Below are positions 1 to 64,000 of a DNA stretch of 64,000 nucleotides, piece after piece. The position numbers and the translations under genes were made by a program. The stretch lies in the NCBI GenBank assembly GCA_964572145.1, contig CAZNES010000006.1, forward strand, positions 22,603 through 86,602. Direction: 5' to 3'. Origin of the DNA: an uncultured Syntrophobacteraceae bacterium (GTDB lineage: Bacteria; Desulfobacterota; Binatia; UBA9968). Every line of letters starts with the position of its first letter. Within the stretch, counting starts at the first letter, position 1. The notes below the pieces were generated by a model. It saw only the letters and a list, made by a program, of their open reading frames with translations, did not search any database and was not told where the DNA came from.

Positions 1-1
1 T

Positions 2-187
2 CGCCGGCACTATCCGATCATCGACGTGGACGGCGTGCGCATCCAATTTCCCGAGGGTTGGGGACTGATTCGCGCCTCCAACACGCAGCCCGCGCTCGTT
101 CTCCGCTTCGAAGCTCAAAGCGCCGAGAAGGTGAACGAATACCGGCGGATCGTCGAGGCCAAGCTGAAAGAGCTGCGGAGCAGCTAA
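2..187 (+). CDS. phosphohexomutase (phosphoglucosamine/phosphomanno-mutase) C-terminal fragment, 5' end outside window
   Basis: Frame translates to ...GWGLIRASNTQPALVLRFEAQSAEKVNEYRRIVEAKLKELRSS*, typical alpha-D-phosphohexomutase C-terminal domain. Confidence 0.6.
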   Translation, partial: RRHYPIIDVDGVRIQFPEGWGLIRASNTQPALVLRFEAQSAEKVNEYRRIVEAKLKELRSS

Positions 188-194
188 CAGGTAA

Positions 195-2723
195 ATGCCC
201 GGCAAGATCGTCATCCGAGGGGCGCGGCAGCACAATCTAAAGAACATCGACCTCGAGATTCCCCGCGATCGCTTCGTCGTCATCACAGGAGTTTCCGGCT
301 CGGGAAAGTCCTCGTTAGCTTTCAACACTCTCTATGCCGAGGGTCAGCGCCGCTACATCGAGTCGCTCTCGGCTTACGCGCGGCAGTTCTTGCAGCAGAT
401 GGAGCGGCCCGACGTGGACGCGATCGAGGGGCTGTCGCCCGCGATCGCGATCGAGCAGCGCGGCGCGGGCCGGAATCCGCGCTCGACGGTCGGAACGATT
501 ACCGAGATTTACGACTATCTCAAGCTCCTCTTCGCCCGCATAGGCAAACCGCATTGCTACAAGTGCGGCCGTGAGATTGCCACGCACACGGTCCAGCAAA
601 TCGTCGATCGGCTCATCTCGTTACCGCCACAAACCCAGCTCAATATTCTGGCGCCGATCGCCGTTGCCGGAGTTGCCGATGCGCGGAAAAAGCTCGACGC
701 TTTGGCCAAGGCCGGCTTTGCGCGCGTCAAGATCGACGGCAGAGTTTACGAATTGAGCGAAGAGATCGCACTCAAAAAATCCGCCGGCCATGCCGTCGAT
801 CTGATCGTCGACCGAATCGTTCTAAGAGATGGCATCGAAAAGCGGCTGGCCGATTCCCTGGAGACCGCTTATCGCTACGGCGGCGACGTCCTCAAGGTCG
901 AGATTGTGGGCGGCACGGGAAATAATGACGCCGAGCTGATCTTCAGCCAGAAATCCATCTGCGTTCGCTGCGGTATTTCTTACGCCGAGCTTGCGCCGCA
1001 ACTTTTTTCATTCAACAGCCCGGAAGGCGCCTGTCCCGACTGCGCGGGTCTGGGCCGACGGCTCGCCGCTGGCAAAGGATCGGAGGAGCCAACAGATTAC
1101 CTCGACGCCGCGCTCTGCCCGGCTTGCAATGGAAAACGCCTCAGGAGAGAGAGTCTCCATGTTTTGATTGCGGGGAAGAGCATTTCCGATCTGTCGGGCG
1201 CCCCGGTCGCAGAGGTTCTAGATTTTTTCACCAAGCTCGAGCTCAGCGAGCGCGATCGGTCTATCGCCGACCGCATGGTGCGCGAGATCGCCGCACGGCT
1301 CGGTTTTTTGATTCAGGTCGGCTTGGATTATTTAAGCCTGGACCGGCCCTCGGCCACGCTTTCCGGCGGAGAGATTCAGCGAGTCCGGCTGGCGACGGAG
1401 ATCGGGTCGCGGCTGGTGGGGGTGCTCTACATTCTCGATGAGCCGAGTATCGGGCTTCATCCGCGGGACAACGCGCGTCTGCTTGGTCTTCTTTGCGAGC
1501 TTAGAGATCTGGGCAACACGGTGCTGGTGGTCGAGCATGATCGCGAGGCCATCATGGCGGCGGATCACGTCATCGATCTAGGACCCGGCGCCGGGGTTAA
1601 CGGCGGCGCGGTAGTGGCGCAAGGATCGCCGCGGCAAGTTTTGGCAAGTGAAGGATCGCTCACCGGCCGGTATCTTTCCGGCCGTCTGGAGATTCCGCTC
1701 CCCGCTCGCCGTCGCAAAAGCAACGGCAAAGCTCTGATCGTGAAAGGCGCGCGCCAGCACAATCTAAAAGGGATCACCGCGGAGTTCCCGCTAGGGGCGA
1801 TGACATGCGTGACCGGCGTTTCGGGATCGGGCAAAAGCAGCCTCGTCCTCGACACGCTCTACGTAGCGATGAATCAACGTCTTCACGGCGTGAAAGCCGG
1901 GACCGGACTGTGCGACAAACTCGTCGGATACCACAACTTCGATAACGTCATCAGCGTCGATCAGAATCCGATCGGCCGCACGCCACGCTCGAATCCCGCG
2001 ACCTACACGGGTCTATTTCCTCATATCCGCGATCTTTTCGCGCAGCTTCCGGAAGCGAGAGTGCGCGGCTTCGGACCCGGCAGGTTTTCTTTCAACGCTA
2101 AAGGCGGACGATGCGAAGCCTGCGCCGGCGACGGCATGGTCCGAATCGAGATGCACTTCCTGCCGGACACGTTCGTTCCCTGCGAAGTTTGCCATGGGCG
2201 GCGGTTTAACCGGGAGACCTTGGAGGTTTTGTATCGCGGTCGAAGCATCGCCGACGTTCTGGATTTAACCGTCAATCAGGCGATAGAGTTTCTGGGTAAT
2301 TTCCCGGCCATTCGCCGCAAGCTGGAAACGCTTAGAGACGTGGGCATGGGTTATGTCCGTCTCGGCCAGCCGGCGACGACTCTTTCCGGCGGCGAGGCGC
2401 AGCGGATCAAGCTGGCGCGCGAATTGAGCAAACGGTCCACCGGCAGAACGCTATATATCCTCGACGAGCCGACCACGGGTCTTCACTTCGACGACGTCAG
2501 AAAGCTGCTCGACGTGCTCAACCGTTTGACCGATGCCGGCAACACGGTCGTGGTCATCGAGCACAACCTGGACGTGATCAAGACGGCCGATTTCGTGTTG
2601 GATTTGGGTCCGGAGGGCGGATATGGTGGTGGAGAGGTCGTGGCTTTCGGCACTCCCGAGGAAATCGCTCTGGTAGAGAAATCTTATACCGGGCAATATT
2701 TGAAGAGCGTCCTTCATTTTTGA
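195..2723 (+). CDS. UvrA-family ABC ATPase paralog (842 aa) lacking the insertion domain
   Basis: N-term [63 protein letters not shown]; two Walker A/signature modules; zinc-finger CxxC pairs; only ~20 aa between CPDCAGLG and CPACNGKRL where canonical UvrA has a ~110-aa insertion domain. Confidence 0.9.
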
Positions 2724-2814
2724 GGCGCCGAAGGCCGGGTTTACCGTTCCGGCGACGCGGTATTTTCTTTCGCGCCTCTTTAAATTCTGAAAAGAATCGT
2801 TAACTTACTTGCAG

Positions 2815-2845
2815 GTTGACACGAACAATCGGCTCGGATATTGTT
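2815..2845 (+). promoter_or_regulatory. sigma70-like promoter upstream of iscS (TTGACA-17 nt-TATTGT)
   Basis: Near-consensus -35 TTGACA, 17-nt spacer, -10 TATTGT about 55 bp upstream of the iscS ATG. Confidence 0.5.
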
Positions 2846-2871
2846 ATATCAGACCTAATAGGTCTGAGATC
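2845..2871 (+). promoter_or_regulatory. 25-bp palindromic candidate operator (ATATCAGACCTAATAGGTCTGAGAT) overlapping the transcription start region
   Basis: Perfect inverted repeat TCAGACCTA/TAGGTCTGA immediately after the -10; partial match to the IscR type-1 site architecture (ATA..GAC..GTC..TAT). Confidence 0.4.
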
Positions 2872-2900
2872 GCTCTGGGGCTAATTATGCAAGGCCGACA

Positions 2901-4130
2901 ATGAAGATTCCGGTTTATTTAGACAATCATTCGACAACGCAGGTGGACCAGCGCGTTTTGGACGTTATGCTTCCCTATTTTATGGACGTGTTCGGGAACG
3001 CCGCCAGCCGCAACCATAGTTTTGGCTGGGAAGCGGAAGCGGCGGTCGACCAAGCGCGCGCTCAAATCGCGCGCTTGATCGGCGCGTCTTCGCCTAAAGA
3101 AATCGTATTCACGAGCGGAGCGACCGAATCGGACAATCTGGCGATCAAGGGGGCAGCCGAGGCTTACAAGGAGAGGGGAAATCATATCGTCTCGTGCGTC
3201 ACCGAGCACCGTGCCGTGCTGGACAGTTGCAAGTCTCTGGAGCGGCGCGGCGCCAGCGTCACTTATCTGCCGGTCAACAGCGACGGCGCTTTAAACTTTG
3301 AAAAGCTCTCCGCCGCGATAACAGAGAAAACAATACTCATTTCCCTGATGGCGGCCAACAACGAGATCGGCGTGATTCATCCGGTGAAAGAGATCGGGCA
3401 AATTGCCAAAGAGAGAGGCGTCGTTTTTCATTGCGACGGCGCGCAGGCGGTAGGAAAAATTCCCGTGAACGTCGAAGAAATGGGGATCGATCTGCTCTCA
3501 ATTTCGGCGCATAAAATGTACGGGCCCAAAGGAGTCGGCGCGTTGTACGTTCGCTCCAAGCGGCCCAAGGTTCGCCTCAGCCCGATCATCGATGGCGGCG
3601 GTCATGAGCAGGGTTTGCGCTCGGGCACGCTGAACGTCCCCGGCGTCGTCGGATTCGGCAAGGCGTGCGAAATTGCGGGGCTTGAGTTGCCGCAGGAAGC
3701 GGCCCGTCTTATCGACTTAAGAGAAAGACTCAAGCACGGCATCTTGAGCCGCCTGGAGGAGGTCTACGTGAACGGCGATCCGGTCCGGCGTTTGCCGGGG
3801 AATTTGAACATCGCTTTCGCTTATGTAGAAGGCGAGTCGCTATTGATGGCGCTCAAAGACATAGCGCTCTCCGCCGGATCGGCTTGCACATCGGCGAGCC
3901 TCGAGCCTTCCCATGTGCTGCGCGCATTGAGGCTGCCGGACGACATGGTGCATTCTTCGATCCGCTTTGGACTTGGCCGGTTCAATACAACGGAGGAAAT
4001 CGATTTTACAATCGATCGAGTGGCGCAGGAAGTATCGAGGCTGCGCAAGCTTTCACCGTTCTACGAAGCGGCGCAGCGGGACGTTCGAAGACGTGAAGAG
4101 AGGGATCTCAAAGCCCGGCAGGCTTCCTGA
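2901..4130 (+). CDS. iscS: cysteine desulfurase (class I, IscS/NifS type)
   Basis: PLP fold-type I; motifs [48 protein letters not shown]. Confidence 0.9.
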
Positions 4131-4156
4131 ATCCGTCGGGCTCTTGGAGGATTAGA

Positions 4157-4477
4157 ATGGTCAGCATTACAGAGCGCGCCGCGGAGAAAATCAAGCAGCT
4201 CCAGGCGGCGGAAAACAAAGAGAGCCAGGGATTGCGCCTGAAAGTCGTCGGCGGCGGCTGCTCAGGTCTGCAATACAAGATGGACCTGGACTTGCAGAAA
4301 CCTGGCGACCGCATCTTTGAAAAAGATGGCGCCAAAGTTTTGGTGGACATGAAAAGCCTTTTGTATCTCAACGGCACCGAGCTGGATTACAAGGAAGAGC
4401 TGATGCAATCCGGATTCGTGTTTCAGAATCCCAACGTGAAGCGCTCCTGCGGCTGTGGCACTTCGTTCACGGTTTAG
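4157..4477 (+). CDS. iscA: A-type Fe-S cluster carrier (IscA/ErpA/HesB family)
   Basis: 106 aa; GGGCSGLQY and C-terminal CGCGTSF motifs. Confidence 0.9.
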   Translation: MVSITERAAEKIKQLQAAENKESQGLRLKVVGGGCSGLQYKMDLDLQKPGDRIFEKDGAKVLVDMKSLLYLNGTELDYKEELMQSGFVFQNPNVKRSCGCGTSFTV

Positions 4478-4511
4478 TGTCGCGAAGCGTTGAATTAGAA
4501 GGGTAAAAGAA

Positions 4512-5963
<1,452 letters not shown>

Positions 5964-5983
5964 GAGAGAATTGGTAATTTTCC

Positions 5984-7204
5984 ATGGACCCCGTTATCTA
6001 CTTCGATAATAACGCGACCACGCGGCTGGCGCCCGAAGCGCTCGCGGCGATGCAACCCTATCTCACCGAGCTTTACGGCAATCCCTCCAGCATCCATGGA
6101 TTCGGCAGCCAGGTGGCGCAAAAGATCCAGGAGGCGCGAGAGCAGGTTGCGGCCTTGCTCGGCGCAGCCGATCCGATCGAAATCGTGTTCACCAGTTGCG
6201 GCACCGAGGGCGATAACGCCGCGATTCGAGGGATTCTGGAGTCGCAGCCGCAAAAGCGCCACATCGTGACGACTAAAGTCGAGCACCCGGCGGTGCTGAG
6301 CCTTTGTCAGCATCTGGAGAAAAAAGGCTATCGGGTAACGTGGCTCCGGGTCGATGCGGACGGGATGCTCGACCTGGAGGAGTTGAAAGCTTCGCTCAGC
6401 GACGACACCGCGCTGGTCTCGATCATGTACGCCAACAATGAAACCGGGGTGATCTTTCCGATCGACGCCATCGGCGAGATCGTGAAAGCTAGAGGAATCC
6501 CGTTTCACGTCGATGCCGTTCAGGTGGCGGGAAAGATTCCGCTTAATCTCCGGCAAATCCCGGTCGATCTGCTGACGATATCGGCGCATAAATTCCACGG
6601 GCCCAAGGGCGTCGGCGCGATTTATGTCCGAAGAGGCATCACGTTCAGGCCTTTCATGATCGGCGGACATCAGGAGCGTGGGCGGAGAGGCGGAACTGAA
6701 AACGTGGCGGGCATCGTGGGAATGGGAAAAGCAGCCGAACTGGCTCTCGGAAACATGCCGGAAGACGAGCCCCAGGTGCGCGGGCTGCGGGACCGCCTGG
6801 AACAATCGCTGCTGGAAACGTGCCTGGAGAGCCGGGTGAACGGTCATCGTGAAAAGCGGCTGCCCAATACGCTGAACATGAGTTTTAAATTTTTAGAGGG
6901 CGAGGCCATTCTGGTTTTATTAGACCAGAACGGAATTTGCGCTTCCACAGGCTCAGCGTGTACTGCCGGCTCATCCGAGCCGTCTCATGTTCTTAGGGCC
7001 ATGGGAGTGCCTCCGGACTGGATCCAGGGAGCTGTGAGGTTCAGTCTGAGCCGCTACACCACGGAAACAGAGGTGGGGTTTGTCAACCAAAAGCTGCCCC
7101 CGATCGTCCAACGCTTGAGCGGTCTCACTGCTTTGGGGAAACTGGCGAAGAAATCCGAGCTCAAGCGTAGGGATTATGGCAATCAGGTCGGAGCGAGGAG
7201 ATAA
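5984..7204 (+). CDS. second class I cysteine desulfurase (NifS-like)
   Basis: 406 aa paralog of the upstream iscS; motifs TSCGTEGDNAAIRG, SAHKFHGPKGVGAIYV, STGSACTAGSSEPSHVL. Confidence 0.9.
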   Translation: MDPVIYFDNNATTRLAPEALAAMQPYLTELYGNPSSIHGFGSQVAQKIQEAREQVAALLGAADPIEIVFTSCGTEGDNAAIRGILESQPQKRHIVTTKVEHPAVLSLCQHLEKKGYRVTWLRVDADGMLDLEELKASLSDDTALVSIMYANNETGVIFPIDAIGEIVKARGIPFHVDAVQVAGKIPLNLRQIPVDLLTISAHKFHGPKGVGAIYVRRGITFRPFMIGGHQERGRRGGTENVAGIVGMGKAAELALGNMPEDEPQVRGLRDRLEQSLLETCLESRVNGHREKRLPNTLNMSFKFLEGEAILVLLDQNGICASTGSACTAGSSEPSHVLRAMGVPPDWIQGAVRFSLSRYTTETEVGFVNQKLPPIVQRLSGLTALGKLAKKSELKRRDYGNQVGARR

Positions 7205-7206
7205 AG

Positions 7207-7653
7207 ATGGCGCTCATGCAGATCCCCAGAAGAGTGGACTACGGGCTGCGCGCGGCGATTTATCTTGCCGGCCAAGACCCAGAAAAAAGCTGCTCGGTGG
7301 CTGAGATCGCCCGACAGCAAGGAATCCCGCGCAAGTTTTTGGAAAAAATCATTCAAGGCCTGATTCATAGCGGGCTTGTGAGATCGAAGCGCGGACAGGC
7401 CGGCGGGTATACGTTGGCGCGCTCGCCCGGCGAGATCTCGTTTCGCGACATTATCGAGGCGCTGGAGGGTCCCATCGCCGTCAATGTCTGCATGGACCAG
7501 CAAATGAGCTGTAGCCATCTTTCGCGATGCACCATGGTCGGAGTATGGCACGAGATTCAATACCGGGTGATGGATGTCTTTGCCCATACCACGCTGGCTG
7601 ACCTGCAAAAGCAGCCGGGGACCGGCTTCTCTTCTCTGTCGAGTGCGGCATGA
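7207..7653 (+). CDS. Rrf2-family transcriptional regulator (IscR-like, Fe-S binding)
   Basis: N-terminal wHTH RVDYGLRAAIYLA..; C-x6-C-x5-C-x6-H cluster-ligand spacing (VNVCMDQQMSCSHLSRCTMVGVWH). Confidence 0.85.
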   Translation: MALMQIPRRVDYGLRAAIYLAGQDPEKSCSVAEIARQQGIPRKFLEKIIQGLIHSGLVRSKRGQAGGYTLARSPGEISFRDIIEALEGPIAVNVCMDQQMSCSHLSRCTMVGVWHEIQYRVMDVFAHTTLADLQKQPGTGFSSLSSAA

Positions 7654-7714
7654 ATAAAACGCTCCCACGAACGTCCAACCAGATCAGGCCGCACTCCATA
7701 GGGAGGTAACTTTT

Positions 7715-8173
7715 ATGTCATACGAAAAAAGTTTCAACTTCGAAGACAGACTGGCAGCGCTATTTCAGCCGGACACGCTTATTCCGGCTCAATACCTGGA
7801 CACGTATCGCCGGAAGACCCATCTGGAGCCGGAGAAGCGCCTGATGCTGGCCGTCTTGGAAGACGCGATCGCCTGCTTCCAGAAGTATATCCTTGCCCGC
7901 GACGGAAAAGGCCGGGAGATGTTCCGTGAAGCCGAAGAGTGGATTTCGGAGGAAGAGGGCGAATGGCTTTTTTCCTTCGACAGCGTCTGCGAGGCGTTGG
8001 GATTCAACCCGGCTTACGTCCGTGCCGGACTGGTGCGCTGGAAGGAAGCCACGCTTCAAGCCCAGCCTAAGGCCAAGGTCTATCAACTGGCTTCCCGGAA
8101 GGCCCGCCGCAACAGCGACGTGTCGCCGCCGATGGGGACCGGCCAAAGAATGCTCAAGGCGGTAGGTCGTTAG
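7715..8173 (+). CDS. hypothetical protein (152 aa)
   Basis: Uninterrupted ORF with coding-like composition, followed by a strong rho-independent terminator; no recognisable domain. Confidence 0.55.
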   Translation: MSYEKSFNFEDRLAALFQPDTLIPAQYLDTYRRKTHLEPEKRLMLAVLEDAIACFQKYILARDGKGREMFREAEEWISEEEGEWLFSFDSVCEALGFNPAYVRAGLVRWKEATLQAQPKAKVYQLASRKARRNSDVSPPMGTGQRMLKAVGR

Positions 8174-8199
8174 ATCCGCTGAAAGCGCGCAAAGGCAGC

Positions 8200-8236
8200 G
8201 AGGGCGGTGGGACGTGAGTGCCACCGCCCTTTTTTA
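8200..8236 (+). terminator. rho-independent terminator (GGGCGGTGG..CCACCGCCC + T6)
   Basis: 9-bp GC stem, 10-nt loop, followed by TTTTTT. Confidence 0.7.
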
Positions 8237-8400
8237 TGCATCTCGCTTGCTCGGCCGGCGCGAAAGAGTGTATAAAAATTTTTCTTAACTTTTTTATGCC
8301 GCCACAGAAAAAGAGGAACAAACGCTTGCGTATAAGAAGGCTCGTTAAATCCGCCTTCGGAGCACTAGACTGGTTGCGTTACCGCGCCGGGGAGTGCAGT

Positions 8401-9312
8401 ATGAAGGGCTTTGTGCGCGCGCTGCCATGGATGCCTGCTCGCTTGGTTTATACTTACACGTCGGCCGTCGCTCGCGCGAGCTTCGTGCTTTTGTGGAAAT
8501 ATCGGCGCCGCATGGAACAGAATCTCGCCCTGGCAATGGCGGATGAATTGCCTTCTCCCCAGCAGAGGCAGGCGGTGATTCGCAAAGCGTGGAGAAACTT
8601 CGCTCAGGGGATTCTGGAAACGCTCACGCTCATGCATGCGCCCAAAGAAAATATTCTTGCCGCGAGCGGTATAGAGGGCGAAGAGCATCTGAAACGGGCG
8701 CTGGCGAAGGGCAAGGGCGTGATCGCCCTCAGCGCCCATCTCGGTAATTTTACGCTGATCGGCGTCCGGCTGGCCGCGGCGGGCTATCCCTTTGCTGTTT
8801 TGATCAAGCAGCCGCGCGACCCGCGGGTTGCCCGTATAATGGACGATTTTCGGACCAGGGCGGGAGTGCAGACGATCTCGGCCAAGCCGCGGCGTGAAGC
8901 GGTGCGGGGAATCCTGAAAGCGTTAAGGTCCAAAGGCATAGTGTTGGTGATCGCCGATGAGTTCAAATCCGGCGGCGTCCCGGTCGAATTCTTCGGAATC
9001 CGTTCCCCGGCGCCGCGCGGGCCGGCCACGCTCGCGCTGCGCACCGGAGCGGCGACTGTGCCCATGTATATGGTTCGGGATTCAAACGACCGGCTGACAC
9101 TTTACATCGAGCCTGAGATCGAGCTTTCCCGAAGCGACGGGCTCGAAGACGATGTCGCCGCCAATACCGTGCTGTTCACGCGCGTTATCGAAGCGATGAT
9201 TCGGCGCCATCCCGATCAGTGGAATTGGCTCGGCTTCCAGCGCGACGGCTTACGGGCAAGGAAGCGAAAAAAAATTACAGGATCCAAGGGTTCAAGAGTT
9301 GAAGTGATTTAA
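8401..9312 (+). CDS. lipid A biosynthesis (Kdo)2-lipid IVA acyltransferase family (LpxL/HtrB-like)
   Basis: Acyltransferase signature ..SAHLGNFTLIG..LIKQPRDPRVARIMDDFRTRAGVQTI..GIVLVIADEFKSGGVPVEFFG; start moved to the internal ATG because the track ORF begins inside the upstream terminator. Confidence 0.75.
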   Translation: MKGFVRALPWMPARLVYTYTSAVARASFVLLWKYRRRMEQNLALAMADELPSPQQRQAVIRKAWRNFAQGILETLTLMHAPKENILAASGIEGEEHLKRALAKGKGVIALSAHLGNFTLIGVRLAAAGYPFAVLIKQPRDPRVARIMDDFRTRAGVQTISAKPRREAVRGILKALRSKGIVLVIADEFKSGGVPVEFFGIRSPAPRGPATLALRTGAATVPMYMVRDSNDRLTLYIEPEIELSRSDGLEDDVAANTVLFTRVIEAMIRRHPDQWNWLGFQRDGLRARKRKKITGSKGSRVEVI

Positions 9313-9351
9313 CCTTAAGCCTTCGGAGCCTGGAACTTACTTTGCGTTTGG

Positions 9352-10485
9352 TTGACACCTCTTTGGCGGCTCCATTATAGTGAACACGTGATTCAGCGGC
9401 GCAAAACAAGGCAAATTCAGCTTGGCAGCGTCAAAGTCGGCGGCGAGGCTCCGATCACCGTCCAGTCGATGACCAAGACCGACACGCGCGACGTGAGTGC
9501 GACGGTCCATCAGATATGGTCGTTGGAAGCCGCGGGCTGCGAGATCGTGAGAGTCGCGGTTCCCGTGCGCGAGGCGGCGGAAAAGTTGGGCGAGATCAAA
9601 AATAAGATTCGCATCCCGCTCGTCGCCGATATTCATTTCAACTACAAACTTGCCCTCATCGCTCTCGAACAGGGAGTGGATGGTCTACGCCTCAACCCCG
9701 GCAACATCGGCGAACGCTGGTGCGTCGATGAAGTGGTCAAAGTCGCCGCGGAACGCAAAATCCCGATTCGCATCGGCGTAAACGCGGGCTCGCTGGAGAA
9801 GGATCTACTGAAAAAATACGATGGGCCCACGGCCGAGGGGATGGTCGAAAGCGCACTCCGCCACATCGGCATCCTGGAAGATCTAGGGTACACGGAAATC
9901 AAGGTTTCGCTCAAAGCTTCCGATCCGCTCATGATGATCGAGGCTTACCGCATGCTGGCGCAGAAGGTGGACTATCCATTTCATTTGGGCGTCACGGAAG
10001 CGGGCACGCCGACGACGGGCACGATCAAATCTTCCGTCGGAATCGGCGCGCTCTTGGCCGAGGGCATCGGCGACACCATCCGTGTTTCCCTCGCCGCCGA
10101 TCCGGTGGAAGAAGTGCGGATCGGAATGGAGATTCTCAAATCGCTCGGCCTGCGCAAAGAAGGCATGACCTTCGTAGCTTGTCCTTCGTGCGGCCGCGCC
10201 GATATCGATCTCGTGGGACTGGCGAAAGAGGTGGAGCAGCGCATGTTGCCCTTCAGCAATAAAGACATTCACGTCGCGGTCATGGGCTGCGAGGTGAACG
10301 GTCCGGGTGAGGCGCGCGCGGCGGATATCGGCGTCGCCGGCGGCAAGGGCATCGGCCTCATCTTCAAAAAAGGCGAGGTGATCCGCAAGGTGCCGGAAGC
10401 CCAGATCGTGACTGCCCTGATGGAAGAAGTGGAAAAGCTCGTGGCTGAGAAAGAGGCGGAGCGGGCAGCGTCTCCGGAGGATTGA
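9352..10485 (+). CDS. ispG: 4-hydroxy-3-methylbut-2-enyl diphosphate synthase IspG (GcpE)
   Basis: ..KTRQIQLGSVKVGGEAPITVQSMTKTDTRDV..IVRVAVP..IPLVADIHFNYKLAL; C-terminal Fe-S cysteines (CPSCGR, GCEVNGPGE). Confidence 0.9.
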   Translation: MTPLWRLHYSEHVIQRRKTRQIQLGSVKVGGEAPITVQSMTKTDTRDVSATVHQIWSLEAAGCEIVRVAVPVREAAEKLGEIKNKIRIPLVADIHFNYKLALIALEQGVDGLRLNPGNIGERWCVDEVVKVAAERKIPIRIGVNAGSLEKDLLKKYDGPTAEGMVESALRHIGILEDLGYTEIKVSLKASDPLMMIEAYRMLAQKVDYPFHLGVTEAGTPTTGTIKSSVGIGALLAEGIGDTIRVSLAADPVEEVRIGMEILKSLGLRKEGMTFVACPSCGRADIDLVGLAKEVEQRMLPFSNKDIHVAVMGCEVNGPGEARAADIGVAGGKGIGLIFKKGEVIRKVPEAQIVTALMEEVEKLVAEKEAERAASPED

Positions 10486-10494
10486 CCTCTCAGT

Positions 10495-10662
10495 TTAAAA
10501 CGCAAAGTGCAAATTGAAAAATGCAAAAGTTTCGGAGATAGAATCCGGAATCTAGGAGCCACGCTCCGGGAAACGACAACGGTTTCTGACTACCGCATTC
10601 TGGATTCTGATTCCTGGCATTTTGACTTTTACACTTTGCAATTTTCATTTTGCATTGTGTAA
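10495..10662. repeat. composite AT-rich palindromic repeat element (TGCAAA(A)TG heptamer arrays, nested inverted repeats)
   Basis: Left arm GCAAAGTGCAAATTGAAAAATGCAAAAG, right arm CTTTTACACTTTGCAATTTTCATTTTGCA; inner inverted repeat GAATCCGGAATCT/ATTCTGGATTCT; homologous to the element at ~42600. Confidence 0.7.
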
Positions 10663-10668
10663 AAGAAC

Positions 10669-12414
10669 ATGCGCTGGACCACTACCCTCATTCCCACCCT
10701 CAAGGAGGATCCCTCCGATGCCGAGGTCATCAGCCACAAGCTGTTGGTCCGGGCCGGGATGATCCGCCAGTTGAGCCGGGGTATCTACGACTACCTGCCG
10801 CTTGCGCTCAAAGTCATCCGCAAGATCGAAGCGATCGTGCGTGAAGAGATGGACCGGGCGGGCGCGCAGGAGCTTTTGCTGCCGATCGCCTCGCCCGCCG
10901 AATTGTGGCAGGAGAGCGGCCGCTGGGAAGTGTACGGCAAAGAGCTCGTCCGCTTCAAAGACCGACACGAGCGTGATTTCTGCCTGGGGCCGACGCACGA
11001 AGAAGTGATCACGGATCTCGTCCGCCGCGTGGTGCGGTCGTATCGCGAGCTCCCTTTCAACCTGTACCAGATTCAAACCAAATTTCGCGACGAGGTGCGT
11101 CCCCGGTTCGGCCTGATGCGCGGCCGGGAATTCATCATGAAGGACGCCTACAGCTTCCACCCGAACGTCGAAGATTGCCGCCGCGAATATCAAAACATGT
11201 TCGACACCTACCGGCGGATTTTCACCCGCTTAGGCCTTAAGTTCCGCCCCGTGGAGGCGGACACGGGCGCGATCGGCGGCAGCTTGTCCCATGAGTTCCA
11301 GGTCTTGGCGGAATCGGGGGAGGACGCCATCGTCAGTTGCGACAAGTGCGACTACGCCGCGAATATTCAAAAGGCCGAGATCAAAAGCCATACGCCTTCG
11401 GCGCGCGATCTCAAGGATTCTTCGCCGCCGCTCAGAAAAGTTGCGACGCCCGTGAAAAAAACCGTCGCGGACGTCTCCCAATTCCTCTCACTCCCGGCCG
11501 AGCGGTTTATCAAAACGATGGTTTACAAAGTCGACAACGCCGAACTGGTGGCTGTCCTGGTCCGCGGCGATCATGAGATCAACGAGCTGAAGCTCAAGTC
11601 CGCGCTGCGTTGTCAGGAAGCAGTTTTGGCGGGCGAAGCCGAAGTACAAAAAGCCACCCGGGTAGCGCCCGGATTTTTGGGGCCGATCGGTCTCAAGCTC
11701 CGGACCATCGCCGATCACGCGATCCAAGGCATGCGCGGTGCGGTCACCGGCGCCAACGAGGCCGACGCCCATTTTGTCGACGTAGACCAGGAGCGGGACT
11801 TCACGCCGTCGGCCTTCGTCGACCTTCGCGTGGCGGTGGCCGGAGATTCTTGTCCGCGCTGCGATGAAGGCCGTCTCGAACTCTATCGCGGGATAGAAGT
11901 CGGCCAGGTTTTTTATCTGGGCAAAAAGTACAGCGAGAAGATGGGCGCGACCTATCTCGATCCCGAAGGGCGCGAGCAGCCCATCGAAATGGGCTGCTAT
12001 GGCATCGGCATCTCGCGCCTGCTCGCCGCCGCGATCGAGCAAAACCACGATGACAATGGAATCATCTGGCCCTTTGCCATAGCGCCGTTCCAGGCGATGA
12101 TTTTGCCGATCAACTACAAAGAAGAAAGACTCCAAAAAGCCGCCGACCGGCTATATGAAGAGCTGCGGCAGAGAAAGATCGACGTATTGCTGGACGACCG
12201 CGACGAGCGGCCGGGCGTCAAGTTCAAAGACGCCGATCTGGTCGGTATTCCCCTGCGTGTTACTGTGGGCGCGAAAGGTCTCGACAAGGGATGCATCGAG
12301 CTGCGTTGGCGACGCGACGGCAGTATGAAAGAGATTCCGATAGAAGAAGCGGCCGATCGAATCCAAGAGACGATTCGCGCGGAGACGGGCCAAGAAGCAT
12401 CGCGGAAAAACTGA
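10669..12414 (+). CDS. proS: prolyl-tRNA synthetase (bacterial type with INS editing domain)
   Basis: 581 aa; class II aaRS motifs; N-term MRWTTTLIPTLKEDPSDAEVISHKLLVRAGMIRQL. Confidence 0.95.
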   Translation: MRWTTTLIPTLKEDPSDAEVISHKLLVRAGMIRQLSRGIYDYLPLALKVIRKIEAIVREEMDRAGAQELLLPIASPAELWQESGRWEVYGKELVRFKDRHERDFCLGPTHEEVITDLVRRVVRSYRELPFNLYQIQTKFRDEVRPRFGLMRGREFIMKDAYSFHPNVEDCRREYQNMFDTYRRIFTRLGLKFRPVEADTGAIGGSLSHEFQVLAESGEDAIVSCDKCDYAANIQKAEIKSHTPSARDLKDSSPPLRKVATPVKKTVADVSQFLSLPAERFIKTMVYKVDNAELVAVLVRGDHEINELKLKSALRCQEAVLAGEAEVQKATRVAPGFLGPIGLKLRTIADHAIQGMRGAVTGANEADAHFVDVDQERDFTPSAFVDLRVAVAGDSCPRCDEGRLELYRGIEVGQVFYLGKKYSEKMGATYLDPEGREQPIEMGCYGIGISRLLAAAIEQNHDDNGIIWPFAIAPFQAMILPINYKEERLQKAADRLYEELRQRKIDVLLDDRDERPGVKFKDADLVGIPLRVTVGAKGLDKGCIELRWRRDGSMKEIPIEEAADRIQETIRAETGQEASRKN

Positions 12415-12416
12415 CG

Positions 12417-13181
12417 ATGGCGTCCAATCTCCAACTCCTCCGCTCTCCCACGCCCATGCGCGAGCGGCTGATCCTTGCTCTCGACGTGGACGACCTCGAT
12501 AGAGTCAGGGCGACGGTCAAGCTCTTGGCCGGCGAGGTCGGCATGTTCAAAATCGGCAAGCAGCTTTTTACCCACGCCGGTCCTCAAGCCGTCAAGCTCG
12601 TCCAGGAGATGGGCGGCGAGGTTTTCCTGGACCTCAAGTTTCACGATATCCCGACCACCGTCGCCAAAGCCGCCATCGAGGCGACCCGCCTCGGAGTCAA
12701 AATGTTCAACGTCCACGCCTCGGGCAGCTTGGCGATGATGCGCCTGACGGTCAGAGAAGTGAACCGGGTGTGCCGGCAGGAGTCGCTCCGAAAGCCGCTC
12801 ATGCTGGCCGTCACCGTGCTTACCAGCTTGAACGAAAGCGATCTGAAAAAAGTCGGCGTCACGGGAGAGCTGGCCGACCAGGTTGTGCGCCTGGCGCTGC
12901 TCAGCCAGAAGGCGGGCATGGACGGGGCGGTGGCCGCGCCCAACGAGGTCGGCGAAATTCGCGCGGCTTGCGGGCGCCGCTTCGTGATCGTAACGCCCGG
13001 CATCCGCCTGCAAAAATTCAAGCGCGACGACCAGAAGCGCGTCATGACCCCGGCCGACGCCGTGCGCGCCGGCGTGGACTACATCGTCGTCGGCCGCCCG
13101 ATCATGGAAGCCGCCGAGCCCCTGAAAGTAGCTAGAGAGATCATCTCCGAGATGGAACAAAGCACGACAAAAATTTCTTGA
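12417..13181 (+). CDS. pyrF: orotidine 5'-phosphate decarboxylase
   Basis: ATG 3 nt after the proS stop; ..ILALDVDDL..FKIGKQLF..DLKFHDIPTTV..; the track ORF N-extension overlaps proS and is rejected. Confidence 0.9.
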   Translation: MASNLQLLRSPTPMRERLILALDVDDLDRVRATVKLLAGEVGMFKIGKQLFTHAGPQAVKLVQEMGGEVFLDLKFHDIPTTVAKAAIEATRLGVKMFNVHASGSLAMMRLTVREVNRVCRQESLRKPLMLAVTVLTSLNESDLKKVGVTGELADQVVRLALLSQKAGMDGAVAAPNEVGEIRAACGRRFVIVTPGIRLQKFKRDDQKRVMTPADAVRAGVDYIVVGRPIMEAAEPLKVAREIISEMEQSTTKIS

Positions 13182-13192
13182 AGAGGGGAATT

Positions 13193-14155
13193 ATGGCGAC
13201 ACTTACTTTAAATTTAGGCTTCAACCGCGCGCCGAACACACGCGGGTTGTTCGATGGCTCCGTGCGAGTCGCGGGCGCGGAGCTTAAGCTCCAGTCCGAA
13301 TTCGGCGCAGGCCTCGACAACGTCGGCGCGCGCCACCGGAAGATCATCGCCGGAGAGTTCGACGGCGGCGAGCTCTCGATCTCCTCATATATTCTTGCCC
13401 GAAGGCGCGGCATGAGACTCCGCGCCCTGCCGGTCTTTTTATCGCGGAAATTTCGCCATCGCTGCATGTACCTTCCGGTGAACTCGCCGCTTCGCGACCC
13501 TTCCGAGTTGGCGGGGAAAAAGATCACCATCCATCGCTACAACGCGACGACGCCAGTCTGGCTCAAGGGAATTCTCCAGAACGAATACAGCGTTAAGCCC
13601 GAAACCGTGGAATGGTTGGTCGCCGAGCCGGACATCGCCGAAGAATCCCTGCGTCCTCCGCCGCCGGAGATCCGCGTGCGGCTCATATCCGAGCCGCGCA
13701 CGCGCGAGCACGCGATCGAGCTTCTAGAGCGCGGCGAGATCGACGCGGCGTTGGAGCCCTATGACTCGCTGGCAGCGAATTCCAAGCTGCGCCGGATCTT
13801 TCCCGACCACCGTCGCGCCGAGGAAGATTTTTTCCGCCGCACCGGCTGCTTCCCGATCAATCATCTTTTCGTCTTGAAAGAAGAGATCGCGGAGAGGCAT
13901 CCCTCGATCGTCGAGGCCTTGCTCAACGCGTTTCGCCAGGCAGAATCGATGGCGGACCGTTACCGCAACGAGAAACAGAAAGAAGAAGCGGCATGGGAGA
14001 AAAAAGTAATGGGCGGGGAGTTCGCGTACAGTTTAAACAAAGGACCGGCGCGAAAATCTCTGGAGACTCTGTTCACCTACCAAATGCAGCAGGGAATTCT
14101 AGACAAGAAGCCCGATTTAGCGAGCCTTTTTTTTCCGCAAGTGCTTAGTCTCTAG
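13193..14155 (+). CDS. NMT1/THI5-fold protein, 4,5-dihydroxyphthalate decarboxylase-like
   Basis: MATLTLNLGFNRAPNTRGLFDGSVRVAGAELKLQSEF..GEFDGGELSISSYI matches the N-terminal pattern of this periplasmic-binding-fold decarboxylase family. Confidence 0.6.
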   Translation: MATLTLNLGFNRAPNTRGLFDGSVRVAGAELKLQSEFGAGLDNVGARHRKIIAGEFDGGELSISSYILARRRGMRLRALPVFLSRKFRHRCMYLPVNSPLRDPSELAGKKITIHRYNATTPVWLKGILQNEYSVKPETVEWLVAEPDIAEESLRPPPPEIRVRLISEPRTREHAIELLERGEIDAALEPYDSLAANSKLRRIFPDHRRAEEDFFRRTGCFPINHLFVLKEEIAERHPSIVEALLNAFRQAESMADRYRNEKQKEEAAWEKKVMGGEFAYSLNKGPARKSLETLFTYQMQQGILDKKPDLASLFFPQVLSL

Positions 14156-14947
14156 ATTGCCCCAAAAAAAATAGAAGTGATTGACCGGGCTGTGGCCGGC
14201 GCCGATCGCAAAACTTTTTCGGATCGCCCGCGTCATGTAAGCTTTCGCGTGGGCTACCGCCTGCTCCAATTTCTTTCTCTTCGCCAGGTTCGCCGCGATG
14301 GCCGCGGAAAAGGTGCAGCCGGTTCCGTGCGTGTTCCGCGTCGCAACGCGCGCGGCGGTGAAGGCGCGAAACTTTTTTCCGTCGTAAAATAAATCCGTGG
14401 CTGGACCCTTTCGGTGGCCTCCTTTGATAACCACGCTCTTTGCTCCCATGGCGACGATGCGTTTGGCCGACTCTTTTAAATCCCGCAGCCGTGTTCCATG
14501 AAGGCCGGTGAGTTGCTCCGCCTCGGGAAGATTAGGTGTCACGATGGCTGCGAGCGGAATGAGCCGCGACTTGAGCGTCTCGATCGCATCGGAACGCAAC
14601 AGCAGATCGCCCGACTTGGCGATCATCACCGGATCGACGACCAGATTGGTCAAGCGGTATTCGCGAATCTTCGCCGCCACGATCTCGATGATCGCCGAAT
14701 TCACCAGCATGCCGGTCTTCACGGCATCCGCGCCGATGTCTTGCATCACGGCGTCGATCTGAGCCGCAACTAAATCAGGACTCAGCTCGAAAATCCGTGT
14801 CACGCCGCGCGTGTTCTGCGCCGTGATCGCCGTGAGTGCGGATGTTCCGTAGACGCCGAGCGCGGCGAAGGTCTTGAGATCGGCCTGAATTCCCGCGCCG
14901 GCGCCCGAGTCGGAGCCGGCGATTGTGAGAGCTTTATGGATTTTCAT
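14117..14947 (-). CDS. thiD: hydroxymethylpyrimidine/phosphomethylpyrimidine kinase
   Basis: MKIHKALTIAGSDSGAGAGIQADLKTFAALGVYGTSALTAITAQNT.. ribokinase-like fold with ThiD motifs. Confidence 0.9.
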   Translation of the reverse strand: MKIHKALTIAGSDSGAGAGIQADLKTFAALGVYGTSALTAITAQNTRGVTRIFELSPDLVAAQIDAVMQDIGADAVKTGMLVNSAIIEIVAAKIREYRLTNLVVDPVMIAKSGDLLLRSDAIETLKSRLIPLAAIVTPNLPEAEQLTGLHGTRLRDLKESAKRIVAMGAKSVVIKGGHRKGPATDLFYDGKKFRAFTAARVATRNTHGTGCTFSAAIAANLAKRKKLEQAVAHAKAYMTRAIRKSFAIGAGHSPVNHFYFFWGNLETKHLRKKKAR

Positions 14948-14953
14948 CCGGTC

Positions 14954-15658
14954 CTAAAGGTTGCCAAGAAGAACCATCGCGCCCGTCGGCTGTGGAGCGC
15001 CGCCGGCCGGCTCAATGGTTACGGCGAATTTGTCGAAAGCCTTCGTCTCGGGCAGCTTGGGAAGACGGACCAGCGCCACGCCGCCGGTATCCACGACGAA
15101 AATTCCCGCGGGAACCGACTCTGTGCCGGAGATGCCCCAAAGCTCATAAGCCGTGCCGGCGGGATTCTGCGACAGGTCCGTTACCAACAGCAAACCCGTG
15201 CGCGATACCGGATTCCAAAGAAGCTGTCCTTTCGCGCCGCGACTTGCCGGAAGATCCGCGAGATTGACGATACGGACTTGCGGATTCGATAAGAGCCGAA
15301 TCACCTCCTCCCGCTGCCCCACCTGGGTTTGTAATGCGGCGAGCTGACCTCGCGCTTGCCGCAGTTCGTTCCGCGTGGCGATCAAGTTCCAGCTTAAAAT
15401 AAGCACGAGACCCGCGGCGGCCACGGCGCCGATACTCCACGCAACCCGCTGTGATTTCCCTTCTTCACCGAGCGGCTCTGGCTTGGCGCTCACCGGCTTG
15501 CTGTGCTCCACGCGGCCATCGTATGCCTTCTCGGGAAGAAGTTCCATGAGGACCAACTTGCTTCTATCGCCTCTCTGGTTCACCGGCAAGGAACACGGCG
15601 AACGGAGTGAATGCTCTCTTGCTTCCGAGCCTGTTTCAGAAATAGGATAATTCGTCAA
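14954..15658 (-). CDS. RskA-domain membrane protein (anti-sigma-K C-terminal domain), orphan
   Basis: Single TM (VAWSIGAVAAAGLVLILSW) followed by the RskA C-domain ending ..FAVTIEPAGGAPQPTGAMVLLG; no adjacent ECF sigma gene. Confidence 0.65.
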   Translation of the reverse strand: MTNYPISETGSEAREHSLRSPCSLPVNQRGDRSKLVLMELLPEKAYDGRVEHSKPVSAKPEPLGEEGKSQRVAWSIGAVAAAGLVLILSWNLIATRNELRQARGQLAALQTQVGQREEVIRLLSNPQVRIVNLADLPASRGAKGQLLWNPVSRTGLLLVTDLSQNPAGTAYELWGISGTESVPAGIFVVDTGGVALVRLPKLPETKAFDKFAVTIEPAGGAPQPTGAMVLLGNL

Positions 15659-15675
15659 AGCGAACAGGAGGTCCG

Positions 15676-16545
15676 ATGGAGTCGATTCCGCCGGCGACGC
15701 TTGCTGCGGCCAACGAAAAGAGCCGGAGGCTCAGAGAACTGGTTCGCGCGCCCGAGATTCTCGTTATGCCGGGCGCCTATGATGTTCTCAGCGCGCGCTT
15801 GTTCGAGCAGATGGGCTTTCAGGCGATTCAATGCACGAGCGGCGGGATTGCGGCGGCGCTCGGATATCCCGACGGCGAAGTCATGAGCCGCGAGCAAACC
15901 GTCGAGGCGACGGGACAAATCGTGAAAGCGGTTTCTCTTCCGGTGAACGCCGACGCCGAGAGAGGCTACGGCGATGAAAAGGAGATCGGTGAAACCGTGC
16001 GCGCGCTCGTCGCCGCCGGTGTCGCGGGGATGAACCTGGAGGACGGCGCGGGGGGTAAGCAAGGAGGAGGTCGTGGGTTGGTGGATATGGGCGAGCAATT
16101 GCGGAAGATCAACGCCGTCATGGAAACGAAGCGGGCATTAGGCAGCGAATTTTTTCTCAACACTCGCGTGGACGCGCTGATGGTGATGACGGAGGATCCC
16201 AAGAAAGCGCTCGATGAGGCGATCCGCCGGGGCAATGCCTACGCCGAGGCCGGCGGGGACTGTATCTTTTTCATGCATGCGGTTTCGCGCGAGACGATCG
16301 GCCGGCTTGTCAAAGAGGTCAAGGCGCCCATCAGCGTTCTCGCCGGGCCGCAGACGCCCAGCGTGAGCGAGTTGCAGGATTTGGGCGTCGCGCGCGTGAG
16401 CTACGGCTCGGCTTTTCTCAAAGCCGCCATCGGCGCGACTAGACGCTTGGCTCTTGAGATCCGTGACCAGGGAACCATCACGGCGCTCAAAGAGGCGATG
16501 CCGACTCCAGAGATCGCGGCTCTGGTGGCGGGAAAGAAAAAATGA
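15676..16545 (+). CDS. isocitrate lyase/PEP mutase superfamily enzyme (2-methylisocitrate lyase / oxaloacetate decarboxylase-like)
   Basis: ..PGAYDVLSARLFEQMGFQAIQCTSGGIAAALGYPDGEVMS..GYGD..GMNLEDG. Confidence 0.75.
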   Translation: MESIPPATLAAANEKSRRLRELVRAPEILVMPGAYDVLSARLFEQMGFQAIQCTSGGIAAALGYPDGEVMSREQTVEATGQIVKAVSLPVNADAERGYGDEKEIGETVRALVAAGVAGMNLEDGAGGKQGGGRGLVDMGEQLRKINAVMETKRALGSEFFLNTRVDALMVMTEDPKKALDEAIRRGNAYAEAGGDCIFFMHAVSRETIGRLVKEVKAPISVLAGPQTPSVSELQDLGVARVSYGSAFLKAAIGATRRLALEIRDQGTITALKEAMPTPEIAALVAGKKK

Positions 16546-17003
16546 ACGGCATTGTCGCATCCATTCACATCACGCCCAACGCGGCGGCGCCGACGAAATC
16601 GGTCGGCGAAGTGCGCGCGCTGGCGGGAAAAGGACTCGAAGGCGACCGTTACTGTAATGAGGCGGGGACCTATTCGTATCAGGGAGGCTCGGCCCGGCAG
16701 GTGACCTTGATCGAAGTCGAGGCGATCGAGGCGCTCAAGCGCGACGATGGTATCGAGATCGATCCCGGCGCGAGCCGGCGCAACATCGTGACGCGCGGCG
16801 TGGCGCTAAATCATCTTGTCGGCCGCGAATTTAAAATCGGTCAAGTCACGCTTCGGGGCATCGAGCTGTGCGAGCCGTGCGCCCATCTTCAGAAGTTAAC
16901 CCAACAAGGAGTCACACGCGGTCTCGTCCACAGGGGCGGTCTCAACGCGGAGATTCTCACCGACGGCGTGATCCATGCTGGAGACTTCGTGGAACTTAAA
17001 TAA
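16542..17003 (+). CDS. MOSC domain protein
   Basis: 153 aa; ..GLEGDRY.. and ..LCEPCAHL.. motifs; 4-bp overlap with the upstream gene. Confidence 0.8.
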   Translation: MNGIVASIHITPNAAAPTKSVGEVRALAGKGLEGDRYCNEAGTYSYQGGSARQVTLIEVEAIEALKRDDGIEIDPGASRRNIVTRGVALNHLVGREFKIGQVTLRGIELCEPCAHLQKLTQQGVTRGLVHRGGLNAEILTDGVIHAGDFVELK

Positions 17004-17027
17004 TGTTTTTTGCCTAGGAGGGTTTAA

Positions 17028-17657
17028 ATGAAACTCTACTATCATCCCAATTCACCCAACTGCGTGGACGTTCTCGCAACGGCGAATCACCTCGGCATCC
17101 AGCTCGATCTTGAGCTTGTCGATCTGCTCAAGGGCGCACAGAAAGATCTGGCCTATCTGAAGCTGAATCCCAACGGCCGAGTCCCGACGCTCGTGGATGG
17201 CGACTTCGTGCTCTGGGAGTCGAACGCGATCATGCAGTACATAGCGGGGAAAAAACCGAACAACGCTCTCTGGCCCGCCGACGACAAAACGCGCGCCGAC
17301 ATCAGCCGCTGGCAATTTTGGCAGGCGTCGCAATGGAATAAAGCGACCGGCACGCTGGTTTGGGAGAACATGATCAAAAGATTCCTGGGCGCCGGCGGGC
17401 CCGATCCCGCCGAAGTCAAAAAGGGCGAGGAGCTTTTTCACGCCTCGGCCGCGGTGCTTGACGGCCATCTGAAAGATCACGAGTATCTTGTCGGCAATGA
17501 ACCGACACTGGCCGACTTCTCTGTTGGCGCTATGCTGATCTATGCCCGGCCTGCGGGTTTCCCGTTGGAGAAGTACGAAAATATTCGCGCGTGGTATGGC
17601 AGGATCGAGAAGCTGGAGTCCTGGAAAAAGGCGCTGCTGGCGCAAACGCCGGCCTGA
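17028..17657 (+). CDS. glutathione S-transferase
   Basis: MKLYYHPNSPNCVDV..LNPNGRVPTLVDGDFVLWESNAIMQYI thioredoxin-like N-domain. Confidence 0.85.
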   Translation: MKLYYHPNSPNCVDVLATANHLGIQLDLELVDLLKGAQKDLAYLKLNPNGRVPTLVDGDFVLWESNAIMQYIAGKKPNNALWPADDKTRADISRWQFWQASQWNKATGTLVWENMIKRFLGAGGPDPAEVKKGEELFHASAAVLDGHLKDHEYLVGNEPTLADFSVGAMLIYARPAGFPLEKYENIRAWYGRIEKLESWKKALLAQTPA

Positions 17658-17660
17658 GTG

Positions 17661-20600
17661 CTAGACAGTCACCGCTTGCGGCTGAACCTGCTTCGCTGAG
17701 TTCCCTTTCAAATATTCGCGCAGGTAGCGGGCGGTGTGCGATCGCTTGCCGTCGTTGATGACGTCCAGCGGCGCTCCGCAGGCGATCACGTGTCCGCCAT
17801 TCTCACCGCCCTCGGGGCCGAGATCGACGAGATAGTCCGCTTCTTTGATGATTTCGAGGTTGTGCTCGATCGTGACCACTGTGTTGCCCATGTCCACGAG
17901 CCGGTGCAGGATGTGGATTAATTTCTCTACGTCCGCGAAGTGTAAACCCGTCGTCGGCTCGTCTAAAACGTAAAGCGTCTTTCCATGCGATTCTTTTCCG
18001 AGTTCATACGCAAGCTTGATACGCTGCGCCTCGCCGCCGGAGAGCGTGTTGCTCGCCTGCCCGAGTGTGATGTAGCTCATGCCGATGTCGTCGAGGATTT
18101 TGAGCGGCCGCGCGATCTTGGGGAAGGCGTGAAAGAAGGGTACGGCCTCTTCGACCGTCATTCTCAGCACGTCTCCGATATTTTTCCCGTTGTAGCGGAT
18201 ATTGAGCGTCTCCTCGTTGAAGCGCATTCCGCCGCAGGCGTCGCAGTGGAGAAATACGTCGGGCAAGAAGCTCATCTCTTTGCGAATCTTTCCCTGCCCC
18301 GCGCAGACCTCGCACCGGCCGCCGGAAACGTTAAATGAAAATCGATTCGGCGCGTAGCCGCGCAGCCGCGCCTCCGGCGTGAGCGCAAACATGCGCCGGA
18401 TCTCGTCAAGAAAGCCGACGTAGGACGCGGGAATCGAGCGCGGCGTCTTGCCGATCGGACTCTGGTCCACCTCGACGATTCGCTCCAGCGCTTGCCAGCC
18501 GGCGATGTCTTTGTGCTGTCCGGGGCGTCCGGCGAACTGCCCGAGCTTCGACTTGAGTCCCTTGTAAAGCACTTCTTTGACCAGCGTGCTTTTGCCGGAA
18601 CCGGAGATTCCGGTGACACAGCTCCAGGCGCCGAGCGGCAATTTGACGTCGACGTTCTTTAAATTGTTTGCCTTCGCGCCGTGGACGGTGAGCCAGGTCG
18701 AGCCGGCGAAAAGACGGAGCGGCCAGATTCTCTTCTTCGGCGCGTTGAGAAAATTGCCGGTCAGCGAGGTGGGGTTGCGGCGGATTTCTTCGGGCGTGCC
18801 GATCGCGACGACGTTGCCGCCGTGGACTCCCGCGCCGGGACCGAGGTCCACGATGATATCGGCGGCCTCGATCGTCGCCTCGTCGTGCTCGACCACGAGC
18901 ACGCTGTTGCCCGCATTTTTCAATTTCTTCAGCGTGCCGAGCAGCATGGCGTTGTCGCGCGGGTGGAGGCCGATCGTCGGCTCATCCAGAATGTAGCAGA
19001 CGCCGCGCAGATTCGACCCGAGCTGCGCCGCGAGACGGATGCGCTGCGCTTCTCCGCCCGAGAGCGTGTCGGCGCGGCGGTCGAGAGTGAGATAAGGCAA
19101 TCCGACTTCGCCGAGAAATTCGAGCCGCTGTTGGATCTCGCGCAGAACTTTCTCCATGACCGCGCGGTCGCGGTCCGTGCCGCCGTTGTCGTGCTGGCTC
19201 AAATCGAGGCCGTGGAAATAGCGCTGGGCTTCCTTCACCGAAAGCCCGGTGACCTGCCAGATCGCCTGGCCGTTTACTTTGACCGCTTGCGCGCGGCGAT
19301 TGAGCCTTCGGCCGTGGCAGGAAGCGCAGGAAGACTCGGCCATGAATTGCGACAGCCAATCGGCCAAGCCGTTCTCCGACCCGTCCCAGAGTCCTTTCAG
19401 ATACGGGATGAGACCGACAAATCCGCTATCGCCGCCGTGCACCACCCGGTCGCGAATTTTTTTGCTCAAGCGCGAGAACGGCGCTTTGACGTTGACGCGG
19501 TCTTTCTTGAGATCGCGTAGAATTCTTTCCAGGCGTCCCCTGATCGGTCCCGCGCCGGCGGTGGCGCCGGAGGACAACGAAGAAACAATCTCTTCCAAGG
19601 GCCGGCGCTGATTGCCGATAATCAGCTCGGGGTCGAATTCCAGACTGAAACCGACGCCGGAACATTCCGCGCAGGCGCCTTGCCGGCTGTTGAAGGAAAA
19701 CAATCTTGGGTCGAGAGTCTCGTAGCCGATGCCGCAGTGGAGGCAGAAGAGGCGCTGGTTGTAGATGTGCTCGCCCGAGCGCGTGACGAGATGCACCACG
19801 CCGTTGCCGAGGCGAAGCCCTTGCTCCACCATCGCTTCCACCTCGCGCCCGCCGGCTTTGGCCTGGCCGATGAGGATATCGATATCGTGCTCGCGGTAGC
19901 GCTCCAGGCCGGCGGCTAATTTCGGCGATCGGAGATCGACGACCTGTCCGTCGATGCGCGCGCGCCGGTAGCCGAGCTTGAGCGCGCCGGTGATCACCTC
20001 TTTGTGAAATCCCTTCCGTCCCCTGACGATGGGGCTCAGCACCGCGATTTCCTTTCCCCGATGAACGCGGGAGATGCGATCGAGGATCTGGCTTTTGGTC
20101 AGCGACCGGATCTCGCGCTCGCACTTCACGCAGTGCTGCTTTCCGACTTTCGAATAGAGGAGCCTCAGATAGTGGTAAATCTCGGTGACGGTCGCGACGG
20201 TCGAGTTCCTTCCTCCCTGGCTGAGACGCTGCTCGATCGCCACGGTGGGAGGAATGCCGGAAAGCAGATCGACGTTCGGCCGGTCCATGATGTTTAGGAA
20301 CTGCCGCGCGTAGGTGGAGAGGCTGTCGATGTAGCGCCGCTGCCCCTCGGCATAGATGATGTCGAATGCGAGCGAAGATTTTCCCGAGCCGCTGAGTCCC
20401 GTGATCACGACGAAGCGGTCGCGGGGAATCTCGAGGCTGATATTTTTTAGGTTGTGCTCCTTGGCGCCGACGATTTGAATGGCATGGTTACCGTTGCCGG
20501 CGCCGTTCGACTCGGCGACGCGAAAACTTTTCTCCAAGCGCGGCGCGAACTGAGAAACGGCGCCGCGCTTCAAATAGGGCTTCAAGTACCGCCCGGTATG

Positions 20601-23324
20601 AGACGCGGCGCTGCGTGCGATCTCCTCCGGCGTGCCCTCGGCCACGATCGCGCCGCCGGCGTCGCCACCCTCTGGCCCCAAGTCGATGATGTGATCGGCG
20701 CATTTGACCACGTCCATGTTGTGCTCGATAACGATGATGGAGTGGCCCTGGTCGATCAGCTCGTTGAACGCCCAGAGGAGCTTCTCGATGTCGTGAAAGT
20801 GAAGGCCGGTGGTCGGCTCGTCGAAAATAAAGAGCGTCCCCGACTTGCGCGCCTTCGCCATGTGGGCCGCGAGTTTCAGCCGTTGCGACTCACCGCCGGA
20901 GAGCGTCGTGAGCGGTTGTCCCAGCCGGACGTAGTCCAGGCCGACCGCGCGCAGCGGGCGCAGGCCGTATTCGATTTCCGTCGAGTCTTTGAAAAATTCC
21001 ATCGCCTCGGCGACCGTCATGTCGAGCACGTCGCGGATCGTGCGGCGGCGATAGGCCACCTCTAAAATTTCCTGGCGGTAGCGGCTCCCCTGGCACTCGG
21101 GGCAGGAGGTGTAAACGTCCGAGAGGAACTGCATCTCGACTTTTTCAAAGCCTTCGCCCCGGCAGGTCTCGCATCGGCCTCCTTCGACGTTGAAAGAAAA
21201 AGTCGAAGGAGTGTAGCCCCGGAGGCGGGAAAGATCCGCGGCGGCGAAGAGCTTGCGGATGCCGTCGAAGACTTTCATGTAGGTCGCGGGGTTCGACCGT
21301 GGCGTCGTCCCGACCGGCGATTGATCGACCAAAATGACATCGGAGATCTTGTCCGCGCCTTCCAGGCTCGCGCAGTGCATGACCGTTGCGCCCGGAGAGT
21401 CTTTCAGCTTACGCAAATTGCGGTTTATCACTTCGTTGACCAGGCTCGACTTTCCCGAGCCGGAAACGCCGGTGAGGCAGACAAAAAGGCCCAGCGGAAT
21501 TTCCACGTCGATGGTTTTGAGATTGTTGGCATCCGCGCCGAAAATTTTAATGGTTCGCTGCGGGATCGGCTTGCGCCTCTTCGAAGGAAACGGAATGTTC
21601 TTTCTCTGCGACAGATACGCGGCGGTGAGGGACTTCTGGTCGCTCAAGAGATCGTTGTAAGATCCGGCAAAGACGATCTCGCCGCCGTGCTCGCCGGCCT
21701 TCGGTCCGAGGTCGATGATGTAGTCGCTCTCCTTGATGATCTCCGGATCGTGCTCGACCACGACCACGGTGTTTTGGTTGGCGCGGAGATCGTGAAGAAT
21801 TTCGACCAGCCGCCGGCTATCGCGTGGGTGCAGGCCGATCGACGGCTCGTCGAGGACGTAGAGCGTGTTCACCAGCGACGAGCCGATCGCGGTGGTGAGA
21901 TCGACGCGCCCGAGCTCGCCGCCAGAGAGCGTGCGCGACTGCCGGTCCAAGGTCAGATATTCGAGGCCGACGCCCATGAGATAACCGAGCCGGCGCCGGA
22001 TCTCGTCGAGAATCAGCGCTGCAACCGCGTCGCTCTCAGCGCCGAGATGAAGATCATTGAAGAAGCAATGCGCCTCGCCCACGCTCATCGCGGCGATATC
22101 GGCGACGGTTTTTTCGTCGACGCGGAAATTGAGCGCGTCGGGTTTCAGCCGCGACCCCCGGCATTCCGGGCAGAGTAGATAGGCGCGGTAGCGCGAGAGA
22201 AAGACGCGCACATGCATGCGGTAGCTCTTCCGCTCCAGCCGCTGGAACCAGCCGCGGATGCCTTTAAACTTGCCGTCGCCGTCGACGATCAGTTTCTTCT
22301 GCTTCTCGCTCAGCTCGCCGTAAGGCTTCTTGGTCGGAATCTTTTTGCTTTCGCAAAATTCCATCAGTCGCGCCGTCCGCCGCGGCTTGGTCTTCCACGG
22401 CTTGATCGCGCCGTCGGCGAGCGACTTCGTCGGATCGGGGATCACGAGATCCAAATCGATGTCGATCACTCGCCCAAAACCGCGGCAGATTTCGCACGCG
22501 CCCAACGGGCTGTTGAACGAGAACAGATTCGGCGTGGGCTCGTGGTAGGTCAAATCGCAATGCGGACAATGGAAGTGGCTGCTGAAGGGCTCCACACGCC
22601 AGCCGTCTTCCGGGTAGTAAAAGTTTACCCTTCCCTTGCCGAACTGAAGCGCTTGTTCGAGCGAGTCGCAAATTCTCTTTCTGGCGTCTGGCCGGTAAAT
22701 CAACCGGTCCACGACAACTTCGATTCGCTCCGTCCCGGCGGGGAGATCTTCGATCTCTTCCAGATTGCAGACGGCGCGGTCGCGCAAAAGACGATGGAAG
22801 CCCGCTTGCTGCAACCCCGCCTTAGTCTCGCTCCAGGGAAGCGAGGGAGAAATCGAAAGCGGAAAAGCCAGAACCAGAGGCGTCCCTTCGGGCATGCCGC
22901 TCAATTTCTTGAATATCGATTGGGCCGTGTCCCGCTCCACCACCCGCCCGCAGCCTTTGCAATAAAGGACCGAGACCTTGGCGAAGAGGAGCTTCAGATG
23001 ATCGTGCAGCTCGGTCATGGTGCCGACCGTCGAGCGCGAGGTCTTGACCGGCCGCCGCTGGTCGATCGCGATCGTCGGCGGAATGCCTTCGATGCTTTCC
23101 ACGTCGGGCTTGTCCATGCGGTCGAGGAACTGGCGCGCGTAGGCGGAAAAACTTTCCACGTAGCGCCGCTGCCCCTCGGCGTAAAGGATGTCGAAAGCGA
23201 GAGTGGATTTGCCCGAGCCGCTGACTCCGGTGACGACGGTCAGGGCGCCCAGCGGAATGTCGAGGTCGAAGTTTTTAAGATTGTTCTGCTTTGCGCCGCG
23301 GATGCGGATCCAACCTTCATTCAT
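17661..23324 (-). CDS. uvrA: giant tandem UvrA-UvrA fusion protein (1887 aa; four ABC ATPase modules)
   Basis: Two complete UvrA units in one ORF: first begins [44 protein letters not shown], second begins ~aa 950 [39 protein letters not shown]; the second unit carries the canonical UvrB-binding signature [13 protein letters not shown] and an insertion domain; the first unit has an insertion domain but a divergent region instead of the UvrB-binding signature. Confidence 0.9.
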
Positions 23325-23332
23325 GGAATGGC

Positions 23333-23659
23333 CTATTGTAGTTGATACCTTTCGACCACAATGCGGCGGAAGCGGGAGCCGTAGATCAAATCGAAAGTCT
23401 CGCCTTTGTCGGGAAAAAGCTCGAGGGCTTTTTCCCGCGCGTCGGCGACGAGCTTCTGAGCTTGGGCGAGGGTCAGGTCGGCTTGCCGGAGGAGCGCGGC
23501 GGTAAAATCCATCAGGGTGCGGAGCCGTTTCAGCCTTAATTCCTCGGCGCGTACTGCTTCGTCATCCGGGATCATCGTACAACCTTTTACTTGTATCACA
23601 GGTCGCAAGTGAGTCAAGGCAAAATGATTGCGGTGAGTCCTTTCGGAGAGATCCTTCAC
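23333..23659 (-). CDS. small hypothetical protein (80-108 aa) ending ~6 bp before the giant uvrA start
   Basis: ORF ..MIPDDEAVRAEELRLKRLRTLMDFTAALLRQADLTLAQAQKLVADAREKALELFPDKGETFDLIYGSRFRRIVVERYQLQ; predicted coiled/helical; position suggests co-transcription. Confidence 0.45.
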   Translation of the reverse strand: MKDLSERTHRNHFALTHLRPVIQVKGCTMIPDDEAVRAEELRLKRLRTLMDFTAALLRQADLTLAQAQKLVADAREKALELFPDKGETFDLIYGSRFRRIVVERYQLQ

Positions 23660-23782
23660 TTCGTTCAGGATGACAATTTCCCACGAATGTCACTCTGAGC
23701 GTAGCGAAGAATCTCCGTTCAGGTCACGCGTTGGGTCGCGAGTCGGTTCGATTCTCCTCCGCCGCTTTGCTAAGCTGGAGCT

Positions 23783-24457
23783 ATGCGGATCGCCGAGATC
23801 TTTTACTCGATCCAGGGCGAAGGAAGACTTGTAGGAATCCCGTCGGTTTTTATCCGGACTTCCGGGTGCAATCTGCGCTGCGTATGGTGCGACACGCCCT
23901 ACACGTCGTGGGAGCCCGAAGGAGAAGAGCGAAGCGTCGATGAGATATTGGCGGCGGCCAAACGATACCCGGCAAAGCACGCCGTCGTTACCGGCGGCGA
24001 GCCGCTGCTCGCGTATGAAATCGAAGAGCTGACGAAGCAACTCAAGCGCGAAGGCTTTCACATCACGATCGAGACCGCCGCGACCATTTTTAAGCCGGTT
24101 TCGTCCGATCTGATGTCGCTAAGCCCGAAACTTGCCAACTCCACGCCGGAAGGCGCGTTTGCGCGGATGCACGTGGAGCACCGGCTCAACGTGCCTGTCA
24201 TCCAACAATTCATCAACGGCTACGAGTATCAGCTCAAATTCGTTGCGGACAAGAAAGCGGATTTAGTCGAGATCGAAGATATTTTATCGAAGCTAAAAAA
24301 CGTCGATCGTACCCGTGTCCTTATTATGCCGCAGGGAAGAACGAGGGAAGAGTTACATGAGCGCTCGCCATGGATCGTCGAGCTATGCAAAGAGCACGGA
24401 TTTTCATACACCCCGCGGCTGCAGATCGAACTCTGGGGAAGCCGGCGGGGGGTTTAA
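23783..24457 (+). CDS. queE: 7-carboxy-7-deazaguanine synthase (radical SAM)
   Basis: MRIAEIFYSIQGEGRLVGIPSVFIRTSGCNLRCVWCDTPYTSW..VVTGGEPL. Confidence 0.9.
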   Translation: MRIAEIFYSIQGEGRLVGIPSVFIRTSGCNLRCVWCDTPYTSWEPEGEERSVDEILAAAKRYPAKHAVVTGGEPLLAYEIEELTKQLKREGFHITIETAATIFKPVSSDLMSLSPKLANSTPEGAFARMHVEHRLNVPVIQQFINGYEYQLKFVADKKADLVEIEDILSKLKNVDRTRVLIMPQGRTREELHERSPWIVELCKEHGFSYTPRLQIELWGSRRGV

Positions 24458-24499
24458 GCTTCCGGCCTTACGTCCGGGAAAATGCTTATTGCGGGGATC

Positions 24500-24856
24500 T
24501 CAGGTCGATATGTTCAGGCTGGTTGCCGCACGTCGAAGCGAGAAATCCAACGTCCATAATTCACAGCCGACGATTCGGGCCGAAGTGAGCAGGTGCGCGT
24601 CGATCCAACCAAGGCCCCGACCGTAGAGACGTTTCTCGTTCAACAAGTGAAGCACTTCGTGATGCTCTGCAAGTTGAGCTGCAGGAAGAGCGGCTAGAAG
24701 GTTCAAGATCTCCTCGCGATTGCGCAGGTTGCCGCAGGCAAGCTCTCCAATAATAAAGGGATGACACACGACCTGCTCGTTCTCGAGCAACGAATATAAG
24801 CGAGGATTGCCGGCACGGAGATGGTCGATCCAAACAGAGGTGTCTACCAAGATCAT
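24500..24856 (-). CDS. vapC: type II toxin VapC (PIN domain)
   Basis: MILVDTSVWIDHLR..; PIN acidic residues; 4-bp overlap with the upstream antitoxin. Confidence 0.85.
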   Translation of the reverse strand: MILVDTSVWIDHLRAGNPRLYSLLENEQVVCHPFIIGELACGNLRNREEILNLLAALPAAQLAEHHEVLHLLNEKRLYGRGLGWIDAHLLTSARIVGCELWTLDFSLRRAATSLNIST

Positions 24857-25059
24857 GTGCGGTGATTCGAACGCCGCCTAGGAACATTAAGAAGCTGCTT
24901 TTCACTGCCTCCTAACTTTGCCAGCCTCTGAGCGCTCTCTTTTGCGATGAGGGTCTCAAGACCTAAACGAACCAGCGACGTTTTTTCTTTTACGCCGGTC
25001 AGTTTGGCTGCGCGATGTAGAAGCGTGTCATCGATATTGAGTGTAGTTCTCATATGCAT
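24853..25059 (-). CDS. vapB: type II antitoxin VapB-like
   Basis: 68 aa MRTTLNIDDTLLHRAAKLTGVKEKTSLVRLGLETLI.. typical antitoxin N-terminus. Confidence 0.75.
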   Translation of the reverse strand: MHMRTTLNIDDTLLHRAAKLTGVKEKTSLVRLGLETLIAKESAQRLAKLGGSEKQLLNVPRRRSNHRT

Positions 25060-25105
25060 GAAGATGCGTTATAAATGCATACAAGTCAAGAGTAGCCGGT
25101 TCGAT

Positions 25106-25897
25106 TTATCGTGTCGAAAATTCGCTTCGCTCCAGTACAAATATCCGGTAATTCAAGTCAAACACGATCCGGCCGTCGATCAGCCGCACGTTTTGGCCGC
25201 TCTTGTCGCCGTGGATTGACTCCACCAAAAGGCGGCGGATCTTTCGTTTTACGCCCGGGGGCGTCTGCGTCAGCGCCATCCAGTCCTCGGCGTTACGCGG
25301 CTGAACCAGCCGCTTTTCTTTCACCACCCGGAGTCCCACGTTCCTAAAAAATCTGCGCCACTTTTGAAGCGGCAGCATTTCGACGTGCGACGGGTCGCGC
25401 ATCTTTTCAATCCTGTTTTGCAATCGGCTCTTCTCCGGGTCGTTCTTCGACGTGTTGTCGGAAATCAGAATTCTCCCGTTCAGTTTGATCACGCGAGCCA
25501 TCTCTTTCAGCACGCGCTCGGGCTCAGGGAAGTGGTGGAAGGCAGCGCGCGTTACGACCAGATCAAAGCTCCCGTTCGGAAAGGGAAGACGGTTCACGTC
25601 CGCCCGGCGGAACGTCACGTTCTGCAAACCTTCCGTCTGCGCCAGCCCGCGCGCTTTCTTGAGCATCTCCGCCGTCAGATCGACGCCGACGACTTCGCGG
25701 GCGTGCCTGGCGAATTCCAACGCCACAAAGCCCGGACCGCAGGCGAGATCGAGAACGCGATCGTTCGGCTTGACGCCCGCCAGCGGCGGCAGAATTTCCA
25801 GGCCGCCTTTTTGCCGCATCGATTGGGATTTGGCAAATTGCTCGGCCTGCTTGGTAAATTCCCGTTGAATGACTTTCTCAAACGGTTTTGCACGCAT
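25106..25897 (-). CDS. class I SAM-dependent methyltransferase (type 11)
   Basis: Motif I VLDLACGPGFVALEFA; ..VVTRAAFHHFPEPE.. Confidence 0.8.
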   Translation of the reverse strand: MRAKPFEKVIQREFTKQAEQFAKSQSMRQKGGLEILPPLAGVKPNDRVLDLACGPGFVALEFARHAREVVGVDLTAEMLKKARGLAQTEGLQNVTFRRADVNRLPFPNGSFDLVVTRAAFHHFPEPERVLKEMARVIKLNGRILISDNTSKNDPEKSRLQNRIEKMRDPSHVEMLPLQKWRRFFRNVGLRVVKEKRLVQPRNAEDWMALTQTPPGVKRKIRRLLVESIHGDKSGQNVRLIDGRIVFDLNYRIFVLERSEFSTR

Positions 25898-26046
25898 GGC
25901 AGCGACATTAAAAGCACAGATCGGGAGCGTTGGAAAACACTCTTTCGAGAGTCAACGGCGATATTGACAGAGTTGTGCGACTGATTTAGAACCTGTTCAC
26001 GTCAAGACGCGTCGAACTTGGGCGTGTCGGGAAAAGGAGTCGGCTT

Positions 26047-26511
26047 ATGGCCAAAATGTCACTGAAGGTGAACGGTAAGGCGCATGTCGTGGATACCGAT
26101 CCGGACACTCCGCTGCTCTACGTCCTGCGCGACGATCTCAAACTGAACGGACCCAAATTCGGCTGCGGCCTGTCGCAATGCGGCGCGTGCACCGTGATCA
26201 TGGACGGCAAAGCGATTCGCTCATGTGAGACAGCGGTCAAGAGCGCAACCAATCGCCCGGTAACAACCCTGGAGGGGTTGGGGTCGGTCAAGAAGATGCA
26301 TCCCATCCAGAAAGCCTTTCTCGACGAGCAGGCAGTCCAGTGCGGTTACTGTATCAATGGCATGATCATGACGACCAGGGCGCTGCTCGACACGAATCCG
26401 AAACCGACCGACAGCCAGATCAAAGAAGCGCTGGCCGGCAACCTCTGCCGCTGCGGCACGCACACGCGCATCCTGCGCGCGGTCAAGCGCGCGTCGGGCC
26501 AGAGGGTATGA
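26047..26511 (+). CDS. (2Fe-2S)-binding small subunit of a molybdenum hydroxylase (IorA/CoxS-like)
   Basis: ..FGCGLSQCGACTVIMDGK..CGYCINGMIMT..NLCRCGTH. Confidence 0.9.
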   Translation: MAKMSLKVNGKAHVVDTDPDTPLLYVLRDDLKLNGPKFGCGLSQCGACTVIMDGKAIRSCETAVKSATNRPVTTLEGLGSVKKMHPIQKAFLDEQAVQCGYCINGMIMTTRALLDTNPKPTDSQIKEALAGNLCRCGTHTRILRAVKRASGQRV

Positions 26512-26527
26512 GGAAGGAGCAAAAAAA

Positions 26528-28807
26528 ATGAAGACCATGGAAGTTTCCCGCAGACAATTTCTCAAAGGCGCCGGCGCGCTCATCGTCAGCTTCAACCTCT
26601 TTCCGGCGGCGCGAAATGTCTTGGCCGCCCAGTTCGCGACGTTGCCTTCCGGCGACATCGATCCACAGTCGCTCGATTCCTGGCTCGCGATCGGCAAGGA
26701 CGGCAGCGTCACGTTCTACACCAGCAAAGTCGAGCTCGGCACAGGCACGATCACGGCATTGGCGCAGATCGTCGCGGAAGAATTAGATGTGTCTTTCGAC
26801 CGCGTCAAAATGGTTTACGGCGACACTTCTCAAACAATCGAGCAAGGCTCCACCGTCGGGAGCCGCAGCATCGAGCGCGCCGGCCCGCAGGTGAGACAGG
26901 CCGCGGCGGCGGCGCGCCAGGAGCTGCTCAAGCTCGCCGCCGCGCGGCTCGGCGCGCCTGTCGAGAAACTAACGGTCCAAAACGGCGTGGTCAGCGATGG
27001 CGCAAAGAAAGTTTCTTACGGCCAACTGATCGGCGGCCAGCGCTTCAACGTCAAGATCACCGCCACCGGCGCCGGCAACGAGATGAAGGTCGCGCCCGAA
27101 GTGAAGCCGAAAGATCCAAAGGATTATAAAATCGTCGGCCAGCCGATGAAACGCATGGACTTGCCCGGCAAGCTTACGGGAGAACACCTCTACGCGCACG
27201 ACGTGCGCATTCCCGGGATGCTGCACGGCCGCGTGGTCCGTCCGCCGGTCGTCAATACCGAGCCGACCAGCATTGACGAGAGCTCAGTTAAAAATATTCC
27301 CGGCTTCGTGAAGGTCGTGCGCGAGGGAAGCTTTGTCGGCGTCGTAGCCAAGACGCAGTGGGCCGCGATCAAATCCGTCGAAGCGCTGAAGGTCACCTGG
27401 GCCCCTCCCACGACGAAGCTGCCGGCGAACCCAGAGGCGTTATTCACTTACTTGAAAAACACCAAGCCCGCGCGCACGCTGAAGGCAGTGGAGAAAGGGA
27501 ATCCGGCAGAAGCCTTCGACAAGGCCAAAAAGACCTATCAGGCGAGCTACCGCTGGCCTTTTCAGATGCACGGCATGATCGGCCCGTCGTGCGCCATCGC
27601 CGACGTCAAGGGCGACAAGGCAACCATCTGGTCGGGACCGCAGGGGCCGTTCAGAACGCGCGCGACGGTCGCGACGATTTTAAAAATTCCCGAGCAGAAC
27701 GTGCGTGTGATTTACCACGAAGCTTCCGGTTCCTACGGGCGCATGAGCACCGACGACGGCGCCGAAGACGCGGCGCTGCTTTCGCGCGCGGCCGGCGCCC
27801 CGGTGCGCGTCCAGTGGTCACGCCAGGACGAACATGGCTGGGAACCCAAAGGTCCGGCGCAGGTGGACGAGGTGAAGGCGGCGATCGACGGCGACGGCAA
27901 GCTCATCGCGTGGGATTTCGTCGATTATGGCCAACCGTGGACGGCTTCAGGATCGACGCCGCTCCTCGCTTCGCTGCAGGTCGGCATCAAGCCCAATAAT
28001 CCCGGCGGTTCCAACGGCACGCAGAGCAGTGGCGAGATTTACGCGGTGCCCAATCAAAAGATCGTTGCCGAACATATCAATTGGCACTTTGCGGAACCGA
28101 TTCCGTTGCGCACGGGCAATCTGCGCGCGCCCGGCGACTCGGCGCGCTGCTTCGCGAGCGAGTGTTTCCTCGACGAGATCGCGGCCGATCTGGGCGTCGA
28201 TCCGGTCGAATTTCGCCTGCGCCACACGGCGGAGCCGCGCGGCGCGGACTGTCTCAAGGCCGCCGCCGACAAGGCGCAATGGCAAAAGCGTTCGTCGCCC
28301 GGTCCCGCTCAGAGCGGGAACATCGCCAAGGGTCGCGGTGTCGCGCTCGCGCGCAGAGCGGGCGCTTACGCCGCGGCGGTGGCCGACGTGGAAGTGAACC
28401 GAACGACGGGCCAGGTCGTCGTCAAGCGCGTCGTCTGTTCGCACGACTGCGGACTGATTGTGAATCCCGACGGCGTCAACAATCAGATCGAAGGCAACGT
28501 GATCCAAGGCGTCAGCCGCGCGCTGTTCGAGGAAGTCACCTTCGATGAGAAAGGCGTGACCAGCCTGGATTGGAAGACGTATCCGATTCTTAAATTCAGC
28601 GACGTGCCGGAAATTGAAATCGTGCTCATCAACCGGCCCGAGATGCCGTCGCTGGGCGCCGGCGAGCCGTCGACGGTCCCCGTTCCGGCCGCGATCGCCA
28701 ACGCGATCTTCGACGCGACCGGCGCGCGGCTGCGCGAAGCGCCGTTCACGCCGGCGCGGGTTTTGACCGCGCTTAAAGCTGCGCCAGCTGCGAATCAGAA
28801 GAGTTGA
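26528..28807 (+). CDS. molybdopterin-dependent oxidoreductase large subunit (isoquinoline 1-oxidoreductase beta / aldehyde dehydrogenase-like) with Tat signal
   Basis: N-term MKTMEVSRRQFLKGAGALIVSF twin-arginine motif; 759 aa MoCo-binding domains. Confidence 0.85.
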   Translation: MKTMEVSRRQFLKGAGALIVSFNLFPAARNVLAAQFATLPSGDIDPQSLDSWLAIGKDGSVTFYTSKVELGTGTITALAQIVAEELDVSFDRVKMVYGDTSQTIEQGSTVGSRSIERAGPQVRQAAAAARQELLKLAAARLGAPVEKLTVQNGVVSDGAKKVSYGQLIGGQRFNVKITATGAGNEMKVAPEVKPKDPKDYKIVGQPMKRMDLPGKLTGEHLYAHDVRIPGMLHGRVVRPPVVNTEPTSIDESSVKNIPGFVKVVREGSFVGVVAKTQWAAIKSVEALKVTWAPPTTKLPANPEALFTYLKNTKPARTLKAVEKGNPAEAFDKAKKTYQASYRWPFQMHGMIGPSCAIADVKGDKATIWSGPQGPFRTRATVATILKIPEQNVRVIYHEASGSYGRMSTDDGAEDAALLSRAAGAPVRVQWSRQDEHGWEPKGPAQVDEVKAAIDGDGKLIAWDFVDYGQPWTASGSTPLLASLQVGIKPNNPGGSNGTQSSGEIYAVPNQKIVAEHINWHFAEPIPLRTGNLRAPGDSARCFASECFLDEIAADLGVDPVEFRLRHTAEPRGADCLKAAADKAQWQKRSSPGPAQSGNIAKGRGVALARRAGAYAAAVADVEVNRTTGQVVVKRVVCSHDCGLIVNPDGVNNQIEGNVIQGVSRALFEEVTFDEKGVTSLDWKTYPILKFSDVPEIEIVLINRPEMPSLGAGEPSTVPVPAAIANAIFDATGARLREAPFTPARVLTALKAAPAANQKS

Positions 28808-28948
28808 CTCAGTTAGGCCTCAAAGATTCCGGTGTCTCCTCGTCTCCCACCTCCGGAGCAACGCGGAGACGCGCTCGCGATCGCGGACTATTTGAAAACA
28901 GTTCGGCCGGTGTAGAATAAGATCGAATAGTTTTGAAAAGGGGGTCTC

Positions 28949-29968
28949 ATGGGTAGCGGATTTCGCATCATCGACGGCGACGGGCATCTGCTGGATAGTC
29001 CGGATCTCGTATATCGACGCTACTTGCCGGAACCGTATCGCAGCCGGACGGGCTCTTTTTTTCTTCAATTCGGCTGGGATATCCGCATGGGCGGTACCCT
29101 GGGCAAACTCGACGCCGATCCCGACGCCTATCGCCGCGACATGGACGCGGAGAAAATCGAGCTGATGATCGCATACCCGAGCCCGGCCCTTTCTATCGGC
29201 CTTGTCCGAGAGTTCGATTTGGCCGCGGCTCTGGCGCGCGCCTACAACGATTGGGCGCGGGATTTCGGTCGAGCCGTGGACGGGCGGATCAAAGCGGCGG
29301 CTGTGATCGCTCCTCAGGCCGTCTCGGATGCGGTCGGTGAAATCCGCCGCGCGGTCGCCCGGCTGGGCGCCGTCGCGGTCATGATGCCGACGTACGTGAG
29401 TCCCGGTTTGGATCTCGGTCAGCCCGAGTTCGATCCGATCTACGCCGAGGCCGAGGAGCTCGGGGTCCCGGTGGCGTTTCACGCAACGGCGCAGGTTTCC
29501 CAGGGAGCCGTGCGCTTTCACAAATATCTCGGCGTTCACATGGTCTCGCATCCGTTCGAACAGATGATCTCGATCATCTCGATCATTTCAAACGGCGTGC
29601 TCGACCGTTTTCCCAGGCTCAAGGTTGCATTCCTCGAGGCCGGCGTCGGATGGGTGCCCTATTGGATGGACCGCTTCGACGAAAAGTATCACAAGCGCAG
29701 GGCCGAGATGGCGCCGCTCAAAATGCTGCCGAGCGAATACATTAGGGACCACCGCTGTTTTTTCACCTGTGAAGGAGAAGAATCGGCGCTGCCTTTTATG
29801 ATCGAGCGCTTCGGCGATGACTGCATTCTCTACGCCTCGGACTATCCTCATTGGGACACCGACTGGCCCGACAGCGCTCGGAAGATCCTCGATCGCAAGG
29901 ACATCGCCGAGAAAAGCAAGGAAAAAATTCTCGGTCTGAACGCCCTATCGTTCTACCGCTTGGAGTGA
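28949..29968 (+). CDS. amidohydrolase-2 family (TIM-barrel metal-dependent hydrolase/decarboxylase)
   Basis: MGSGFRIIDGDGHLLDSP..; ..YASDYPHWD.. metal-ligand motif. Confidence 0.8.
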   Translation: MGSGFRIIDGDGHLLDSPDLVYRRYLPEPYRSRTGSFFLQFGWDIRMGGTLGKLDADPDAYRRDMDAEKIELMIAYPSPALSIGLVREFDLAAALARAYNDWARDFGRAVDGRIKAAAVIAPQAVSDAVGEIRRAVARLGAVAVMMPTYVSPGLDLGQPEFDPIYAEAEELGVPVAFHATAQVSQGAVRFHKYLGVHMVSHPFEQMISIISIISNGVLDRFPRLKVAFLEAGVGWVPYWMDRFDEKYHKRRAEMAPLKMLPSEYIRDHRCFFTCEGEESALPFMIERFGDDCILYASDYPHWDTDWPDSARKILDRKDIAEKSKEKILGLNALSFYRLE

Positions 29969-29974
29969 GGCGCG

Positions 29975-31000
29975 ATGGAGGTCGAATTCCCAAAACGCCG
30001 GCGGCTACTCTTCGTCGGCTTTATTTTCCTGGCGATTTTTCCTCAGATGTCGATGGGAGCCGAGTCGACGGCCTTCCCCAAACCTGAAAAGAGCCATTTG
30101 GAAGTCGCCATCGCTGCCTGGGGCCCGACAACGCTGCCGCTGTTAGTGGCGCAGGAAGCGGGTTATTTCGCGAGGCATGGGCTCACCGTGTCCATCACTC
30201 AGGTCAGCGCCAGCGCCGCGGTGCAAGGCGTCGTCTCGGGCGTGATCGACATTTATCAGGGCGGGGCTGCGGCGATCGCCGCGAATCTGGCCGGGGCGGA
30301 TATCATCTACGTTGCTGCGGCCGTAGACCGGAGCTCGCTGGTATTGTTCGGACAGAAGGGGCTCAACGCCTTTGAAATGCTGCGCGGCAAGGCGATCGCG
30401 ACCACTTCTCCCGGCGCTTTCGGAGAGATCGCCGTTCGTATTACAGCGCGGAAACACGGCATGGAGGTGGGCAAAGAGATCAAGCTCCTGTATCATCGCA
30501 GCACGCCAGAGGCGCTGGCCTCTTTTCTCGTGGGAAACGCCGAAGGTCTGATCATCACGCCGCCCCAGACCGAGATCGCCAGGAAGCAGGGCTATCCGGT
30601 AATCCTCGATTATTACCAAGACGGGCTCAAGATCATCGGCCCGGGCACGGCCGTGACGAGAGACTTCTCGCAGAAATATCCCAACGCGCTCAAAGCCTAT
30701 CTCAGGGCGAACCTGGATGGACTCAAAAGAGTGCTGGAGGACGAAGAGTTCGCCAAGAAGACCGATAGCAAATATACAAAAATCTCCGACGCGCAGATCC
30801 TGAAAGAGAATTACCAGCAAGGCATGCGGGTCTGGAACAAAGATATGACCGTCGATCCCGCTGCGATCCGGCTGGTGCTGGACGATTCTTCCGACCCGAA
30901 GGCCAAGACCGCCGACCCGAAAAGGTTCTATGACAATTCGATCATCGAGGCGGTAAACCGAGAGTATGCATCTAAACTTTTTCCAGGATTAGTGAAGTAG
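29975..31000 (+). CDS. ABC-transporter substrate-binding protein, NMT1/THI5-like (NitT/TauT family), orphan
   Basis: Signal peptide RRRLLFVGFIFLAIFPQMSMGAES; periplasmic-binding-fold motifs; no adjacent permease/ATPase. Confidence 0.75.
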   Translation: MEVEFPKRRRLLFVGFIFLAIFPQMSMGAESTAFPKPEKSHLEVAIAAWGPTTLPLLVAQEAGYFARHGLTVSITQVSASAAVQGVVSGVIDIYQGGAAAIAANLAGADIIYVAAAVDRSSLVLFGQKGLNAFEMLRGKAIATTSPGAFGEIAVRITARKHGMEVGKEIKLLYHRSTPEALASFLVGNAEGLIITPPQTEIARKQGYPVILDYYQDGLKIIGPGTAVTRDFSQKYPNALKAYLRANLDGLKRVLEDEEFAKKTDSKYTKISDAQILKENYQQGMRVWNKDMTVDPAAIRLVLDDSSDPKAKTADPKRFYDNSIIEAVNREYASKLFPGLVK

Positions 31001-31264
31001 AGATGAGAAGTCGCCCGCGTTCAAATTGGCTGCGGTGCTCGGCTGCAAACCGAATCCGGCGACTGAGGGCGCACGGATGGACTTTGCGCCCGATGTGCCG
31101 CTGTCAGTATCCCGGCGTTCACCTGCGCCGGAGCAAGCACAGCGAGCAGGGGATCCGCTTTTACTGCCTTTCTAACCGTCTTACGGCATTGAATTGATCG
31201 ACGCTTTAATTCGAGTTAAGAGGAATTCTCGAGAGTCTCTGCGCGGTGACGTGGGGTATTCCTA

Positions 31265-31397
31265 ATTTACGTGGCTCCAGGCGTGGTAGGTGCTGCGAAC
31301 GAGCGGACCGGATTCGACGTGGCGGAAGCCGAGTGACTGCGCGTCGGTTTTGAGCTGGTGAAATTCATCAGTGGTCACATAACGCTCAACTCTATCC
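31265..31397 (-). pseudogene. lipA: lipoyl synthase (lipA) C-terminal remnant (~43 codons)
   Basis: Minus-strand frame reads [43 protein letters not shown], matching the LipA C-terminus (..RYVSPDEFDEMK..GF.H..GPLVRSSYHA); in-frame stop immediately upstream; no upstream remainder of the gene. Confidence 0.65.
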
Positions 31398-31525
31398 TAG
31401 TCTTGCCCTCTGACCAGCCGAAAGGGAGTCCGCCTGGAGCAGTGTGGGATGTAGGCGACCTCGTATAAATCCTCGGAGACAATGCGATCGATGCGCCGCC
31501 AACGCGGTATGGAGCAGTCCGTGGC

Positions 31526-32161
31526 CTACGTCATCGGGATCATAATGTGGGTCTGATACGGCGTGCGCCGGCAGAGACCTTCATACCACGCGCTTAAATG
31601 ACCCAACTTGGGCCGCTCGATCGGCAGGTTGAACCAGCGATAGGCCCAGACGCCCAGCGGAATATCGCCGATGGTAAAACCATCGCCCGCGAGAAAAGTG
31701 TTTTTCGCGAGTTGGTCATCGACGATCTTCCACGCCTTGCCCGTTTTTTCAACGGCGGCTTCGATCGCCGACTTGTCGCGCTTATCTTCCGGAGTCCGGA
31801 CGATCCCCCAAAAGAGCGGCACGATGGCCGGTCCTAACGTGGTCAACTGCCAGTCCATCCAGCGGCTGGCGTTGGCCCGTCCCTCCATGTTGGCCGAAAG
31901 CAGCTTCCCGCCGCCGTACTTTTCCGTCAGGTAGCGCACGATCGTATTCGATTCCCACAGTATAAAGCCGCCGTCTTCGATCGTCGGCACGAGGCCGTTG
32001 GGATTCAAATCCAGATACGGTTTTTCTTTGTTCCCCCCGAACTTGCCGCCGAGGTCCACTCGGTCAAAGTCGATGCCCAACTCCGCGCAGCACCAAACGA
32101 CTTTTTGCACGTTGGATGAGTCTCTTCGGCCCCAGACCTTGATCTTTGTTGTTTCCGACAT
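31526..32161 (-). CDS. glutathione S-transferase
   Basis: ..KVWGRRDSSNVQKVVWCCAELGIDFDRV..LNPNGLVPTIEDGGFILWESNTIVRYL. Confidence 0.85.
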   Translation of the reverse strand: MSETTKIKVWGRRDSSNVQKVVWCCAELGIDFDRVDLGGKFGGNKEKPYLDLNPNGLVPTIEDGGFILWESNTIVRYLTEKYGGGKLLSANMEGRANASRWMDWQLTTLGPAIVPLFWGIVRTPEDKRDKSAIEAAVEKTGKAWKIVDDQLAKNTFLAGDGFTIGDIPLGVWAYRWFNLPIERPKLGHLSAWYEGLCRRTPYQTHIMIPMT

Positions 32162-32282
32162 ACGCGCCTCCTCTGTGTTCGATCCATAGCACCGTTTCGG
32201 CAGAAGTTGTACCGGAGCGCTAACGCTTTTCCCTGCGATCTGCTAAGTAAAAAGTTTCTCAGCAAGAAATTTACCGGAGGGC

Positions 32283-32663
32283 GTGATGACGCGCAAATGG
32301 GTTGGGGGGGAACTGCTGATTTTGGTTTTAATCGTGGCTCAAGTTGTGGCCGCGCAGGACAAAGCCGAGGGCAAGAAATTGTACGTCACGTATTGCTCCG
32401 GCTGTCATGGCGAGACCGGTAAGGGAGACGGTCCTGCCGCAGTGTCTCTTCCGGTTAAGCCCGCCAACCATACCGACGGGGCCGTCATGAACCATATCCC
32501 GGATAAAATCCTCAGCGAAATCATCTCGAAAGGCGGCCAGGCGGTCGGAAAATCGCCGTTTATGCCGGGTTGGGGGAGCCAGCTCAATGACAAGCAGATC
32601 CGCGATATCATTGCCTATGTTCGTAATCTGGCCACTCCACCCTACGCGCCCACCGGCAGGTAA
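32283..32663 (+). CDS. class I c-type cytochrome (monohaem) with signal peptide
   Basis: Haem-binding CSGCHG; Met ligand region ..SPFMPGW.. Confidence 0.85.
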   Translation: MMTRKWVGGELLILVLIVAQVVAAQDKAEGKKLYVTYCSGCHGETGKGDGPAAVSLPVKPANHTDGAVMNHIPDKILSEIISKGGQAVGKSPFMPGWGSQLNDKQIRDIIAYVRNLATPPYAPTGR

Positions 32664-32691
32664 AAAAAGGTAAGAAAAAATTAGCCAGGCC

Positions 32692-32722
32692 CCTTGACGT
32701 TTGCAGATACGAGCTTATATTT
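32692..32722 (+). promoter_or_regulatory. sigma70-like promoter for groES-groEL (TTGACG-16 nt-TATATT); no CIRCE element
   Basis: -35/-10 hexamers ~65 bp upstream of groES; no TTAGCACTC-N9-GAGTGCTAA inverted repeat. Confidence 0.45.
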
Positions 32723-32784
32723 GCATCCAATCCACAGTCCCGTCATTCATAATTTAATTTATGTCTTATTGAGGAGGATTAGTT

Positions 32785-33075
32785 ATGGCGCTCAAGGTTC
32801 GTCCCCTGCATGACAGGGTCATCGTCAAGAGAATCGAGGAAGAAGAAAAAACCAAGGGCGGAATCATCATCCCCGATACCGCCAAAGAAAAGCCACAGGA
32901 AGGCCGCGTCGTCGCGGTCGGCGCGGGCAAGCATGAGGACGGCAAGGTCATCCCGCTCGACGTGAAAGCCGGAGACAAGATTCTTTTCGGAAAATATTCC
33001 GGTGCTGAGATCAAGCTCGACGGCGGAGACCACCTCATCATGCGTGAAGAGGATATTTTAGGGATTATCGAATAA
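32785..33075 (+). CDS. groES: co-chaperonin GroES
   Basis: [40 protein letters not shown].. Confidence 0.95.
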
Positions 33076-34707
<1,632 letters not shown>

Positions 34708-34736
34708 CAGGCCTTAAAAAAGGGTGAGTTATCAAT

Positions 34737-34773
34737 AAAGGGGGCGTCTGGAATTCCAGACGCCCCCTTTATT
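34737..34773 (+). terminator. rho-independent terminator after groEL (GGGGGCGTCTGG aatt CCAGACGCCCCC TTTATT)
   Basis: Perfect 12-bp stem plus T-rich tail. Confidence 0.8.
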
Positions 34774-34780
34774 GTCGCGC

Positions 34781-34812
34781 AAAAAAAGGGGAGAGAATTT
34801 CTTCTCTCCCCC
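34781..34812 (-). terminator. rho-independent terminator for the minus-strand cupin gene (GGGGAGAGAA ttt CTTCTCTCCCC flanked by A7 on plus strand)
   Basis: 10-bp stem; T-run on the minus strand. Confidence 0.7.
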
Positions 34813-34851
34813 GGAATCGAAGCGAGTCGGCGATTAGTTAACACGGTGCTA

Positions 34852-35277
34852 TTATTTTGCCGGGACAATCGTGGGTTTTCCTTTGTCATAGAGGGCGAAC
34901 ACGATCGCTTTCAGAGGTTCCGTCTTGCTGGGGTTTTTAACGTCATGCACCATGTTGGGCTCTATGTGAACGACTGAGCCGCGGCGTTGTGTGATCGGAG
35001 TCATATTTCCGCCCGCCAAGACCGCCGCGGTGCCTTCCAGAATATAGGCGATCTCGTTTCCCGGATGGGAGTGCTTGCCGGTGGCCGCTTCCGGCGCGAA
35101 CTCGATCAAAAACACTTCCGCTACTTTTCCCGGGACTCCTGGCAATTCCGTTTGCACTAGGGTTGTGCGCCGGATCTGCTCCTGTGGCTGTTGCGCGTTG
35201 AGGAGCCGGTCCGCCGTGAAACCGACGATGATTCCAGCTACAAGAGTTACGGCGATGATTAAAACCGATCGCTTCAT
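34852..35277 (-). CDS. cupin domain protein with N-terminal signal/TM
   Basis: ..GKHSHPGNEIAYILEGTAAV..HIEPNMVHDVKN.. two-His cupin motifs; start taken at MKRSVLIIAV. Confidence 0.7.
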   Translation of the reverse strand: MKRSVLIIAVTLVAGIIVGFTADRLLNAQQPQEQIRRTTLVQTELPGVPGKVAEVFLIEFAPEAATGKHSHPGNEIAYILEGTAAVLAGGNMTPITQRRGSVVHIEPNMVHDVKNPSKTEPLKAIVFALYDKGKPTIVPAK

Positions 35278-35488
35278 ATTTTCCTCCTGATTCCAGCACC
35301 GGACTATAGGCACGGGGTTGAGAAATTGCAACGAACCGCGGCATTTTCGCTCCTTCGATTTCTCCGCCTCTCTCTGCGATTTCCTTGACTTCCCGGCGGT
35401 TTTCCAATAGAAAAAAATTGGTTGTCCGCGGCGGTTCCAGAGCTTCTCAACGGCCCTGTCTTAACGTGACCCCCAACGTGGTCAATTA

Positions 35489-35845
35489 ATGAGCGATCCT
35501 TATTTTCCCGTCCTGGTAATTTTTTTCATTGCCGGGCTGGTTGTGTTGGGACTACTCCTGATCGCCCAAACGGCCGGTCCCAAAAGGCCGAGCCCGGTCA
35601 AGGCGGAACCTTTCGAGTCGGGAAATCCGCCGAAAGGCGACGCCCGCATTCGTTTTCCGGTAAAGTTCTATCTGGTAGCGATGCTTTTTCTCATCTTCGA
35701 CTTGGAAGCCGTTTTTCTCTATCCCTGGGCCGTCACGTTTCGCCGCCTGGGGATTTTCGGCCTTGTGGAGATGGGGATTTTTTTGCTCATCGCCGTGATC
35801 GGCTTTATGTATGCCTGGAAAAAAGGCGCGCTGGACTTGGAGTAA
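35489..35845 (+). CDS. nuoA: NADH-quinone oxidoreductase subunit A
   Basis: 118 aa, three TM helices, ..FLYPWAV.. Confidence 0.9.
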   Translation: MSDPYFPVLVIFFIAGLVVLGLLLIAQTAGPKRPSPVKAEPFESGNPPKGDARIRFPVKFYLVAMLFLIFDLEAVFLYPWAVTFRRLGIFGLVEMGIFLLIAVIGFMYAWKKGALDLE

Positions 35846-35851
35846 TTTTCA

Positions 35852-36415
35852 ATGCCGGAAGAGAGCCCGCGCATTCAATATCTCAGCGGCAAATTCGGCG
35901 CGCTGATTCTTGAATCGCATGTGCTCCACGGCGACGAGACGGTCGTCATCCGCCGGGAGGGATTGCTGGAGATCGTCCGCGCTCTCAAAGAAGATCCCAA
36001 AATGGACTTCGATTTTCTCGCGGACCTTACCGCGGTCGATTATTTGGGAAAAAAAGAGCCGCGCTTCGAAGCGGTCTATCACCTGCTTTCCTTGCAGAGC
36101 CATCGCCGCATCCGCGTCAAAGTCCCGGTTCCGGAAGATCAGCCGGAAGTCGATTCTTTGACGCCGCTGTGGAAGGGGGCGAACTGGCTGGAGCGCGAGG
36201 TCTGGGACATGTTCGGCATTCGCTTTCGCGGCCATCCCGATCTCCGACGCATCCTGCTCTACGAGGAGTTCCGCGGCTATCCGCTGCGGAAAGACTATCC
36301 GGTGAACCAGCGCCAGCCTCTGATTCCCGAGCGGCCGCTCGCGGGAACTTTCGTCGATACCCGGTCGGACAATAAACTCTTGCAACTGAAGCAGAAGGCT
36401 GAGCGCAAGCCATAA
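35852..36415 (+). CDS. nuoC: NADH-quinone oxidoreductase subunit C
   Basis: ..EREVWDMFGIRFRGHPDLRRILL.. 30-kDa subunit signature; begins 6 bp after nuoA (no nuoB in between). Confidence 0.9.
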   Translation: MPEESPRIQYLSGKFGALILESHVLHGDETVVIRREGLLEIVRALKEDPKMDFDFLADLTAVDYLGKKEPRFEAVYHLLSLQSHRRIRVKVPVPEDQPEVDSLTPLWKGANWLEREVWDMFGIRFRGHPDLRRILLYEEFRGYPLRKDYPVNQRQPLIPERPLAGTFVDTRSDNKLLQLKQKAERKP

Positions 36416-36423
36416 GCGGCGCC

Positions 36424-37614
<1,191 letters not shown>

Positions 37615-37635
37615 ATCGCAAAGGTAGGGGCGGGT

Positions 37636-38136
37636 TTGAAACCCGCCACTACGCCGAGAAAAATGGCCTTGGAATTTTCACCCGAGACGCGCAAAAATTT
37701 AGACGAGATCGTCGGCCGCTATCCGAAAAAAGAGGCGGCGATGCTGCCGGTCCTTCGACTGGCTCAGGAGGAGTTCGGCTATCTCAGCGCCGAGGCGATC
37801 GAATACGTCGCCGCGATCATGGGCGTCCCGGCGGCGCGGGTCTACGGCGTCGTTACGTTCTACACGATGCTCAACATGAAGCCGATCGGCAGGCACCACG
37901 TCCAGGTCTGCCGGACGCTCCCCTGCGCGCTGGCGGGCGCGGAGCGGATGACCGCGGCGATCAAGGCGAAGCTCGGCATCGGAGTCGGAGCAACCACGGC
38001 GGACGGAAAATTCACGCTCTCGGAAGTCGAGTGCCTAGCCTCCTGCGGCACGGCGCCGATGATGCAGGTGAACGACGACTACTACGAAAACCTGAACGAG
38101 CAAAGCGTGGGCGAAATTCTCGACAAGCTGAAGTAA
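37636..38136 (+). CDS. nuoE: NADH-quinone oxidoreductase subunit E (2Fe-2S)
   Basis: ..VQVCRTLPCALAGAE..ECLASCGTAPMMQVN.. ; TTG start behind AGGTAGGGG, alternative ATG at 37663. Confidence 0.85.
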   Translation: MKPATTPRKMALEFSPETRKNLDEIVGRYPKKEAAMLPVLRLAQEEFGYLSAEAIEYVAAIMGVPAARVYGVVTFYTMLNMKPIGRHHVQVCRTLPCALAGAERMTAAIKAKLGIGVGATTADGKFTLSEVECLASCGTAPMMQVNDDYYENLNEQSVGEILDKLK

Positions 38137-38138
38137 CG

Positions 38139-39410
38139 ATGGAAAAGATTCTGCTACGGAACGTTGGCGCGCCGGACTCGTACACGATCGGAGTTTACCG
38201 TTCCCGCGGCGGCTACGGCGCGCTGGAGAAAGTGCTGCGCGAGATGTCGCCCGAGCGGCTCATCGGCGAGATTAAAGCTTCCGGCCTGCGCGGGCGCGGC
38301 GGCGCGGGTTTTCCCACCGGCATGAAGTGGGGTTTCGTTCCCAAGGACAATCCCAAGCCGAAATACGTCGTCTGCAACGCCGATGAGAGCGAGCCAGGAA
38401 CGTTCAAGGACCGGCTGCTCATCGAGAAAGATCCGCACGCGATCGTCGAAGGCACGATCATCGCCGCTTACGCGATTCGGTCGCACACCGCCTTCATCTA
38501 CATCCGCGGCGAGTTCAGCTTCGGCGCCAAAGTACTGGAGCGCGCAATCGCCGAAGCCAGAGCGGCGGGATATCTGGGAAAAAATATTCTCGGCTCGGGT
38601 TACGACCTCGACTTGATTCTCCACCGCGGCGCGGGCGCGTATATCTGCGGCGAAGAAACCGGGCTGCTCTCGTCGTTGGAAGGCGGCAAAGGCTGGCCCA
38701 AGGTCAAGCCGCCGTTCCCGGCGACGCACGGCCTCTTCGGCTGCCCGACGGTCGTGAACAACGTCGAGACGTTGGCTTCCCTCCCATGGATCATCGAACA
38801 GGGCGCGGCGCGATACGCGGCGATCGGCACCGAGAAAAGCAAGGGCACGAAACTCTTCAGCGTCAGCGGCCATATCAAAAAACCCGGGGTCTACGAAGTG
38901 GATATGGGTTATCCGTTCAAGAAATTTCTCCAAGAAGATTGCGGCGGCGTGCCGAACGGAAAAAAGTTGAAGGGCGTGATTCCCGGCGGCGCGTCGATGC
39001 CGGTGCTGCGGCCTGACGAGCTCGACGGCATCACGATGGACTACGAATCGTTCCAGGCCGCCGGCACGCTGCTCGGCTCGGGCGGCGTGATCGTTATGGA
39101 CGAATCGACCTGCATGGTCCGCGCCGCGTGGAACATCTCGCGGTTCTTCGAGCATGAGTCCTGCGGGCAGTGCAGCCCGTGCCGCGAGGGCTGCCACTGG
39201 ATGGAAAAGATTTTCCGGCGCATCGAGCGCGGCGAAGGAAAGACAGGCGATTTGGATCTCATCCTCAGCGTGAGCGGCAACATCGCAGGCAACACGATCT
39301 GCCCGTTCGGCGACGCGGCCGCCATGCCCGCCGCCGCCTTCATCAAGAAATATCGCGACGAGTTCGAAGAGCACATCGCGCGCAAGCGGTGCACGGTTTC
39401 GGCGAGTTAA
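38139..39410 (+). CDS. nuoF: NADH-quinone oxidoreductase subunit F (FMN, 4Fe-4S)
   Basis: MEKILLRNV..GLRGRGGAGFPTGMKW..; C-terminal CGQCSPCREG; track ORF 37602..39410 N-extension is out-of-context and rejected. Confidence 0.9.
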   Translation: MEKILLRNVGAPDSYTIGVYRSRGGYGALEKVLREMSPERLIGEIKASGLRGRGGAGFPTGMKWGFVPKDNPKPKYVVCNADESEPGTFKDRLLIEKDPHAIVEGTIIAAYAIRSHTAFIYIRGEFSFGAKVLERAIAEARAAGYLGKNILGSGYDLDLILHRGAGAYICGEETGLLSSLEGGKGWPKVKPPFPATHGLFGCPTVVNNVETLASLPWIIEQGAARYAAIGTEKSKGTKLFSVSGHIKKPGVYEVDMGYPFKKFLQEDCGGVPNGKKLKGVIPGGASMPVLRPDELDGITMDYESFQAAGTLLGSGGVIVMDESTCMVRAAWNISRFFEHESCGQCSPCREGCHWMEKIFRRIERGEGKTGDLDLILSVSGNIAGNTICPFGDAAAMPAAAFIKKYRDEFEEHIARKRCTVSAS

Positions 39411-39414
39411 TTTC

Positions 39415-41004
39415 ATGGCGGATCCGGTAAAAATCACCATCGACGGGCGGGAAGTCGCGACGACCAAGGGCAAGACCGTCATCCAGGCGGCGGCGGATGC
39501 GGGAATCGCCATTCCCCATTATTGCTACCATCCGAAGCTTACGATCGCGGGAAACTGCCGCATGTGTCTCGTCGAGATCGAAAAAATGCCCAAGCTCCAG
39601 ATCTCCTGCAACACCCTTGTGACCGAGGGCATGGCGGTCAAGACGCAAAGCCCGAAAGTTTTGGAAGCGCGCCGCGCGGTGATGGAGTTTCTGCTCATCA
39701 ACCATCCGCTCGACTGTCCGATCTGCGACCAGGCGGGCGAATGCTGGCTGCAAGACTACTACATGGAGCACGACCTCAGCGCGAGCCGCTTCGACGAAAG
39801 AAAAGAGCACGAGCGCAAGCGCGAGATCTTCGGCCCGTACGTTGTCTTCGACGGCGAGCGCTGCATCAAGTGCACCCGCTGCGTGCGCTTTTTGCAGGAA
39901 GTGACCCACACGGACGAGCTCACGGTGGTGAACCGCGGCGACGATTCCACGATCGCTTTGTTTCCGGGAGAAATTTTGGACAACCCGCTTTCGGTCAACG
40001 TCGTGGACATCTGCCCGGTCGGCGCGCTCACCGACCGCGATTTCCGCTTCAAAGTCAGGGTGTGGTACCTCGAGAAGACGAAGTCAGTCTGTCCCGGCTG
40101 CAGCACGGGCTGCAATATTTCGCTCGAGACCTATCAGAACCGCATCGCGCGCTTCAAGCCGCGAGTCAACGAAGCCGTGAACAGTCATTGGTTGTGCGAC
40201 GAGGGGCGCTACTCTTTTCATGCCCTCACCGAAGGCGAGCGGCTGACGACACCGATGATCCGCCAGGAAGGCGGCCTGGTGCCGGCGGGTTGGGACACCG
40301 CTCTGCAAGCCGCGATCGCGGGTCTCGGCGCCAACGGACCACTCCTAGGTGTCCTCTCCGGAAGAAACACGAACGAAGAAGCGTTTCTCTTCACCCGTCT
40401 GATGAAAAATATTTCCGCGCAGGCCGAACTTGAAGTTTTCTACCGTGAGAGAGAGCTGACCGAAGTCGAGAAAGTTCTCAAGAGCCCGGACCGCTCGCCG
40501 AACTTTCGCGGCGCGCGCGACATGGGCGTCCATTCGAACGGCGGCTTCGACTCGTTGGCGGGCCGGCTGGTTGCCGGGAATTTTCGCGGCGCCTATATCG
40601 TCGGCGAAGATCTAATCAATCTGCCCGGCGACGGCGAGAAAATCCAAACCGCCCTGGAGAAGCTTTCGTTTCTGGTCGTTCAGGACACGCGGCTCACGCC
40701 GACGGCCAAGCTGGCGCAGGTGGTCCTTCCCGCCACACACTTCGGGGAAAAAGAAGGCACCTACACGAACCGCCGCGGCAGAGTGCAGAAACTCAATGCC
40801 GCGATCGTCCCGCCTTTGGGCGCGCTTCAGGACTGGGAAATTTTTTCCCGCTTGCTCGCGCGAGCGGGAGAGAAAGCCGCGTATGCAACCGCGGCGGAAA
40901 TCTTTTTGGCGCTTGCCCGTGAGATTCCGGCTTACGGCGGACTCAGCTACGACAAGATCGGCGATCAGGGATTTCAGCTCGGCAACGAGACCCAACAACC
41001 ATGA
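39415..41004 (+). CDS. nuoG: NADH-quinone oxidoreductase subunit G, short form (529 aa)
   Basis: ..HYCYHPKLTIAGNCRMCLVEIEKMPKLQISC..HPLDCPICDQAGEC..CIKCTRCVRF.. Confidence 0.9.
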   Translation: MADPVKITIDGREVATTKGKTVIQAAADAGIAIPHYCYHPKLTIAGNCRMCLVEIEKMPKLQISCNTLVTEGMAVKTQSPKVLEARRAVMEFLLINHPLDCPICDQAGECWLQDYYMEHDLSASRFDERKEHERKREIFGPYVVFDGERCIKCTRCVRFLQEVTHTDELTVVNRGDDSTIALFPGEILDNPLSVNVVDICPVGALTDRDFRFKVRVWYLEKTKSVCPGCSTGCNISLETYQNRIARFKPRVNEAVNSHWLCDEGRYSFHALTEGERLTTPMIRQEGGLVPAGWDTALQAAIAGLGANGPLLGVLSGRNTNEEAFLFTRLMKNISAQAELEVFYRERELTEVEKVLKSPDRSPNFRGARDMGVHSNGGFDSLAGRLVAGNFRGAYIVGEDLINLPGDGEKIQTALEKLSFLVVQDTRLTPTAKLAQVVLPATHFGEKEGTYTNRRGRVQKLNAAIVPPLGALQDWEIFSRLLARAGEKAAYATAAEIFLALAREIPAYGGLSYDKIGDQGFQLGNETQQP

Positions 41005-42104
41005 TCATCGACTTCGCGATCATCGCGGCCAAGGCCTTTCTCGTTCTCTTCATGGTGCTCAACCTGGCCGGCGTTCTGGGCTGGATCGAGCGCAAAGGCA
41101 GCGCGCTGATTCAAGACCGCATCGGCGCCAACCGCGCATCGATTTTCGGCTTCGCCGGCATGGGGCTCGTCAACACGCTGATCGCCGATCCGATCAAGTT
41201 TCTCTTCAAGGAAGATTTCATTCCGGCCACGGGCGACCGCCTGCTGCACACGCTGGCACCTTGCCTGGCACTTTTCCCGGCGCTGGTGACGTTCGCTGTC
41301 ATCCCATTTGGCGACGTTCTCGTCCTCGGCGGCCGCGAGATCAATCTTCAAGTCGCGAACTTGAATATCGGCGTGCTTTATATTTTCGCCATGGCGTCGC
41401 TCGGCGTCTACGGCATCGTCATCGGCGCGTGGGCCTCGAACAACAAGTTCTCTCTTCTCGGCGGCGTCAGAGGCGCCGCGCAGATGATCTCCTACGAGAT
41501 CGCGATGGGCCTGTCGGTCATGGGCGTGCTGATGGTCTACGGCACGCTCGAGCCGCAACAGATGGTGCGGGCGCAGGGCGAGCTCCTCGGGGGCTGGCTA
41601 CCGGCGTGGGGATTTTTTCTCCAGCCGGTCGCGTTCCTGCTTTTCTTTACCGCGGCGGTCGCGGAGACCAAGCGCATACCCTTCGATATCCCCGAGGGAG
41701 AGTCGGAGATCGTCGCCGGCTATCGCACGGAATATTCCGGCGGAAAATTTCTCATGTTCTTCGCCGGCGAGTTCGCCGAGATCGTCACGGCGGCGGGGCT
41801 TGTCACGACGCTTTTCTTCGGCGGCTGGCAGGTTCCCTGGCTCATGCGCGACGGCTTTCACTTTCCCTGGGGCGGCGCGATTGTTTTATCGCCGCTCGCT
41901 GTGACCGTGTTGCAAGTCGCGGCCTTCACCCTCAAAGTCGTCTTCTTCTGCTGGCTGCAAATCCTCCTGCGCTGGAGCCTGCCGCGCTTTCGTTACGACC
42001 AGGTGATGCGCCTCGGCTGGAAGATGTTGCTGCCGGTCGCGCTCGTGAACGTCGTGGTCACTGCCGTTTGGATCGTGCTCCGCGAACGGCTTTCCAATCC
42101 ATGA
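41001..42104 (+). CDS. nuoH: NADH-quinone oxidoreductase subunit H
   Basis: ..LGWIERKGSALIQDRIGANRA..; 4-bp overlap with nuoG. Confidence 0.9.
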   Translation: MIIDFAIIAAKAFLVLFMVLNLAGVLGWIERKGSALIQDRIGANRASIFGFAGMGLVNTLIADPIKFLFKEDFIPATGDRLLHTLAPCLALFPALVTFAVIPFGDVLVLGGREINLQVANLNIGVLYIFAMASLGVYGIVIGAWASNNKFSLLGGVRGAAQMISYEIAMGLSVMGVLMVYGTLEPQQMVRAQGELLGGWLPAWGFFLQPVAFLLFFTAAVAETKRIPFDIPEGESEIVAGYRTEYSGGKFLMFFAGEFAEIVTAAGLVTTLFFGGWQVPWLMRDGFHFPWGGAIVLSPLAVTVLQVAAFTLKVVFFCWLQILLRWSLPRFRYDQVMRLGWKMLLPVALVNVVVTAVWIVLRERLSNP

Positions 42105-42111
42105 ACGAACG

Positions 42112-42594
42112 ATGATTCTCTTTCTCATTCTCGCCGCGCTGTCGATTATCTCTTCGCTGCTGGTGATCTTTCCGCGTAGCGTGGTGCGCAATGCCATGGC
42201 GCTCGCGGCGACGCTTTTTTTCGTCGCCGTTCTGTTCGTCACGCTGGACGCTCCGATGGTCGGCGCCCTGCAGGTGCTGGTCTACGCGGGCGCGATCATG
42301 ATCCTGATTCTTTTCGTCATCATGCTGCTCAATCCCGCCGCGTTGGAGGCGCGGCCGGTCGCCTGGGGAATGACGGGCGCGCTCGCGGCAGTCGCGTTGC
42401 TACTGGAGCTGGTCGCCATATTTTTCTATCGGCCGTCGTCCGCAGAACAGCCGTCGGTAACGGTCGGCTTCGGCGGGCCGGAAGCGCTGGCGCAGAGCCT
42501 CTTCACCGACTTCGTTCTCCCTTTCGAGATCGCCTCCGTCCTGCTCTTGGTCGCGATCATCGGCGCGGTCGCGCTGGCAAAGAGGGAAGGCTAA
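42112..42594 (+). CDS. nuoJ: NADH-quinone oxidoreductase subunit J
   Basis: 160 aa, 5 TM, ..LQVLVYAGAIMILILFVIMLL..; follows nuoH directly (no nuoI). Confidence 0.85.
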   Translation: MILFLILAALSIISSLLVIFPRSVVRNAMALAATLFFVAVLFVTLDAPMVGALQVLVYAGAIMILILFVIMLLNPAALEARPVAWGMTGALAAVALLLELVAIFFYRPSSAEQPSVTVGFGGPEALAQSLFTDFVLPFEIASVLLLVAIIGAVALAKREG

Positions 42595-42599
42595 CTGGG

Positions 42600-42705
42600 A
42601 CAATGCAAAAGTCAAAGTGCAAAATGCAAATTTCAAAATGCACAAGGCCGAAAATCCGGCAATTTTGCATTTTTCATTTTTCATTTTTCATTTTGCAATC
42701 GGGGT
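42600..42705. repeat. AT-rich hairpin repeat (TGCAAAA heptamer arrays) between nuoJ and nuoK
   Basis: GCAAAAGTCAAAGTGCAAAATGCAAATTTCAAAATGCACA - loop GGCCGAAAATCCGGC - CAATTTTGCATTTTTCATTTTTCATTTTGCAATCGG; same family as the 10.5-kb element. Confidence 0.7.
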
Positions 42706-42710
42706 GAACA

Positions 42711-43013
42711 GTGGTCCCGCTGCATTACTATCTCGCGCTCAGCGCCGTGCTCTTCGCCATCGGCGTCGCCGGGGTTCTCATCCGGCGCGACATCATCGTC
42801 ATCCTCATGTCGATCGAGCTGATGCTGAACGCGGTCAACCTGACGTTTATCGCGTTCGCACGCTTTCTCGGCTCGATGGACGGGCAGGTGATCGTCTTTT
42901 TCGTCATGACCGTCGCGGCGGCGGAGGCCGTGGTGGGGCTGGCGATCGTCATCTCGGTTTTCCGGCACCGGCGGACGTTGGACCCGCAGGATATGCAGCT
43001 TCTCAAATGGTAG
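42711..43013 (+). CDS. nuoK: NADH-quinone oxidoreductase subunit K
   Basis: 100 aa, 3 TM, ..[17 protein letters not shown]..; GTG start. Confidence 0.9.
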
Positions 43014-43017
43014 CGCT

Positions 43018-43072
43018 CCCAATGTTGAATTTTGAATTATGAATTTTGAATTGAAATCCGATTCGGAAATCG
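43018..43072. repeat. tandem TGAATTN heptamer repeat (x4) between nuoK and nuoL
   Basis: TTGAATTTTGAATTATGAATTTTGAATTGAAAT followed by small palindrome TCCGATTCGGA. Confidence 0.6.
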
Positions 43073-43075
43073 CAG

Positions 43076-44977
43076 ATGGGAACTAGCCTGCTGCGCCTCA
43101 TACCGCTCTTTCCGCTGGTCGGCGCCGCGGTGAATATTTTTTTCGCGACGCGCGTCAGCCGAAAATTCGCCGGCGTGCTCGCTTGCGCCGCCGTGGGGCT
43201 GTCGTTTCTCGTCTCGCTGCAAATTTTTGCGCTCCTCTCTCCGACGGAAGTTTTTCACGATACCCTTTTTACCTGGATCGATTCCGAGCCGTTCAAGGCG
43301 AGCCTTTCGCTGCAAGCCGACGCCTTGACCGCGGTGATGCTGCTCGTGATCACCGGCATCGGTTTCCTTATCCACGTTTATTCGTTGGGCTACATGGGTC
43401 ATGATGAAGGCATGGTGCGCTACTTCGCGTACCTCAATCTCTTCGTCTTCTTCATGTCGCTGCTGGTCCTGTCCGATAATCTGCTGCTGCTCTTCGTCGG
43501 TTGGGAAGGGGTCGGGCTTTGCTCGTATCTTTTGATCGGCTTCTGGCACCAGGATCACACCAACACGATCGCCGGCAACAAGGCCTTCATCGTCAACCGC
43601 ATCGGCGACTTCGGCTTCATCCTCGGCCTCTTGCTGCTTTTCTGGGAGCTCGTCCGCCACGGCGCACCGAGTCTCAACTTCTCCGACTTACAGCAGAGCG
43701 CCCATCTCCTGCGGCCTGAAACCGTAACGATAGTCACGCTGCTGCTTTTTGCCGGCGCGACCGGCAAGTCGGCGCAAATCCCGCTCTTCGTTTGGCTCCC
43801 CGACGCGATGCAGGGGCCGACGCCGGTGAGCGCGCTGATCCACGCGGCCACGATGGTCACCGCCGGCGTCTATATGATGGCGCGGCTCAATTTTCTTTTC
43901 GCGCTGGCGCCCACGACGCTGGCCGTGATCGCCACCGTCGGCGCGCTCACCGCTTTTTTTGCTGCGACCGTCGCCGTGGCGCAAAACGACATCAAGCGCG
44001 TGCTGGCCTACTCCACGGTGAGCCAGTTGGGCTACATGTTCCTGGCGGTCGGCGTCGGCGCGTTTAGCGCGGCGGTCTTCCACCTCTTTACGCATGCGTT
44101 CTTCAAGGCCTGTCTCTTTCTCGGCTCGGGGAGCGTCATCCACGCGCTCGGCGGAGAGCAAGATATGAGAAAGATGGGCGGGCTCCGGCGCCATTTGCCA
44201 GCGACCTACTGGACATACTTAATCGCCACGCTGGCGATTTCCGGCGCGCCGCTGACGGCGGGATTTTTTTCCAAAGACCGGATTCTTTGGGAGACTTATT
44301 CGAGTCCTCTCGGTTCCGTCCAGCTATGGGCGCTGGCCTGGATCACAGCCGGGCTCACCGCCTTTTATATGTTCCGCCAGTTGTTCATGGTGTTTCACGG
44401 CGAGTCCCAAGCAGCAGAATCCGTCAAATCTCACATCCACGAGTCACCGGCGTTGATGACCGTGCCGTTGGTGTTGCTGGCGCTGGGTTCGGTCTTCACG
44501 GGATGGTTATCGACCCCCGACTTTATGTGGGGAAGCGTTTGGGATGCTTGGTTGCAACCGATTTTCGGCGCCCCCAAAACCGCCGCGCACGCGGCAGTCA
44601 ATGATGAATTGTTCCTGACCGCGATCACGCTTGGCATAGCGGCGCTGGGAATCTTCGTCGCGTTCGTTTTTTACGGCCGGGAGAGCAGAATCGCCGAGCG
44701 GATTGCCGCTACGCGACTCTATCGTTTGCTCGCTGGCAAGTACTACGTCGATGAACTTTACGACCGTCTCTTCGTGCGGCCGTTCGCCGTGTGCTCTGTC
44801 TGGCTCGCGCGGCGCTTCGATCCGGGAGTGATCGACGGCATCGTCAACGGCGTCGCCGCGAGCGTCCGCGCGACGAGCCTCTCCTGGCGCCGGCTTCAGA
44901 GCGGCAACGTGCAGCACTACTTGTTCGCTTTTTTGGCCGGGACGCTTTTGATCTTTGCGTATTTTTTGAGGTGGTGA
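43076..44977 (+). CDS. nuoL: NADH-quinone oxidoreductase subunit L
   Basis: 633 aa antiporter-like subunit; ..LLFVGWEGVGLCSYLLIGFW.. Confidence 0.95.
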   Translation: MGTSLLRLIPLFPLVGAAVNIFFATRVSRKFAGVLACAAVGLSFLVSLQIFALLSPTEVFHDTLFTWIDSEPFKASLSLQADALTAVMLLVITGIGFLIHVYSLGYMGHDEGMVRYFAYLNLFVFFMSLLVLSDNLLLLFVGWEGVGLCSYLLIGFWHQDHTNTIAGNKAFIVNRIGDFGFILGLLLLFWELVRHGAPSLNFSDLQQSAHLLRPETVTIVTLLLFAGATGKSAQIPLFVWLPDAMQGPTPVSALIHAATMVTAGVYMMARLNFLFALAPTTLAVIATVGALTAFFAATVAVAQNDIKRVLAYSTVSQLGYMFLAVGVGAFSAAVFHLFTHAFFKACLFLGSGSVIHALGGEQDMRKMGGLRRHLPATYWTYLIATLAISGAPLTAGFFSKDRILWETYSSPLGSVQLWALAWITAGLTAFYMFRQLFMVFHGESQAAESVKSHIHESPALMTVPLVLLALGSVFTGWLSTPDFMWGSVWDAWLQPIFGAPKTAAHAAVNDELFLTAITLGIAALGIFVAFVFYGRESRIAERIAATRLYRLLAGKYYVDELYDRLFVRPFAVCSVWLARRFDPGVIDGIVNGVAASVRATSLSWRRLQSGNVQHYLFAFLAGTLLIFAYFLRW

Positions 44978-44981
44978 GGGC

Positions 44982-46520
44982 GTGAAGGATTTGAGCCTGC
45001 TGGTATTTCTTCCCACGCTCGGCGCGTTGGGGCTGCTTTTTATTCCACGGCGGCAAACGCGCGCGCTTTTCAAAGCAGCGCTGGGCGTGAGCCTGCTCAC
45101 GTTCTGCCAGTCTCTGTGGATTCTTTACCGCTTCGATCTCGGCGTGGCTGAAATGCAACTCGTCGAGCGGCTGCGCTGGATTCCCGCCTACGGGATCGAG
45201 TACGCCGTCGGCATCGACGGGCTCAGCCTTTTTCTTGTGTTGCTCACGGTTCTCCTCACGCCGATTGCGATCCTGGCGTCCTGGACGATCCACGACAAAG
45301 TCAAAGAGTATCTTTTCTTCATGCTGGTCCTGGAGACCGGCATGCTCGGCGCTCTCGTCGCCATCGATTTGTTTCTCTTTTACGTCTTTTGGGAAGTGAT
45401 GCTCGTGCCGATGTATTTTCTGATCGGCGTGTGGGGCGGACCGCGCCGCGTCTACGCCGCGGTCAAGTTTGTGATTTACACGATGGCCGGCAGCTTGCTG
45501 ATGCTCGTCGGAATCATTTTTCTGGCGACGCGGAATTTTCAGGTGACGCAGGTCTTGACCTTCGACCTTCTGCGCATCGCCAATCTCCATCTACCTTACG
45601 ACGAGCAGATGTGGTTGTTCCTCGCCTTCGCGCTTTCCTTCGCCATCAAAGTCCCGCTCTTTCCGCTCCACACGTGGCTTCCCGACGCGCACGTCGAGGC
45701 GCCGACCGCCGGTTCGGTGATTCTGGCCGGCGTTCTCCTCAAGATGGGGACTTACGGATTTTTGCGCTTCGCGATTCCGCTGTTTCCCCAAGCCGCGCTG
45801 GCGGCGGCGCCCGTCGTCACCGCCCTCGCGGTCGTCGGCATTATTTACGGCGCCATGGTGGCGATGATGCAGGACGATCTCAAAAAACTCGTCGCCTATT
45901 CTTCGGTTAGCCATTTGGGCTTTATCATGTTGGGGCTGTTCGCGTTCAATCTACCGGGAATTGAAGGCGCGGTGTATCAGATGCTCAACCACGGTCTCTC
46001 CACCGGGGCGTTGTTTCTCCTGGTCGGCATGATCTACGAACGGCGGCACACGCGCATGATCGACGACTTCGGCGGCTTGTGGAAACAGATTCCGGTCTTC
46101 TCGGCATTTTTTCTCGTCGTCACGTTTTCTTCCATCGGGTTGCCGGGGCTCAATGGCTTCGTCGGCGAATTTTTGATCCTGCTGGGCGCGTTCGAGGCAA
46201 CCCCGGTAGCGGCGGCGTTCGCCGCGACCGGCGTCGTTCTGGGAGCGATCTATATGCTGTGGATGTTTCGCCGCGTGGTGTTCGGCCCTCTCGCCCGGCC
46301 GGAAAATCAGCGGCTCCAAGACCTGAATTTTAGAGAGATATGCATTCTGGCGCCGATCTTAGCGCTGATCTTTTTCATGGGCGTTTACCCCCAGCCGTTC
46401 TTGAGCCGAATGAAAAATTCGGCCCGGCTGGTTATTCAGCGAGTCGAGAGTCAACGGCTGGCCCTGCTGCTCGTCCGCGGCGAGACCATTTCAGAGGAGA
46501 AAGCGGTCCGTGGAAACTAA
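44982..46520 (+). CDS. nuoM: NADH-quinone oxidoreductase subunit M
   Basis: 512 aa antiporter-like subunit; ..FYVFWEVMLVPMYFLIGVWGG.. Confidence 0.95.
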   Translation: MKDLSLLVFLPTLGALGLLFIPRRQTRALFKAALGVSLLTFCQSLWILYRFDLGVAEMQLVERLRWIPAYGIEYAVGIDGLSLFLVLLTVLLTPIAILASWTIHDKVKEYLFFMLVLETGMLGALVAIDLFLFYVFWEVMLVPMYFLIGVWGGPRRVYAAVKFVIYTMAGSLLMLVGIIFLATRNFQVTQVLTFDLLRIANLHLPYDEQMWLFLAFALSFAIKVPLFPLHTWLPDAHVEAPTAGSVILAGVLLKMGTYGFLRFAIPLFPQAALAAAPVVTALAVVGIIYGAMVAMMQDDLKKLVAYSSVSHLGFIMLGLFAFNLPGIEGAVYQMLNHGLSTGALFLLVGMIYERRHTRMIDDFGGLWKQIPVFSAFFLVVTFSSIGLPGLNGFVGEFLILLGAFEATPVAAAFAATGVVLGAIYMLWMFRRVVFGPLARPENQRLQDLNFREICILAPILALIFFMGVYPQPFLSRMKNSARLVIQRVESQRLALLLVRGETISEEKAVRGN

Positions 46521-47949
46521 TCTCACGCCTCTTCTCCCCGCCGCCGAAGTGCTTTTGACGGCGCTTGCCGTGCTGGTGCTCGACCTTTTCGTGCCCAAAA
46601 ACGAGAAGGGAATTCTCGTCTGGATCGGTCTTATCGGCTTAGCCCTTGCGGGCGTGATGGCCTTTTTCTTGCGGGGCGGTCACGAAGGCGCCTTTCAAGA
46701 CACCATCCGGCTCGATCCCTTCGCAATTTTCTTTACGCTGTTCTTTCTCGCAGCGGCTGCGCTCACGATTCTTTCCTCGGTCGGTTACGTGAGGGAAACC
46801 GGCATTCGCGAGGGAGAATTCTACGCGCTCGTTTTGCTCGCCACCTTCGGAATGATTCTCATGGCCGCCGCCAACGATCTCATTCTTTTCTTTCTCGGTT
46901 TGGAGACGATGTCGATCGCCGTCTACGTTCTCACCGGATTGTGGCGCGAACGCAGCCTGGCTGCCGAGGCGGCGATGAAATATTTTCTCATCGGCGCATT
47001 CGCCACCGGCTTTCTTATCTACGGCATCGCCCTCATTTACGGCGCGAGCGGCTCGACGCATCTCGGCCGCGTAGCCGCCGCGCTGACTCACCCGAAGAGC
47101 CAGGGGTCGATCTTTCTTTCGGCCGGTGTCTTCCTGCTGTTCGTCGGATTGGCTTTCAAAGTCGCCGCGGTGCCGTTTCATTTCTGGGTTCCCGACGTGT
47201 ACGACGGCGCACCCACGCCGGTCACCGCCTTCATGGCGGTCGCCGTCAAGGCCGCCGCCTTCGCGGGGTGGGCGCGGATCTTTCTCTACCAACTCTCGCC
47301 GCTGCACGACGAATGGGCGCTGCCGGTAAAAGCGCTGGCGATTCTCACGATGACCTTTGGAAATGTACTGGCGATCTCGCAGTCGAGCGTAAAGCGAATG
47401 CTCGCTTACTCGAGCATCGCGCATGCGGGTTATCTGCTCATCGCGCTCGTCGCCGGAGGCGAGACGGGCGGACAGGCTCTGCTGTTTTATCTCGTGAGCT
47501 ACGCGGCGATGACTCTGGGCGCGTTCGGCGTGCTCATCGCTTTGAAAGACGGAGAGCGGGACAACGAGACGTACAACGATTTTGCCGGGCTGGGCTTCAA
47601 GCGGCCGTTTCTCGGAATGGCGATGGCGCTTTTCATGCTTTCTCTCACCGGCTTTCCGCCGCTTGCCGGCTTTACCGGGAAATTTTATCTCTTTCGCTCC
47701 GCGGTGGTTGCAGGACACACCGATCTCGCGATCATCGGCGCGCTCAACAGTCTTTTGTCCGTGGTTTATTATCTACGGGTGATCGTGATGATGTACATGG
47801 AAGAGGGAGGAGCGGAGGGAAAACGATTCGCCGTCGCGCCGTATCTTTATCTCGCGATCGCGCTCGCCGTGATTGGAACCGTCTACTTCGGAGTGCTCCC
47901 CGCGCCGGCGCTGGATCTAAGCCTCAAGTCTTTTTCTTCCTTGCGTTAG
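46510..47949 (+). CDS. nuoN: NADH-quinone oxidoreductase subunit N
   Basis: 479 aa; ..LILFFLGLETMSIAVYVL..; start overlaps the nuoM end. Confidence 0.9.
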   Translation: METNLTPLLPAAEVLLTALAVLVLDLFVPKNEKGILVWIGLIGLALAGVMAFFLRGGHEGAFQDTIRLDPFAIFFTLFFLAAAALTILSSVGYVRETGIREGEFYALVLLATFGMILMAAANDLILFFLGLETMSIAVYVLTGLWRERSLAAEAAMKYFLIGAFATGFLIYGIALIYGASGSTHLGRVAAALTHPKSQGSIFLSAGVFLLFVGLAFKVAAVPFHFWVPDVYDGAPTPVTAFMAVAVKAAAFAGWARIFLYQLSPLHDEWALPVKALAILTMTFGNVLAISQSSVKRMLAYSSIAHAGYLLIALVAGGETGGQALLFYLVSYAAMTLGAFGVLIALKDGERDNETYNDFAGLGFKRPFLGMAMALFMLSLTGFPPLAGFTGKFYLFRSAVVAGHTDLAIIGALNSLLSVVYYLRVIVMMYMEEGGAEGKRFAVAPYLYLAIALAVIGTVYFGVLPAPALDLSLKSFSSLR

Positions 47950-47985
47950 ATTGCAGCGTTCTTCCTGACTTTAGAGTACAGAGTC

Positions 47986-48816
47986 TTAATTCGCCCGGAA
48001 AAGCCCGATCGTGACGGGGACCTCAGCCGTGCCCGGCACGTACTCCTCGAACTTGACCCCGCGGACGTGAAGCTGTGTCGAGCCACCGCCGTCGAGGTTG
48101 AGCAGGTCGGAGGTCTGAGCTTGCCACTGGGCCGAACCGAAAAATTCCTGCAGCTCCGCCCAATTGAGTCCCCCGAAAAGCGTGTCGGTTACCGCGACGA
48201 TCAGCCGTGCGCTCGCGTCCATGCCGATGAGCGAGCGTCGGAATTGCCGGTCGGCGCCGCGCGTGACGGTCAAAGGCGAGCCTTTGGCGAGCAGCAAGGG
48301 ACCGGCCTGCAGTCCCTCGTCTGCCTGTTGGAGGAGGAATTCATCGCGGTGCGCGATGAACGGCGTGTGGTCTTTGATGGCGAAAATTCCGGTAAACAGA
48401 GGGCTTTTGGAAACGTTGAGGTTCGCTTCGCCGGCGGTCTTGAGAAATCCGAGCGGCATCCCTTTCTCGTCGAAGTAGTTGGCGTTGATCATCGCCAGCG
48501 CGCCGCTCTTTTCCGCCAGCGTCCTGACATCGGCGCTTTTCAGGTTATACTGCTGGCTGCGCACGACGCGCGGAACGATCCAGTGAAGATCGAAGCGGAC
48601 GAGCTTCAAGTCGAGCTGATGGCGAGACTCGGCGCGCTCCAGGGTGACTTTACGGAATTCCACCCCTCTTTGAACGACTTTCCAGCTCCCCAGGTCTGTG
48701 ATCGACAGTCCGGGGCTGGCCTTAAACCTGTTGGCGGTGACGGCTTGAGTCGAAGCCCTGGAGGGAAAGACGACGAAAATGAACAGCCAAAGCAGGCTTG
48801 ATCGCCGGATCGTCAT
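47986..48816 (-). CDS. phosphodiester glycosidase family protein (DUF2233/NAGPA-like), secreted
   Basis: Signal peptide MTIRRSSLLWLFIFVVFPSRAS; ..NLDGGGSTQL.. motif. Confidence 0.65.
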   Translation of the reverse strand: MTIRRSSLLWLFIFVVFPSRASTQAVTANRFKASPGLSITDLGSWKVVQRGVEFRKVTLERAESRHQLDLKLVRFDLHWIVPRVVRSQQYNLKSADVRTLAEKSGALAMINANYFDEKGMPLGFLKTAGEANLNVSKSPLFTGIFAIKDHTPFIAHRDEFLLQQADEGLQAGPLLLAKGSPLTVTRGADRQFRRSLIGMDASARLIVAVTDTLFGGLNWAELQEFFGSAQWQAQTSDLLNLDGGGSTQLHVRGVKFEEYVPGTAEVPVTIGLFRAN

Positions 48817-48927
48817 TGGATTATAGATGATAGCAAAATGGTTTACAGAAAAAAACAACGGCCGCGACAACGAAAATAGTTTCGGTTTTCGAAACTCGCC
48901 CCCAAAACTTGAAATCGAGGAAAACTC

Positions 48928-51237
48928 TTGCCGCTCAGTAAGCTCGTCGGCGCCAGGGTAAAGCGGCGTGAAGATCCGAGATTGATTCGGGGTCTGGCAG
49001 GCTATGTCGATGACATTCGCTTAGCCGGGACTCTCAGCGTGGCTATTCTGCGCAGCCCGCACGCGCACGCAAAGATTATCTCCATCCGCACCGAACCCGC
49101 GCTCAGTCATCCGGGAGTCGTCGCCGTATTCTCCGGAAGAGAGCTTCGGGATGAAATTGGGCCGTTGCCGGTCGACAGTCAAAATCCGACGCTGCGAATC
49201 CCCAAGCATTATGTCCTCGCCGTCGAAAAAGTTTGTTATGCCGGCGAAGGCGTGGTGGTGGTGGTCGCGGAGGACCGCTACGCCGCCGCCGACGCGCTTC
49301 CTCTGATCGAAGTCGATTACGAGCCGCTCGCGGTCGTTACGGACCCGGAACTGGCGCTCACAAAAGAGAGTCCTGTAATTCATCCGGAATGGCCGGACAA
49401 CGTCGCTTTTCGCTCGAGCCGCAGCCAGGGCGATTTGACCGCGGCTTTCGAACGGGCCGACCGGATCGTCAAGGAAAGGCTCGTTCATCAACGTCTCGCG
49501 CCGGTGGCTATCGAAACGCGCGGCGTGCTGGCGCGCTACCTGCCGGAAAAAAAAGAATTGACCGTCTGGTCTTCCACGCAGATCCCGTATCTGCTCAAGA
49601 GCCACTTGTCCGAAATGCTCAAGCTGCCTGAGGAGCAGGTGCGCGTGATCGCTCCCGAAGTGGGCGGCGGCTTCGGCAGCAAGCTCAATATCTACGCGGA
49701 GGAGGCGCTGGTGGCTTTTCTCGCGCTGCGGCTGGGCCGCCCGATCAAATGGATCGAAGAGCGCCGGGAAAATATGCACTCCACGATTCACGGCCGCGGA
49801 CAGGTCGGCGAAATCGAAGTCGCGGTAAAAAAAGATGGTAAGATTCTGGGACTTAGATCCAGAGTCGTCGCCGATATCGGCGCTTATCATCAGCTCTATA
49901 CGCCGGGGATTCCGCGCTTCACCGGCTTGATGCTTTCGGGTTGCTACAAGATCCCCGCGATGAGCATCGAGGTCACGGGCGCCTTCACTAATAAAATGTC
50001 CACGGATGCTTATCGTGGAGCAGGGAGACCCGAGGCGACTTACGTGATCGAGCGGATGATGGACCGGATCGCGGGAGAGCTGGGCATCGATCCGGTGGAG
50101 GTGCGGAGAAAAAATTTTCCCAGGCCGGCGGAATTCCCTTTCGCGACCGCGACCGGACTGAGTTACGATAGCGGAAATTATCAAGCGAGTCTCGACAAAG
50201 CCTTAAAGCTTGTGGGCTACCGGAAGCTCAGGCGCGAGCAAAAGCGGCTGAGAAAACAGCGGAGGTATCTTGGCATCGGTCTCTCCACGTATGTGGAAAT
50301 CTGCGCCATGGGGCCGGGCTCGGGAGAGTATGGCAGCGTGAGCGTCGAGCCCTCCGGGAAAGTGACCGTCCTCACCGGCGTATCGCCCCACGGGCAGGGG
50401 CAGGAAACTTCGTTCGCGCAGATCGTCGGCGATGAGCTCGGCGTCGAGCTTGACGAAATCACGGTGCTGCACGGCGACACCGCCGTGGTGGAGAGCGGCG
50501 TCGGTACTTTTGGCAGCCGCGCCACGGCCGTGGGCGGCGCCGCAGTGCTCCAGGCGGCGGAGCGAGTGAAGGAGAAGGCACGCGAGATCGCCGCGCATCT
50601 CTTCGAGGCGGACCCTGAAGATGTCGTCTTTACCGGCGGAAAATTCAGCGTCAAGGGCGTGCCGAAAAAAAACCTCACGCTCAAGCAGATCGCGCGCGAA
50701 GCGCATACGGCGGGGAAGCTTCCCAAGGGGATGGCGCCGGGTCTTTCAACCGCCGCTACCTTCGAGCCATCCAACTTCACTTTCCCGTTCGGCGCCCACG
50801 TCTGCGTGGTCGAGGTCGATCCCGAGTCGGGGGAGATCGAAATAAAAAAATACGTCGCCGTGGACGATTGTGGCAAGGCGATCAATCCGCTTTTGGTCGA
50901 TGGCCAGATACACGGCGGTATCGTTCAAGGGCTGGGACAGGCGCTCTTCGAAGAAGTGCTCTACGAGGAAAACGGCCAGCTCATCACCGGGAGCTTGATG
51001 AGCTACGCTTTGCCGCACGCCGAGAACCTGCCACGGCTCCAACTCGCTCGAACCGAAACGCCGACGCCCGTCAATCCGCTCGGCGCCAAGGGAGTTGGGG
51101 AGGCCGGCACGATCGGCTCCACGCCGGCCATCGTCAACGCGGTGGTGGACGCGCTCGCTCCGTTCGGCGTTACCCATATCGACATGCCGCTCAAGCCCGA
51201 GAAAATCTGGCGCTTGTGCCGTGGAACAAAAGCCTGA
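48928..51237 (+). CDS. xanthine-dehydrogenase-family molybdopterin large subunit, form-II CoxL-like (AYRGAGR motif), orphan
   Basis: 769 aa; active-site loop ..STDAYRGAGRPEATYVIERMMD..; no adjacent FAD or 2Fe-2S subunit genes. Confidence 0.85.
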   Translation: MPLSKLVGARVKRREDPRLIRGLAGYVDDIRLAGTLSVAILRSPHAHAKIISIRTEPALSHPGVVAVFSGRELRDEIGPLPVDSQNPTLRIPKHYVLAVEKVCYAGEGVVVVVAEDRYAAADALPLIEVDYEPLAVVTDPELALTKESPVIHPEWPDNVAFRSSRSQGDLTAAFERADRIVKERLVHQRLAPVAIETRGVLARYLPEKKELTVWSSTQIPYLLKSHLSEMLKLPEEQVRVIAPEVGGGFGSKLNIYAEEALVAFLALRLGRPIKWIEERRENMHSTIHGRGQVGEIEVAVKKDGKILGLRSRVVADIGAYHQLYTPGIPRFTGLMLSGCYKIPAMSIEVTGAFTNKMSTDAYRGAGRPEATYVIERMMDRIAGELGIDPVEVRRKNFPRPAEFPFATATGLSYDSGNYQASLDKALKLVGYRKLRREQKRLRKQRRYLGIGLSTYVEICAMGPGSGEYGSVSVEPSGKVTVLTGVSPHGQGQETSFAQIVGDELGVELDEITVLHGDTAVVESGVGTFGSRATAVGGAAVLQAAERVKEKAREIAAHLFEADPEDVVFTGGKFSVKGVPKKNLTLKQIAREAHTAGKLPKGMAPGLSTAATFEPSNFTFPFGAHVCVVEVDPESGEIEIKKYVAVDDCGKAINPLLVDGQIHGGIVQGLGQALFEEVLYEENGQLITGSLMSYALPHAENLPRLQLARTETPTPVNPLGAKGVGEAGTIGSTPAIVNAVVDALAPFGVTHIDMPLKPEKIWRLCRGTKA

Positions 51238-51303
51238 TTGCAACTCAACGCCATCTCGTGTTAGCGGTTGTAGATGAAATTTATTTTGAAAGAGGAGTAA
51301 CGA

Positions 51304-51521
51304 TGAAAACCTGGACGAAAGTACTGAACTGTGCGGCTGTGGTCCTATTGTCGGGCGTGGGTTGCGGAAAGGATCAAAAGAGCTCGGCCGAAAGGGATGC
51401 TGAAATTCAGAAGGCACTCCAAGAAGGAGCGGCGAAAGAGCAGAAGATGTACGAGGGAATGAAAAAAGGGGTGGAGAATATGGAGAAAAGCGTTCAGGAA
51501 CAAAAAGAGAAAGGCAAGTAG
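51304..51521 (+). CDS. small lipoprotein (72 aa)
   Basis: MKTWTKVLNCAAVVLLSGVGCGKDQ.. lipobox LSGVGC; Lys/Glu-rich tail. Confidence 0.6.
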
Positions 51522-51526
51522 CCTTT

Positions 51527-51874
51527 TCAATCCGACTTTGCGGGATCGGCCGCCGGTGCGTTGCGTGGAATCATCTCGAAGACCACGCGCTCCAAAAGCG
51601 GCGGCGAGTCGCGCAGGTTGAGGACGTGCACGCGGAGCTTTTCGTCCGCGACTTGCCGCGCCCGACAGGAAAAAAACTCCCCATCCGCTTTGACCTCCAC
51701 GTTAGGGTTCTTGATCATGTTCCGGCACCAGTGCTTGCTCTCGATCTTTCTTGACGCGGCGTAGAATTTGCCGTCGAGAAAAACCATCCTCAGCTCCACC
51801 GTGCGCGGCAGACCCGTGCGCCGCCCGATCGTCGTGAGATCGCCGACGAAGACGGATTCGGTTTTTAAATTCAC
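51527..51874 (-). CDS. deazaflavin(F420)-dependent nitroreductase-like (DDN/PNPOx split-barrel family)
   Basis: ..TIGRRTGLPRTVELRMVFLDGKFYAASRKIESKHWCRNMIKNPNVEVKADGEF.. matches the F420H2-dependent reductase family pattern. Confidence 0.65.
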   Translation of the reverse strand: MNLKTESVFVGDLTTIGRRTGLPRTVELRMVFLDGKFYAASRKIESKHWCRNMIKNPNVEVKADGEFFSCRARQVADEKLRVHVLNLRDSPPLLERVVFEMIPRNAPAADPAKSD

Positions 51875-51965
51875 GCCTGGGAATATAAGCGGTTGGGACT
51901 AGCATAACAAGCTTGACTCTCCTTCACCTGCACGATAATCCTGAGCGCAATTGTAAGGAGACGGT

Positions 51966-52757
51966 ATGGAAATCAAGACGCCGCGGCTTGCGGTGAAGAT
52001 GAGCGCCCAGGAGGCAAAGGCGTATCTCGATGCGGTGAATGCGAAGGTCATTCGCCGTTGGGAGGAGCGGGTGACTCAGGGCGCCTTCATGAAAGCGCTT
52101 ACGCAGGGAAGCTTGCCGCTGCCGGTCATTCGACTTTTTTTCAAAAACTGGGGCGCGTTCACGATCGAGATCAATACGCTGATCGCCGCTTCGTATCATA
52201 AGCATCTCGGCTTCTTTAAAAGGCACGTCGATCTTCTCGGGCCGTTCGGCGCCAAAATCGCCGATGAATTCATCCATCCGAAGCCGCCGGGCCACGTGCT
52301 GGTCATGCTGCAGACGGCGAAAGCCCTTGGCCTTTCGGAAGCTGACGTTCTGCGCCAGCCGATGCTGGCCGAGGCGCGCGCGATCCTCGACTTCAAACGC
52401 GCTCTCCTATGGGAGGGGACGGTCGCGGAATGGTGGTTCTCGATGCTGACCGAAGAGCCGATCGGTCATTGGGCGGCAACCTGGTATCGGGCGCTGACCA
52501 AGCAGTATGGCTTCACCGGCGAGCAGACGATTTATTTTTCCACGCACGAAGAGGCGGATTTGAAGGAACATGACGACGGCGTGATGGGCCACGGCAGTTT
52601 CAACCGCGCGGTCATGGAACGGATTCTGATGGACGGCTACGCCGACGTGCGCGAAGGCTACAATCTGGAATACTGCGCTCTAACCGCGGTGGATCTCTAC
52701 GGCGTGATGCATCGCGGCGTTTACGAACATGGAATGGCCGAGGCGGGTAAAAAGTGA
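51966..52757 (+). CDS. haem-oxygenase-like fold protein (TenA/PqqC family)
   Basis: 263 aa all-helical, ..EEADLKEHDDGVMG.. ; weak family assignment. Confidence 0.45.
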   Translation: MEIKTPRLAVKMSAQEAKAYLDAVNAKVIRRWEERVTQGAFMKALTQGSLPLPVIRLFFKNWGAFTIEINTLIAASYHKHLGFFKRHVDLLGPFGAKIADEFIHPKPPGHVLVMLQTAKALGLSEADVLRQPMLAEARAILDFKRALLWEGTVAEWWFSMLTEEPIGHWAATWYRALTKQYGFTGEQTIYFSTHEEADLKEHDDGVMGHGSFNRAVMERILMDGYADVREGYNLEYCALTAVDLYGVMHRGVYEHGMAEAGKK

Positions 52758-52767
52758 GGTTGAGGTA

Positions 52768-53592
52768 ATGAAGAAAAAAAATTCATCGAAAATTATATCA
52801 TCGACCGTGCGCCTGGGCGGCGGCATGTCCGGTTTCCGCGCGCTGCCGAAAGCGAAGGGCAAACGGCCCGCAGTGATCCTTTTTCACGAGCGCTACGGGA
52901 TCGTGCAGCATACGAAAGACCTGGTCGTAAAGTTCGCCCAGGCGGGATACGTGGCTCTGGCGCCGGATCTCTTCTGGCGCTTCACCGGCGACAAAAAAGC
53001 GCTGGCGCGCGGCGAGGCGCGCGCCGACATGCGCGACAGCGAAGCGCTCGAGGATACTGCGGCGTCGCTCGAATATTTAAAGAAGCAGGGCTCGGTGGAT
53101 CCTGCGCGGATCGCGGTCATGGGTGTTTGCCAGAGCGGACGCCAGGCCGTGCTGCCGGTGACCCACGGCATGAATGTCGCCGCACGCGTGGTTTTTTACG
53201 GCGCTGCCGGAGGAAAAGAATGGACGACCGACGAGTTCCGGCCGGTGCTGATCGAAACCCTGCTGGAAAAACTTTCCTGTCCGCTCTTGGGAGTTTTCGG
53301 CGAGGCCGATCACATCATCTCCGTGGACGACGTGCTGAGATTCCGCGCCGCTCTGGAGCGGAACAAGAAAAGCTATCATATTCGGATCTATCCCGACGCG
53401 CCGCACGGTTGGCTCAACGACACGATGCCGGGGAGATACCGCAAGGAAGCGGCCCGGGATGCCTGGAATTTCCTGCTGAGCTATCTCAAGAAGACGATGA
53501 GTCAAGGCTCGAACAAGGGAAGGATCTCCTGGACGTTCGAGAGCGATTTTTCCGTTGGCTACGATTTTAAGAAAAACGTCCGGATGGAATAA
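52768..53592 (+). CDS. dienelactone hydrolase family protein
   Basis: ..AVILFHERYGIVQHTKDLVVKFAQAGYVALAPDLF..MGVCQSGRQAV..PDAPHGW; start at MKKKNSS. Confidence 0.75.
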   Translation: MKKKNSSKIISSTVRLGGGMSGFRALPKAKGKRPAVILFHERYGIVQHTKDLVVKFAQAGYVALAPDLFWRFTGDKKALARGEARADMRDSEALEDTAASLEYLKKQGSVDPARIAVMGVCQSGRQAVLPVTHGMNVAARVVFYGAAGGKEWTTDEFRPVLIETLLEKLSCPLLGVFGEADHIISVDDVLRFRAALERNKKSYHIRIYPDAPHGWLNDTMPGRYRKEAARDAWNFLLSYLKKTMSQGSNKGRISWTFESDFSVGYDFKKNVRME

Positions 53593-53644
53593 TGACCGGA
53601 AGGCGAGTCCTCGCGGCGCGAGTTTCGGGCCGCGGCCGAGCCCT

Positions 53645-53722
53645 TCGGGATCTCAAATTGAAAATCTCAGATCTCAAAGGATTCCAAATCTGAGATATGA
53701 AATCTGCCATTTGAAATTCCGA
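53645..53722. repeat. AT-rich hairpin repeat (TGAAAT/TCAAAT heptamers; stem ATCTCAGAT/ATCTGAGAT)
   Basis: CTCAAATTGAAAATCTCAGATCTCAAAGGATTCCAAATCTGAGATATGAAATCTGCCATTTGAAATTC. Confidence 0.6.
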
Positions 53723-53737
53723 GCGTAGCGAGGACGT

Positions 53738-54457
53738 ATGCGCGGGTCCAAAGGCCAAATCGGCGCAATCACGCCGACCTATCTCGACGAAGCCGAGGAT
53801 TGGTTTAGAATCGTCCCCGAGGGAGTGAATGTCGTCTTTGCCACTCTGGGCGTCGAAGAGCACACGCCGCAGGAATTTCAAAAAGCGCGCGCGGTCGTGG
53901 AACGCGCGGCGCGCGGGTTGATCAAGCTCGGCGTCGGCGCGGTCGTGCTCGGCGGCTCGCCGCTGGTGATGGCGGGGAAGGGCGAAGGCACGGACGAGCT
54001 TGCGCCTCTGCTGCAAAGGGAAACGGGAGTTCCCGTCAGCACCGGCCAGGAAGCGGCCGAGCTGGCGCTCGGCATGTTGAAAATAAAAAAACTGCTGCTC
54101 GTCACTCCCTATAAGGAGAGCTTGAACGAAGGCATGAAGCGCCGGCTCGAAACGCGCGGCTTCGAAGTTCTCGCACTCAAAACCGCTCTATGCCCCGGGC
54201 CGGCCGAGATGTCGCGGCTCTCGCCCGACCTTCCGCTCCGTCTCGCGCGCGAGGCTTTTCGCGAAGCGCCACACGCCGACGGTATCTACATCCCCAATCC
54301 AAAGTGGCAGCCGCTCGGCGCGATCGAGGCGCTCGAACGAGATTTTAAGATTCCCGTCGTGACGACGACTCAGGCATCGGCCTGGTGGGCGCTCAAAATG
54401 CTCAAGATCAAAGAGGCGAGACCCGGATACGGGCGGCTTTTGAAGGAGTGTCTATGA
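53738..54457 (+). CDS. Asp/Glu/hydantoin racemase superfamily (maleate isomerase / arylmalonate decarboxylase-like)
   Basis: 239 aa; ..GAVVLGGSPLVMAG..; ..LLVTPYKESLNEG.. two-lobed ATC-like fold. Confidence 0.6.
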   Translation: MRGSKGQIGAITPTYLDEAEDWFRIVPEGVNVVFATLGVEEHTPQEFQKARAVVERAARGLIKLGVGAVVLGGSPLVMAGKGEGTDELAPLLQRETGVPVSTGQEAAELALGMLKIKKLLLVTPYKESLNEGMKRRLETRGFEVLALKTALCPGPAEMSRLSPDLPLRLAREAFREAPHADGIYIPNPKWQPLGAIEALERDFKIPVVTTTQASAWWALKMLKIKEARPGYGRLLKECL

Positions 54458-55422
54458 AGCGCAATAAAGATGCGATGGCCCTAGTCGCATTCTTGGTTTT
54501 CTGTTTTATCCCGCAATTGCTTTCGGCCGGCAGCGCTCCCGAGCGCGCGCTGATCGGCACGCCGAGCCGCGGGCTGTTCGAGTTCCCCGCCGTCGTTGCG
54601 ATTCGCAAAGGTTTTTACCGAGATGAGGGATTGAACGTGGACAAAGTCCAGATGCAGCCGGCGATCGGCGTCAAGGCGCTGGTCTCGGGCGACATCGACT
54701 ATCTGCTCGCGTGGGGTTCCACGCTCCGCGCCGCCGTCACCGGCGTTCCGGTCAAGGTCGTCGCCGGCATGGCGTCCAAGCCGTTGCACGTCTTCGTCGT
54801 GCGCGGCGAGATCAAGTCGGGGAAAGAGCTCAAAGGCAAGACGATCGGCGTCGATTCCTTCGCCGGCACCGTGGACTATCTCGCTCGCCTCACCGTGCGC
54901 CACTTCGGCCTCGATCCGGACAAAGACGTGAAAATCATCGTCAGCGGCGAAAGCCCGGTGCGGCTCGCGGCCGTCAAGGCGGGCGCGATCGATGCGACCG
55001 CCATCGACGTGGCGTTCGCGGTCAAAGCCGAAGAGGAGGGAATGCGCCGCCTGCTGAATCTCGCTGAGATCATAGATCTGCCGCTCTCCGGAATCGGTCT
55101 CACCGATAAGAAACTTCAGACCGAGCGCGAGCAGGTGAAAAAAGTCGTGCGCGCCACGCTCCGCGGCACGCGCTTCATGAAAGAGAACCGCGCCGAGACG
55201 CTCGCGATGATGACCGACTATCTTCGCATCACGCCGTCGCAAGCGGCCAAGGCTTACGACGCCGCGATCGGTTCCTTCACCGACGACGGCTACATTACCG
55301 ACAAAGGCGTCATGCTCGACGTGAATCTGACGCGCGAGCGGCTCAAGCTCGCCAAAGAAATCCCGCTGAGCCAGGTCGTGGACTGGAGCTTGCTGAAGGA
55401 GATCAAGGCCGGCATGAAATAG
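54454..55422 (+). CDS. ABC-transporter substrate-binding protein, NMT1/THI5-like, orphan
   Basis: Signal peptide MKRNKDAMALVAFLVFCFIPQLLSAGSA; start overlaps previous stop (ATGA). Confidence 0.75.
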   Translation: MKRNKDAMALVAFLVFCFIPQLLSAGSAPERALIGTPSRGLFEFPAVVAIRKGFYRDEGLNVDKVQMQPAIGVKALVSGDIDYLLAWGSTLRAAVTGVPVKVVAGMASKPLHVFVVRGEIKSGKELKGKTIGVDSFAGTVDYLARLTVRHFGLDPDKDVKIIVSGESPVRLAAVKAGAIDATAIDVAFAVKAEEEGMRRLLNLAEIIDLPLSGIGLTDKKLQTEREQVKKVVRATLRGTRFMKENRAETLAMMTDYLRITPSQAAKAYDAAIGSFTDDGYITDKGVMLDVNLTRERLKLAKEIPLSQVVDWSLLKEIKAGMK

Positions 55423-55450
55423 TTTTAGATTTCTATCTCTTGCGAATTTT

Positions 55451-56032
55451 TTGAAGATCTCACGAACCTTCTACGAACAACCCACGCTTGCCGTCGCCCG
55501 GGAATTGCTGGGCAAATACCTCGTGCGGAAACATCCCGACGGAAAAGCCGTCGGCCGCATCGTCGAGACCGAAGCGTACATCGGACCCAAAGATCTCGCC
55601 TGCCACGCGTCGCGCGGGCGCACGGCGCGGACGGAGATCATGTTTGGCCCGGCGGGCTTTGCCTACGTCTACTTCATCTACGGCGTTTACTATTGCCTGA
55701 ATATCGTGACCGAAGAGGTAGATCACGCGTCGGCTGTGCTGATCCGCGCGCTGGAGCCGGTGGAAGGAATCGAGTTGATGAAGAAGAGACGCCGAACCGA
55801 GGAGCTTCGCAATCTCGCCAGCGGACCGGGCAAACTCTGCCAGGCCTTCGCTATCGATCGGTCTCTGAACGGGGCCGATATTTGCGGCAATATCCTTTAC
55901 GTGGAAGATCGCGGGGATCCGGCACCGAAAATTTTAGCGAGGCCGCGGGTCGGCGTGGACTACGCGGGGAAGTGGAAGGACAAGCGTTGGCGCTTCCTGA
56001 TTCGTGGGAGTGAGTTTGTTTCCAGGCGGTGA
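55451..56032 (+). CDS. mpg: DNA-3-methyladenine glycosylase (Mpg/AAG family)
   Basis: ..LGKYLVRK..GRIVETEAYIGPKDLACHASRGRTARTEIMFGPAGFAYVYFIYGVYYCLNIV.. Confidence 0.85.
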   Translation: MKISRTFYEQPTLAVARELLGKYLVRKHPDGKAVGRIVETEAYIGPKDLACHASRGRTARTEIMFGPAGFAYVYFIYGVYYCLNIVTEEVDHASAVLIRALEPVEGIELMKKRRRTEELRNLASGPGKLCQAFAIDRSLNGADICGNILYVEDRGDPAPKILARPRVGVDYAGKWKDKRWRFLIRGSEFVSRR

Positions 56033-56045
56033 AGGATCGGCGGTA

Positions 56046-57290
56046 TCAACCAATGTCCGAGCGGCTTCGGCGGGCAGTCGGCGAGAAGCGCCAGGCGTAC
56101 CAGGTGGCGCCAAGCCCGCCGATCGCGAGCACCATGAATGCCGGTCCCCAAACGGCCGCGGCTGTATTTTCAGAGCGGCCGGAGAGATCCAGAACGAATC
56201 CGAAGACGGTCGGCGAGATCGCCCCGGCGCTGAATCCGAGAAGAGAGCGAAGCGCCAGCGCCGAGCCGAGATAGCCCGGCGTAACGGCCTCAGTGAGCGC
56301 CGTAGAGAGCACCGGGGAGTCGCCGATCGCGGCGAAGCCGTAGACCAGGATGAGGCCCATAAGAATGGGCACTGGCCAGTTCACCAACCAACCGAGCGTC
56401 AGCGATAACATACCGCCGGCTGCTGCAAGGACGAGCAGGACCGTCCGTCTTCCGAGGATGTCGGATAGATGTCCCATGGTCGAAGCCGCGACAGCGCCAA
56501 CTATGTGCATGGTCGCCGTGAGGTAGGATGCAATCTCCGCGGCTCTGACCGATGCGGCACCGGAGAGCGCCAAGCTCGCCGCAAGGAAGGCCGGCGCCCA
56601 GGCCCACATGCCGAGCAGCTCCCAGCAATGCCACGTGTATCCCGCAACCAGGCGCCAAGCGTTGGCGTCCTTTCGCAGCATCGCTGCCAGTTTCATCTCG
56701 CCCTTGCGCTCGTGCACGGTGTTGGGTACTCGTCGTAGCGCCGCGCACAGGATCACCGCACCGAGGCCCGGCAGAAGGCCGGTCCCTATGAAGGCCAGGG
56801 AATAGCCGCCCCAGGCGAGGAGCGAGCCGGAGACAGCGAGCGAAAATGCGTAGCCCACGGACGTGCTTGAGATCAGCCATCCGACCGCGCTGCCGCGATT
56901 TTCCGGCCTGTAACGCTCCGCCATAATCATGACAGCGGGGGTGTAGTTGCCGCCTTGGGTCAGCGCCGCCAGCGTGTACAGCATAAGCCCGGAAATGTAG
57001 TCTCGGGCGAAGATGCCGAATGCTATCGCCGTTAGCGCGCTGGTTGTCGCGGAAAGTACAAAAAGACGGCGCGGACCGAAACGTTCTGCAAGCCAAGAGC
57101 AAGCGACGAGCGAGACCGTGTAGCCGAGCAAATAGCCCGAGGCGACGCTACCGGCTTGGGTCGCAGACATCGTCCACTTCTCCCTTAGAATCGGCAGGCA
57201 GGCGGCGTAGACCATGAAGTTCGCGTAGGCGAAGATGCGTCCAACGCAGATGGAAAGAAGCCAACCATCGGGCCGCGGGATCCTTTTCAT
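56046..57290 (-). CDS. MFS transporter
   Basis: 414 aa, 12 predicted TM helices. Confidence 0.85.
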   Translation of the reverse strand: MKRIPRPDGWLLSICVGRIFAYANFMVYAACLPILREKWTMSATQAGSVASGYLLGYTVSLVACSWLAERFGPRRLFVLSATTSALTAIAFGIFARDYISGLMLYTLAALTQGGNYTPAVMIMAERYRPENRGSAVGWLISSTSVGYAFSLAVSGSLLAWGGYSLAFIGTGLLPGLGAVILCAALRRVPNTVHERKGEMKLAAMLRKDANAWRLVAGYTWHCWELLGMWAWAPAFLAASLALSGAASVRAAEIASYLTATMHIVGAVAASTMGHLSDILGRRTVLLVLAAAGGMLSLTLGWLVNWPVPILMGLILVYGFAAIGDSPVLSTALTEAVTPGYLGSALALRSLLGFSAGAISPTVFGFVLDLSGRSENTAAAVWGPAFMVLAIGGLGATWYAWRFSPTARRSRSDIG

Positions 57291-57334
57291 TGCGAGGGCC
57301 TTTTCCGAAAGCCGATACGCTTAGGCGAATCGAC

Positions 57335-58204
57335 TTAAACTGAAGGAGTTGCGACAGCCTGTCTAAAGGCGCGGCGGAGATAGACGCCGATCAGATGGCG
57401 CTTGTACTCGGCGCTGCCTTCGAGGTCATCGACGGGATCGGCGGCGGTTGCGAGTGCTTCGGCGGCGTCGGCCAACTGCTTTTCGACTTTGTCTCGCGGA
57501 CCGACTAGCAGCGCATCGGCCTGATCGGAGCGGCAAGGTTTCGCGCTGACGCTGCCGACGACGGCTCTGGCCTTGCCTACGCTGCCGTCGTTATCCAAAT
57601 TAAGAACCAGCGCGAGACCGAGCGTCGGCCGCTCTTTGATTTGAAATTTGAGATACGCCGCGCGTTTGTTCTTGGAGGCCAGCGGAATGTCGATGGCGAT
57701 CAAAAGCTCGTCCGGGGCCAGCGCGGTTTCGTAAGCGCCGGTAATCAGCTCCTCCATTTTTAGAATCCGCTCTTCGCCCCGTCCCTGAACGTGCACGTGG
57801 GCTTCAAGCGCCAGCAGCAGAGTCGCCGGATCGGAGTGGGGCTCGGCAAAGCAGAGATTTCCTCCCAGCGTCCCGGTCGCGCGCACGCGCACGTTGGCGA
57901 CGTGATGGGCCATCTCGGCCAGAACGGGAACGATTTCCCGCACCGCGTCGGACTTTTCAATAGCCCGATGCGTGACCGTCGCGCCGATGCGGAGCGAATT
58001 ATTCCGGGTTTCGATCGTGTTCAGTCCCGGAAGCGGTTTCACGTCCACGAGGTGCTCGTAGCGCAGGAGATCGTGCTTCATCGCGAGCAGCAGCTCCGTG
58101 CCGCCGGCATAGAGGCGGCCGTTCTCGCCGTAGTGCGCCAGCATCTCCGCCGCTTCTTTCACCGTCTTCGGCTGGTGTATCTGGAATCGTCTCAATGGCA
58201 TCAT
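57335..58204 (-). CDS. FAD-binding medium subunit of a molybdenum hydroxylase (CoxM/XdhB-like)
   Basis: ..YAGGTELLLAMK..; ..ATGTLGGNLCFAEPHSDPA.. Confidence 0.9.
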   Translation of the reverse strand: MMPLRRFQIHQPKTVKEAAEMLAHYGENGRLYAGGTELLLAMKHDLLRYEHLVDVKPLPGLNTIETRNNSLRIGATVTHRAIEKSDAVREIVPVLAEMAHHVANVRVRATGTLGGNLCFAEPHSDPATLLLALEAHVHVQGRGEERILKMEELITGAYETALAPDELLIAIDIPLASKNKRAAYLKFQIKERPTLGLALVLNLDNDGSVGKARAVVGSVSAKPCRSDQADALLVGPRDKVEKQLADAAEALATAADPVDDLEGSAEYKRHLIGVYLRRAFRQAVATPSV

Positions 58205-58217
58205 AAAATACTCTCGC

Positions 58218-60512
58218 CTATCGCCTTTCGCCTCTCGCCTTCTTGTCTTTAAGCGCCCGCCATACTTTTTCCGGCGTCAATGGAGCGCTGCGGATGCGCA
58301 CTCCGACCGCGCGCTCGACGGCGTTGGCGATGTTCGCGGGCATGGAATTCAACGACCCCTCGCCGCCGCCTTTGGCGCCGTAGGGCCCGACGCCGTCCTG
58401 ATTCTGCACCAGATGCAGAGCGATTTTTTTCGGCAGGTCCGAAAAGCGCGGCAGGCGGTAATCCAAAATGGACCCGTTCATCAACTGCGGGCCCTGATAA
58501 ACCAGCTCTTCAAAAAGGCCGATGCCCATTCCCATGGTAGCAGCGCCGATGTCCTGACCTTCGGCCAGCGCGGGATTGATTGCCAGTCCGACGTCGCCGA
58601 CGGTGACGAGCTTCTCGACGTTGATCTTCCCGGTCTCTTCATCGACGGCGACTTCGATGCCGGTGCTGACAGTTTCCCAAAAAACCGGGATCTGCGAAAA
58701 CCGTCCAGACTTCCGAATGTAAGCGCGGCCGATGACTTCGCCGTCGGGAAGCGCGTAAAACTTGCTGATGACCTCCGACCAGTTGAGTTGGGCTTCGCCG
58801 CAGCGCACGCCGCCGCGGATGACTTGGATCTGCTCGACCTTCACCTTGAGCACGTCCGCGGCCATCACGACCATCTGCTGGATCGCCTCGCGGCTCGCTT
58901 CCATAACCGCGCTGCCCATGAGCGTCGTCGTCCGACTCGCGCCGGTGGAGCGGTCGTATGGCGTGATCGCGGTGTCGGACGCGACCACGTGAACTTTTTC
59001 GAACGGTACTCCCAGCTCCTCGGCCGCGATTTGCGGGATGACCGTGTGGCTTCCCTGACCCAGCTCGGTGCTGCCGGTCATGATCGTCACCGAGCCGTCG
59101 GCGTGAACGCGCACCGCCGTGGACGTCAGCGGGTAGGCGCCGGCGTCGCTGGTCGAGCAGGCGAGGCTCCGGCCGTGGCCTTTCGCGATCGGCTGATTCC
59201 AGCCGATGGCCTTGGCGGCGATGTTGAGATCTTCCTTAAGCGTGCCGTCGAACGGGCGCATCTTGGGCATGAACTCTTCGCCCGGCTTGGCCACGTTCGC
59301 CAGGCGAAATTCGTAGGAGTCCTTGCCGATCTTGGCCGCCAGCTCGTCGATCTGCGATTCGCCCGGCAGCGTCACTTGGGCGCAGCCGAAGCCGCGGTAA
59401 GAACTCGCCGGGACCGTATTCGTATAGTAGGAATAATTGTCGATCTGCACGTTGGGGATGGCATACGGCCCGACGCAGCGGTTGGTGGATTTCTCGACTA
59501 CGAGCGGACTGTTCTCGGCGTACGCGCCCGTGTTCATGTAAATCTTCGCCTGACGGGCGATGATCTTGCCGTCGGCATCCACCGCCGTGCGCATCCAGGT
59601 AAGGGCGTCGTCGCTGCGCGTCGTCAGCATCGCCTCTTCGATCGTGAGCTGCAATTTCACCGGCCGCTTGGCTTTCCACGAGCATGCGGCCGCCAGCGGC
59701 TCGATCTTGGTGTACGACTTGCTGCCGTAGCCGCCGCCGACGAACGGCACGATCAAACGGACCTGGCTCACGGGCAGGTTGAAAACCGATTTCAAGTCGT
59801 GGCGCACCATGAAAGGATGCTGCGCCGAAGAATAAACCGTGACGCCGGTCTCCTGGACATCCGCGATTGCGACGTAGGCTTCCATGGCATAGGCGTACGT
59901 CATCGGAAAGTAATATTCGGCTTCGACGACGGCCGCGGCTTTTTTGAATGCCGCTTCGACGTCGCCCCATTTGATGTGAGCCTCCTGGCAGATGTTGGTC
60001 CCGCGGCCGGCGGTGACTTCTCCTTCGAAGCCGCGGAGCGCGCCGGCCTCGAACTTTTTTTCGTGCAACAGGGGCGCGTCCTTGGCCATCGCTTCTTGGG
60101 GAGTCAAGACCGGCTTCAGCTCTTCGTATTTCACCTCGATATGTTCGAGAGCGCAGAAGGCCGTGCGTTCGTCGACCGCGACCACCGCAGCCACGGGCTC
60201 GCCGGCATAGCGCACTTTTTCGATCGCGAGCAGCGGATGGTCTTTCACCGCATGGCCGTAATAAGGGTCCAAGCCTTCGAGATCGTTGCCGGTGATGACG
60301 CAGTGAACGCCGGGCAGCGCCGCGGCGTGTGCAGTGTCGATGGAAACAATCTTCGCGTGGGCGTAAGGGCTGCGCAGAACTTTTGCGTAGGCCATGCCCG
60401 TCAGCTTCACGTCGCTTACGTACATGGCTTTGCCGGTAACTTTCACGCGGCCGTCGCGCCGCGGCACGGAATGATTGACTACGTGGAAGTCGGTTTTCTT
60501 TTCCGCGCTCAC
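58218..60512 (-). CDS. molybdopterin large subunit of a xanthine-dehydrogenase-family enzyme
   Basis: 764 aa; ..SSYRGFGCAQVT.. active-site region; aldehyde oxidase/XDH a/b hammerhead and MoCo domains. Confidence 0.9.
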   Translation of the reverse strand: MSAEKKTDFHVVNHSVPRRDGRVKVTGKAMYVSDVKLTGMAYAKVLRSPYAHAKIVSIDTAHAAALPGVHCVITGNDLEGLDPYYGHAVKDHPLLAIEKVRYAGEPVAAVVAVDERTAFCALEHIEVKYEELKPVLTPQEAMAKDAPLLHEKKFEAGALRGFEGEVTAGRGTNICQEAHIKWGDVEAAFKKAAAVVEAEYYFPMTYAYAMEAYVAIADVQETGVTVYSSAQHPFMVRHDLKSVFNLPVSQVRLIVPFVGGGYGSKSYTKIEPLAAACSWKAKRPVKLQLTIEEAMLTTRSDDALTWMRTAVDADGKIIARQAKIYMNTGAYAENSPLVVEKSTNRCVGPYAIPNVQIDNYSYYTNTVPASSYRGFGCAQVTLPGESQIDELAAKIGKDSYEFRLANVAKPGEEFMPKMRPFDGTLKEDLNIAAKAIGWNQPIAKGHGRSLACSTSDAGAYPLTSTAVRVHADGSVTIMTGSTELGQGSHTVIPQIAAEELGVPFEKVHVVASDTAITPYDRSTGASRTTTLMGSAVMEASREAIQQMVVMAADVLKVKVEQIQVIRGGVRCGEAQLNWSEVISKFYALPDGEVIGRAYIRKSGRFSQIPVFWETVSTGIEVAVDEETGKINVEKLVTVGDVGLAINPALAEGQDIGAATMGMGIGLFEELVYQGPQLMNGSILDYRLPRFSDLPKKIALHLVQNQDGVGPYGAKGGGEGSLNSMPANIANAVERAVGVRIRSAPLTPEKVWRALKDKKARGERR

Positions 60513-60988
60513 TTTTTTGTGTCCTTAGACGTCATGCCGGCGGCGCGTTGAATGGCGGCAACTATGGAGACATAGCCGGTGCAGCGGCAGATGTTGCCGT
60601 CCATGTAATGAACGATCTCTTCGCGCGAGGGCTTCGGGTTTTCGTCGAGCAGCGCTTTGGCCGTGAGAATCATTCCCGGCGTGCAGAAGCCGCACTGAAA
60701 CGCGAACTCGTCGAGGAAAGCCTGTTGGATCGGATGGAGCGTGCCGTCGGGCTGCGCCAGTCCTTCGATCGTGACGACGTTTTTTCCGCGCGCTTCATAG
60801 GCCAGCAGCGTGCACGAGCTGACCGGAAGCCCATCGACGAGGACCGTGCAGGCGCCGCAGACCTGAACCTCGCACGAAATTTTCGTTCCCGTAAGATTCA
60901 ACCGTTCGCGCAGGACCTCGGCGAGGGTTTCGCAGTGCTCGTACTCGGTCTCCGTCGGCCGTCCGTTCAGGTTAAAAGAAAGCTTCAT
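60509..60988 (-). CDS. (2Fe-2S)-binding small subunit (CoxS/XdhC-like)
   Basis: ..CEVQVCGACTVLVDG..CGFCTPGMILT..NICRCTGY; ATG start with AGGA RBS; a TTG 6 nt upstream is also possible. Confidence 0.9.
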   Translation of the reverse strand: MKLSFNLNGRPTETEYEHCETLAEVLRERLNLTGTKISCEVQVCGACTVLVDGLPVSSCTLLAYEARGKNVVTIEGLAQPDGTLHPIQQAFLDEFAFQCGFCTPGMILTAKALLDENPKPSREEIVHYMDGNICRCTGYVSIVAAIQRAAGMTSKDTKK

Positions 60989-60997
60989 AAGCAATCC

Positions 60998-61092
60998 TAG
61001 CTGGAGTGTTGGAGTACTGGAGTATTGGAGTGTTGTTCAAGAAAAGTAAACCACTCCGGCTTCATTACTCCATTACTCCATCACTCCATTCT
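60998..61092. repeat. hairpin repeat: (TGGAGTR)x4 paired with (ACTCCAT)x4 in the leader of the S-L-M operon
   Basis: CTGGAGTGTTGGAGTACTGGAGTATTGGAGTGTTG - 16 nt - CACTCCGGCTTCATTACTCCATTACTCCATCACTCCATTC. Confidence 0.7.
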
Positions 61093-62115
61093 TCATTCGT
61101 AGTGCGGCAGGATCTCCTCGGCCCAGAGCGTCATCTGCTTGATGAGACTGTCGATCGTCGGATAGATGATTTTAAGCTCGAAGTGCTGCACGCCCGCCGC
61201 GACGAATTCATCGACCCGGCGGCGCACGTCGTCCACGGAGCCGAAGATATGGCGATCGAGCGCAAATTGCATGCTGTCGATGTTGCGCTCGTAGCTCTCG
61301 CTGCTGGTCTTGAGCGTCGGCACGGCAAGATTGAGTCCTTCGTCTCTGGTTTTGCCGATGGTCGCGAGTTTTTCCACGGCGATGGTGATCTTCTTGGGGT
61401 CGCGGCTGTTCTCTCTCGCCGTCTCGGCCAGGATATCACAACCTGCTTTCATCTCCTTGGGTGACAGCCAGCCGGGGATCCAGCCTTCGCCGTATTTGCC
61501 GGCGCGCTTGGCCGCGAGCTTCATCCAGCCGCCGACCCACACGGGCGGATGCGGCTTTTGCATCGGCTTGGGAAAAATCTCCGCGTTATGAAACTCGATG
61601 AATTTTCCCTTGTAAGAAGCGAGCGGTTGGGTCCAGATCGCTTTCATCGCTTCTATATGTTCATCCGTCCGGTCGCCGCGCTTGTCGTACGACACTCCGA
61701 AAACTCCGAACTCGTCCGACTCGCGCGTGGCCTTTGAGCCCAGGCCGACGCCGACGATCAATCGGCCTTTACACAATAAGTCCAGCGTCGCGTACTGCTT
61801 GGCCGCGTAAATCGGATTGCGGCAAGGCATGACGAGACAAGCCACGCCCAGCGTGATCTTCTTCGTCTCGCCGGCCAGGTACGACAAGATCGTTGTCGCC
61901 TCGTAAAAATTCGCGTCCTGCGCGTCGGTGAGGGCCTCCGCGGCGCCGGAAGAGATGTGGTGGCGGTGCATCTCCGAGCTCCAGACGACGTGGTCGTGCA
62001 CCCAGATCGAATCGAAGCCCAGCTCTTCGGCCTGCTTGGTCGCTTTGACGATGTTCTCGATGCTGGAGAGCGGGCCCGAATTGGGCACGCGCACGCCGAA
62101 CTGAATCTTATGCAT
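61093..62115 (-). CDS. LLM-class (luciferase-like) F420-dependent oxidoreductase
   Basis: 340 aa TIM-barrel; ..ELGFDSIWVHDHV..; ..LIVGVGLG.. Confidence 0.8.
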   Translation of the reverse strand: MHKIQFGVRVPNSGPLSSIENIVKATKQAEELGFDSIWVHDHVVWSSEMHRHHISSGAAEALTDAQDANFYEATTILSYLAGETKKITLGVACLVMPCRNPIYAAKQYATLDLLCKGRLIVGVGLGSKATRESDEFGVFGVSYDKRGDRTDEHIEAMKAIWTQPLASYKGKFIEFHNAEIFPKPMQKPHPPVWVGGWMKLAAKRAGKYGEGWIPGWLSPKEMKAGCDILAETARENSRDPKKITIAVEKLATIGKTRDEGLNLAVPTLKTSSESYERNIDSMQFALDRHIFGSVDDVRRRVDEFVAAGVQHFELKIIYPTIDSLIKQMTLWAEEILPHYE

Positions 62116-62139
62116 GACGGCTCCTAACCTGATTTCCCT

Positions 62140-62312
62140 AGCGCTTCGGCCCGAGCGCGCGAGGCACTCCGGGCGAAGGTCAATAGTTTTCTGACTCGAG
62201 GGCCACCCGCGCCGGCCGCTCCAATGGAGCTTATTCCACCGGCCAGGGCCTGCCGTGCTGCTGCACGTCCCTGTGACCTTCGCCCTCCGGCCTCGTGCTC
62301 TCGGGCCGCTAT
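62140..62312. repeat. GC-rich imperfect inverted repeat (~35-nt arms ~90 nt apart) in the LLM leader / hydrolase terminator region
   Basis: CTTCGGCCCGAGCGCGCGAGGCACTCCGGGCGAAGGTCA vs TGACCTTCGCCCTCCGGCCTCGTGCTCTCGGGCCG. Confidence 0.5.
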
Positions 62313-62393
62313 GATGTTACAGCGTCCGTGGTTCCGAAGGGGCGAGTGTGAGGGCTGAAGCAATTTGTTTCCTGTTACCATGAATAATCCGGC

Positions 62394-63311
62394 CTAGCTT
62401 TTTTCAGTGACCGCGATCTTGTCGTACTTCAGATGACGATTATACCAATCGACGACGTTGGCGGCCACTTCGTTAAAGTAGTCGTTGTAGATGCCGTAGT
62501 GCGTCGTCTGGCGGAAGATGACGAGCTTCTTCGGCTCGCCGGCTTTTTCGTAGAGCGTCACCGACTGCGACTCGGGAGTCACCGCGTCGTTTTCAACGGC
62601 GACGAAGAGCACGCCGCGCGGGGAGATCCTGTGAACCACGTCCTCGGGGCTGTACTCGATGATCGCCTCGGCGCAATGCAGCGGCATCTGGTCGGGAATC
62701 TTGTCCGCGACTTCTTTTTTGATCGTCGTCGTTTTGCGCTCGGGTGTGGCGACCATGATCTCTTCGCGCGCGCTGACGATCTCGCCCGCCCCGGTGAGCG
62801 CGCGTTTTTTCCGGTCTTCGTCGATGCGCTTTAAATAATCTACCCATTCGTACTCGCGCCGCATCGAGTGGAGCCAGTCCCGGCCGTTGCTGATGCCGAG
62901 ATAGCAGACCGCGCACTTGACGCGCTCGTCGATCGCCGCGACGTAGACGGCGTTGCCGCCGCCGGTGCCGCCGGAGCCGTAAGTCGCGATGCGGTTCGGA
63001 TCGATGTCGGCGCGGGTCTGCATATAGCTGATCGCGTTGCGGATGTCTTTCACCTGCCACATCGGCATGACCCATTGGCGATCTTTGCCTTCACTGTCGC
63101 CCCAGCCGCGATAGTCGAAGCATAGACAAGCATAGCCGGCGGCGCAGAGCTTCTCGAACATCAAGGCATAGTGTTTGGCGTCCCGGAGGCCCAAAAAGCC
63201 CGGACCTTGAACGACCCCGGGCCACGGCTTGCCCTTGTCATCGTCGGGCAAATAGATATCGCCGTTGAGTTTGTTGCCTTCGCTGTAAAAAGCGACCTTC
63301 TCTTTCCGCAT
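62394..63311 (-). CDS. alpha/beta hydrolase (dienelactone hydrolase/peptidase S9-like)
   Basis: ..CLCFDYRGWGDSEG..; nucleophile elbow GSGGTGG. Confidence 0.8.
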   Translation of the reverse strand: MRKEKVAFYSEGNKLNGDIYLPDDDKGKPWPGVVQGPGFLGLRDAKHYALMFEKLCAAGYACLCFDYRGWGDSEGKDRQWVMPMWQVKDIRNAISYMQTRADIDPNRIATYGSGGTGGGNAVYVAAIDERVKCAVCYLGISNGRDWLHSMRREYEWVDYLKRIDEDRKKRALTGAGEIVSAREEIMVATPERKTTTIKKEVADKIPDQMPLHCAEAIIEYSPEDVVHRISPRGVLFVAVENDAVTPESQSVTLYEKAGEPKKLVIFRQTTHYGIYNDYFNEVAANVVDWYNRHLKYDKIAVTEKS

Positions 63312-63325
63312 AGCGAGTTCCTTCC

Positions 63326-64000
63326 TTAAGCCCGGACTTTAGGCAGGACTTCCTGGCCCAACAAGTCGATCTGTTCGTACCAGTCGGCGTAACGGAACCG
63401 GAGGTCGTAAACGATATGATTGAGCCCGGCTTCCTCATATCGCTTCGTGTCGCGCGCGATATCCGCCGGTGTGCCGGCGATGAGCAGGCCTTCGATGTCT
63501 TCGACCTTGGAGAAGGTGCCGGATGCCGGTTTGACCCAGGTTTTCTTGCTCGGGGCGTTGCCTTCGTTGATCAGACCCTTGACGTTCACCTTGCTGAGCG
63601 CGACGTCTCTGTTCTTATCGATGCTGGTGATCGGGATCGCGCCGGTGGTAACCATGGGCCGTCCCGCCAGCTTGCACTGCTCTTCGAGGTACTTGACCAT
63701 CTTATTAAAAGTAGCCGTGGGAATACGTCCGGGCATCCAGCCGTCGCAGTAATCCGCCGCGCGGCGGCACGAAGCGGGCGTTCCGCCGCCGTACCAAATG
63801 GGAATCTTTTTGCTCGGCGTCGGTTTGAGCTCGACGTCTTTGAAATCGTAATAATCGTCTTTGTAGCTGATCTTTTCACCGGCCCAGAAGCGACGGCAGA
63901 GCTGGGCGTTGATTTTTGCGATGTTAGCGCGATCTTGTAAGGTAGTCTTCTTATGACCCGCCGCTTCGAATTCATGGGGAAAGGTGCCGAGGCCAAGACC
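63326..64000 (-). CDS. LLM-class F420-dependent oxidoreductase, 5' end outside window
   Basis: C-terminal ..YEEAGLNHIVYDLRF..; frame continues to the window edge. Confidence 0.7.
   Translation of the reverse strand, partial: GLGLGTFPHEFEAAGHKKTTLQDRANIAKINAQLCRRFWAGEKISYKDDYYDFKDVELKPTPSKKIPIWYGGGTPASCRRAADYCDGWMPGRIPTATFNKMVKYLEEQCKLAGRPMVTTGAIPITSIDKNRDVALSKVNVKGLINEGNAPSKKTWVKPASGTFSKVEDIEGLLIAGTPADIARDTKRYEEAGLNHIVYDLRFRYADWYEQIDLLGQEVLPKVRA

Follow-up and report, generated by a model that had tools for sequence, protein, structure and literature searches.

Class I UvrAs, proteins of nucleotide excision repair (NER), are the closest described relatives of the protein reported here; those of E. 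coli, G. stearothermophilus (Bst; 2r6f, 3uwx), T. maritima (3pih) and M. tuberculosis (3zqj) share 52-56% identity with it over their aligned parts. In cryo-EM work on the M. tuberculosis system, published in 2025, the insertion domains (IDs) are described as central to how DNA is clamped and melted, how a base is flipped out and how UvrB receives the lesion (PMC11985968). With an E. coli UvrA lacking residues 290-400 (Δ290-400), incision of a short damaged duplex is as in wild type and that of a UV-damaged plasmid is slower; the mutant discriminates damage more poorly and biases repair to the template strand, which indicates that Mfd-coupled repair depends less on the ID (Manelyte et al. 2010, PMC3025350). 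The analogous Bst deletion (ΔID) had no in vitro defect according to Pakotiprapha 2008 as cited in the same paper.

Class II UvrAs (D. radiodurans UvrA2 [2vf7], DrrC and Ecm16 [7sh1]) are also ABC ATPases that have lost one accessory domain, and their length is similar to that of our protein (812-842 aa), but it is the ID that they keep and the UvrB-binding domain that is missing (PMC5128194, PMC10192343). [quoted passage not shown] Our literature searches for natural ID-less UvrAs and for fused double UvrAs found nothing relevant. The class I NER protein itself is already known; what appears to be new at the locus described below is its natural, conserved, ID-less form.

An 842-residue class I UvrA without an insertion domain

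The window, meaning the whole 64-kb stretch of DNA that was analysed, contains an 842-codon uvrA gene close to its left end (Table 1). The product scores above the equivalog cut-offs of both NF001503 (1319.3 bits, cut-off 1147) and TIGR00630 (1272, cut-off 729.8), each profile aligning in two segments with its positions ~290-398 left out, and falls short of the fused double UvrA profile NF001885 (671, cut-off 3054), as a single unit. Its AlphaFold model (pLDDT 83.8) finds Bst UvrA 3uwx_A as top structural match (TMq 0.86), a chain taken from a UvrA-UvrB complex.

Table 1. Features of the window referred to in the text, with positions in the window
Feature	Position	Strand	Evidence or remark
glmM-like gene, 3' end (phosphoglucosamine mutase family)	2..187	+	matches glmM C-termini of L120, L083
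uvrA, class I-type without insertion domain	195..2723	+	ATG start, 842 aa ORF
Walker A, ATPase module I (GVSGSGKS)	288..311	+	motif; invariant among ID-less relatives
UvrB/Mfd-binding domain, ~residues 119-262	549..980	+	PF17760; flanked by Zn1 C121/C124, C256/C259
Zn2 module closed over 24-residue linker	1032..1127	+	C280-P-D-C283 / C308-P-A-C311
Walker A, ATPase module II (GVSGSGKS)	1815..1838	+	motif; invariant among ID-less relatives
Zn3 module and beta-hairpin (CEAC...14 residues...CEVC)	2112..2192	+	C640/C643, C663/C666
Cysteine desulfurase, IscA, SufB-like (SufBD), second cysteine desulfurase	2901..7204	+	conserved downstream of uvrA
Tandem double UvrA, 1887 aa	17661..23324	-	two UvrA units, inserts in both

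Absence of the ID (~110-120 residues), first proposed in a sequence-only reading of the gene, is confirmed by three observations. A Pfam search of the protein gives no match to the insertion-domain family PF17755 (UvrA_DNA-bind). Between the Zn2 cysteine pairs there are 24 residues, compared with 115-130 in 70 canonical UvrAs. Finally, a phmmer alignment to Bst UvrA (PDB 2r6f), the comparison with domain boundaries that the earlier reading had asked for, places residues 4-~290 on 23-~306 and residues 302-840 on 418-956, so that the stretch skipped is exactly the insertion domain. In its place is an acidic, poorly conserved linker (14-22 aligned residues across the ID-less clade) that is disordered in the AlphaFold model, with pLDDT <50 at residues 292-301.

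The remainder of the protein is that of a class I UvrA, and the early description of normal ATPase modules and zinc cysteine pairs holds. [quoted passage not shown] The Zn3 hairpin, the damage-sensing element, is retained as judged by its sequence. Signature domain II, the groove of which is common to class I and to this protein, keeps 74 of the 85 columns in which conservation among canonical UvrAs reaches 90% or more.

The UvrB-binding domain, which sits within signature domain I, was described from the start as present yet diverged, and both halves of that description stand. PF17760 (UvrA_inter) finds residues 132-237, aligned to positions 2-107 of its 109 (99 bits, E=1.5e-28), and in 51 ID-less relatives R217 is invariant and E223 at least 90% conserved. 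We take these two residues to be the equivalents of E. coli UvrA R216 and E222. The canonical (G/E)RKGE(Y/H) motif, on the other hand, is replaced by a different 11-residue stretch (residues 156-166, nt 660-692); this loss is confined to the subclade of the present uvrA, GRKGEY being retained in most ID-less relatives, and may reflect partner binding that has changed or become weaker, or a constraint that has relaxed. The domain is also the least conserved part of ID-less UvrA, with 15 of 24 canonical-conserved columns kept and an identity of 0.39 between ID-less and canonical proteins, against 0.48 among canonical UvrAs.

Conservation, phylogeny and spread

The ID-less architecture is common to more than 100 independent clusters built at 90% identity (840-859 aa; NCBI, JGI, ENA and Logan), with constant, full-length ORFs over an identity range of 65-100%. 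Throughout 51 relatives at 65-96% identity, every Walker A/B, signature and H-loop residue and all 12 zinc cysteines are invariant. Identity between ID-less and canonical proteins is 0.72 in signature domain II and 0.70 in the C-terminal part of ATPase module II; the corresponding values of canonical UvrAs among themselves are 0.75 and 0.69. This conservation pattern points to purifying selection on the ID-less clade, and suggests dN/dS clearly <1 across it.

In a neighbor-joining tree the ID-less clade is sister to canonical Binatia-type UvrAs and nests within class I, rather than with class II as the word 'paralog' in the sequence-only reading had implied. On the evidence of this nesting and of the equivalog scores, the protein is assigned to class I. 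The clade is old and diverse, is present on long-read contigs of 3.4-6.2 Mb, and has counterparts in Nitrospira, Thermodesulfovibrionia and Patescibacteria, where similar ID losses are found. When genome contigs were scanned with the whole protein, further UvrAs with a short linker appeared among the matches listed, as did syntenic loci of the canonical type; no close relative was among the at least 600 listed, which were dominated by universally conserved UvrA peptides.

An ancestral uvrA locus

The glmM-like gene, last in the mfd-surA-pdxA-glmM-uvrA string ahead of uvrA, stops 7 nt before the uvrA ATG, and the order downstream of uvrA is common to loci L090, L095, L099, L103, L106, L108 and L120. 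ID-less loci L081-L083, L118, L119 and L120 read DUF309-mfd-surA-pdxA-glmM-uvrA-csd-iscA-csd. Canonical sister uvrAs lie in the same string (mfd-surA-pdxA-uvrA in L010 and L084, uvrA-csd-nifU-iscA in L085), and sister-clade Binatia genomes have a canonical 940-aa uvrA at the corresponding locus. Judged by gene order, then, the 842-aa UvrA gene occupies the ancestral uvrA locus (mfd-surA-pdxA-glmM-uvrA-csd-iscA...). A metagenome scan centered on an lpxL-like gene yielded 32 loci, mostly short, in which uvrA-csd-iscA-sufB-csd-orf152-lpxL synteny was seen; these loci do not extend as far as the position of the double UvrA. The neighborhood of uvrA is a housekeeping one, with no biosynthetic cluster or drug-resistance context near the gene, and nothing in it points to the drug-resistance role that had been suggested.

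A second UvrA-family gene in the window

It had also been asked whether the genome holds other uvr genes, and whether this UvrA is its only one. A second UvrA-family gene, a tandem double UvrA, lies ~15 kb away on the same contig; neither uvrB nor uvrC was found in the 64-kb window, and for that reason completeness of the NER set in this genome is assumed. The N unit of the double UvrA (residues 1-946) has a 100-residue insert with a partial PF17755 match and the C unit (residues 947-1887) a diverged insert of 107 residues; both UvrB-binding domains are partly degenerate. The protein scores below the NF001885 cut-off (1271, cut-off 3054) and belongs to a family of more than 120 clusters at ≥75% identity. 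Co-occurrence with the ID-less uvrA, compared among the best 120 matches listed per gene, is observed directly on an independently assembled 67,011-bp JGI contig (Ga0613056_85795) that carries both genes in the same order. Two further MAGs probably carry both, to judge from neighboring GenBank accessions.

Probable origin and function of the ID-less UvrA

We consider it probable, with some reserve, that the 842-aa gene is orthologous, by position, to the housekeeping class I uvrA, and that the ancestor of one Binatia-centered clade lost the ID through a clean deletion that preserved the frame, the shortened gene being kept since then under purifying selection. The protein most likely still works in NER, as a UvrA whose own clamp on damaged DNA is weakened. 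All of its biochemical behavior we infer from the engineered ΔID mutants (E. coli UvrA Δ290-400 and Bst ΔID), in which the same domain, bounded in the same way by the two Zn2 cysteine pairs, was deleted and the rest left intact. Those are laboratory constructs, whereas the 842-aa UvrA is a natural, lineage-wide conserved form that has co-evolved with its partners and is co-resident with a double UvrA; it further differs from class I in the RKGE loss of its subclade.

By analogy with these constructs, an ID-less UvrA would still dimerise, hydrolyse ATP at four sites, bind duplex DNA in the signature domain II groove and detect distortion via the Zn3 hairpin, and its UvrB-binding domain would load UvrB or serve for recruitment by Mfd where RNA polymerase has stalled. 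Lacking the two ID arms, the protein could neither clamp nor melt the duplex, so that lower residence on DNA and weaker discrimination between damaged and undamaged sites would be expected. Such a weak clamp may be tolerated because UvrB verification, Mfd recruitment and the insert-bearing 1887-aa double UvrA would cover the ID-dependent global search. The earlier verdict that a protein of this kind is unlikely to be a standard NER damage sensor was too strong, given that incision still proceeds with E. coli Δ290-400 and that its Mfd-dependent repair suffers comparatively little (PMC3025350). Counted against a working NER protein were the RKGE loss, the lack of uvrB and uvrC in the window, the ID role described in PMC11985968 and the class II result of PMC10192343.

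The retained mfd linkage also lends itself to a more specialized reading, which we regard as possible but rather unlikely, in which labor is divided between an ID-less UvrA for Mfd-dependent transcription-coupled repair and an insert-bearing double UvrA for global damage search. Consistent with it, mfd lies a few kb upstream of the ID-less uvrA in every locus examined, the Mfd of these loci retains the UvrB-homology module PF17757, the E. coli ΔID protein shows its template-strand bias (PMC3025350), and ID-less and double UvrA are found together on two independent contigs. However, mfd-surA-pdxA linkage occurs with canonical uvrA as well (L010, L084), so the linkage predates ID loss and is not specific to it, and the partly degenerate UvrB-binding domains of the double UvrA also count against this reading. 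The same second UvrA could instead have taken over NER altogether, leaving the old uvrA to lose its ID and drift, with RKGE loss as a further step. The poor conservation of the UvrB-binding domain would fit such slow decay, which we nevertheless think distinctly improbable: ORFs remain full-length throughout more than 100 clusters, no catalytic or zinc residue varies, identity in the ATPase and signature II regions equals that among canonical UvrAs, and the clade is old, diverse and found on 3-6 Mb contigs. Pseudogene status was rejected.

Still less credible, and very unlikely in our judgment, is a non-NER ABC protein that confers drug resistance or acts on another substrate, in the manner of DrrC, Ecm16 or UvrA2. 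UvrA paralogues with altered domain sets provide a general precedent (PMC10192343; bioRxiv 10.1101/2022.02.02.478902), but the 842-aa protein is the reverse of class II (PMC5128194), with the UvrB-binding domain and Zn1 present and the ID absent, and it departs from that class both in its pattern of domain loss and in ID retention. Its identity to class II proteins is 34-40%, compared with 55% for class I, and Ecm16 needs for DNA binding and specificity the very domain that is missing here (PMC10192343). Class II membership was accordingly rejected, being largely refuted by domain set, equivalog scores, tree and syntenic housekeeping locus. As for an assembly or gene-calling artefact that removed ~330 nt, nothing was counted in its favor and its probability is negligible; it is already refuted by the continuous reading frame, the intact Zn2 module and a junction that recurs identically in more than 100 clusters drawn from four data sources, and on long-read contigs.

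Implications for models of damage recognition

Structural models put two IDs at the center (PMC11985968), yet large conserved class I clades exist without the ID, including in the well-studied Nitrospira. These clades are a natural experiment on the UvrA core alone (ATPase modules, signature II groove, Zn3 hairpin and UvrB-binding domain), and also show which compensations accompany the loss, e.g. a second UvrA or Mfd. In public databases every one of these ID-less proteins is named 'excinuclease ABC subunit UvrA', which makes the variant invisible to annotation-based repair surveys. A bolder proposal, which we hold only tentatively and think doubtful, is that ID loss marks a naturally split NER, in which an mfd-linked ID-less UvrA would be an Mfd/RNA-polymerase-guided (or otherwise partner-guided) UvrB loader and a covalently dimeric, insert-bearing double UvrA would conduct the global search; in a wider sense, the ID would be an accessory that UvrA can do without and that has been lost again and again, in Binatia, Nitrospira, Thermodesulfovibrionia and Patescibacteria as well as from one unit of many ~1800-aa fused UvrAs. 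If true, this proposal would contradict models that give the two IDs a central place in recognizing lesions and handing them off.

ID-less units within fused double UvrAs

A search of 50%-identity representatives, dominated by double UvrAs owing to their summed scores, showed that many fused double UvrAs (~1800 aa, NF001885/PRK00635-type and others) contain one unit with Zn2 pairs 6-44 residues apart. By this spacing, the short unit is classed with the 842-aa protein as an ID-less UvrA. In the fused proteins it is covalently joined to an ID-bearing unit, whereas the 842-aa UvrA is encoded by a free-standing gene at the uvrA locus; the 1887-aa double UvrA, unlike many of the ~1800-aa fusions, retains inserts in both units.

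A UvrA without its insertion domain

Pfam detects in the 842-residue window protein the UvrB-binding domain (PF17760, residues 132-237, E=1.5e-28) and several ABC/AAA signatures, with no match to the UvrA DNA-binding, or insertion, domain (ID; PF17755). Both NCBIfam UvrA equivalog models score above their cut-offs (NF001503, 1319 vs 1147; TIGR00630, 1272 vs 729.8), each matching in two parts with profile positions ~290-398 left out. In phmmer alignments against the PDB, residues 4-~290 and 302-840 align to G. stearothermophilus UvrA (2r6f), and likewise to the UvrAs of C. thermocellum, T. maritima and M. tuberculosis, leaving ~115 insertion-domain residues unaligned in every case. The Zn2 cysteine pairs (C280/C283 and C308/C311) are separated by 24 residues, whereas 70 canonical UvrAs, drawn from many phyla, have 115-130 residues there. 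Because Pfam, NCBIfam, PDB alignment and Zn2 spacing agree, the domain loss described in the sequence-only reading was correct in every detail.

Both Walker A, Walker B, signature and H-loop motifs and all 12 zinc-ligand cysteines are present, and none of them varies across 51 aligned relatives (65-96% identity). Domain by domain, the protein resembles canonical UvrAs about as much as these resemble one another, with window-canonical vs canonical-canonical identities of 0.72 vs 0.75 in signature II, 0.70 vs 0.69 in the C-terminal part of ATP-II, and 0.39 vs 0.48 in the UvrB-binding domain, its most diverged part. This domain is thus present but diverged, as had been recognized: its otherwise near-universal GRKGEY motif is replaced by variable sequence in one subclade of the ID-less family, that of the window protein (P0001-P0019, P0025, P0026, P0029, P0031, P0033, P0035, P0036, P0044, P0052, P0054, P0073). 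In an AlphaFold2 model built on the alignment of relatives (mean pLDDT 83.8, pTM 0.77), linker residues 292-301 are the one internal segment of low confidence close to the deletion. Structurally, this model most closely matches the Bst UvrA chain of the UvrA-UvrB complex (3uwx_A; TMq 0.86, 55% identity), with class II structures well down the ranking (2vf7, 40% identity; 7sh1, 34%).

Distribution of ID-less UvrAs

Proteins of 840-859 aa without PF17755 form more than 100 clusters (90% identity) in NCBI, JGI, ENA and Logan data; those with a named source are mostly Candidatus Binatia and 'Deltaproteobacteria' MAGs, and several gene copies lie on contigs of 3.4-6.2 Mb. The linker that replaces the ID in this clade is acidic and poorly conserved (14-22 aligned residues). 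Short linkers are also found in UvrAs of Nitrospiraceae (18 aligned residues), Thermodesulfovibrionia (16), Patescibacteria (9) and a gammaproteobacterial MAG (19), and partial ID remnants in Shapirobacteria (42) and Methylomirabilis (52). The short-linker groups are scattered at different places inside class I in a neighbour-joining tree (813 columns, ID masked, without support values), and this separation suggests several independent losses. The Nitrospira/Nitrospiraceae form (P0427-P0546) by itself takes up the best 120 matches of one search, every one of them ~835 aa and without PF17755; since it stands apart from the Binatia clade in the tree, the well-studied genus Nitrospira seems to have lost the domain independently.

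Many of the fused double UvrAs (~1750-1830 aa) in the set of 50%-identity representatives have one unit with Zn2 pairs 6-44 residues apart and a partner that keeps a full insertion domain (P0280, P0282, P0295, P0299-P0301, P0308, P0313, P0315, P0317, P0327, P0369, P0375, P0397, P0418 and others). The units with this close spacing are likewise ID-less, making the ~1800-aa proteins natural, asymmetric 'one-ID' covalent dimers.

Phylogenetic position and gene order

In the same tree, canonical UvrAs (942-958 aa), Binatia/Binataceae sequences among them, form the sister group of the window's clade. The order DUF309-mfd-surA-pdxA-glmM-uvrA-csd-iscA-(sufB)-csd-orf152-lpxL (csd, cysteine desulfurase) recurs at ID-less loci on six independent long contigs; the window begins within glmM, which ends 7 nt upstream of uvrA, and its genes downstream of uvrA are those of the other ID-less loci. 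Canonical sister genes share this chromosomal string, with mfd-surA-pdxA-uvrA at two loci (L010, L084) and uvrA-csd-nifU-iscA-hscBA-Rrf2 at another (L085). Because of this shared order, the ID-less gene is a positional ortholog of the housekeeping uvrA rather than a stray accessory copy, and the term paralog, used in the sequence-only reading, is not supported. Among more distant relatives, the downstream Fe-S cluster lacks the SufB gene at L081-L083, and a full isc operon is present at L085.

A tandem double UvrA in the same window

The window protein is not its genome's only UvrA, so this ground for refuting the sequence-only reading does not apply. A second UvrA-family gene, an unexpected result of a motif scan, is present as a double gene and not as a canonical 940-aa uvrA. 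In its N unit the RKGE motif is missing and signature I reads LSGGELGR; its C unit, which matches the UvrA equivalog profile at positions 4-942/943, keeps RKG but no longer has the DR...RLxDSxE segment of its UvrB-binding domain. The UvrB-binding domains of the two units are therefore partly degenerate in complementary ways. Against NF001885, the Chlamydia-type double-UvrA model, the protein scores 1271, below the cut-off of 3054; its family comprises >120 clusters at ≥75% identity, mostly Binatia.

On JGI contig Ga0613056_85795 (67,011 bp), an ID-less uvrA 84% identical to the window's and a double uvrA have the same order, orientation and intervening genes as in the window. GenBank accessions of the two proteins are 495 apart in one further MAG and 1763 apart in another, a spacing that suggests both come from the same assemblies. 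Relatives of the double-UvrA units occur as adjacent separate ORFs (L025, Verrucomicrobiota MAG), as a single N-unit-type gene (L022, Acidobacteriota MAG) and as a fused 1777-aa ORF (L072, Fibrobacteraceae MAG), arrangements which hint that adjacent paralogues fused to give the double UvrA.

Coordinates of features in the window and at related loci
Feature	Location	Strand	Remarks
uvrA without insertion domain	window 195..2723	+	ATG start, 842 aa
Replaced GRKGEY motif	window 660-692 (residues 156-166)	+	variable sequence in place of GRKGEY
Hybrid Fe-S assembly cluster	window 2901-7204	+	directly 3' of uvrA; cysteine desulfurase, IscA, SufB/SufD-core protein, second cysteine desulfurase
Double UvrA	window 17661..23324	-	1887 aa, two complete UvrA units; motif scan of all loci
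Double UvrA, N unit	residues 1-946		PF17760 54 bits; 100-residue insert, partial PF17755 match
Double UvrA, C unit	residues 947-1887		PF17760 70 bits; 107-residue diverged insert
Xanthine dehydrogenase/CO dehydrogenase-family (molybdenum hydroxylase) large subunits	window 26528-28807, 48928-51237, 58218-60512	+, +, -	
GroEL	window 33085-34707		
nuo (NADH:quinone oxidoreductase) subunit run	window 37602-47949	+	
Nitrospira-type ID-less uvrA	L001 10001-12493		best 120 matches on contigs up to 1.6 Mb
ID-less uvrA	Ga0613056_85795 14206-16737		
Double uvrA	Ga0613056_85795 35637-41288		
Separate double-UvrA unit relatives	L025 5904-9065, 10007-12859		
Single N-unit-type gene	L022 10001-12841		
Ku and LigD-type ligase/primase	L119 18462-21868		<10 kb downstream of ID-less uvrA
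UvrD-family helicase with PD-(D/E)XK nuclease domain	L118 19372-22526		1150 aa; <10 kb downstream of ID-less uvrA

Predicted function

An ID-less UvrA is directly informative on how far damage recognition depends on the ID. The full texts searched contain no account of a class I UvrA that naturally lacks the domain, nor of double UvrAs of this kind; source names for both are all 'excinuclease ABC subunit UvrA'. E. coli UvrA Δ290-400 (Manelyte et al., PMC3025350), a deletion of exactly this domain, cut a 50-bp fluorescein-dT duplex as wild-type UvrA does, acted more slowly on UV-damaged plasmid, told damaged from undamaged DNA less well and, in patch-synthesis assays, moved repair toward the template strand; its authors regard the ID as less important in Mfd-dependent repair than in global nucleotide excision repair (NER). 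A Bst ΔID protein is cited in that paper as having no defect in vitro. Class II Ecm16 minus its ID loses DNA binding (PMC10192343), and cryo-EM places the IDs at the centre of clamping, melting, base flipping and hand-off (PMC11985968).

We consider the window protein probably to be a working NER UvrA with an intact core which, because the DNA clamp is missing, would have lower intrinsic damage selectivity. It would retain the ATP-driven dimer, the signature II groove and the Zn3 hairpin as core functions, and could dock UvrB and Mfd via R217/E223 (which we take to be E. coli R216/E222) and the rest of PF17760. The lost clamp would be compensated by UvrB verification, by recruitment under the guidance of Mfd and by the double UvrA in the same genome; uvrB and uvrC were not located within the 64-kb window.

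A sharper version, in which the ID-less UvrA serves Mfd-coupled repair and the double UvrA global search, seems unlikely; the mfd linkage predates ID loss and is thus no specific evidence for such a division of labour. Slow decay of a redundant uvrA copy, to which the missing RKGE motif of the window's subclade points, is more doubtful still and is contradicted by catalytic residues that are all invariant across the deep clade. The drug-resistance or alternative-substrate ABC protein proposed in the sequence-only reading found no support; a class II-like role in drug resistance is very improbable, and an assembly or gene-calling artefact, equally unsupported, is scarcely conceivable.

What the first reader, a model, noticed from the sequence alone, without database searches (positions are those of the whole stretch)
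10495..10662. Family of AT-rich intergenic hairpin elements built from tandem 7-8-mer arrays (five or more loci)
Five intergenic spots share one architecture. Each has about four tandem copies of a 7-8-nt unit starting TG (TGCAAAA, TGAATTT, TGAAATC, TGGAGTA) and then the inverse-complement array. This forms long imperfect hairpins that are much lower in GC than the ~65% GC surroundings. The loci are ~10495-10662 (ispG/proS), ~42600-42705 (nuoJ/nuoK), ~43018-43072 (nuoK/nuoL), ~53645-53722 and ~60998-61092. The first two are clearly homologous (shared CAAAGTGCAAA..ATGCAAA and TTTCATTTTGCA arms). The 10.5-kb copy is a nested composite with an inner GAATCCGGAATCT/ATTCTGGATTCT palindrome. They resemble REP/MITE-like or structured-RNA elements, but the heptamer periodicity is not a feature of families I know.
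Basis: seen in the sequence. Interest (0 to 1): 0.6.

Follow-up and report, generated by a model that had tools for sequence, protein, structure and literature searches.

The report
Heptamer-built hairpin repeats between genes
The flagged AT-rich spacers are real copies of small, non-coding hairpin repeats whose arms are runs of 7-8-base units; they most likely spread like REP or MITE elements, and one family of them turns up almost unchanged in at least three bacterial phyla.

Summary
Four of the five loci are imperfect hairpins made of a 7-8-nt tandem array followed by its inverse. The fifth (43.0 kb) is a single array plus a short stem, and I found a sixth, unpaired array at 58,214. The window comes from a Candidatus Binatia MAG with 59% GC, not 65%.

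The ispG/proS and nuoJ/nuoK copies belong to one large family. These share conserved 39-nt imperfect inverted arms and have unrelated interiors. Several contigs carry more than one copy. Hosts include Binatia, a Desulfofervidus-like MAG and a Vicinamibacterales-like acidobacterium.

Copies are present or absent at orthologous junctions. They nest inside one another. They lie inside transcription units in either orientation and almost never between divergent genes. They show no base-pair covariation, no target-site duplication, no Rfam match and no promoter or terminator signature.

The best reading is REPIN/MITE-like selfish DNA moved in trans by an unidentified enzyme and then reshaped by slippage. 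Heptamer periodicity is not new: Geobacter metallireducens paired heptanucleotide sites, cyanobacterial STRR, Xanthomonas GGGAATC and Beggiatoa TAACTGA are precedents. The TGCAAAA family and its spread across phyla appear undescribed.

The parts
10491..10657 (.). Element A: composite hairpin filling the ispG/proS spacer; member of the TGCAAAA family
   Evidence: Sequence read; folded. nhmmer with profiles built from 26 metagenomic copies matches 10491-10527 (E 2e-9) and 10619-10657 (E 1e-9).
10491..10529 (+). A, left arm: CAGTTTAAAACGCAAAGTGCAAATTGAAAAATGCAAAAG, about 5 heptamers
10619..10657 (+). A, right arm: ATTTTGACTTTTACACTTTGCAATTTTCATTTTGCATTG, an imperfect inverse of the left arm
   Evidence: It differs by 1 substitution from the 21-nt core of the family consensus.
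10540..10614 (.). A, nested inner hairpin. Arms are AGAATCCGGAATCT (10540-10553) and ATTCTGGATTCTGATTCC (10597-10614), around a GC-richer core (10554-10596).
   Evidence: Absent from L114, which has the same junction and the same outer family. The unit is the same as the G. metallireducens class 3 MTYCTGA sites and as L027 1365-1403.
42601..42699 (.). Element B: TGCAAAA-family hairpin in the nuoJ/nuoK spacer. Left arm 42601-42645, central GGCCGAAAATCCGGC at 42646-42660, right arm 42661-42699.
   Evidence: Present in 9 of 10 contigs that encode an identical NuoK; L003 has a 2-nt junction instead.
43021..43072 (+). Element C: unpaired (TGAATTT)x4 array (43021-43052) running into a stem of about 10 bp just upstream of the nuoL start codon
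   Evidence: Sister strains carry (TGGATTT)x4 at the same place. Three contigs have a 48-nt GC-rich element inserted in that array.
53644..53723 (.). Element D: hairpin of ATCTCAR / YTGAGAT-type heptamers between a hydrolase gene and an Asp/Glu-racemase-like gene
   Evidence: Identical in L011.
61001..61090 (.). Element E: hairpin of TGGAGTAN octamers and their inverse, made of 7-bp helices separated by one mismatch per unit. It lies between an LLM oxidoreductase gene and an XDH Fe-S subunit gene, both on the minus strand.
   Evidence: Identical in L012-L014.
58214..58240 (-). Array F (not in the finding): (GGCGAGA)x3.9 on the coding strand. It forms the last codons and the stop of the 764-aa molybdopterin-subunit ORF and ends 9 nt before the next gene's start codon. 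It has no inverse partner.

Best explanation
The five loci are copies of small, non-coding, hairpin-forming dispersed repeats: selfish or near-neutral DNA of the REP/REPIN/MITE type whose arms are tandem 7-8-nt arrays.

**Shown**
1. The ispG/proS and nuoJ/nuoK copies belong to one widespread family. It has conserved 39-nt imperfect inverted arms (CAATGCAAAATGCAAAGTGCAAATTGAAAAATGCAAART ... ATTTTGACTTTTACATTTTGCAATTTTCATTTTGCATTG) and a free interior.
2. Copies are gained or lost at orthologous junctions.
3. Copies nest in one another, in either order.
4. Copies sit between a stop codon and the next ribosome-binding site, or at gene 3' ends, in either orientation. They avoid divergent promoter regions.
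5. Genomes that carry one unit family carry many, while close relatives carry none.

**Inferred**
- The elements are copied in trans as hairpin DNA by an enzyme encoded elsewhere in the genome. An HUH/Y1-type enzyme such as RAYT or IS200/IS605 TnpA is the best guess, because no target duplication is seen and insertions go into other hairpins or arrays.
- Copies persist only where they do not break promoters or ribosome-binding sites.
- Afterwards their arrays change by replication slippage and by homogenisation between units and between arms.
- Because they are co-transcribed, they must form long AU-rich stems in the mRNA. Any effect on mRNA stability or processing would be secondary.
For: **One family, many places**
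- These hits reduce to about 94 distinct loci, of which 50 or more have both arms.
- The right arm was not part of the query, yet across the 23 aligned copies its columns are almost all at least 70% conserved, most at 90% or more.
- Several contigs carry 2-4 copies, with ordinary genes between them.

**Hosts in three phyla**
- The window is Binatia.
- L165 matches a MAG named 'Syntrophobacter sp. DG_60', whose next FtsA relatives are Desulfofervidus at 62%.
- L205 is Vicinamibacterales-like, with ribosomal protein S4 at 90% identity.

**Gain and loss at orthologous sites**
- ispG/proS is occupied in the window, in L104/L180 and in L114. It is empty in L015, L017 and L019. It holds a different CACGAAG-unit hairpin in L016/L018 and yet another hairpin in L029 but not L027.
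- nuoJ/nuoK is empty in L003, next to a 300-bp patch of raised divergence.
- rpsK/rpsD and rpsD/rpoA are occupied in L205 and empty in L219-L221.

**A clean nested insertion**
- A 48-nt GC-rich element sits inside the nuoK/nuoL array in L002, L005 and L152.
- It is absent from seven sister contigs. It recurs almost identically at an unrelated locus in L132.

**Nesting in both orders**.

**Copies decay away from a consensus**
- 101 pair-breaking single changes against 3 compensatory ones.
- No covariation beyond shuffles.

**Gene context**
- 25 co-directional, 8 convergent and 1 divergent placement; sense versus antisense is 10 versus 15.

**Co-occurrence of unit families**
- About 100 non-TGCAAAA period-7 arrays occur in the 675 kb of carrier contigs. 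That is 0.15 per kb against a baseline of 0.005 per kb.
Against: - No mobilising gene was found. None of the roughly 40 window ORFs I scanned is a transposase, and none lies between paired copies in the metagenome contigs.
- No target-site duplication was found, and no exact empty site exists for a TGCAAAA-family copy.
- The termini lack the GTAG/CGTC tag typical of REPs.
- The window and L114 have saturated four-fold sites in ispG (44.5% identity), yet their element arms are about 96% identical. That needs either independent insertion at the same junction, ongoing homogenisation, or purifying selection; the last would favour a host function.
- Between the window and L180, the whole element differs at about 3.6% (my count from the sequences printed), against 13% at four-fold sites.
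- The family was not found in 2.9 million viral contigs or in plasmids, so no vehicle for transfer between phyla has been identified.
Confidence: 0.5

Rival explanations
1. They are cis-regulatory binding arrays for a host nucleic-acid-binding protein. This could be a nucleoid protein such as IHF or HU acting on DNA or a cruciform, as proposed for the G. metallireducens sites. It could also be an RNA-binding protein acting on the mRNA next to the ribosome-binding site. Either would form a 'global regulon'.
For: - The same unit sequences recur across phyla with little change.
- Arms stay about 96% identical where neutral sites are saturated.
- Copies end 10-19 nt before start codons, leaving the Shine-Dalgarno sequence intact.
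- The IHF/HU and regulator hypotheses have been published for look-alike arrays (PMC2700814; PMC4679880).
Against: - Many unrelated unit sequences share the architecture within one genome, which one sequence-specific protein cannot read.
- Near-identical strains and 90%-identical relatives lack the elements at the same housekeeping junctions: nuoJ/K, rpsK/rpsD and ispG/proS.
- The flanking genes have no common theme.
- Both orientations occur.
Confidence: 0.2
2. They arise locally, without any mobility. Polymerase slippage would favour 7-nt units, and intramolecular template switching would then copy one arm into the other, so that hairpins 'grow' in place.
For: - Unit sequences differ from locus to locus, and unpaired arrays exist at 43021 and 58214.
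- At nuoK/nuoL all four units differ by the same A/G change between alleles, TTTGAAT versus TTTGGAT, which indicates concerted change.
- Unit variants are mirrored between the two arms of element E.
- A slippage hypothesis for heptamers has been published (Mrazek 2007, as summarised in PMC4679880).
Against: - It cannot explain about 94 loci in three phyla sharing the same 39-nt arms, including the same six mismatches.
- It cannot explain the conserved non-repetitive loop of the L029 family.
- It cannot explain the 48-nt insert found at two unrelated loci.
- Slippage probably acts after insertion rather than as the origin.
Confidence: 0.12
3. They are selected RNA structures within operons: intercistronic stem-loops that stabilise the upstream cistron or act as RNase III/E processing sites, the function often ascribed to REPs.
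For: - All five window copies lie between co-directional genes and must be transcribed.
- The predicted stems are long and stable.
- Placement avoids divergent promoters.
Against: - There is no covariation.
- Wobble-type G-T mismatches are not clearly favoured over A-C, 31 versus 21.
- The sense strand is not consistently the more stable one.
- No intrinsic-terminator signature is present.
- The elements are dispensable in sister strains.
Confidence: 0.1
4. They are an assembly or binning artefact of low-complexity sequence.
For: All the data come from MAGs and metagenome assemblies.
Against: The same elements, base for base or with a few substitutions, occur in independent assemblies from NCBI, ENA, JGI and Logan, with intact flanking genes.
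Confidence: 0.01

Closest known systems
Paired hepta/octanucleotide-repeat sites of Geobacter metallireducens (Gmet_I classes 1-3; Aklujkar et al. 2009, PMC2700814)
   Same: - Both have 3-5 tandem 7-8-nt units and a second array on the opposite strand at a variable distance.
- Both are intergenic, including inside operons (proB/proA in that paper).
- Both occur as several unit families within one genome.
- The class 3 unit (ATTCTGA/CTCCTGA) is the unit of the inner palindrome of element A (ATTCTGG ATTCTGA TTCCTGG).
   Different: - That paper treated the sites as unique to one genome and as IHF/HU 'global regulator' sites.
- Here the families are shared between phyla, are polymorphic between strains and are nested.
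- The TGCAAAA family is not among the classes described in the text and supplement I could read.
REP / BIME / REPIN elements mobilised by RAYT transposases (Bertels & Rainey 2011, PMC3116915)
   Same: - Both are short, extragenic, imperfect palindromes forming hairpins, with many copies per genome.
- Both lie at gene 3' ends or within operons and rarely between divergent genes.
- Neither has coding capacity.
- In both, copies behave as a population around a master sequence.
   Different: - There is no GTAG/CGTC terminal tag.
- The arms are tandem heptamer arrays of about 39 nt rather than a 20-nt REP.
- The interior is highly variable because of nesting.
- No RAYT was seen, although whole genomes were not available.
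- One family spans at least three phyla.
Cyanobacterial STRR heptamer repeats and small dispersed repeats (Mazel 1990; Elhai et al. 2008, cited from my own knowledge because the papers are not held in the library)
   Same: - Both are lineage-specific floods of intergenic tandem heptamers.
- Both include very small mobile hairpin repeats that insert into one another and into heptamer arrays.
   Different: The phyla and unit sequences differ. I could not compare directly because the paper is not in the library.
Xanthomonas GGGAATC and Nostoc GGGGAYT heptamer arrays (Rehm et al. 2015, PMC4692102); Beggiatoaceae TAACTGA arrays (MacGregor 2015, PMC4679880)
   Same: - All are intergenic heptamer arrays, typically of about four units.
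- All vary between close relatives, and some occur as inverted pairs.
- Many lie just upstream of start codons, as elements C and F do here.
   Different: Those are mostly single direct arrays of one G-rich or fixed unit per genome. They were interpreted as G-quadruplexes or translational signals. The window's elements are AT-rich, mostly paired and use many different units.
MITEs
   Same: Both are non-autonomous and non-coding. Both have terminal inverted repeats, are dispersed and show insertion polymorphism.
   Different: No target-site duplication was found, and no parent IS with the same ends was found.

Membership tests
Heptanucleotide long simple-sequence repeats (Mrazek 2007 sense) | Tandem arrays of a 7-nt unit that are longer than chance, mostly intergenic and over-represented in particular lineages | tested here: met
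   - TRF results.
- 12 arrays in 146 kb against 6 in 1,149 kb.
- All window arrays of 3.5 or more copies have period 7-8.
G. metallireducens-type paired hepta/octanucleotide sites (PMC2700814) | 3-5 tandem 7-8-nt units, with a second array on the opposite strand at a variable distance | tested here: met
   for elements A, B, D and E. Not met for C and F, which are single arrays.
G. metallireducens-type paired hepta/octanucleotide sites (PMC2700814) | Class 3 unit consensus MTYCTGA | tested here: met
   The inner arms of A read ATTCTGG ATTCTGA TTCCTGG, compared with the supplement alignment. The outer TGCAAAA arms do not match any class whose consensus I could read.
G. metallireducens-type paired hepta/octanucleotide sites (PMC2700814) | Binding by IHF/HU (the proposed function) | not testable with these tools
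   This needs biochemistry.
REP / REPIN | Extragenic imperfect palindrome or doublet forming a hairpin, repeated many times per genome | tested here: met
   Copy number per whole genome is not measurable from these data.
REP / REPIN | Conserved terminal GTAG or CGTC tetranucleotide (PMC3733652) | tested here: not met
   The consensus termini are CAATGCAAAA...TTTTGCATTG.
REP / REPIN | A cognate RAYT (Y1/HUH) gene flanked by the repeats | tested here: inconclusive
   No such gene is among the window ORFs I scanned or between paired copies. Only 64 kb of the genome is available.
MITE | Terminal inverted repeats and no coding capacity | tested here: met
   39-nt arms with 33 of 39 positions complementary. 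The interiors are 10-120 nt.
MITE | Target-site duplication flanking each copy | tested here: not met
   No 2-8-nt duplication was found at any offset from -4 to +4 in 26 copies. The 48-nt nested insert also shows none, or at most 1 nt.
MITE | A parent autonomous element with the same ends | tested here: inconclusive
   No long-range arm pair enclosing a transposase was found in 675 kb.
Structured non-coding RNA family | Match to a curated family, or base pairs maintained by compensatory change | tested here: not met
   Rfam gave no hit at gathering score, and only chance-level plant and animal miRNA hits at E of 0.04 or higher. There is no covariation.
Intrinsic terminator / sigma-70 promoter | GC-rich stem followed by a T-run; or -35/-10 hexamers | tested here: not met
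   None of the sites reported lies in the five elements proper.

The most novel reading that the evidence does not exclude
The heptamer-array hairpins may form a distinct superfamily of mobile DNA that is recognised by architecture rather than by sequence. It would comprise many unit families (TGCAAAA, ATTCTGA, CACAGAG, GTTCAC, TGGAGTA and others). A single, still unidentified trans-acting enzyme would move them all, inserting them preferentially into other hairpins or arrays and passing between phyla. That would make mobile elements, rather than polymerase slippage, the source of the long-noted excess of heptanucleotide repeats in some bacteria.
Probability: 0.25. Interest if true: 0.8.

Novelty: new member of a known kind. 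Interest (0 to 1): 0.5.

Why it matters
Why certain bacteria are flooded with intergenic heptanucleotide repeats has been an open question since the 1990s, and polymerase slippage has been the default answer.

The data here point another way.
- The same 39-nt arms, with the same mismatches, occur at about 94 loci in three phyla.
- Clean insertions are visible inside older arrays.
- Whole sets of unit families are present in one genome and absent from a relative 90% identical in ribosomal protein S4.

Together these suggest that the arrays are the arms of small mobile hairpins. If so, a cognate enzyme should exist and could be found by phyletic profiling.

There are also practical consequences. 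These elements inflate operon spacers, sit next to ribosome-binding sites of core genes (nuo, proS, rpsD), extend an ORF at 58,214, and are likely break points for MAG assembly.

Tried and rejected
- **Rfam.** The whole window at gathering score and the 10.5-kb locus at E up to 10 gave nothing credible.
- **Plasmid BLAST of element A.** Only a 30-nt chance hit.
- **Viral contigs.** No hit for the family pattern. A TGGAGTA-octamer pattern gave four contigs with arrays, one of them resembling element E's arm, but none is a clear hairpin element.
- **Promoter and terminator scans.** No site lies within the five elements proper; the one terminator-like match at 10,579-10,596 falls in the core of A's nested insert.
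- **Exact-protein look-ups.** Those for IspG and for two wrongly chosen starts of the XDH small subunit found nothing. The corrected start returned only contigs with an identical spacer.
- **L003 as the empty site of element B.** Rejected. The junction sits at the edge of a 300-bp recombination patch, and its spacer is not the element-less version of the occupied spacer.
- **Target-site duplication search.** Negative.
- **Search for an autonomous copy or a gene trapped between two arms.** Only housekeeping genes were found.
- **A shared 'CCGAAA/TTCGG' loop motif across elements.** I noticed it but did not test it, so I do not rely on it.
- **nhmmer with arm profiles** on 1.4 Mb of named genomes. 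It found only the window copies and their nuoJ/K orthologues.
- **Literature search for the arm sequence.** Only unrelated eukaryotic primers.
- **Elhai 2008.** The paper could not be read.
- **The tool's inverted-repeat search on 23,325-23,782.** It found nothing because no 6-nt exact seed exists there. The palindrome was confirmed by folding instead.

Full report
**1. What is in the window**

The window has 58.9% GC. Its best ProS matches, at 75-82% identity, are MAGs named Candidatus Binatia or 'Deltaproteobacteria bacterium'.

- ispG (9352-10485) and proS (10669-12414)
- nuoJ, nuoK and nuoL (42112-44977)
- a hydrolase and an Asp/Glu-racemase-like gene (52729-54457)
- on the minus strand, an F420/LLM oxidoreductase (61093-62115) and a xanthine-dehydrogenase-type Fe-S subunit (60509-60988)

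Every element therefore lies between two co-directional genes. Each fills the spacer from a few bases after the stop codon to about 10-25 nt before the next start codon, leaving any Shine-Dalgarno-like GGAG/AGGA motif outside the hairpin.

**2. The observation checked**

- TRF finds period-7 or period-8 arrays at each locus. No other array in the window reaches 3.5 copies.
- Four loci fold into long imperfect hairpins well beyond shuffled controls. The nuoK/nuoL spacer does not: it is a single (TGAATTT)x4 array plus a short stem.
- A sixth, unpaired array, (GGCGAGA)x3.9, supplies the last codons of the 764-aa ORF ending at 58,218.
- These spacers are the lowest in GC among the spacers of 35 nt or more that I listed: 0.35-0.43 for four of them, while the 145-nt spacer holding element D averages 0.53 because its first part is GC-rich.
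- Across 80 ProS loci from named genomes, period-7 arrays are about 16 times denser in the Binatia set than in 69 unrelated genomes. In those genomes coding periods (3, 6, 9, 15) dominate.
- A few other lineages are also rich in such arrays: two Thermodesulfobacteriota MAGs, a Nitrospinota MAG and one 'Deltaproteobacteria' MAG. There too the arrays are often paired as hairpins.

**3. Variation between strains**

Ten contigs encode a NuoK identical to the window's.
- Nine carry the nuoJ/nuoK hairpin with 0-5 substitutions. One, L003, has a 2-nt junction instead.
- L003 is otherwise closest to an element-bearing group. It has a 300-bp patch of raised divergence ending exactly at the junction. 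It is therefore a recombinant allele, not a precise empty site.

At nuoK/nuoL:
- The window and L006 have TTTGAAT units. Seven other contigs have TTTGGAT units, with the same A/G difference in all four units.
- L002 and L005 and L152 carry in addition a 48-nt GC-rich element inserted cleanly into that array.
- The same 48 nt recur at an unrelated locus in L132.
- This is the clearest insertion event in the data, and it shows no target duplication.

**4. The ispG/proS junction in relatives**

| Locus | IspG identity to window | State of the spacer |
|---|---|---|
| L104 / L180 | 98-99% | Same composite element, 6 substitutions in 168 nt (my count) |
| L114 | 89% | Same outer arms, unrelated 31-nt interior |
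| L015, L017, L019 | 85-86% | About 45-52 nt, no element |
| L016 / L018 | 86% (L016) | A different hairpin made of CACGAAG-type units |
| L029 (but not L027) | 58-59% | Yet another hairpin |

- Four-fold degenerate sites between the window and L114 are saturated at 44.5% identity. The element arms are nevertheless about 96% identical.
- Either the same family entered this junction twice, or the arms are kept from drifting.
- The inner palindrome of the window copy is a later, nested addition.

**5. A large family**

- I searched metagenome contigs with the left-arm core shared by the two window copies, CAAAGTGCAAA-N(0-8)-TTKMAAAATGCA.
- After removing redundant loci there are about 94 distinct sites, and at least 50 have a recognisable right arm within 400 nt.
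- The consensus is CAATGCAAAATGCAAAGTGCAAATTGAAAAATGCAAA(A/G)T ... ATTTTGACTTTTACATTTTGCAATTTTCATTTTGCATTG.
- The arms pair at 33 of 39 positions. The six mismatches are themselves conserved from copy to copy.
- Interiors range from 11 to 122 nt and are unrelated between copies. They often consist of a second hairpin built from other units such as CAGAGAC/GTCTCTG or CGTGA.
- In L120 the order is reversed: CACAGAG arms lie outside and TGCAAAA arms inside.
- Contigs such as L211, L185, L109, L098 and L165 carry two to four copies. The genes between them are ordinary, including FtsA, an ABC ATPase and a dehydrogenase subunit, with no transposase.
- Contig GC ranges from 0.34 to 0.65.
- By the names that the sources give to the best protein matches, L165 belongs to a Desulfofervidus-related MAG and L205 to a Vicinamibacterales-like acidobacterium.
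- Relatives of L205 with 90%-identical S4 have an empty 44-nt rpsK/rpsD spacer. They lack the GGTTCAC hairpin that L205 has at rpsD/rpoA, and they have no period-7 array of three or more copies in 20 kb.
- The family is absent from 2.9 million viral contigs, from plasmids, from Rfam and from the searchable literature.

Caveats:
- 23 nt of the left arm were fixed by the query.
- Host names are those given by the data sources.

**6. How the copies behave**

- Variation between copies is almost entirely made of single changes that break pairs: 101, against 3 compensatory doubles.
- The tool's count gives 90.3% of cells paired against 90.5% in shuffles, and a covariation score equal to the shuffle mean.
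- G-T mismatches (31) are not clearly favoured over A-C mismatches (21).
- No 2-8-nt target duplication appears at any boundary offset.
- I made a crude ORF-based assignment of flanking genes for 34 copies. Ten lie between co-directional genes in the 'sense' orientation, 15 in the 'antisense' orientation, 8 between convergent genes and 1 between divergent genes. With 25% divergent placements expected, one or fewer in 34 has a probability of about 7e-4 (my arithmetic).
- This is the distribution known for REP elements (established knowledge of REP biology; PMC3116915).
- None of the reported promoter-like or terminator-like sites lies in the five elements proper; the only overlap is a terminator-like match at 10,579-10,596, in the GC-richer core of A's nested insert.

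**7. Many unit families travel together**

- The 675 kb of contigs recovered through the TGCAAAA pattern contain 261 period-7 arrays.
- About 155 are TGCAAAA-type. About 100 use other units, at 0.15 per kb against a baseline of 0.005 per kb.
- Units such as CACAGAG, CACGAAG, GGATGAA, CGCCAAG and GTTCAC recur in different contigs and phyla.
- Region 4,440-5,200 of L185 is a mosaic of such arrays.

**8. Relation to published work**

- Aklujkar et al. (PMC2700814) described in G. metallireducens four classes of multicopy sites: three built of 3-5 tandem hepta/octanucleotides paired on opposite strands, and a fourth based on a pentanucleotide (CCYTC). One lies between proB and proA. They proposed that the sites bind IHF/HU.
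- Their class 3 alignment (ATTCTGA / CTCCTGA units) matches the unit of the inner palindrome of element A and of L027 1365-1403.
- Heptanucleotide repeats as the most abundant long SSR class, their sporadic lineage distribution and the polymerase-slippage hypothesis are summarised in PMC4679880 and PMC4692102.
- Those two papers also describe intergenic arrays of about four units, sometimes inverted and often just upstream of start codons.
- The architecture is therefore a known, poorly understood kind. The TGCAAAA family, its range across phyla, its nesting and the all-or-none carriage of many families are, as far as I could find, new.

**9. Interpretation**

- The best-supported reading is REPIN/MITE-like selfish DNA, moved in trans and then reshaped by slippage and homogenisation (confidence 0.5).
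- The enzyme is inferred, not observed.
- The strongest counter-evidence is the conservation of the arms where neutral sites are saturated. That leaves room for a host function, either protein binding or an RNA role.
- Purely local origin by slippage is rejected for elements A and B. It remains possible for single arrays such as C and F.

Noticed in passing
window 58214-58240: A GC-richer heptamer array, (GGCGAGA)x3.9 on the minus strand, encodes the last residues and the stop codon of the 764-aa molybdopterin-binding subunit ORF. It ends 9 nt before the next gene's start codon. This shows that such arrays can extend a reading frame.
   Followed up: partly
window 23648-23720; L002 1880-1927; L005; L152; L132 (minus strand, about 11,480-11,530): This is a second kind of small GC-rich repeat carrying the motif CTGAGCG-N-AG-Y-CGAAG.
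- In the window it forms an imperfect palindrome (75% complementary, predicted -32.6 kcal/mol) in the 458-nt divergent spacer.
- A 48-nt version is inserted in the nuoK/nuoL heptamer array of some strains and recurs almost identically at an unrelated locus.
   Followed up: partly
window 17661-23324 (-) and 195-2723 (+): An 1887-aa ORF carries two sets of UvrA-type domains (UvrA_inter twice, UvrA DNA-binding, four ABC ATPase regions). It looks like a duplicated or fused UvrA-like protein. A separate 842-aa UvrA-like ORF lies at the start of the window.
   Followed up: no
window 35489-47949; L001 2801-11177: The nuo cluster runs nuoA, C, D, E, F, G, H, J, K, L, M, N. No nuoB (Oxidored_q6) or nuoI gene was called between its neighbours.
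   Followed up: no
L003 about 1510-1809 compared with L001: A 300-bp patch of raised divergence (21 differences, against 0-3 per 100 nt elsewhere) ends exactly at the element-free nuoJ/nuoK junction. This suggests a recombination tract whose boundary is the element's site.
   Followed up: partly
L185 4440-5200: This intergenic mosaic is made almost entirely of different tandem 7-9-mers: CACAGAGG/CACGGAGG, TGCAAAA, CGCCAAGG and GGATGAA. TGCAAAA modules recur at about 4523, 4661 and 4820.
   Followed up: partly
L029 1740-1850, 4030-4125, 19220-19290: A Thermodesulfobacteriota MAG carries a dispersed hairpin family with a conserved non-repetitive loop (CCGAAAGAAAATRTCGGAC) flanked by GGTTAAC/GGATAAC heptamer arms. 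The contig has 14 period-7 arrays in 21.6 kb.
   Followed up: partly
window 34733-34774: A perfect 21+21-nt palindrome (CAATAAAGGGGGCGTCTGGAA/TTCCAGACGCCCCCTTTATTG) lies directly after groEL, between convergent genes. It looks like an ordinary bidirectional terminator and is unrelated to the heptamer elements.
   Followed up: no
L215 2382-2403 (IMG/VR contig): A viral contig carries AACGGAGTGTTGGAGTAATGGAGTATTGGAGTGCTGG, close to the left arm of element E. TGGAGTAN octamer arrays therefore also occur outside this genome.
   Followed up: no

Follow-up and report, generated by a model that had tools for sequence, protein, structure and literature searches.

Organization of the Double UvrA Gene

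The window, that is, the whole stretch of 64,000 nucleotides that was analysed, contains a gene encoding two UvrA units in one chain. The gene is found on the minus strand at positions 17661-23324 as a single unbroken reading frame of 1887 codons plus stop, which starts with ATG and has no internal stop codon according to the ORF listing and the translation. The identical protein is recorded as the product of a single gene on an NCBI contig of 92,679 bp, and the gene genuinely belongs to the chromosome of a Candidatus Binatia bacterium. It is an in-frame fusion of two full-length UvrA units, the N-unit (residues 1-920; positions 20565-23324, minus strand) and the C-unit (residues 949-1887; 17661-20480 including the stop codon, minus strand). 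The linker between them comprises about 28 residues (921-948; 20481-20564, minus strand) and is variable in sequence with 14% mean pairwise identity, but it aligns across the family.

Each half covers the full-length UvrA equivalog model NF001503 from end to end. The N-half scores 1127.8 bits over positions 5-942 of the 943 profile positions and the C-half 1159.1 bits over positions 4-942; the cut-off being 1147, the C-half lies above it and the N-half just below. Against TIGR00630 the N-half scores 1092.6 bits, above the cut-off of 729.8, and each half thereby has an end-to-end match to a class I UvrA equivalog above a curated cut-off. Since the E-values are all 0, the matches are not due to chance. 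The N-unit also aligns from end to end with the Bst UvrA structure 2r6f, and the C-unit with solved UvrA chains.

Walker A motifs of the form G-x-SGSGKS are found four times: in NBD-I (residues 33-40, K39; 23205-23228) and NBD-II (619-626, K625; 21447-21470) of the N-unit, and in NBD-I (976-983, K982; 20376-20399) and NBD-II (1572-1579, K1578; 18588-18611) of the C-unit, all on the minus strand. The four lysines correspond to K37 and K646 of E. coli UvrA. The LSGGE signature, the DEP(S/T) Walker B motif and the (V/I)EH(D/N) H-loop also occur four times each, and in 65 related genomes Walker A, Walker B, signature and H-loop are essentially invariant in all four modules. Twelve CxxC pairs form six zinc modules, three per unit, at the expected positions. 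Five of the six are essentially invariant in the same genomes, while 10 of the 65 lack the first module of the N-unit. All four ATPase modules are intact, and each unit has the two ABC ATPase modules and the three four-cysteine zinc modules of class I UvrA. The earlier note had described a giant 1887-residue tandem UvrA-UvrA in one minus-strand ORF, with two complete units and four ATPase modules, and the translation, the profile matches and the motif sets bear this out.

Differences between the Two Units

Both halves have the UvrB-binding domain characteristic of class I. In the N-half, where the first two zinc CxxC pairs are separated by 127 residues, it comprises residues 126-252 (22569-22949, minus strand), and Pfam UvrA_inter (PF17760) matches residues 133-236 with 54.5 bits (E 1.2e-14). 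The corresponding C-unit domain comprises residues 1069-1193 (19746-20120, minus strand; 69.7 bits to PF17760). Mean pairwise identity over the 65 genomes is 0.37 for the N-unit domain and 0.40 for that of the C-unit.

In E. coli UvrA, R216 and E222 belong to the interaction surface for UvrB and Mfd (PMC3025350). The N-unit retains the equivalents of R206, R216 and E222 as R207, R217 and E223, of which R217 is kept in all 65 related genomes and E223 in 57. The C-unit has Q1154, E1161 and E1167 at these positions; both arginines are gone and the column equivalent to R216 is variable, so that only the N-unit keeps the R206/R216/E222 equivalents. The surface of this domain is apparently remodelled in the C-unit. 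The 13-residue motif regarded as the UvrB-binding signature in the earlier note is found in the C-half at residues 1098-1110 and includes RGRKGFH, while the aligned place in the N-half reads SISPSLPW and the N-unit lacks RKGxH. The N-half is accordingly divergent at the signature itself, as claimed, but the domain and its contact residues are present. Similarly, the C-half has the signature, but it can hardly be called canonical, as R206 and R216 are lost and its insertion domain is divergent.

The insertion domain of UvrA serves damage recognition (PMC3025350). As the earlier note stated, both units carry an insertion at its place: the second CxxC pairs enclose 104 residues in the N-half (281-384; 22173-22484, minus strand) and 111 residues in the C-half (1222-1332; 19329-19661, minus strand). 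The N-unit domain is the conserved one, with 55% mean pairwise identity over the 65 genomes and a partial match to PF17755 at residues 290-354 (52.9 bits). The C-unit domain shows 27% identity with 85% occupancy and evolves faster than any other part of the protein. It has no Pfam match at E<=0.001, and the best Foldseek matches of an AF2 fragment model (pLDDT 63) are UvrA chains (E ~1e-3, TM ~0.5). In other double UvrAs, 34 clusters combine a full N-unit with a C-unit devoid of the insertion domain, against four with the reverse arrangement, and about one third of the double-UvrA clusters have lost the C-unit domain. All four signature domain II DNA-binding arginines are retained in the C-unit, and the equivalent of E. 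coli R730 is kept in this unit only, the N-unit having a threonine there. The two halves are clearly non-equivalent.

The Second UvrA and the Gene Neighborhood

A second UvrA of 842 residues is encoded on the plus strand at 195-2723, 15 kb from the double UvrA. It is class-I-like, with a UvrB-binding domain and with a short linker in place of the insertion domain, in agreement with the domain-deleted paralog reported in the earlier note. The double UvrA is thus the sole insertion-domain-bearing UvrA seen in this window. The 842-residue UvrA is found lineage-wide in Binatia and scores 1319 bits against the UvrA equivalog model, above either half of the double UvrA; against Bst UvrA it scores 1148 bits, compared with 889 and 945 for the halves. 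It retains R216/E222 and all four DNA-binding arginines and is otherwise very canonical, but RGRKGxH is absent from it too. Being nearer to the canonical UvrAs, it could be the main repair enzyme of this genome, a point that counts against the reading preferred below.

The neighbors of the double uvrA are housekeeping genes. A conserved ORF of 80 codons (23333-23575, minus strand) ends 8 nucleotides upstream of the double uvrA start and might be co-transcribed with it. Neither the window nor any of 80 related loci contains a biosynthetic or resistance cluster. Nor are uvrB, uvrC, or mfd found in the window or adjoining the double uvrA in these loci, and the genomic context hence provides no link to excision repair.

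Distribution of Double UvrAs

At least 65 further species-level genomes carry the full-length gene, 16 of them on megabase-scale contigs. In each of the best 80 genome loci the match extends from query residue 1 to about residue 1880, and in 65 the frame runs through 1800 codons or more without interruption. A stop codon or frameshift between the units, which according to the earlier note would leave two adjacent genes, is absent in these relatives; 16 of the 17 megabase-scale contigs have an intact frame of 1885-1947 codons. At the protein level, more than 120 clusters with 75-96% identity are of the same length, and independent assemblies from many projects contain the same protein of 1874-1920 residues.

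In a library of 1.84 billion proteins, 107 of the best 150 cluster representatives examined are clean double UvrAs, with a median tether of 21 residues. More than 100 clusters at 50% identity are double UvrAs, from Binatia, Acidobacteriota, Verrucomicrobiota, Wallbacteria and others. The double-UvrA architecture, that is, two near-complete units joined by a short tether and with orthologues elsewhere, is found in the 1887-residue protein. Double UvrAs make up most of the best 150 representatives, are common in many bacterial lineages and are routinely annotated as plain UvrA in the databases, so the suggestion that the fusion is an unusual solution does not hold, and its existence is not in itself news. 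The family is old and widespread, and the 1887-residue protein a fairly ordinary member of a known but under-studied type.

The nearest neighbor of a unit occupies the same position (N or C) in 235 of 243 cases. A trivial recent duplication is not compatible with these data: the two halves are only 41% identical over 947 residues, and N-units group with the N-units of other double UvrAs. The halves are evidently anciently diverged UvrA copies, and a recent duplication can be excluded on this sequence evidence.

A Probable Built-In Asymmetric UvrA Dimer

UvrA is ordinarily a symmetric homodimer, and this makes the roles of the protomers, of the four ATPase sites and of the paired insertion and UvrB-docking domains hard to dissect. 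Recent cryo-EM work has led to the proposal that the protomers behave differently after lesion binding (PMC11985968). On damaged DNA the protomers of a homodimer transiently divide the labor, one recognizing the lesion and the other acting in support and bringing in the first UvrB; in the M. tuberculosis enzyme the two insertion domains split the work as a recognition-ID and a support-ID, and a UvrA2UvrB1 intermediate exists (PMC11985968).

The double UvrA is probably a single-chain equivalent of the UvrA dimer with built-in asymmetry, acting in nucleotide excision repair. Two complete class-I-type units, linked in head-to-tail order by a tether that is short and flexible, would fold back on each other and give the equivalent of the UvrA2 dimer within one chain. 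This would then scan DNA, clamp the lesion and hand it to UvrB. The asymmetric divergence would follow from the two protomers no longer being identical, the N-unit retaining the conserved insertion domain and the canonical UvrB/Mfd contact residues, and the C-unit the DNA-binding arginines, with its insertion domain free to drift. The protein is most economically read as a heterodimer with a covalent link. This was also proposed in the earlier note, as a pair of a class-II-like and a class-I UvrA; the linkage of non-equivalent units stands, but the N-half is not class II. The M. tuberculosis model counts against this reading, as the UvrA dimer loosens there during hand-off (PMC11985968) and a tether would constrain such loosening.

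It is rather unlikely, but deserves consideration, that the double UvrA is an accessory paralog outside canonical excision repair, with the 842-residue UvrA as the real sensor. Like the class II proteins DrrC and Ecm16, it might then clear toxins or intercalators from DNA, or it might have another part in damage tolerance. The higher scores of the 842-residue UvrA, its retained contact residues and arginines and its lineage-wide presence in Binatia are consistent with this, and UvrA paralogs with roles outside excision repair are documented (PMC9328131). However, the drug-resistance UvrA paralogs lack the UvrB-binding domain that both halves have, the UvrB contact residues of the N-half are strictly conserved, and the gene context is not that of biosynthesis or resistance in the window or in the 80 related loci. 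The 842-residue UvrA, moreover, lacks the insertion domain, and deletion of this domain in E. coli causes a preferential defect in global repair (PMC3025350).

The units might also pair between chains, for instance an N-unit with the C-unit of a second molecule, and so build dimers of doubles or more extended assemblies on the DNA. The shortness of the tether and the dynamic nature of UvrA dimer interfaces (PMC11985968) would fit such an arrangement, but it is improbable given that the short tether length is stable over more than 100 divergent clusters and that one unit repeatedly loses its accessory domain, as expected of a fixed intrachain pair, although these are indirect arguments. An artefact, in which an error of sequencing or assembly fused two neighboring uvrA genes or a tandem duplication was collapsed, can practically be dismissed: the window comes from a metagenome-assembled contig, two related loci (L043 and L076) have interrupted frames and one ENA contig carries fragments of 532 and 1127 residues of the same cluster, but the intact frames in 65 species-level genomes, 16 megabase-scale contigs among them, refute an artefact for the family, assemblies of many independent projects agree, the linker region is alignable, and the longest DNA repeat between the halves (206 nucleotides, 75% identity) is too weak to make a collapse plausible.

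If the double UvrA is indeed a single-chain dimer, a wider and more tentative reading is that the protomers have a permanent division of labor, combined in Binatia with a split between global-genome and transcription-coupled repair. By analogy with the homodimers, the N-unit would serve for recognition and for the docking of UvrB/Mfd, and the C-unit would be a DNA-gripping support protomer whose insertion domain is dispensable. Global-genome repair may then be carried out by the double UvrA and transcription-coupled repair by the insertion-domain-less paralog, the latter since an E. coli mutant with the corresponding deletion is shifted to that pathway.

Natural double UvrAs reveal which features evolution retains in only one protomer. 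They are a ready scaffold for protomer-specific mutations, and if the reading is correct the four ATPase sites become open to protomer-specific mutagenesis, which is impossible in a homodimer. Because the genes are annotated as ordinary UvrA, inventories of repair capacity based on genomes miss the fact that in some phyla a double UvrA together with an insertion-domain-less one stands instead of or beside the textbook enzyme.

Comparison with Known UvrA Proteins

The double UvrA was compared with canonical class I UvrAs from E. coli (b4058), G. stearothermophilus (2R6F/3UWX), T. maritima (3PIH), and M. tuberculosis (3ZQJ/9GA2-4). [quoted passage not shown] Each can be aligned over its whole length with the solved UvrAs (E ~1e-266 to 1e-287), and the catalytic residues K37, K646 and G502 (E. 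coli) are conserved in both. While class I UvrA is a homodimer of chains of about 940 residues, the double UvrA has two units per chain that are 41% identical. Neither unit has all the canonical UvrB-binding motifs, RKGxH being absent from the N-unit and R206/R216 from the C-unit. The highly divergent C-unit insertion domain and the threonine at the R730 position of the N-unit are further differences.

With class II UvrA (D. radiodurans UvrA2, 2VF7; DrrC; Ecm16, 7SH1) the protein shares the ABC ATPase core and the presence of another UvrA in the genome, and the halves match 2VF7 and 7SH1 with E-values of 1e-132 to 1e-178. In class II UvrAs both the UvrB-binding domain and the first zinc module are missing (PMC9328131, PMC5128194). 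Both halves contain these, so neither belongs to class II, and the label class-II-like given to the N-half, which in addition has the R217/E223 contacts, fails.

A double-length protein is already represented in NCBIfam by NF001885 (PRK00635), a curated 'excinuclease ABC subunit A' equivalog of 1809 positions, which we take to be the chlamydial UvrA of about 1786 residues. The N-half of the query aligns to the first half of this model, and the related double UvrAs P0132 and P0246 are colinear with it across the junction. The query scores 1271.2 bits in four separate stretches against a cut-off of 3054 and is for this reason placed in a different double-UvrA lineage; five other double UvrAs likewise fall under the cut-off.

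Other double UvrAs annotated as UvrA are those of bacterium HR30 (GBD25426.1), Wallbacteria (MBI4869822.1), and Planctomycetota (MBN1441489.1). They have the two-unit architecture, the short tether and the position-specific relatedness of the units in common with the query. HR30 represents the nearest 50%-identity cluster, with core identities of 66% for the N-unit and 68% for the C-unit. Many double UvrAs go further than the query in having the C-unit insertion domain deleted, as mentioned above, and 23 clusters, exemplified by Acanthopleuribacter pedis WP_207861754.1, consist of two class II units without UvrB-binding domains.

The Double uvrA Gene

The double uvrA gene is found at 17661-23324 on the minus strand, where an ORF with an ATG start is translated without interruption into 1887 amino acids. 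A motif scan identified four UvrA-type Walker A motifs, four LSGGE signatures, four Walker B motifs and four H-loops, and the 12 CxxC pairs of the protein are placed as three zinc modules in each of its two units. When the protein was cut at residue 944, both halves matched the NCBIfam UvrA equivalog from profile position 4-5 to position 942 of 943 (N-half, 1127.8 bits; C-half, 1159.1 bits), and solved UvrA structures align end to end with each half (E 1e-266 to 1e-287). The factual observation of the earlier note, two UvrA units in one frame, is thus confirmed in every detail, as is its second UvrA gene in the window, at 195-2723. The G+C content of double uvrA (0.59-0.62) is the same as that of the surrounding DNA, and a promoter and terminator scan gave no signal exceeding background. 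That it is a real gene and a member of a double-UvrA family is close to certain.

Anatomy of the Two Units

The two units, the N-unit (aa 1-920) and the C-unit (aa 949-1887), are clearly not equivalent, although they differ in another way than had been proposed. The N-half was suggested to be class-II-like; however, the Pfam UvrB-binding domain PF17760 is matched in both halves, and neither of them is class II. The Pfam insertion domain PF17755 is matched in the N-half only. The C-unit insertion region, modelled as a fragment, comes out helical with only moderate confidence (pLDDT 63), and its best structural matches are UvrA structures themselves (E about 1e-3).

The two halves and the 842-residue UvrA paralog of the window were aligned to E. 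coli UvrA from NC_000913.3. Manelyte et al. mutated R216 and E222 of the E. coli enzyme as "the UvrB interaction surface" (PMC3025350). E. coli R206, R216 and E222 correspond to R207, R217 and E223 both in the N-unit and in the paralog, and to Q1154, E1161 and E1167 in the C-unit. Among 65 related genomes, R207 and R217 of the N-unit are invariant and E223 is found in 57, while the matching C-unit columns are variable. Judged from the alignment, it is the N-unit, and not the C-unit, that carries the experimentally defined UvrB contact. A reciprocal model built on close relatives, with the insertion domain assigned to the N-unit and UvrB binding to the C-unit, was dropped because the contact residues fall in the N-unit once more relatives and E. 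coli UvrA are aligned. The C-unit strictly conserves the motif RGRKGxH, previously read as a UvrB-binding signature, which is absent in the N-unit; it is also missing from the paralog, whose UvrB-binding domain has the R216/E222 equivalents.

Equivalents of the E. coli arginines R712, R722 and R724 are present in both units and in the paralog. The position of R730 is occupied by T708 in the N-unit, R1661 in the C-unit and R630 in the paralog, and the C-unit retains all four arginines. In the N-unit this position holds T in 47 of the 65 genomes and R in none. Joint mutation of all four abolishes DNA binding in the E. coli enzyme. The mean pairwise identity is 0.59-0.72 for the ATPase cores and 0.14 for the linker. 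The UvrB-binding domains of the two units are about equally conserved (0.37 in the N-unit, 0.40 in the C-unit), while the insertion domains differ twofold (0.55 and 0.27, respectively).

Two further features concern the N-unit. After the signature of its NBD-I (aa 466-477, about 21894-21929, minus strand) the sequence reads LSGGE-L-G/E-R-V-D-L-T, unlike the near-universal sequence; Q gives way to E or G, and D stands in place of the second R, both changes being conserved within the close clade. They point to an alteration in one of the protein's four composite ATP sites. In 10 of the 65 genomes (from loci L002-L081, the related genome loci) all four cysteines of the first zinc module (C122/C125/C253/C256 in the query) are replaced by D, N or T; the first zinc module of the C-unit is almost always retained where these genomes were compared. 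[quoted passage not shown]

Genomic Surroundings

The genes flanking double uvrA are housekeeping genes (SUF, IspG, ProRS, PyrF, ThiD, GroEL, complex I), and part of the gene order is common to a Binatia MAG at 75% identity. Neither uvrB, uvrC, mfd nor a biosynthetic cluster is found in the window or in the flanks of 80 related loci, where just three neighbours recur: a divergent radical-SAM gene (14 loci), a DUF983 protein (12) and a small upstream ORF (18). In the window, a conserved ORF of 80 amino acids (23333-23575, minus strand; MIPDDEAVRAEELRLKRL...RFRRIVVERYQLQ), without a Pfam match, ends 8 nt before the start codon of double uvrA. It occupies this position, on that strand, in 18 of the related loci (53-86% identity), all from the close clade with a double UvrA of 71% identity or more, and it may be a co-transcribed partner.

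Just downstream of double uvrA, two long ORFs on opposite strands overlap almost completely. The one at 17028-17657 (plus strand) is a glutathione S-transferase by Pfam, and the one at 17052-17645 (minus strand) is probably spurious. The window further encodes three paralogous molybdenum hydroxylase large subunits of the xanthine dehydrogenase/aldehyde oxidase family (26528-28807 and 48928-51237, plus strand; 58218-60512, minus strand), as well as a complex I (nuo) operon at about 36400-48000 (plus strand). At 42-48 kb the AT skew is strongly negative, which is explained by the three membrane antiporter-like nuo subunits located there.

The 842-Residue Paralog

The second UvrA (195-2723, plus strand) scores 1148 bits to Bst UvrA, very near the canonical UvrAs, and has a linker of about 24 residues in place of the whole insertion domain. 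This form recurs in over 100 clusters (840-860 aa, 65-100% identity), mostly from Binatia, and in conserved synteny, with a phosphoglucomutase gene on one side and a cysteine desulfurase gene on the other. Engineered E. coli UvrA without the insertion domain favours transcription-coupled repair (PMC3025350), and by analogy the paralog may be a natural specialised UvrA. Since it is lineage-wide and nearer to canonical UvrAs than the double UvrA is, it might also be the main repair enzyme, with the double UvrA as an accessory paralog. We find this rather unlikely, as it is the 842-residue protein that is devoid of an insertion domain, and as the double UvrA has the UvrB-binding domains that are absent in drug-resistance paralogs (PMC9328131). 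Nor is there any cluster context around double uvrA.

A Possible Single-Chain Dimer

UvrA is a dimer in which each protomer brings two ATPase sites, a DNA-clamping insertion domain and a UvrB-docking domain. The insertion domain is required for damage discrimination in global repair, and less so in Mfd-dependent repair (PMC3025350). In complexes of the M. tuberculosis proteins with damaged DNA, the insertion domains of the two protomers act differently, one as "recognition-ID" and the other as "support-ID"; the first UvrB joins the protomer with the released insertion domain, which gives a UvrA2UvrB1 intermediate, and each UvrB contacts both protomers, one at its docking domain and the other at its signature domain II (PMC11985968).

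In double UvrAs the tether between the units is short and varies in sequence, but its length is conserved, with a median of 21 residues across 107 clusters. For a chain of two full units on such a tether, an intramolecular UvrA2-like assembly would be the simplest fold, and we regard it as improbable that the units pair between chains instead of within one chain. In an intramolecular assembly the protomers would no longer be forced to be identical, and redundancy would be relaxed. Such relaxation fits the conservation of one insertion domain while the other drifts or is deleted, a loss that is strongly biased to the second unit (34 clusters vs. 4), and it also fits the split by which one unit keeps the canonical UvrB contact and the other keeps the complete DNA-binding arginine set. 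We lean towards the double UvrA acting as a single-chain, asymmetric UvrA2 equivalent that feeds UvrB.

Integrity of the Fusion in Relatives

The two halves are 41% identical over 947 residues, and the longest DNA repeat common to both is just 206 nt at 75% identity, which rules out that an assembler collapsed or concatenated copies. Neither the collapsed tandem duplication nor the trivial recent duplication feared in the earlier note applies. The exact protein is on record as one gene product from a 92,679-bp NCBI contig that also encodes the 842-residue UvrA, and co-occurrence of the two genes is evidenced for this contig only. A search of 5.8 billion proteins gave more than 120 clusters of 1874-1920 aa at 75-96% identity and 99-100% coverage, originating in independent NCBI, JGI, ENA and Logan assemblies. 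A one-genome-per-species scan gave 590 related stretches, the best 80 of which all span query residues 1 to about 1880. Of these 80 loci, 65 have an unbroken frame of at least 1800 codons, and the shorter frames are mostly truncated by contig ends; on megabase-scale contigs the frame (1885-1947 codons) is intact in 16 of 17. With these relatives as a stand-in for long reads, the fusion withstands the search for a stop or frameshift that had been proposed, and an artefact made from misjoined adjacent uvrA genes or a collapsed duplication deserves practically no weight.

The frame is interrupted in two related loci (L043 and L076), and on an ENA contig of 38,292 bp the gene is called as two fragments (P0409, 532 aa, and P0413, 1127 aa). 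These could be pseudogenes, sequencing errors or genuine splits.

Distribution and Relation to Known Double UvrAs

The genomes nearest to double uvrA, at 96% and 86% identity, are MAGs of Candidatus Binatia. Full-length orthologues with 42-70% identity are found in Acidobacteriota (Marinacidobacterales, Vicinamibacteria), Verrucomicrobiota (Akkermansiaceae, Luteolibacter, Rubritalea), Wallbacteria, Myxococcota, Desulfobacterales/Syntrophaceae and Methylomirabilota. For classification, 1.84 billion cluster representatives were searched exhaustively with the N-half by HMMER, and the best 150 matches, mostly proteins of 1550-2340 aa, were divided into units. Among the 107 clean doubles, a sample biased toward relatives because it was chosen by similarity to the N-half of the query, 37 clusters have two full units as in the window, 34 have a full first unit and a second one without insertion domain, 23 have no UvrB-binding domain in either unit, and 13 show the remaining combinations. 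In 235 of 243 cases (603 core columns) a first unit is nearest to another first unit, or a second unit to another second unit, and the fusion is for this reason considered old. On these comparisons it is not a lineage-specific accident; either it arose few times or it has spread.

Named members come from bacterium HR30, Wallbacteria, Planctomycetota and Acanthopleuribacter pedis, and every named relative is annotated as plain UvrA or ABC protein. The literature gave no usable paper on a named class of duplicated, tandem or fused UvrA; a third UvrA class may figure in a review from 2008. Since no paper analysing double UvrAs was found in the library searched, the asymmetry pattern of the units may be a small new observation. 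What makes the double UvrA valuable is mainly that it offers a natural scaffold for dissecting UvrA protomer by protomer.

A separate curated double-UvrA model of 1809 positions exists in NCBIfam (NF001885). The query reaches 1271 bits against its cut-off of 3054, and membership in this chlamydial type was rejected for the query and for five other double UvrAs tested. The fusion had been thought an unusual solution; instead it is abundant in public data under the annotation UvrA and paralleled by this curated model, and is itself of an already known, barely studied kind.

Follow-up and report, generated by a model that had tools for sequence, protein, structure and literature searches.

How can a complex I operon that contains neither nuoB nor nuoI give rise to a working enzyme? 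The quinone site of complex I needs cluster N2, which is located in NuoB, and electrons from NuoG reach N2 only through clusters N6a and N6b in NuoI. The operon in question lies in a 64-kb stretch of DNA (64,000 nt, from here: the window) from a soil-derived Candidatus Binatia bacterium of the phylum Binatota. According to Pfam analysis, the subunits NuoA, C, D, E, F, G, H, J, K, L, M and N are encoded on the forward strand between positions 35489 and 47949. The features of this region are as follows, with the true start sites of nuoE and nuoF taken directly from the nucleotide sequence:

35385..35413, forward strand: conserved promoter-like site upstream of nuoA; TTGACT (35385-35390), 17-nt spacer, TAGAAA (35408-35413)
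35489..35845, forward strand: nuoA, 118 aa; PF00507, E 5e-37
35852..36415, forward strand: nuoC, 187 aa; PF00329, E 3e-49; occupies the usual nuoB position
36424..37614, forward strand: nuoD, 396 aa; PF00346, E 8e-108
37663..38136, forward strand: nuoE, 157 aa, ATG start; PF01257, E 3e-58
38139..39410, forward strand: nuoF, 423 aa, ATG start; PF01512, PF10589, PF10531
39415..41004, forward strand: nuoG, 529 aa; Pfam Fer2_4, NADH-G_4Fe-4S_3, Fer4_Nqo3, Molybdopterin
41001..42104, forward strand: nuoH, 367 aa; PF00146, E 6e-106
42112..42594, forward strand: nuoJ, 160 aa; PF00499, E 1e-34; occupies the usual nuoI position
42595..42710, no strand assigned: A/T-rich palindromic insertion of 116 nt between nuoJ and nuoK
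42711..43013, forward strand: nuoK, 100 aa; PF00420, E 2e-29
43076..44977, forward strand: nuoL, 633 aa; PF00361, PF00662
44982..46520, forward strand: nuoM, 512 aa; PF00361, PF01059
46510..47949, forward strand: nuoN, 479 aa; PF00361

All 12 reading frames are intact. The membrane-arm subunits NuoA, H, J, K, L, M and N score above the curated Pfam cut-offs, including three PF00361 matches, and NuoC belongs to the NCBIfam family NuoC_fam (153 bits, cut-off 122). NuoD aligns over its full length with the mitochondrial 49-kDa subunit (382 bits; 363–382 bits for the chains of solved complex I structures) and, judged from the aligned 49-kDa positions, keeps the quinone-site histidine (HPATHG) and tyrosine (DRLNYVS). 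The NADH-oxidising N-module is complete, consisting of NuoE, which is 157 aa long also in relatives, NuoF with its FMN site, and NuoG. NuoF contains the standard FMN-binding, SLBB and 4Fe-4S domains only and covers positions 1–149 of the 150 positions of the PF01512 profile. NuoG matches TIGR01973 (483.6 bits, cut-off 470) and carries N-terminal cluster domains that are standard at the domain level. It is a short form of 529 aa, compared to 632–910 aa for solved NuoG chains.

The initial annotation had stated that nuoB and nuoI are missing from the operon, and indeed neither coding sequence was found anywhere in the 64 kb. The nuoA–nuoC and nuoH–nuoJ junctions, read directly, consist of gaps of 6 nt (35846-35851) and 7 nt (42105-42111), exactly as described there, and a fusion to a neighbouring gene is likewise absent, with NuoA, C, D, H and J each matching a single Pfam family over about their whole length. 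The first NuoB and NuoI probes, from E. coli and T. thermophilus, served for tblastn only; sequences of fetched loci and an HMM subsequently took their place. In tblastn searches against the window the best E values were > 1 for the E. coli proteins, 0.2 for NuoB and NuoI from Binatia and 0.03 for the stand-alone NuoB and NuoI-like proteins of Binatia, while a NuoI HMM run against all stop-to-stop window reading frames of at least 50 aa returned nothing at E ≤ 1e-3. Neither tblastn nor the HMM revealed remnants of the two genes at the two junctions.

The block ATTTCCTTGACTT in the region upstream of nuoA, together with a downstream TA.AAAA, is invariant across four aligned upstream regions whose NuoC proteins are 69–100% identical, and the site at 35385..35413 may serve as a promoter. 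A strict consensus promoter scan misses it, and promoter and terminator scans of the operon gave nothing above the shuffled expectation. The insertion between nuoJ and nuoK is a small repeat element and not part of the enzyme. The window shares it only with loci L008 (JBGQBP01, NuoD 97% identical to that of the window), L038 and L057, whereas the nuoJ–nuoK gap measures 2–8 nt in most relatives; a related copy occurs at about 10490-10660 of the window, and the predicted hairpin has a folding energy of −27 kcal/mol (z −1.6).

The same layout is found throughout the group. A gene for NuoB or NuoI occurs within 10 kb of nuoD in none of 80 species-level GTDB Binatia genomes, so that the arrangement, correctly called unusual in the initial annotation, is unusual only in general and is the rule within this phylum (80/80 species, long-read chromosomes included). 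Assemblies of complete or nearly complete Binatia genomes with this cluster include OZ244621.1 (4.46 Mb; nuoD at about 1,754,300, locus range 1,744,276-1,765,463), CAXXLF010000002.1, CAVYDL010000009.1 and CAVYTU010000014.1. In 77 of the 80 genomes nuoC comes immediately after nuoA (median gap 9 nt, maximum 109), and in 48 nuoJ comes immediately after nuoH (median gap 13 nt, maximum 348). Both genes of the respective pair are in view in 77 and 48 relatives, and nuoB and nuoI were found between them in none of these. A 465-nt gap between nuoC and nuoD in two loci (L006, L007) was considered as a possible nuoB remnant and discarded, as it holds no recognisable reading frame. Three independent metagenome assemblies show the nuoA–nuoC junction of the window and encode the identical NuoC protein, which speaks against the deletion by assembly error that the initial annotation had considered. 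NuoD of the 80 species is 67–97% identical to that of the window. This degree of conservation, together with the universal layout, indicates that the cluster lacking nuoB and nuoI encodes a functional enzyme under selection and not a decaying one. All complex I subunits have been reported in all Binatota genomes (Murphy et al. 2021, PMC8262859, supplement).

A candidate for the missing NuoB is encoded on other Binatia contigs, labelled Candidatus Binatia or Binataceae at NCBI. This stand-alone nuoB (from here: Bx) keeps all four cysteines of cluster N2 and passes the NCBIfam NuoB equivalog NF011392 (273.7 bits, cut-off 271). Bx is 63–74% identical to NuoB of canonical A-B-C-D-E-F-G-H-I-J-K operons, and these operons also provide the closest relatives of NuoA, C, D and H of the window (47–64%). 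Binatia have retained it as a gene of its own, and clustering at 90% identity gives groups of 71 to 491 sequences. Bx is located at the end of a suf/isc operon for Fe-S assembly, next to a SufT-like gene and a gene for an Rrf2-family regulator; the Fe-S biogenesis genes around it comprise apbC, sufBCDSUT, iscU and rrf2. In the Binataceae Bx instead forms part of a nuoB-nuoF-nuoG operon, and the main clusters of this family also lack nuoF and nuoG (ACD, ACDEHJKN or ACDEHJKLMN), which ties Bx to the NADH-dependent complex. Bx and a cluster lacking nuoB and nuoI never occurred on one contig among the loci examined.

A second possible source of both subunits exists in relatives. Binatia contigs carry a paralogous 11-gene cluster, nuo(A)BCDHIJKLMN, which lacks nuoEFG. 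On contig DATDFN010000030.1 the genes nuoB (170 aa)-C-D-H-I-J-K-L-M-N are situated 8.2 kb upstream of nuoA-C-D-E, and two independent ENA assemblies show the same arrangement. In a relative with both clusters on one contig, NuoD is 83% identical to that of the window, and genes for GST, cytochrome c, GroES, GroEL and a cupin, located between both clusters, are in the same synteny as in the window. Unlike in the relative, the paralogous cluster is absent within 35 kb upstream of the window cluster. In relatives the Bx-bearing end of the suf/isc operon also lies directly upstream of an 11-gene cluster. NuoB of this cluster is 47–50% identical to NuoB of canonical 14-gene operons, and it and the other subunits of the cluster are only 35–50% identical to the subunits of those operons.

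A cognate NuoI was not detected by tblastn or HMM among about 180 fetched loci, a set that represents loci and not whole genomes. The only stand-alone NuoI-like gene among these loci (L092) is part of a third partial set, nuoA-B-C-D-I (L174, L177), and was rejected as the missing NuoI. It is 40–46% identical to canonical NuoI, no closer than the NuoI of the paralogous cluster (41–43%). In L092, the 10 kb that follow the cluster linked to Bx on its downstream side contain no cluster lacking nuoB and nuoI but only an island with Fic, type I restriction-modification and transposase genes. A 105-aa Fer4 gene beside Bx (L175, L176) was rejected as well, its motif spacing reading as that of an FdxA-type ferredoxin, and in the other contexts the reading frames flanking Bx contain no NuoI-like domains.

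Taken together, the window harbours an operon that has been split rather than a novel type of enzyme. Probably, it belongs to a dispersed complex I of the Nuo14 lineage, from whose operon nuoB and nuoI have departed to be encoded in trans, with Bx as the likeliest origin of NuoB. The 12 genes of the cluster would thus account for all but two of the 14 core subunits that make up an ordinary proton-pumping NADH:quinone oxidoreductase. The two genes would have left the operon in an ancestor of the Binatota, and NuoB and NuoI would now be produced from elsewhere in the genome and incorporated as the complex assembles. Bx would be the nuoB that originally belonged to this operon lineage and has since moved, while NuoI might come from a cognate gene elsewhere, from the third partial set or from the paralogous 11-gene cluster. 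Such a scheme presumes that the window's own genome carries nuoB and nuoI at other sites, and that the products of Bx and of a nuoI gene assemble with the 12 subunits. The location of nuoB among Fe-S assembly genes may in addition couple the assembly of complex I to the supply of Fe-S clusters. The supply in trans that the initial annotation had put forward thus gains support from relatives, both through the paralogous cluster 8 kb upstream and through the cognate Bx, but for nuoI no cognate gene has come to light among the fetched loci.

It is less likely that the two complex I isoforms share one or both of the subunits NuoB and NuoI, with the paralogous 11-gene cluster as their source. The proximity of the two clusters on one contig is consistent with such sharing, as is the lack of a cognate NuoI among the fetched loci, although the restriction of that search to loci weakens the latter point. 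Moreover, Bx and the paralogous cluster are not neighbours in L088 and L089, the contexts closest to the window group. However, with only 35–55% identity between corresponding subunits of the two clusters, a shared subunit would have to fit interfaces to which it is foreign, and the retention of a cognate NuoB across Binatia would be unnecessary if the paralog's NuoB (B1) were shared. A combination of these ideas is conceivable but rather improbable: the two paralogous Binatota complexes, one NADH-dependent and one without the NADH module, may share a pool of Fe-S subunits comprising at minimum one NuoI, while the nuoB of the NADH enzyme has moved into the SUF/ISC operon under an Rrf2 (IscR-like) regulator, so that the type of complex I built would depend on the Fe-S supply and not on operon transcription alone.

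The second possibility raised by the initial annotation, a rewired enzyme, would require that the 12 subunits work without NuoB and NuoI, either through another electron path or in a non-redox (antiporter-like) role. Apart from the two genes missing from the operon, nothing supports this reading, and it appears highly improbable: NuoD keeps the quinone-site histidine and tyrosine, which act together with cluster N2, the N-module of NuoE, F and G is of the standard type, and the cluster includes, by Pfam and reading-frame analysis, no extra domain or gene able to carry substitute clusters. Without N6a, N6b and N2, electrons would have too far to travel from the clusters of NuoG to the quinone site, and genes for NuoB and NuoI do exist in Binatia genomes. 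An assembly artefact or a dying remnant, for which nothing speaks except the gaps themselves, can be practically dismissed given the identical junction in three independent assemblies, the 80 species-level genomes with long-read chromosomes among them, the intact and conserved reading frames and the clean junctions.

Bacteria of the Binatota are widespread in soils and sediments, and pipelines or surveys in which complex I is scored by the completeness of its operon would misread them (e.g. Spero et al. 2015, PMC4453560). The layout constitutes a natural experiment in complex I assembly, in which the two Fe-S subunits that form the link between NADH module and quinone site are produced separately from the other twelve. 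If subunit sharing or Fe-S-dependent gating were true, this would represent a new way to regulate the composition of the respiratory chain; without them, the finding simply documents the fragmentation of an operon.

No description of nuo clusters without nuoB or nuoI, or of nuoB within suf operons, was found in the literature, and the closest points of reference are three known systems. The order of the 12 genes is the same as in the canonical nuoA-N operon (nqo1-14; Thermus thermophilus, Paracoccus and the mitochondrial core), all 12 are canonical by Pfam and NCBIfam, and the closest metagenome operons are full A-B-C-D-E-F-G-H-I-J-K sets. The window differs from the 14-gene operon in the placement of nuoB and nuoI outside the operon, as in the 80 related species, and in its short NuoG. 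The second system, NUO-2 of Nitrospina gracilis, is also a dispersed set in which nuoA adjoins nuoC and nuoB2 stands on its own, with a main cluster nuoACHIJKLMN (Lucker et al. 2013, PMC3578206). In NUO-2, nuoI remains part of the cluster, nuoE, G, D and F are encoded at other sites, and NuoF2 and NuoG2 are described as having altered cofactor-binding patterns and additional Fe-S clusters (PMC3578206). In contrast, the window cluster includes NuoE, F and G, the match of NuoF to the standard FMN-binding domain is full-length, and the altered NuoF/NuoG cofactor patterns of the Nitrospina/Kuenenia type are not seen at the domain level. Finally, 11-subunit complex I-like enzymes without the N-module have been described (Moparthi & Hagerhall 2011, PMC3144371; Desulfitobacterium hafniense, PMC11238625). 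Binatia possess such a set, nuoABCDHIJKLMN, as the paralog beside the cluster lacking nuoB and nuoI, and compared with it the window cluster, with E, F and G but without B and I, shows the complementary pattern.

Twelve complex I genes are tightly packed on the forward strand of the window, as assigned with Pfam:

35489-47949, forward strand: nuo cluster encoding NuoA, C, D, E, F, G, H, J, K, L, M and N

The starts of nuoE (ATG 37663) and nuoF (ATG 38139), masked by two long overlapping ORFs, were read from the sequence and agree with the gene lengths in relatives. The initial annotation had stated that nuoB and nuoI are missing from this operon, that there is no room for them and that neither is fused to a neighbor, and our analyses confirmed all three points. 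Only 6 nt separate the nuoA stop from the nuoC start and 7 nt the nuoH stop from the nuoJ start. NuoA, C, D, H and J each match one Pfam family model spanning essentially the full length, which excludes a fused NuoB or NuoI domain in any of them. No overlooked NuoB or NuoI coding capacity was detected in the 64 kb by tblastn, using as queries E. coli NuoB and NuoI (serving as probes only), Binatia NuoB and NuoI from fetched loci, or the stand-alone Binatia paralogs; a NuoI HMM search of all ORFs of 50 aa or more gave no match either. Further copies of the other nuo genes were likewise not found within the window.

Two features of the cluster deserve mention. NuoG comprises 529 aa (39415-41004) compared with 632-910 aa for bacterial NuoG chains of solved structure; it nevertheless scores above the NuoG equivalog cut-off, its N-terminal Fe-S domains are complete while the molybdopterin-like part is shortened, and NuoG is similarly short in relatives (521-528 aa). 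Between nuoJ and nuoK, a small A/T-rich palindromic repeat element is inserted (42595-42710), with the terminal inverted repeats AAAGTGCAAAATG.AAA / TTTTCATTTTGCA, at a site where most relatives have a gap of 2-8 nt. Copies at the same site occur in the relatives' loci L008, L038 and L057, the element is also present in L023 and L019, and a second window copy lies at about 10490-10660 between ispG (gcpE) and proS. The element resembles MITE or REP sequences, here located within an operon.

Elsewhere in the window we noticed the following loci:

195-2723, forward strand: separate UvrA-like protein, 842 aa
2901-7204: atypical Fe-S assembly locus with two class-V aminotransferase (cysteine desulfurase-like) genes, an IscA/SufA-like and a SufB-like gene, the latter 84.5% identical to SufB of locus L094 (see below), with no sufC or sufD seen adjoining it
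17661-23324, reverse strand: 1887-aa protein, an apparent UvrA tandem duplication with two UvrA interaction/ABC domain sets
26047-28807, 48928-51237 and 57335-60994 (reverse strand): three separate sets of xanthine dehydrogenase/CO dehydrogenase-family molybdoenzyme genes
51527-51874: F420H2-dependent quinone reductase-like gene

The names of NuoC homologs place the organism in Candidatus Binatia, phylum Binatota. The exact NuoC protein and the same nuoA-nuoC junction were found in 3 independent assemblies, and the order A-C-D-E-F-G-H-J-K-L-M recurs in relatives with 69% and 81% identical NuoC. A NuoD alignment scan with one genome per GTDB species yielded 80 Binatia loci (NuoD 67-97% identical), across which the order without nuoB and nuoI is kept. 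nuoC directly follows nuoA in 77 of them (median gap 9 nt, maximum 109) and nuoJ directly follows nuoH in 48 (median 13 nt, maximum 348), and none has a NuoB or NuoI match within 10 kb of nuoD. Assembly errors, considered initially as a cause of the missing genes, are refuted by the identical junctions and the phylum-wide occurrence; the layout is not an artefact but typical of the phylum. Cluster content is ACDEFGHJKLMN in window-like genomes, ACDEHJKLMN in three and ACDEHJKN in five Binatia genomes, and, in thirteen, ACD on its own, with unrelated sequence over at least the next 3.6 kb. This varied further fragmentation shows that dispersal of nuo genes is a lineage trait of Binatota, of which the loss of nuoB and nuoI from the operon is the oldest and most constant part. 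In one relative, a 465-nt insertion without recognizable ORF separates nuoC and nuoD (L006/L007:10562-11025).

At the start of the related locus L017 (NuoD 83% identical to that of the window) lies the 3′-terminal part of a second NuoN-like gene. Used as query, this fragment identified a Binatia family in the context of an 11-gene cluster, nuoA-B-C-D-H-I-J-K-L-M-N, lacking nuoE, nuoF and nuoG. With MlaC of the L017 contig as anchor, both clusters were then found on one contig, in NCBI DATDFN010000030.1 and two independent ENA assemblies. The genes are arranged as follows:

First block: nuoB (170 aa, PF01058)-C-D-H-I (186 aa, Fer4)-J-K-L-M-N
Middle: MlaC, hydrolase, two E1 dehydrogenase genes, GST, cytochrome c, GroES, GroEL, HSP20, cupin
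Last block: nuoA-C-D-E

The segment GST, cytochrome c, GroES, GroEL, cupin, nuoA is common to this contig and the window, which diverges upstream of GST; the 11-gene cluster is absent from the 35 kb upstream in the window. Between the two clusters, subunit identity is 35-55%, indicating old paralogs. On one Binatia contig (L179:12093-21515), a Fic protein, a type I restriction-modification system and a DDE transposase lie directly downstream of the 11-gene cluster, at the site occupied by MlaC in other relatives.

Searching with NuoB of the 11-gene cluster, we found a second, stand-alone NuoB gene (from here: Bx; 175-181 aa) just upstream of that cluster on Binatia contigs (NCBI GCA_036000905.1, JGI and ENA). 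Bx retains all four cluster-N2 cysteines (ACCAMEY, GACASTGG, GCPPRPE) and passes the NuoB subfamily models as well as the NCBIfam NuoB equivalog NF011392 (273.7 bits, cut-off 271); its sequence clusters are named Candidatus Binatia and Candidatus Binataceae by NCBI. A metagenome scan with Bx yielded 80 loci, in which in-operon NuoB of canonical A-B-C-D-E-F-G-H-I-J-K operons from other lineages was 59-74% identical to Bx, and matches of 75-96% identity occurred in three contexts:

Context 1: after Fe-S assembly genes, before rrf2 and the 11-gene cluster
Context 2: first gene of a three-gene nuoB-nuoF-nuoG operon
Context 3: alone

Examples of gene orders around Bx are:

L094:1023-11502: apbC, apbC, sufB, sufC, sufD, sufS, sufU, sufT, Bx, short sufT-like gene, rrf2, nuoA-B-C-D-H; here Bx lies at the end of a complete Fe-S assembly operon, and the 11-gene cluster follows directly
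L090-L092: ferredoxin, FNR-like gene, iscU, Bx, sufT-like gene, rrf2
L175, L176: radical-SAM gene, FdxA-type ferredoxin, Bx, rrf2

In pairwise local alignments, which do not represent a phylogeny, Bx was 63-74% identical to NuoB of these canonical operons, compared with 47-50% for NuoB of the 11-gene cluster, while NuoA, C, D and H were 47-64% identical for the window and 35-48% for the 11-gene cluster. That Bx and the window subunits are both closer to canonical operons identifies Bx as the relocated original NuoB of the operon lineage lacking nuoB and nuoI. The nuoB-nuoF-nuoG operon (L099:9989-13468, L106:10016-13466, L097:5523-8960 and others) carries the Candidatus Binataceae label, and the Binataceae main clusters (L063-L087; ACD, ACDEHJKN or ACDEHJKLMN) correspondingly lack nuoF and nuoG, which ties Bx to the NADH-dependent enzyme. 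Bx and a cluster of the window type never shared a contig among the fetched loci; a 10-kb walk from L092 toward such a cluster ended in a mobile island.

For NuoI, a stand-alone NuoI-like gene was found in L092, 4 kb from Bx on one contig. Members of the same 90%-identity cluster lie last in a third partial set:

L174:6730-10585 (1.78-Mb contig) and L177:4338-10621 (389-kb contig): nuoA-B-C-D-I

Neighbors of this set are a NuoE-NuoF fusion of 677-707 aa and an Fe-S protein similar to HoxU and the NuoG N-terminus, with a fused cNMP-binding domain; in L092:1-4636 only these two and the NuoI-like gene are present. The third-set subunits are about 36-55% identical to both other nuo sets. Canonical NuoI shares 40-46% identity with the L092-type NuoI and 41-43% with that of the 11-gene cluster (pairwise local alignments); the L092-type NuoI is thus no closer and was ruled out as a relocated cognate. 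Canonical-type NuoI was not present in any Binatia-like locus fetched. Either a cognate nuoI is located outside these loci, or NuoI of the NADH-dependent complex is taken from a paralogous set.

In complex I structures from T. thermophilus, E. coli and mitochondria, the electron path leads from the NuoG clusters via N6a/N6b in NuoI and N2 in NuoB to quinone, and no other protein of the window cluster could bridge it. Two explanations had been proposed, supply of both subunits in trans or a rewired complex. The quinone-site His and Tyr are kept in NuoD, NuoE, F and G have standard FMN and Fe-S domains and all three antiporter-like subunits are complete; the cluster therefore looks like a working enzyme minus two parts rather than a different machine, which argues against rewiring. 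Supply of NuoB and NuoI in trans is the best-supported reading: relatives demonstrate that it is possible, as a paralogous cluster shares a contig with a cluster of the window type and the phylum has a cognate nuoB. The NADH-dependent complex would then receive both subunits from other loci, in agreement with a report of the full set of complex I subunits in every Binatota genome (PMC8262859 supplement). The location of nuoB among suf/isc genes under an Rrf2 regulator might couple assembly to Fe-S supply.

The literature searched gave no description of nuo clusters lacking nuoB or nuoI, or of nuoB within suf operons; the window case is a dispersed complex I gene set, a variant for which we found no description. 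The nearest precedent found is NUO-2 of Nitrospina gracilis, in which nuoB2 is encoded alone, separate from the main cluster nuoACHIJKLMN; unlike in the window, that cluster retains nuoI, and NuoF and NuoG of NUO-2 are atypical (PMC3578206). Eleven-subunit clusters without nuoE, nuoF and nuoG are well known (PMC3144371, PMC11238625), and the paralogous Binatia cluster belongs to this type, whereas the window cluster shows the complementary pattern.
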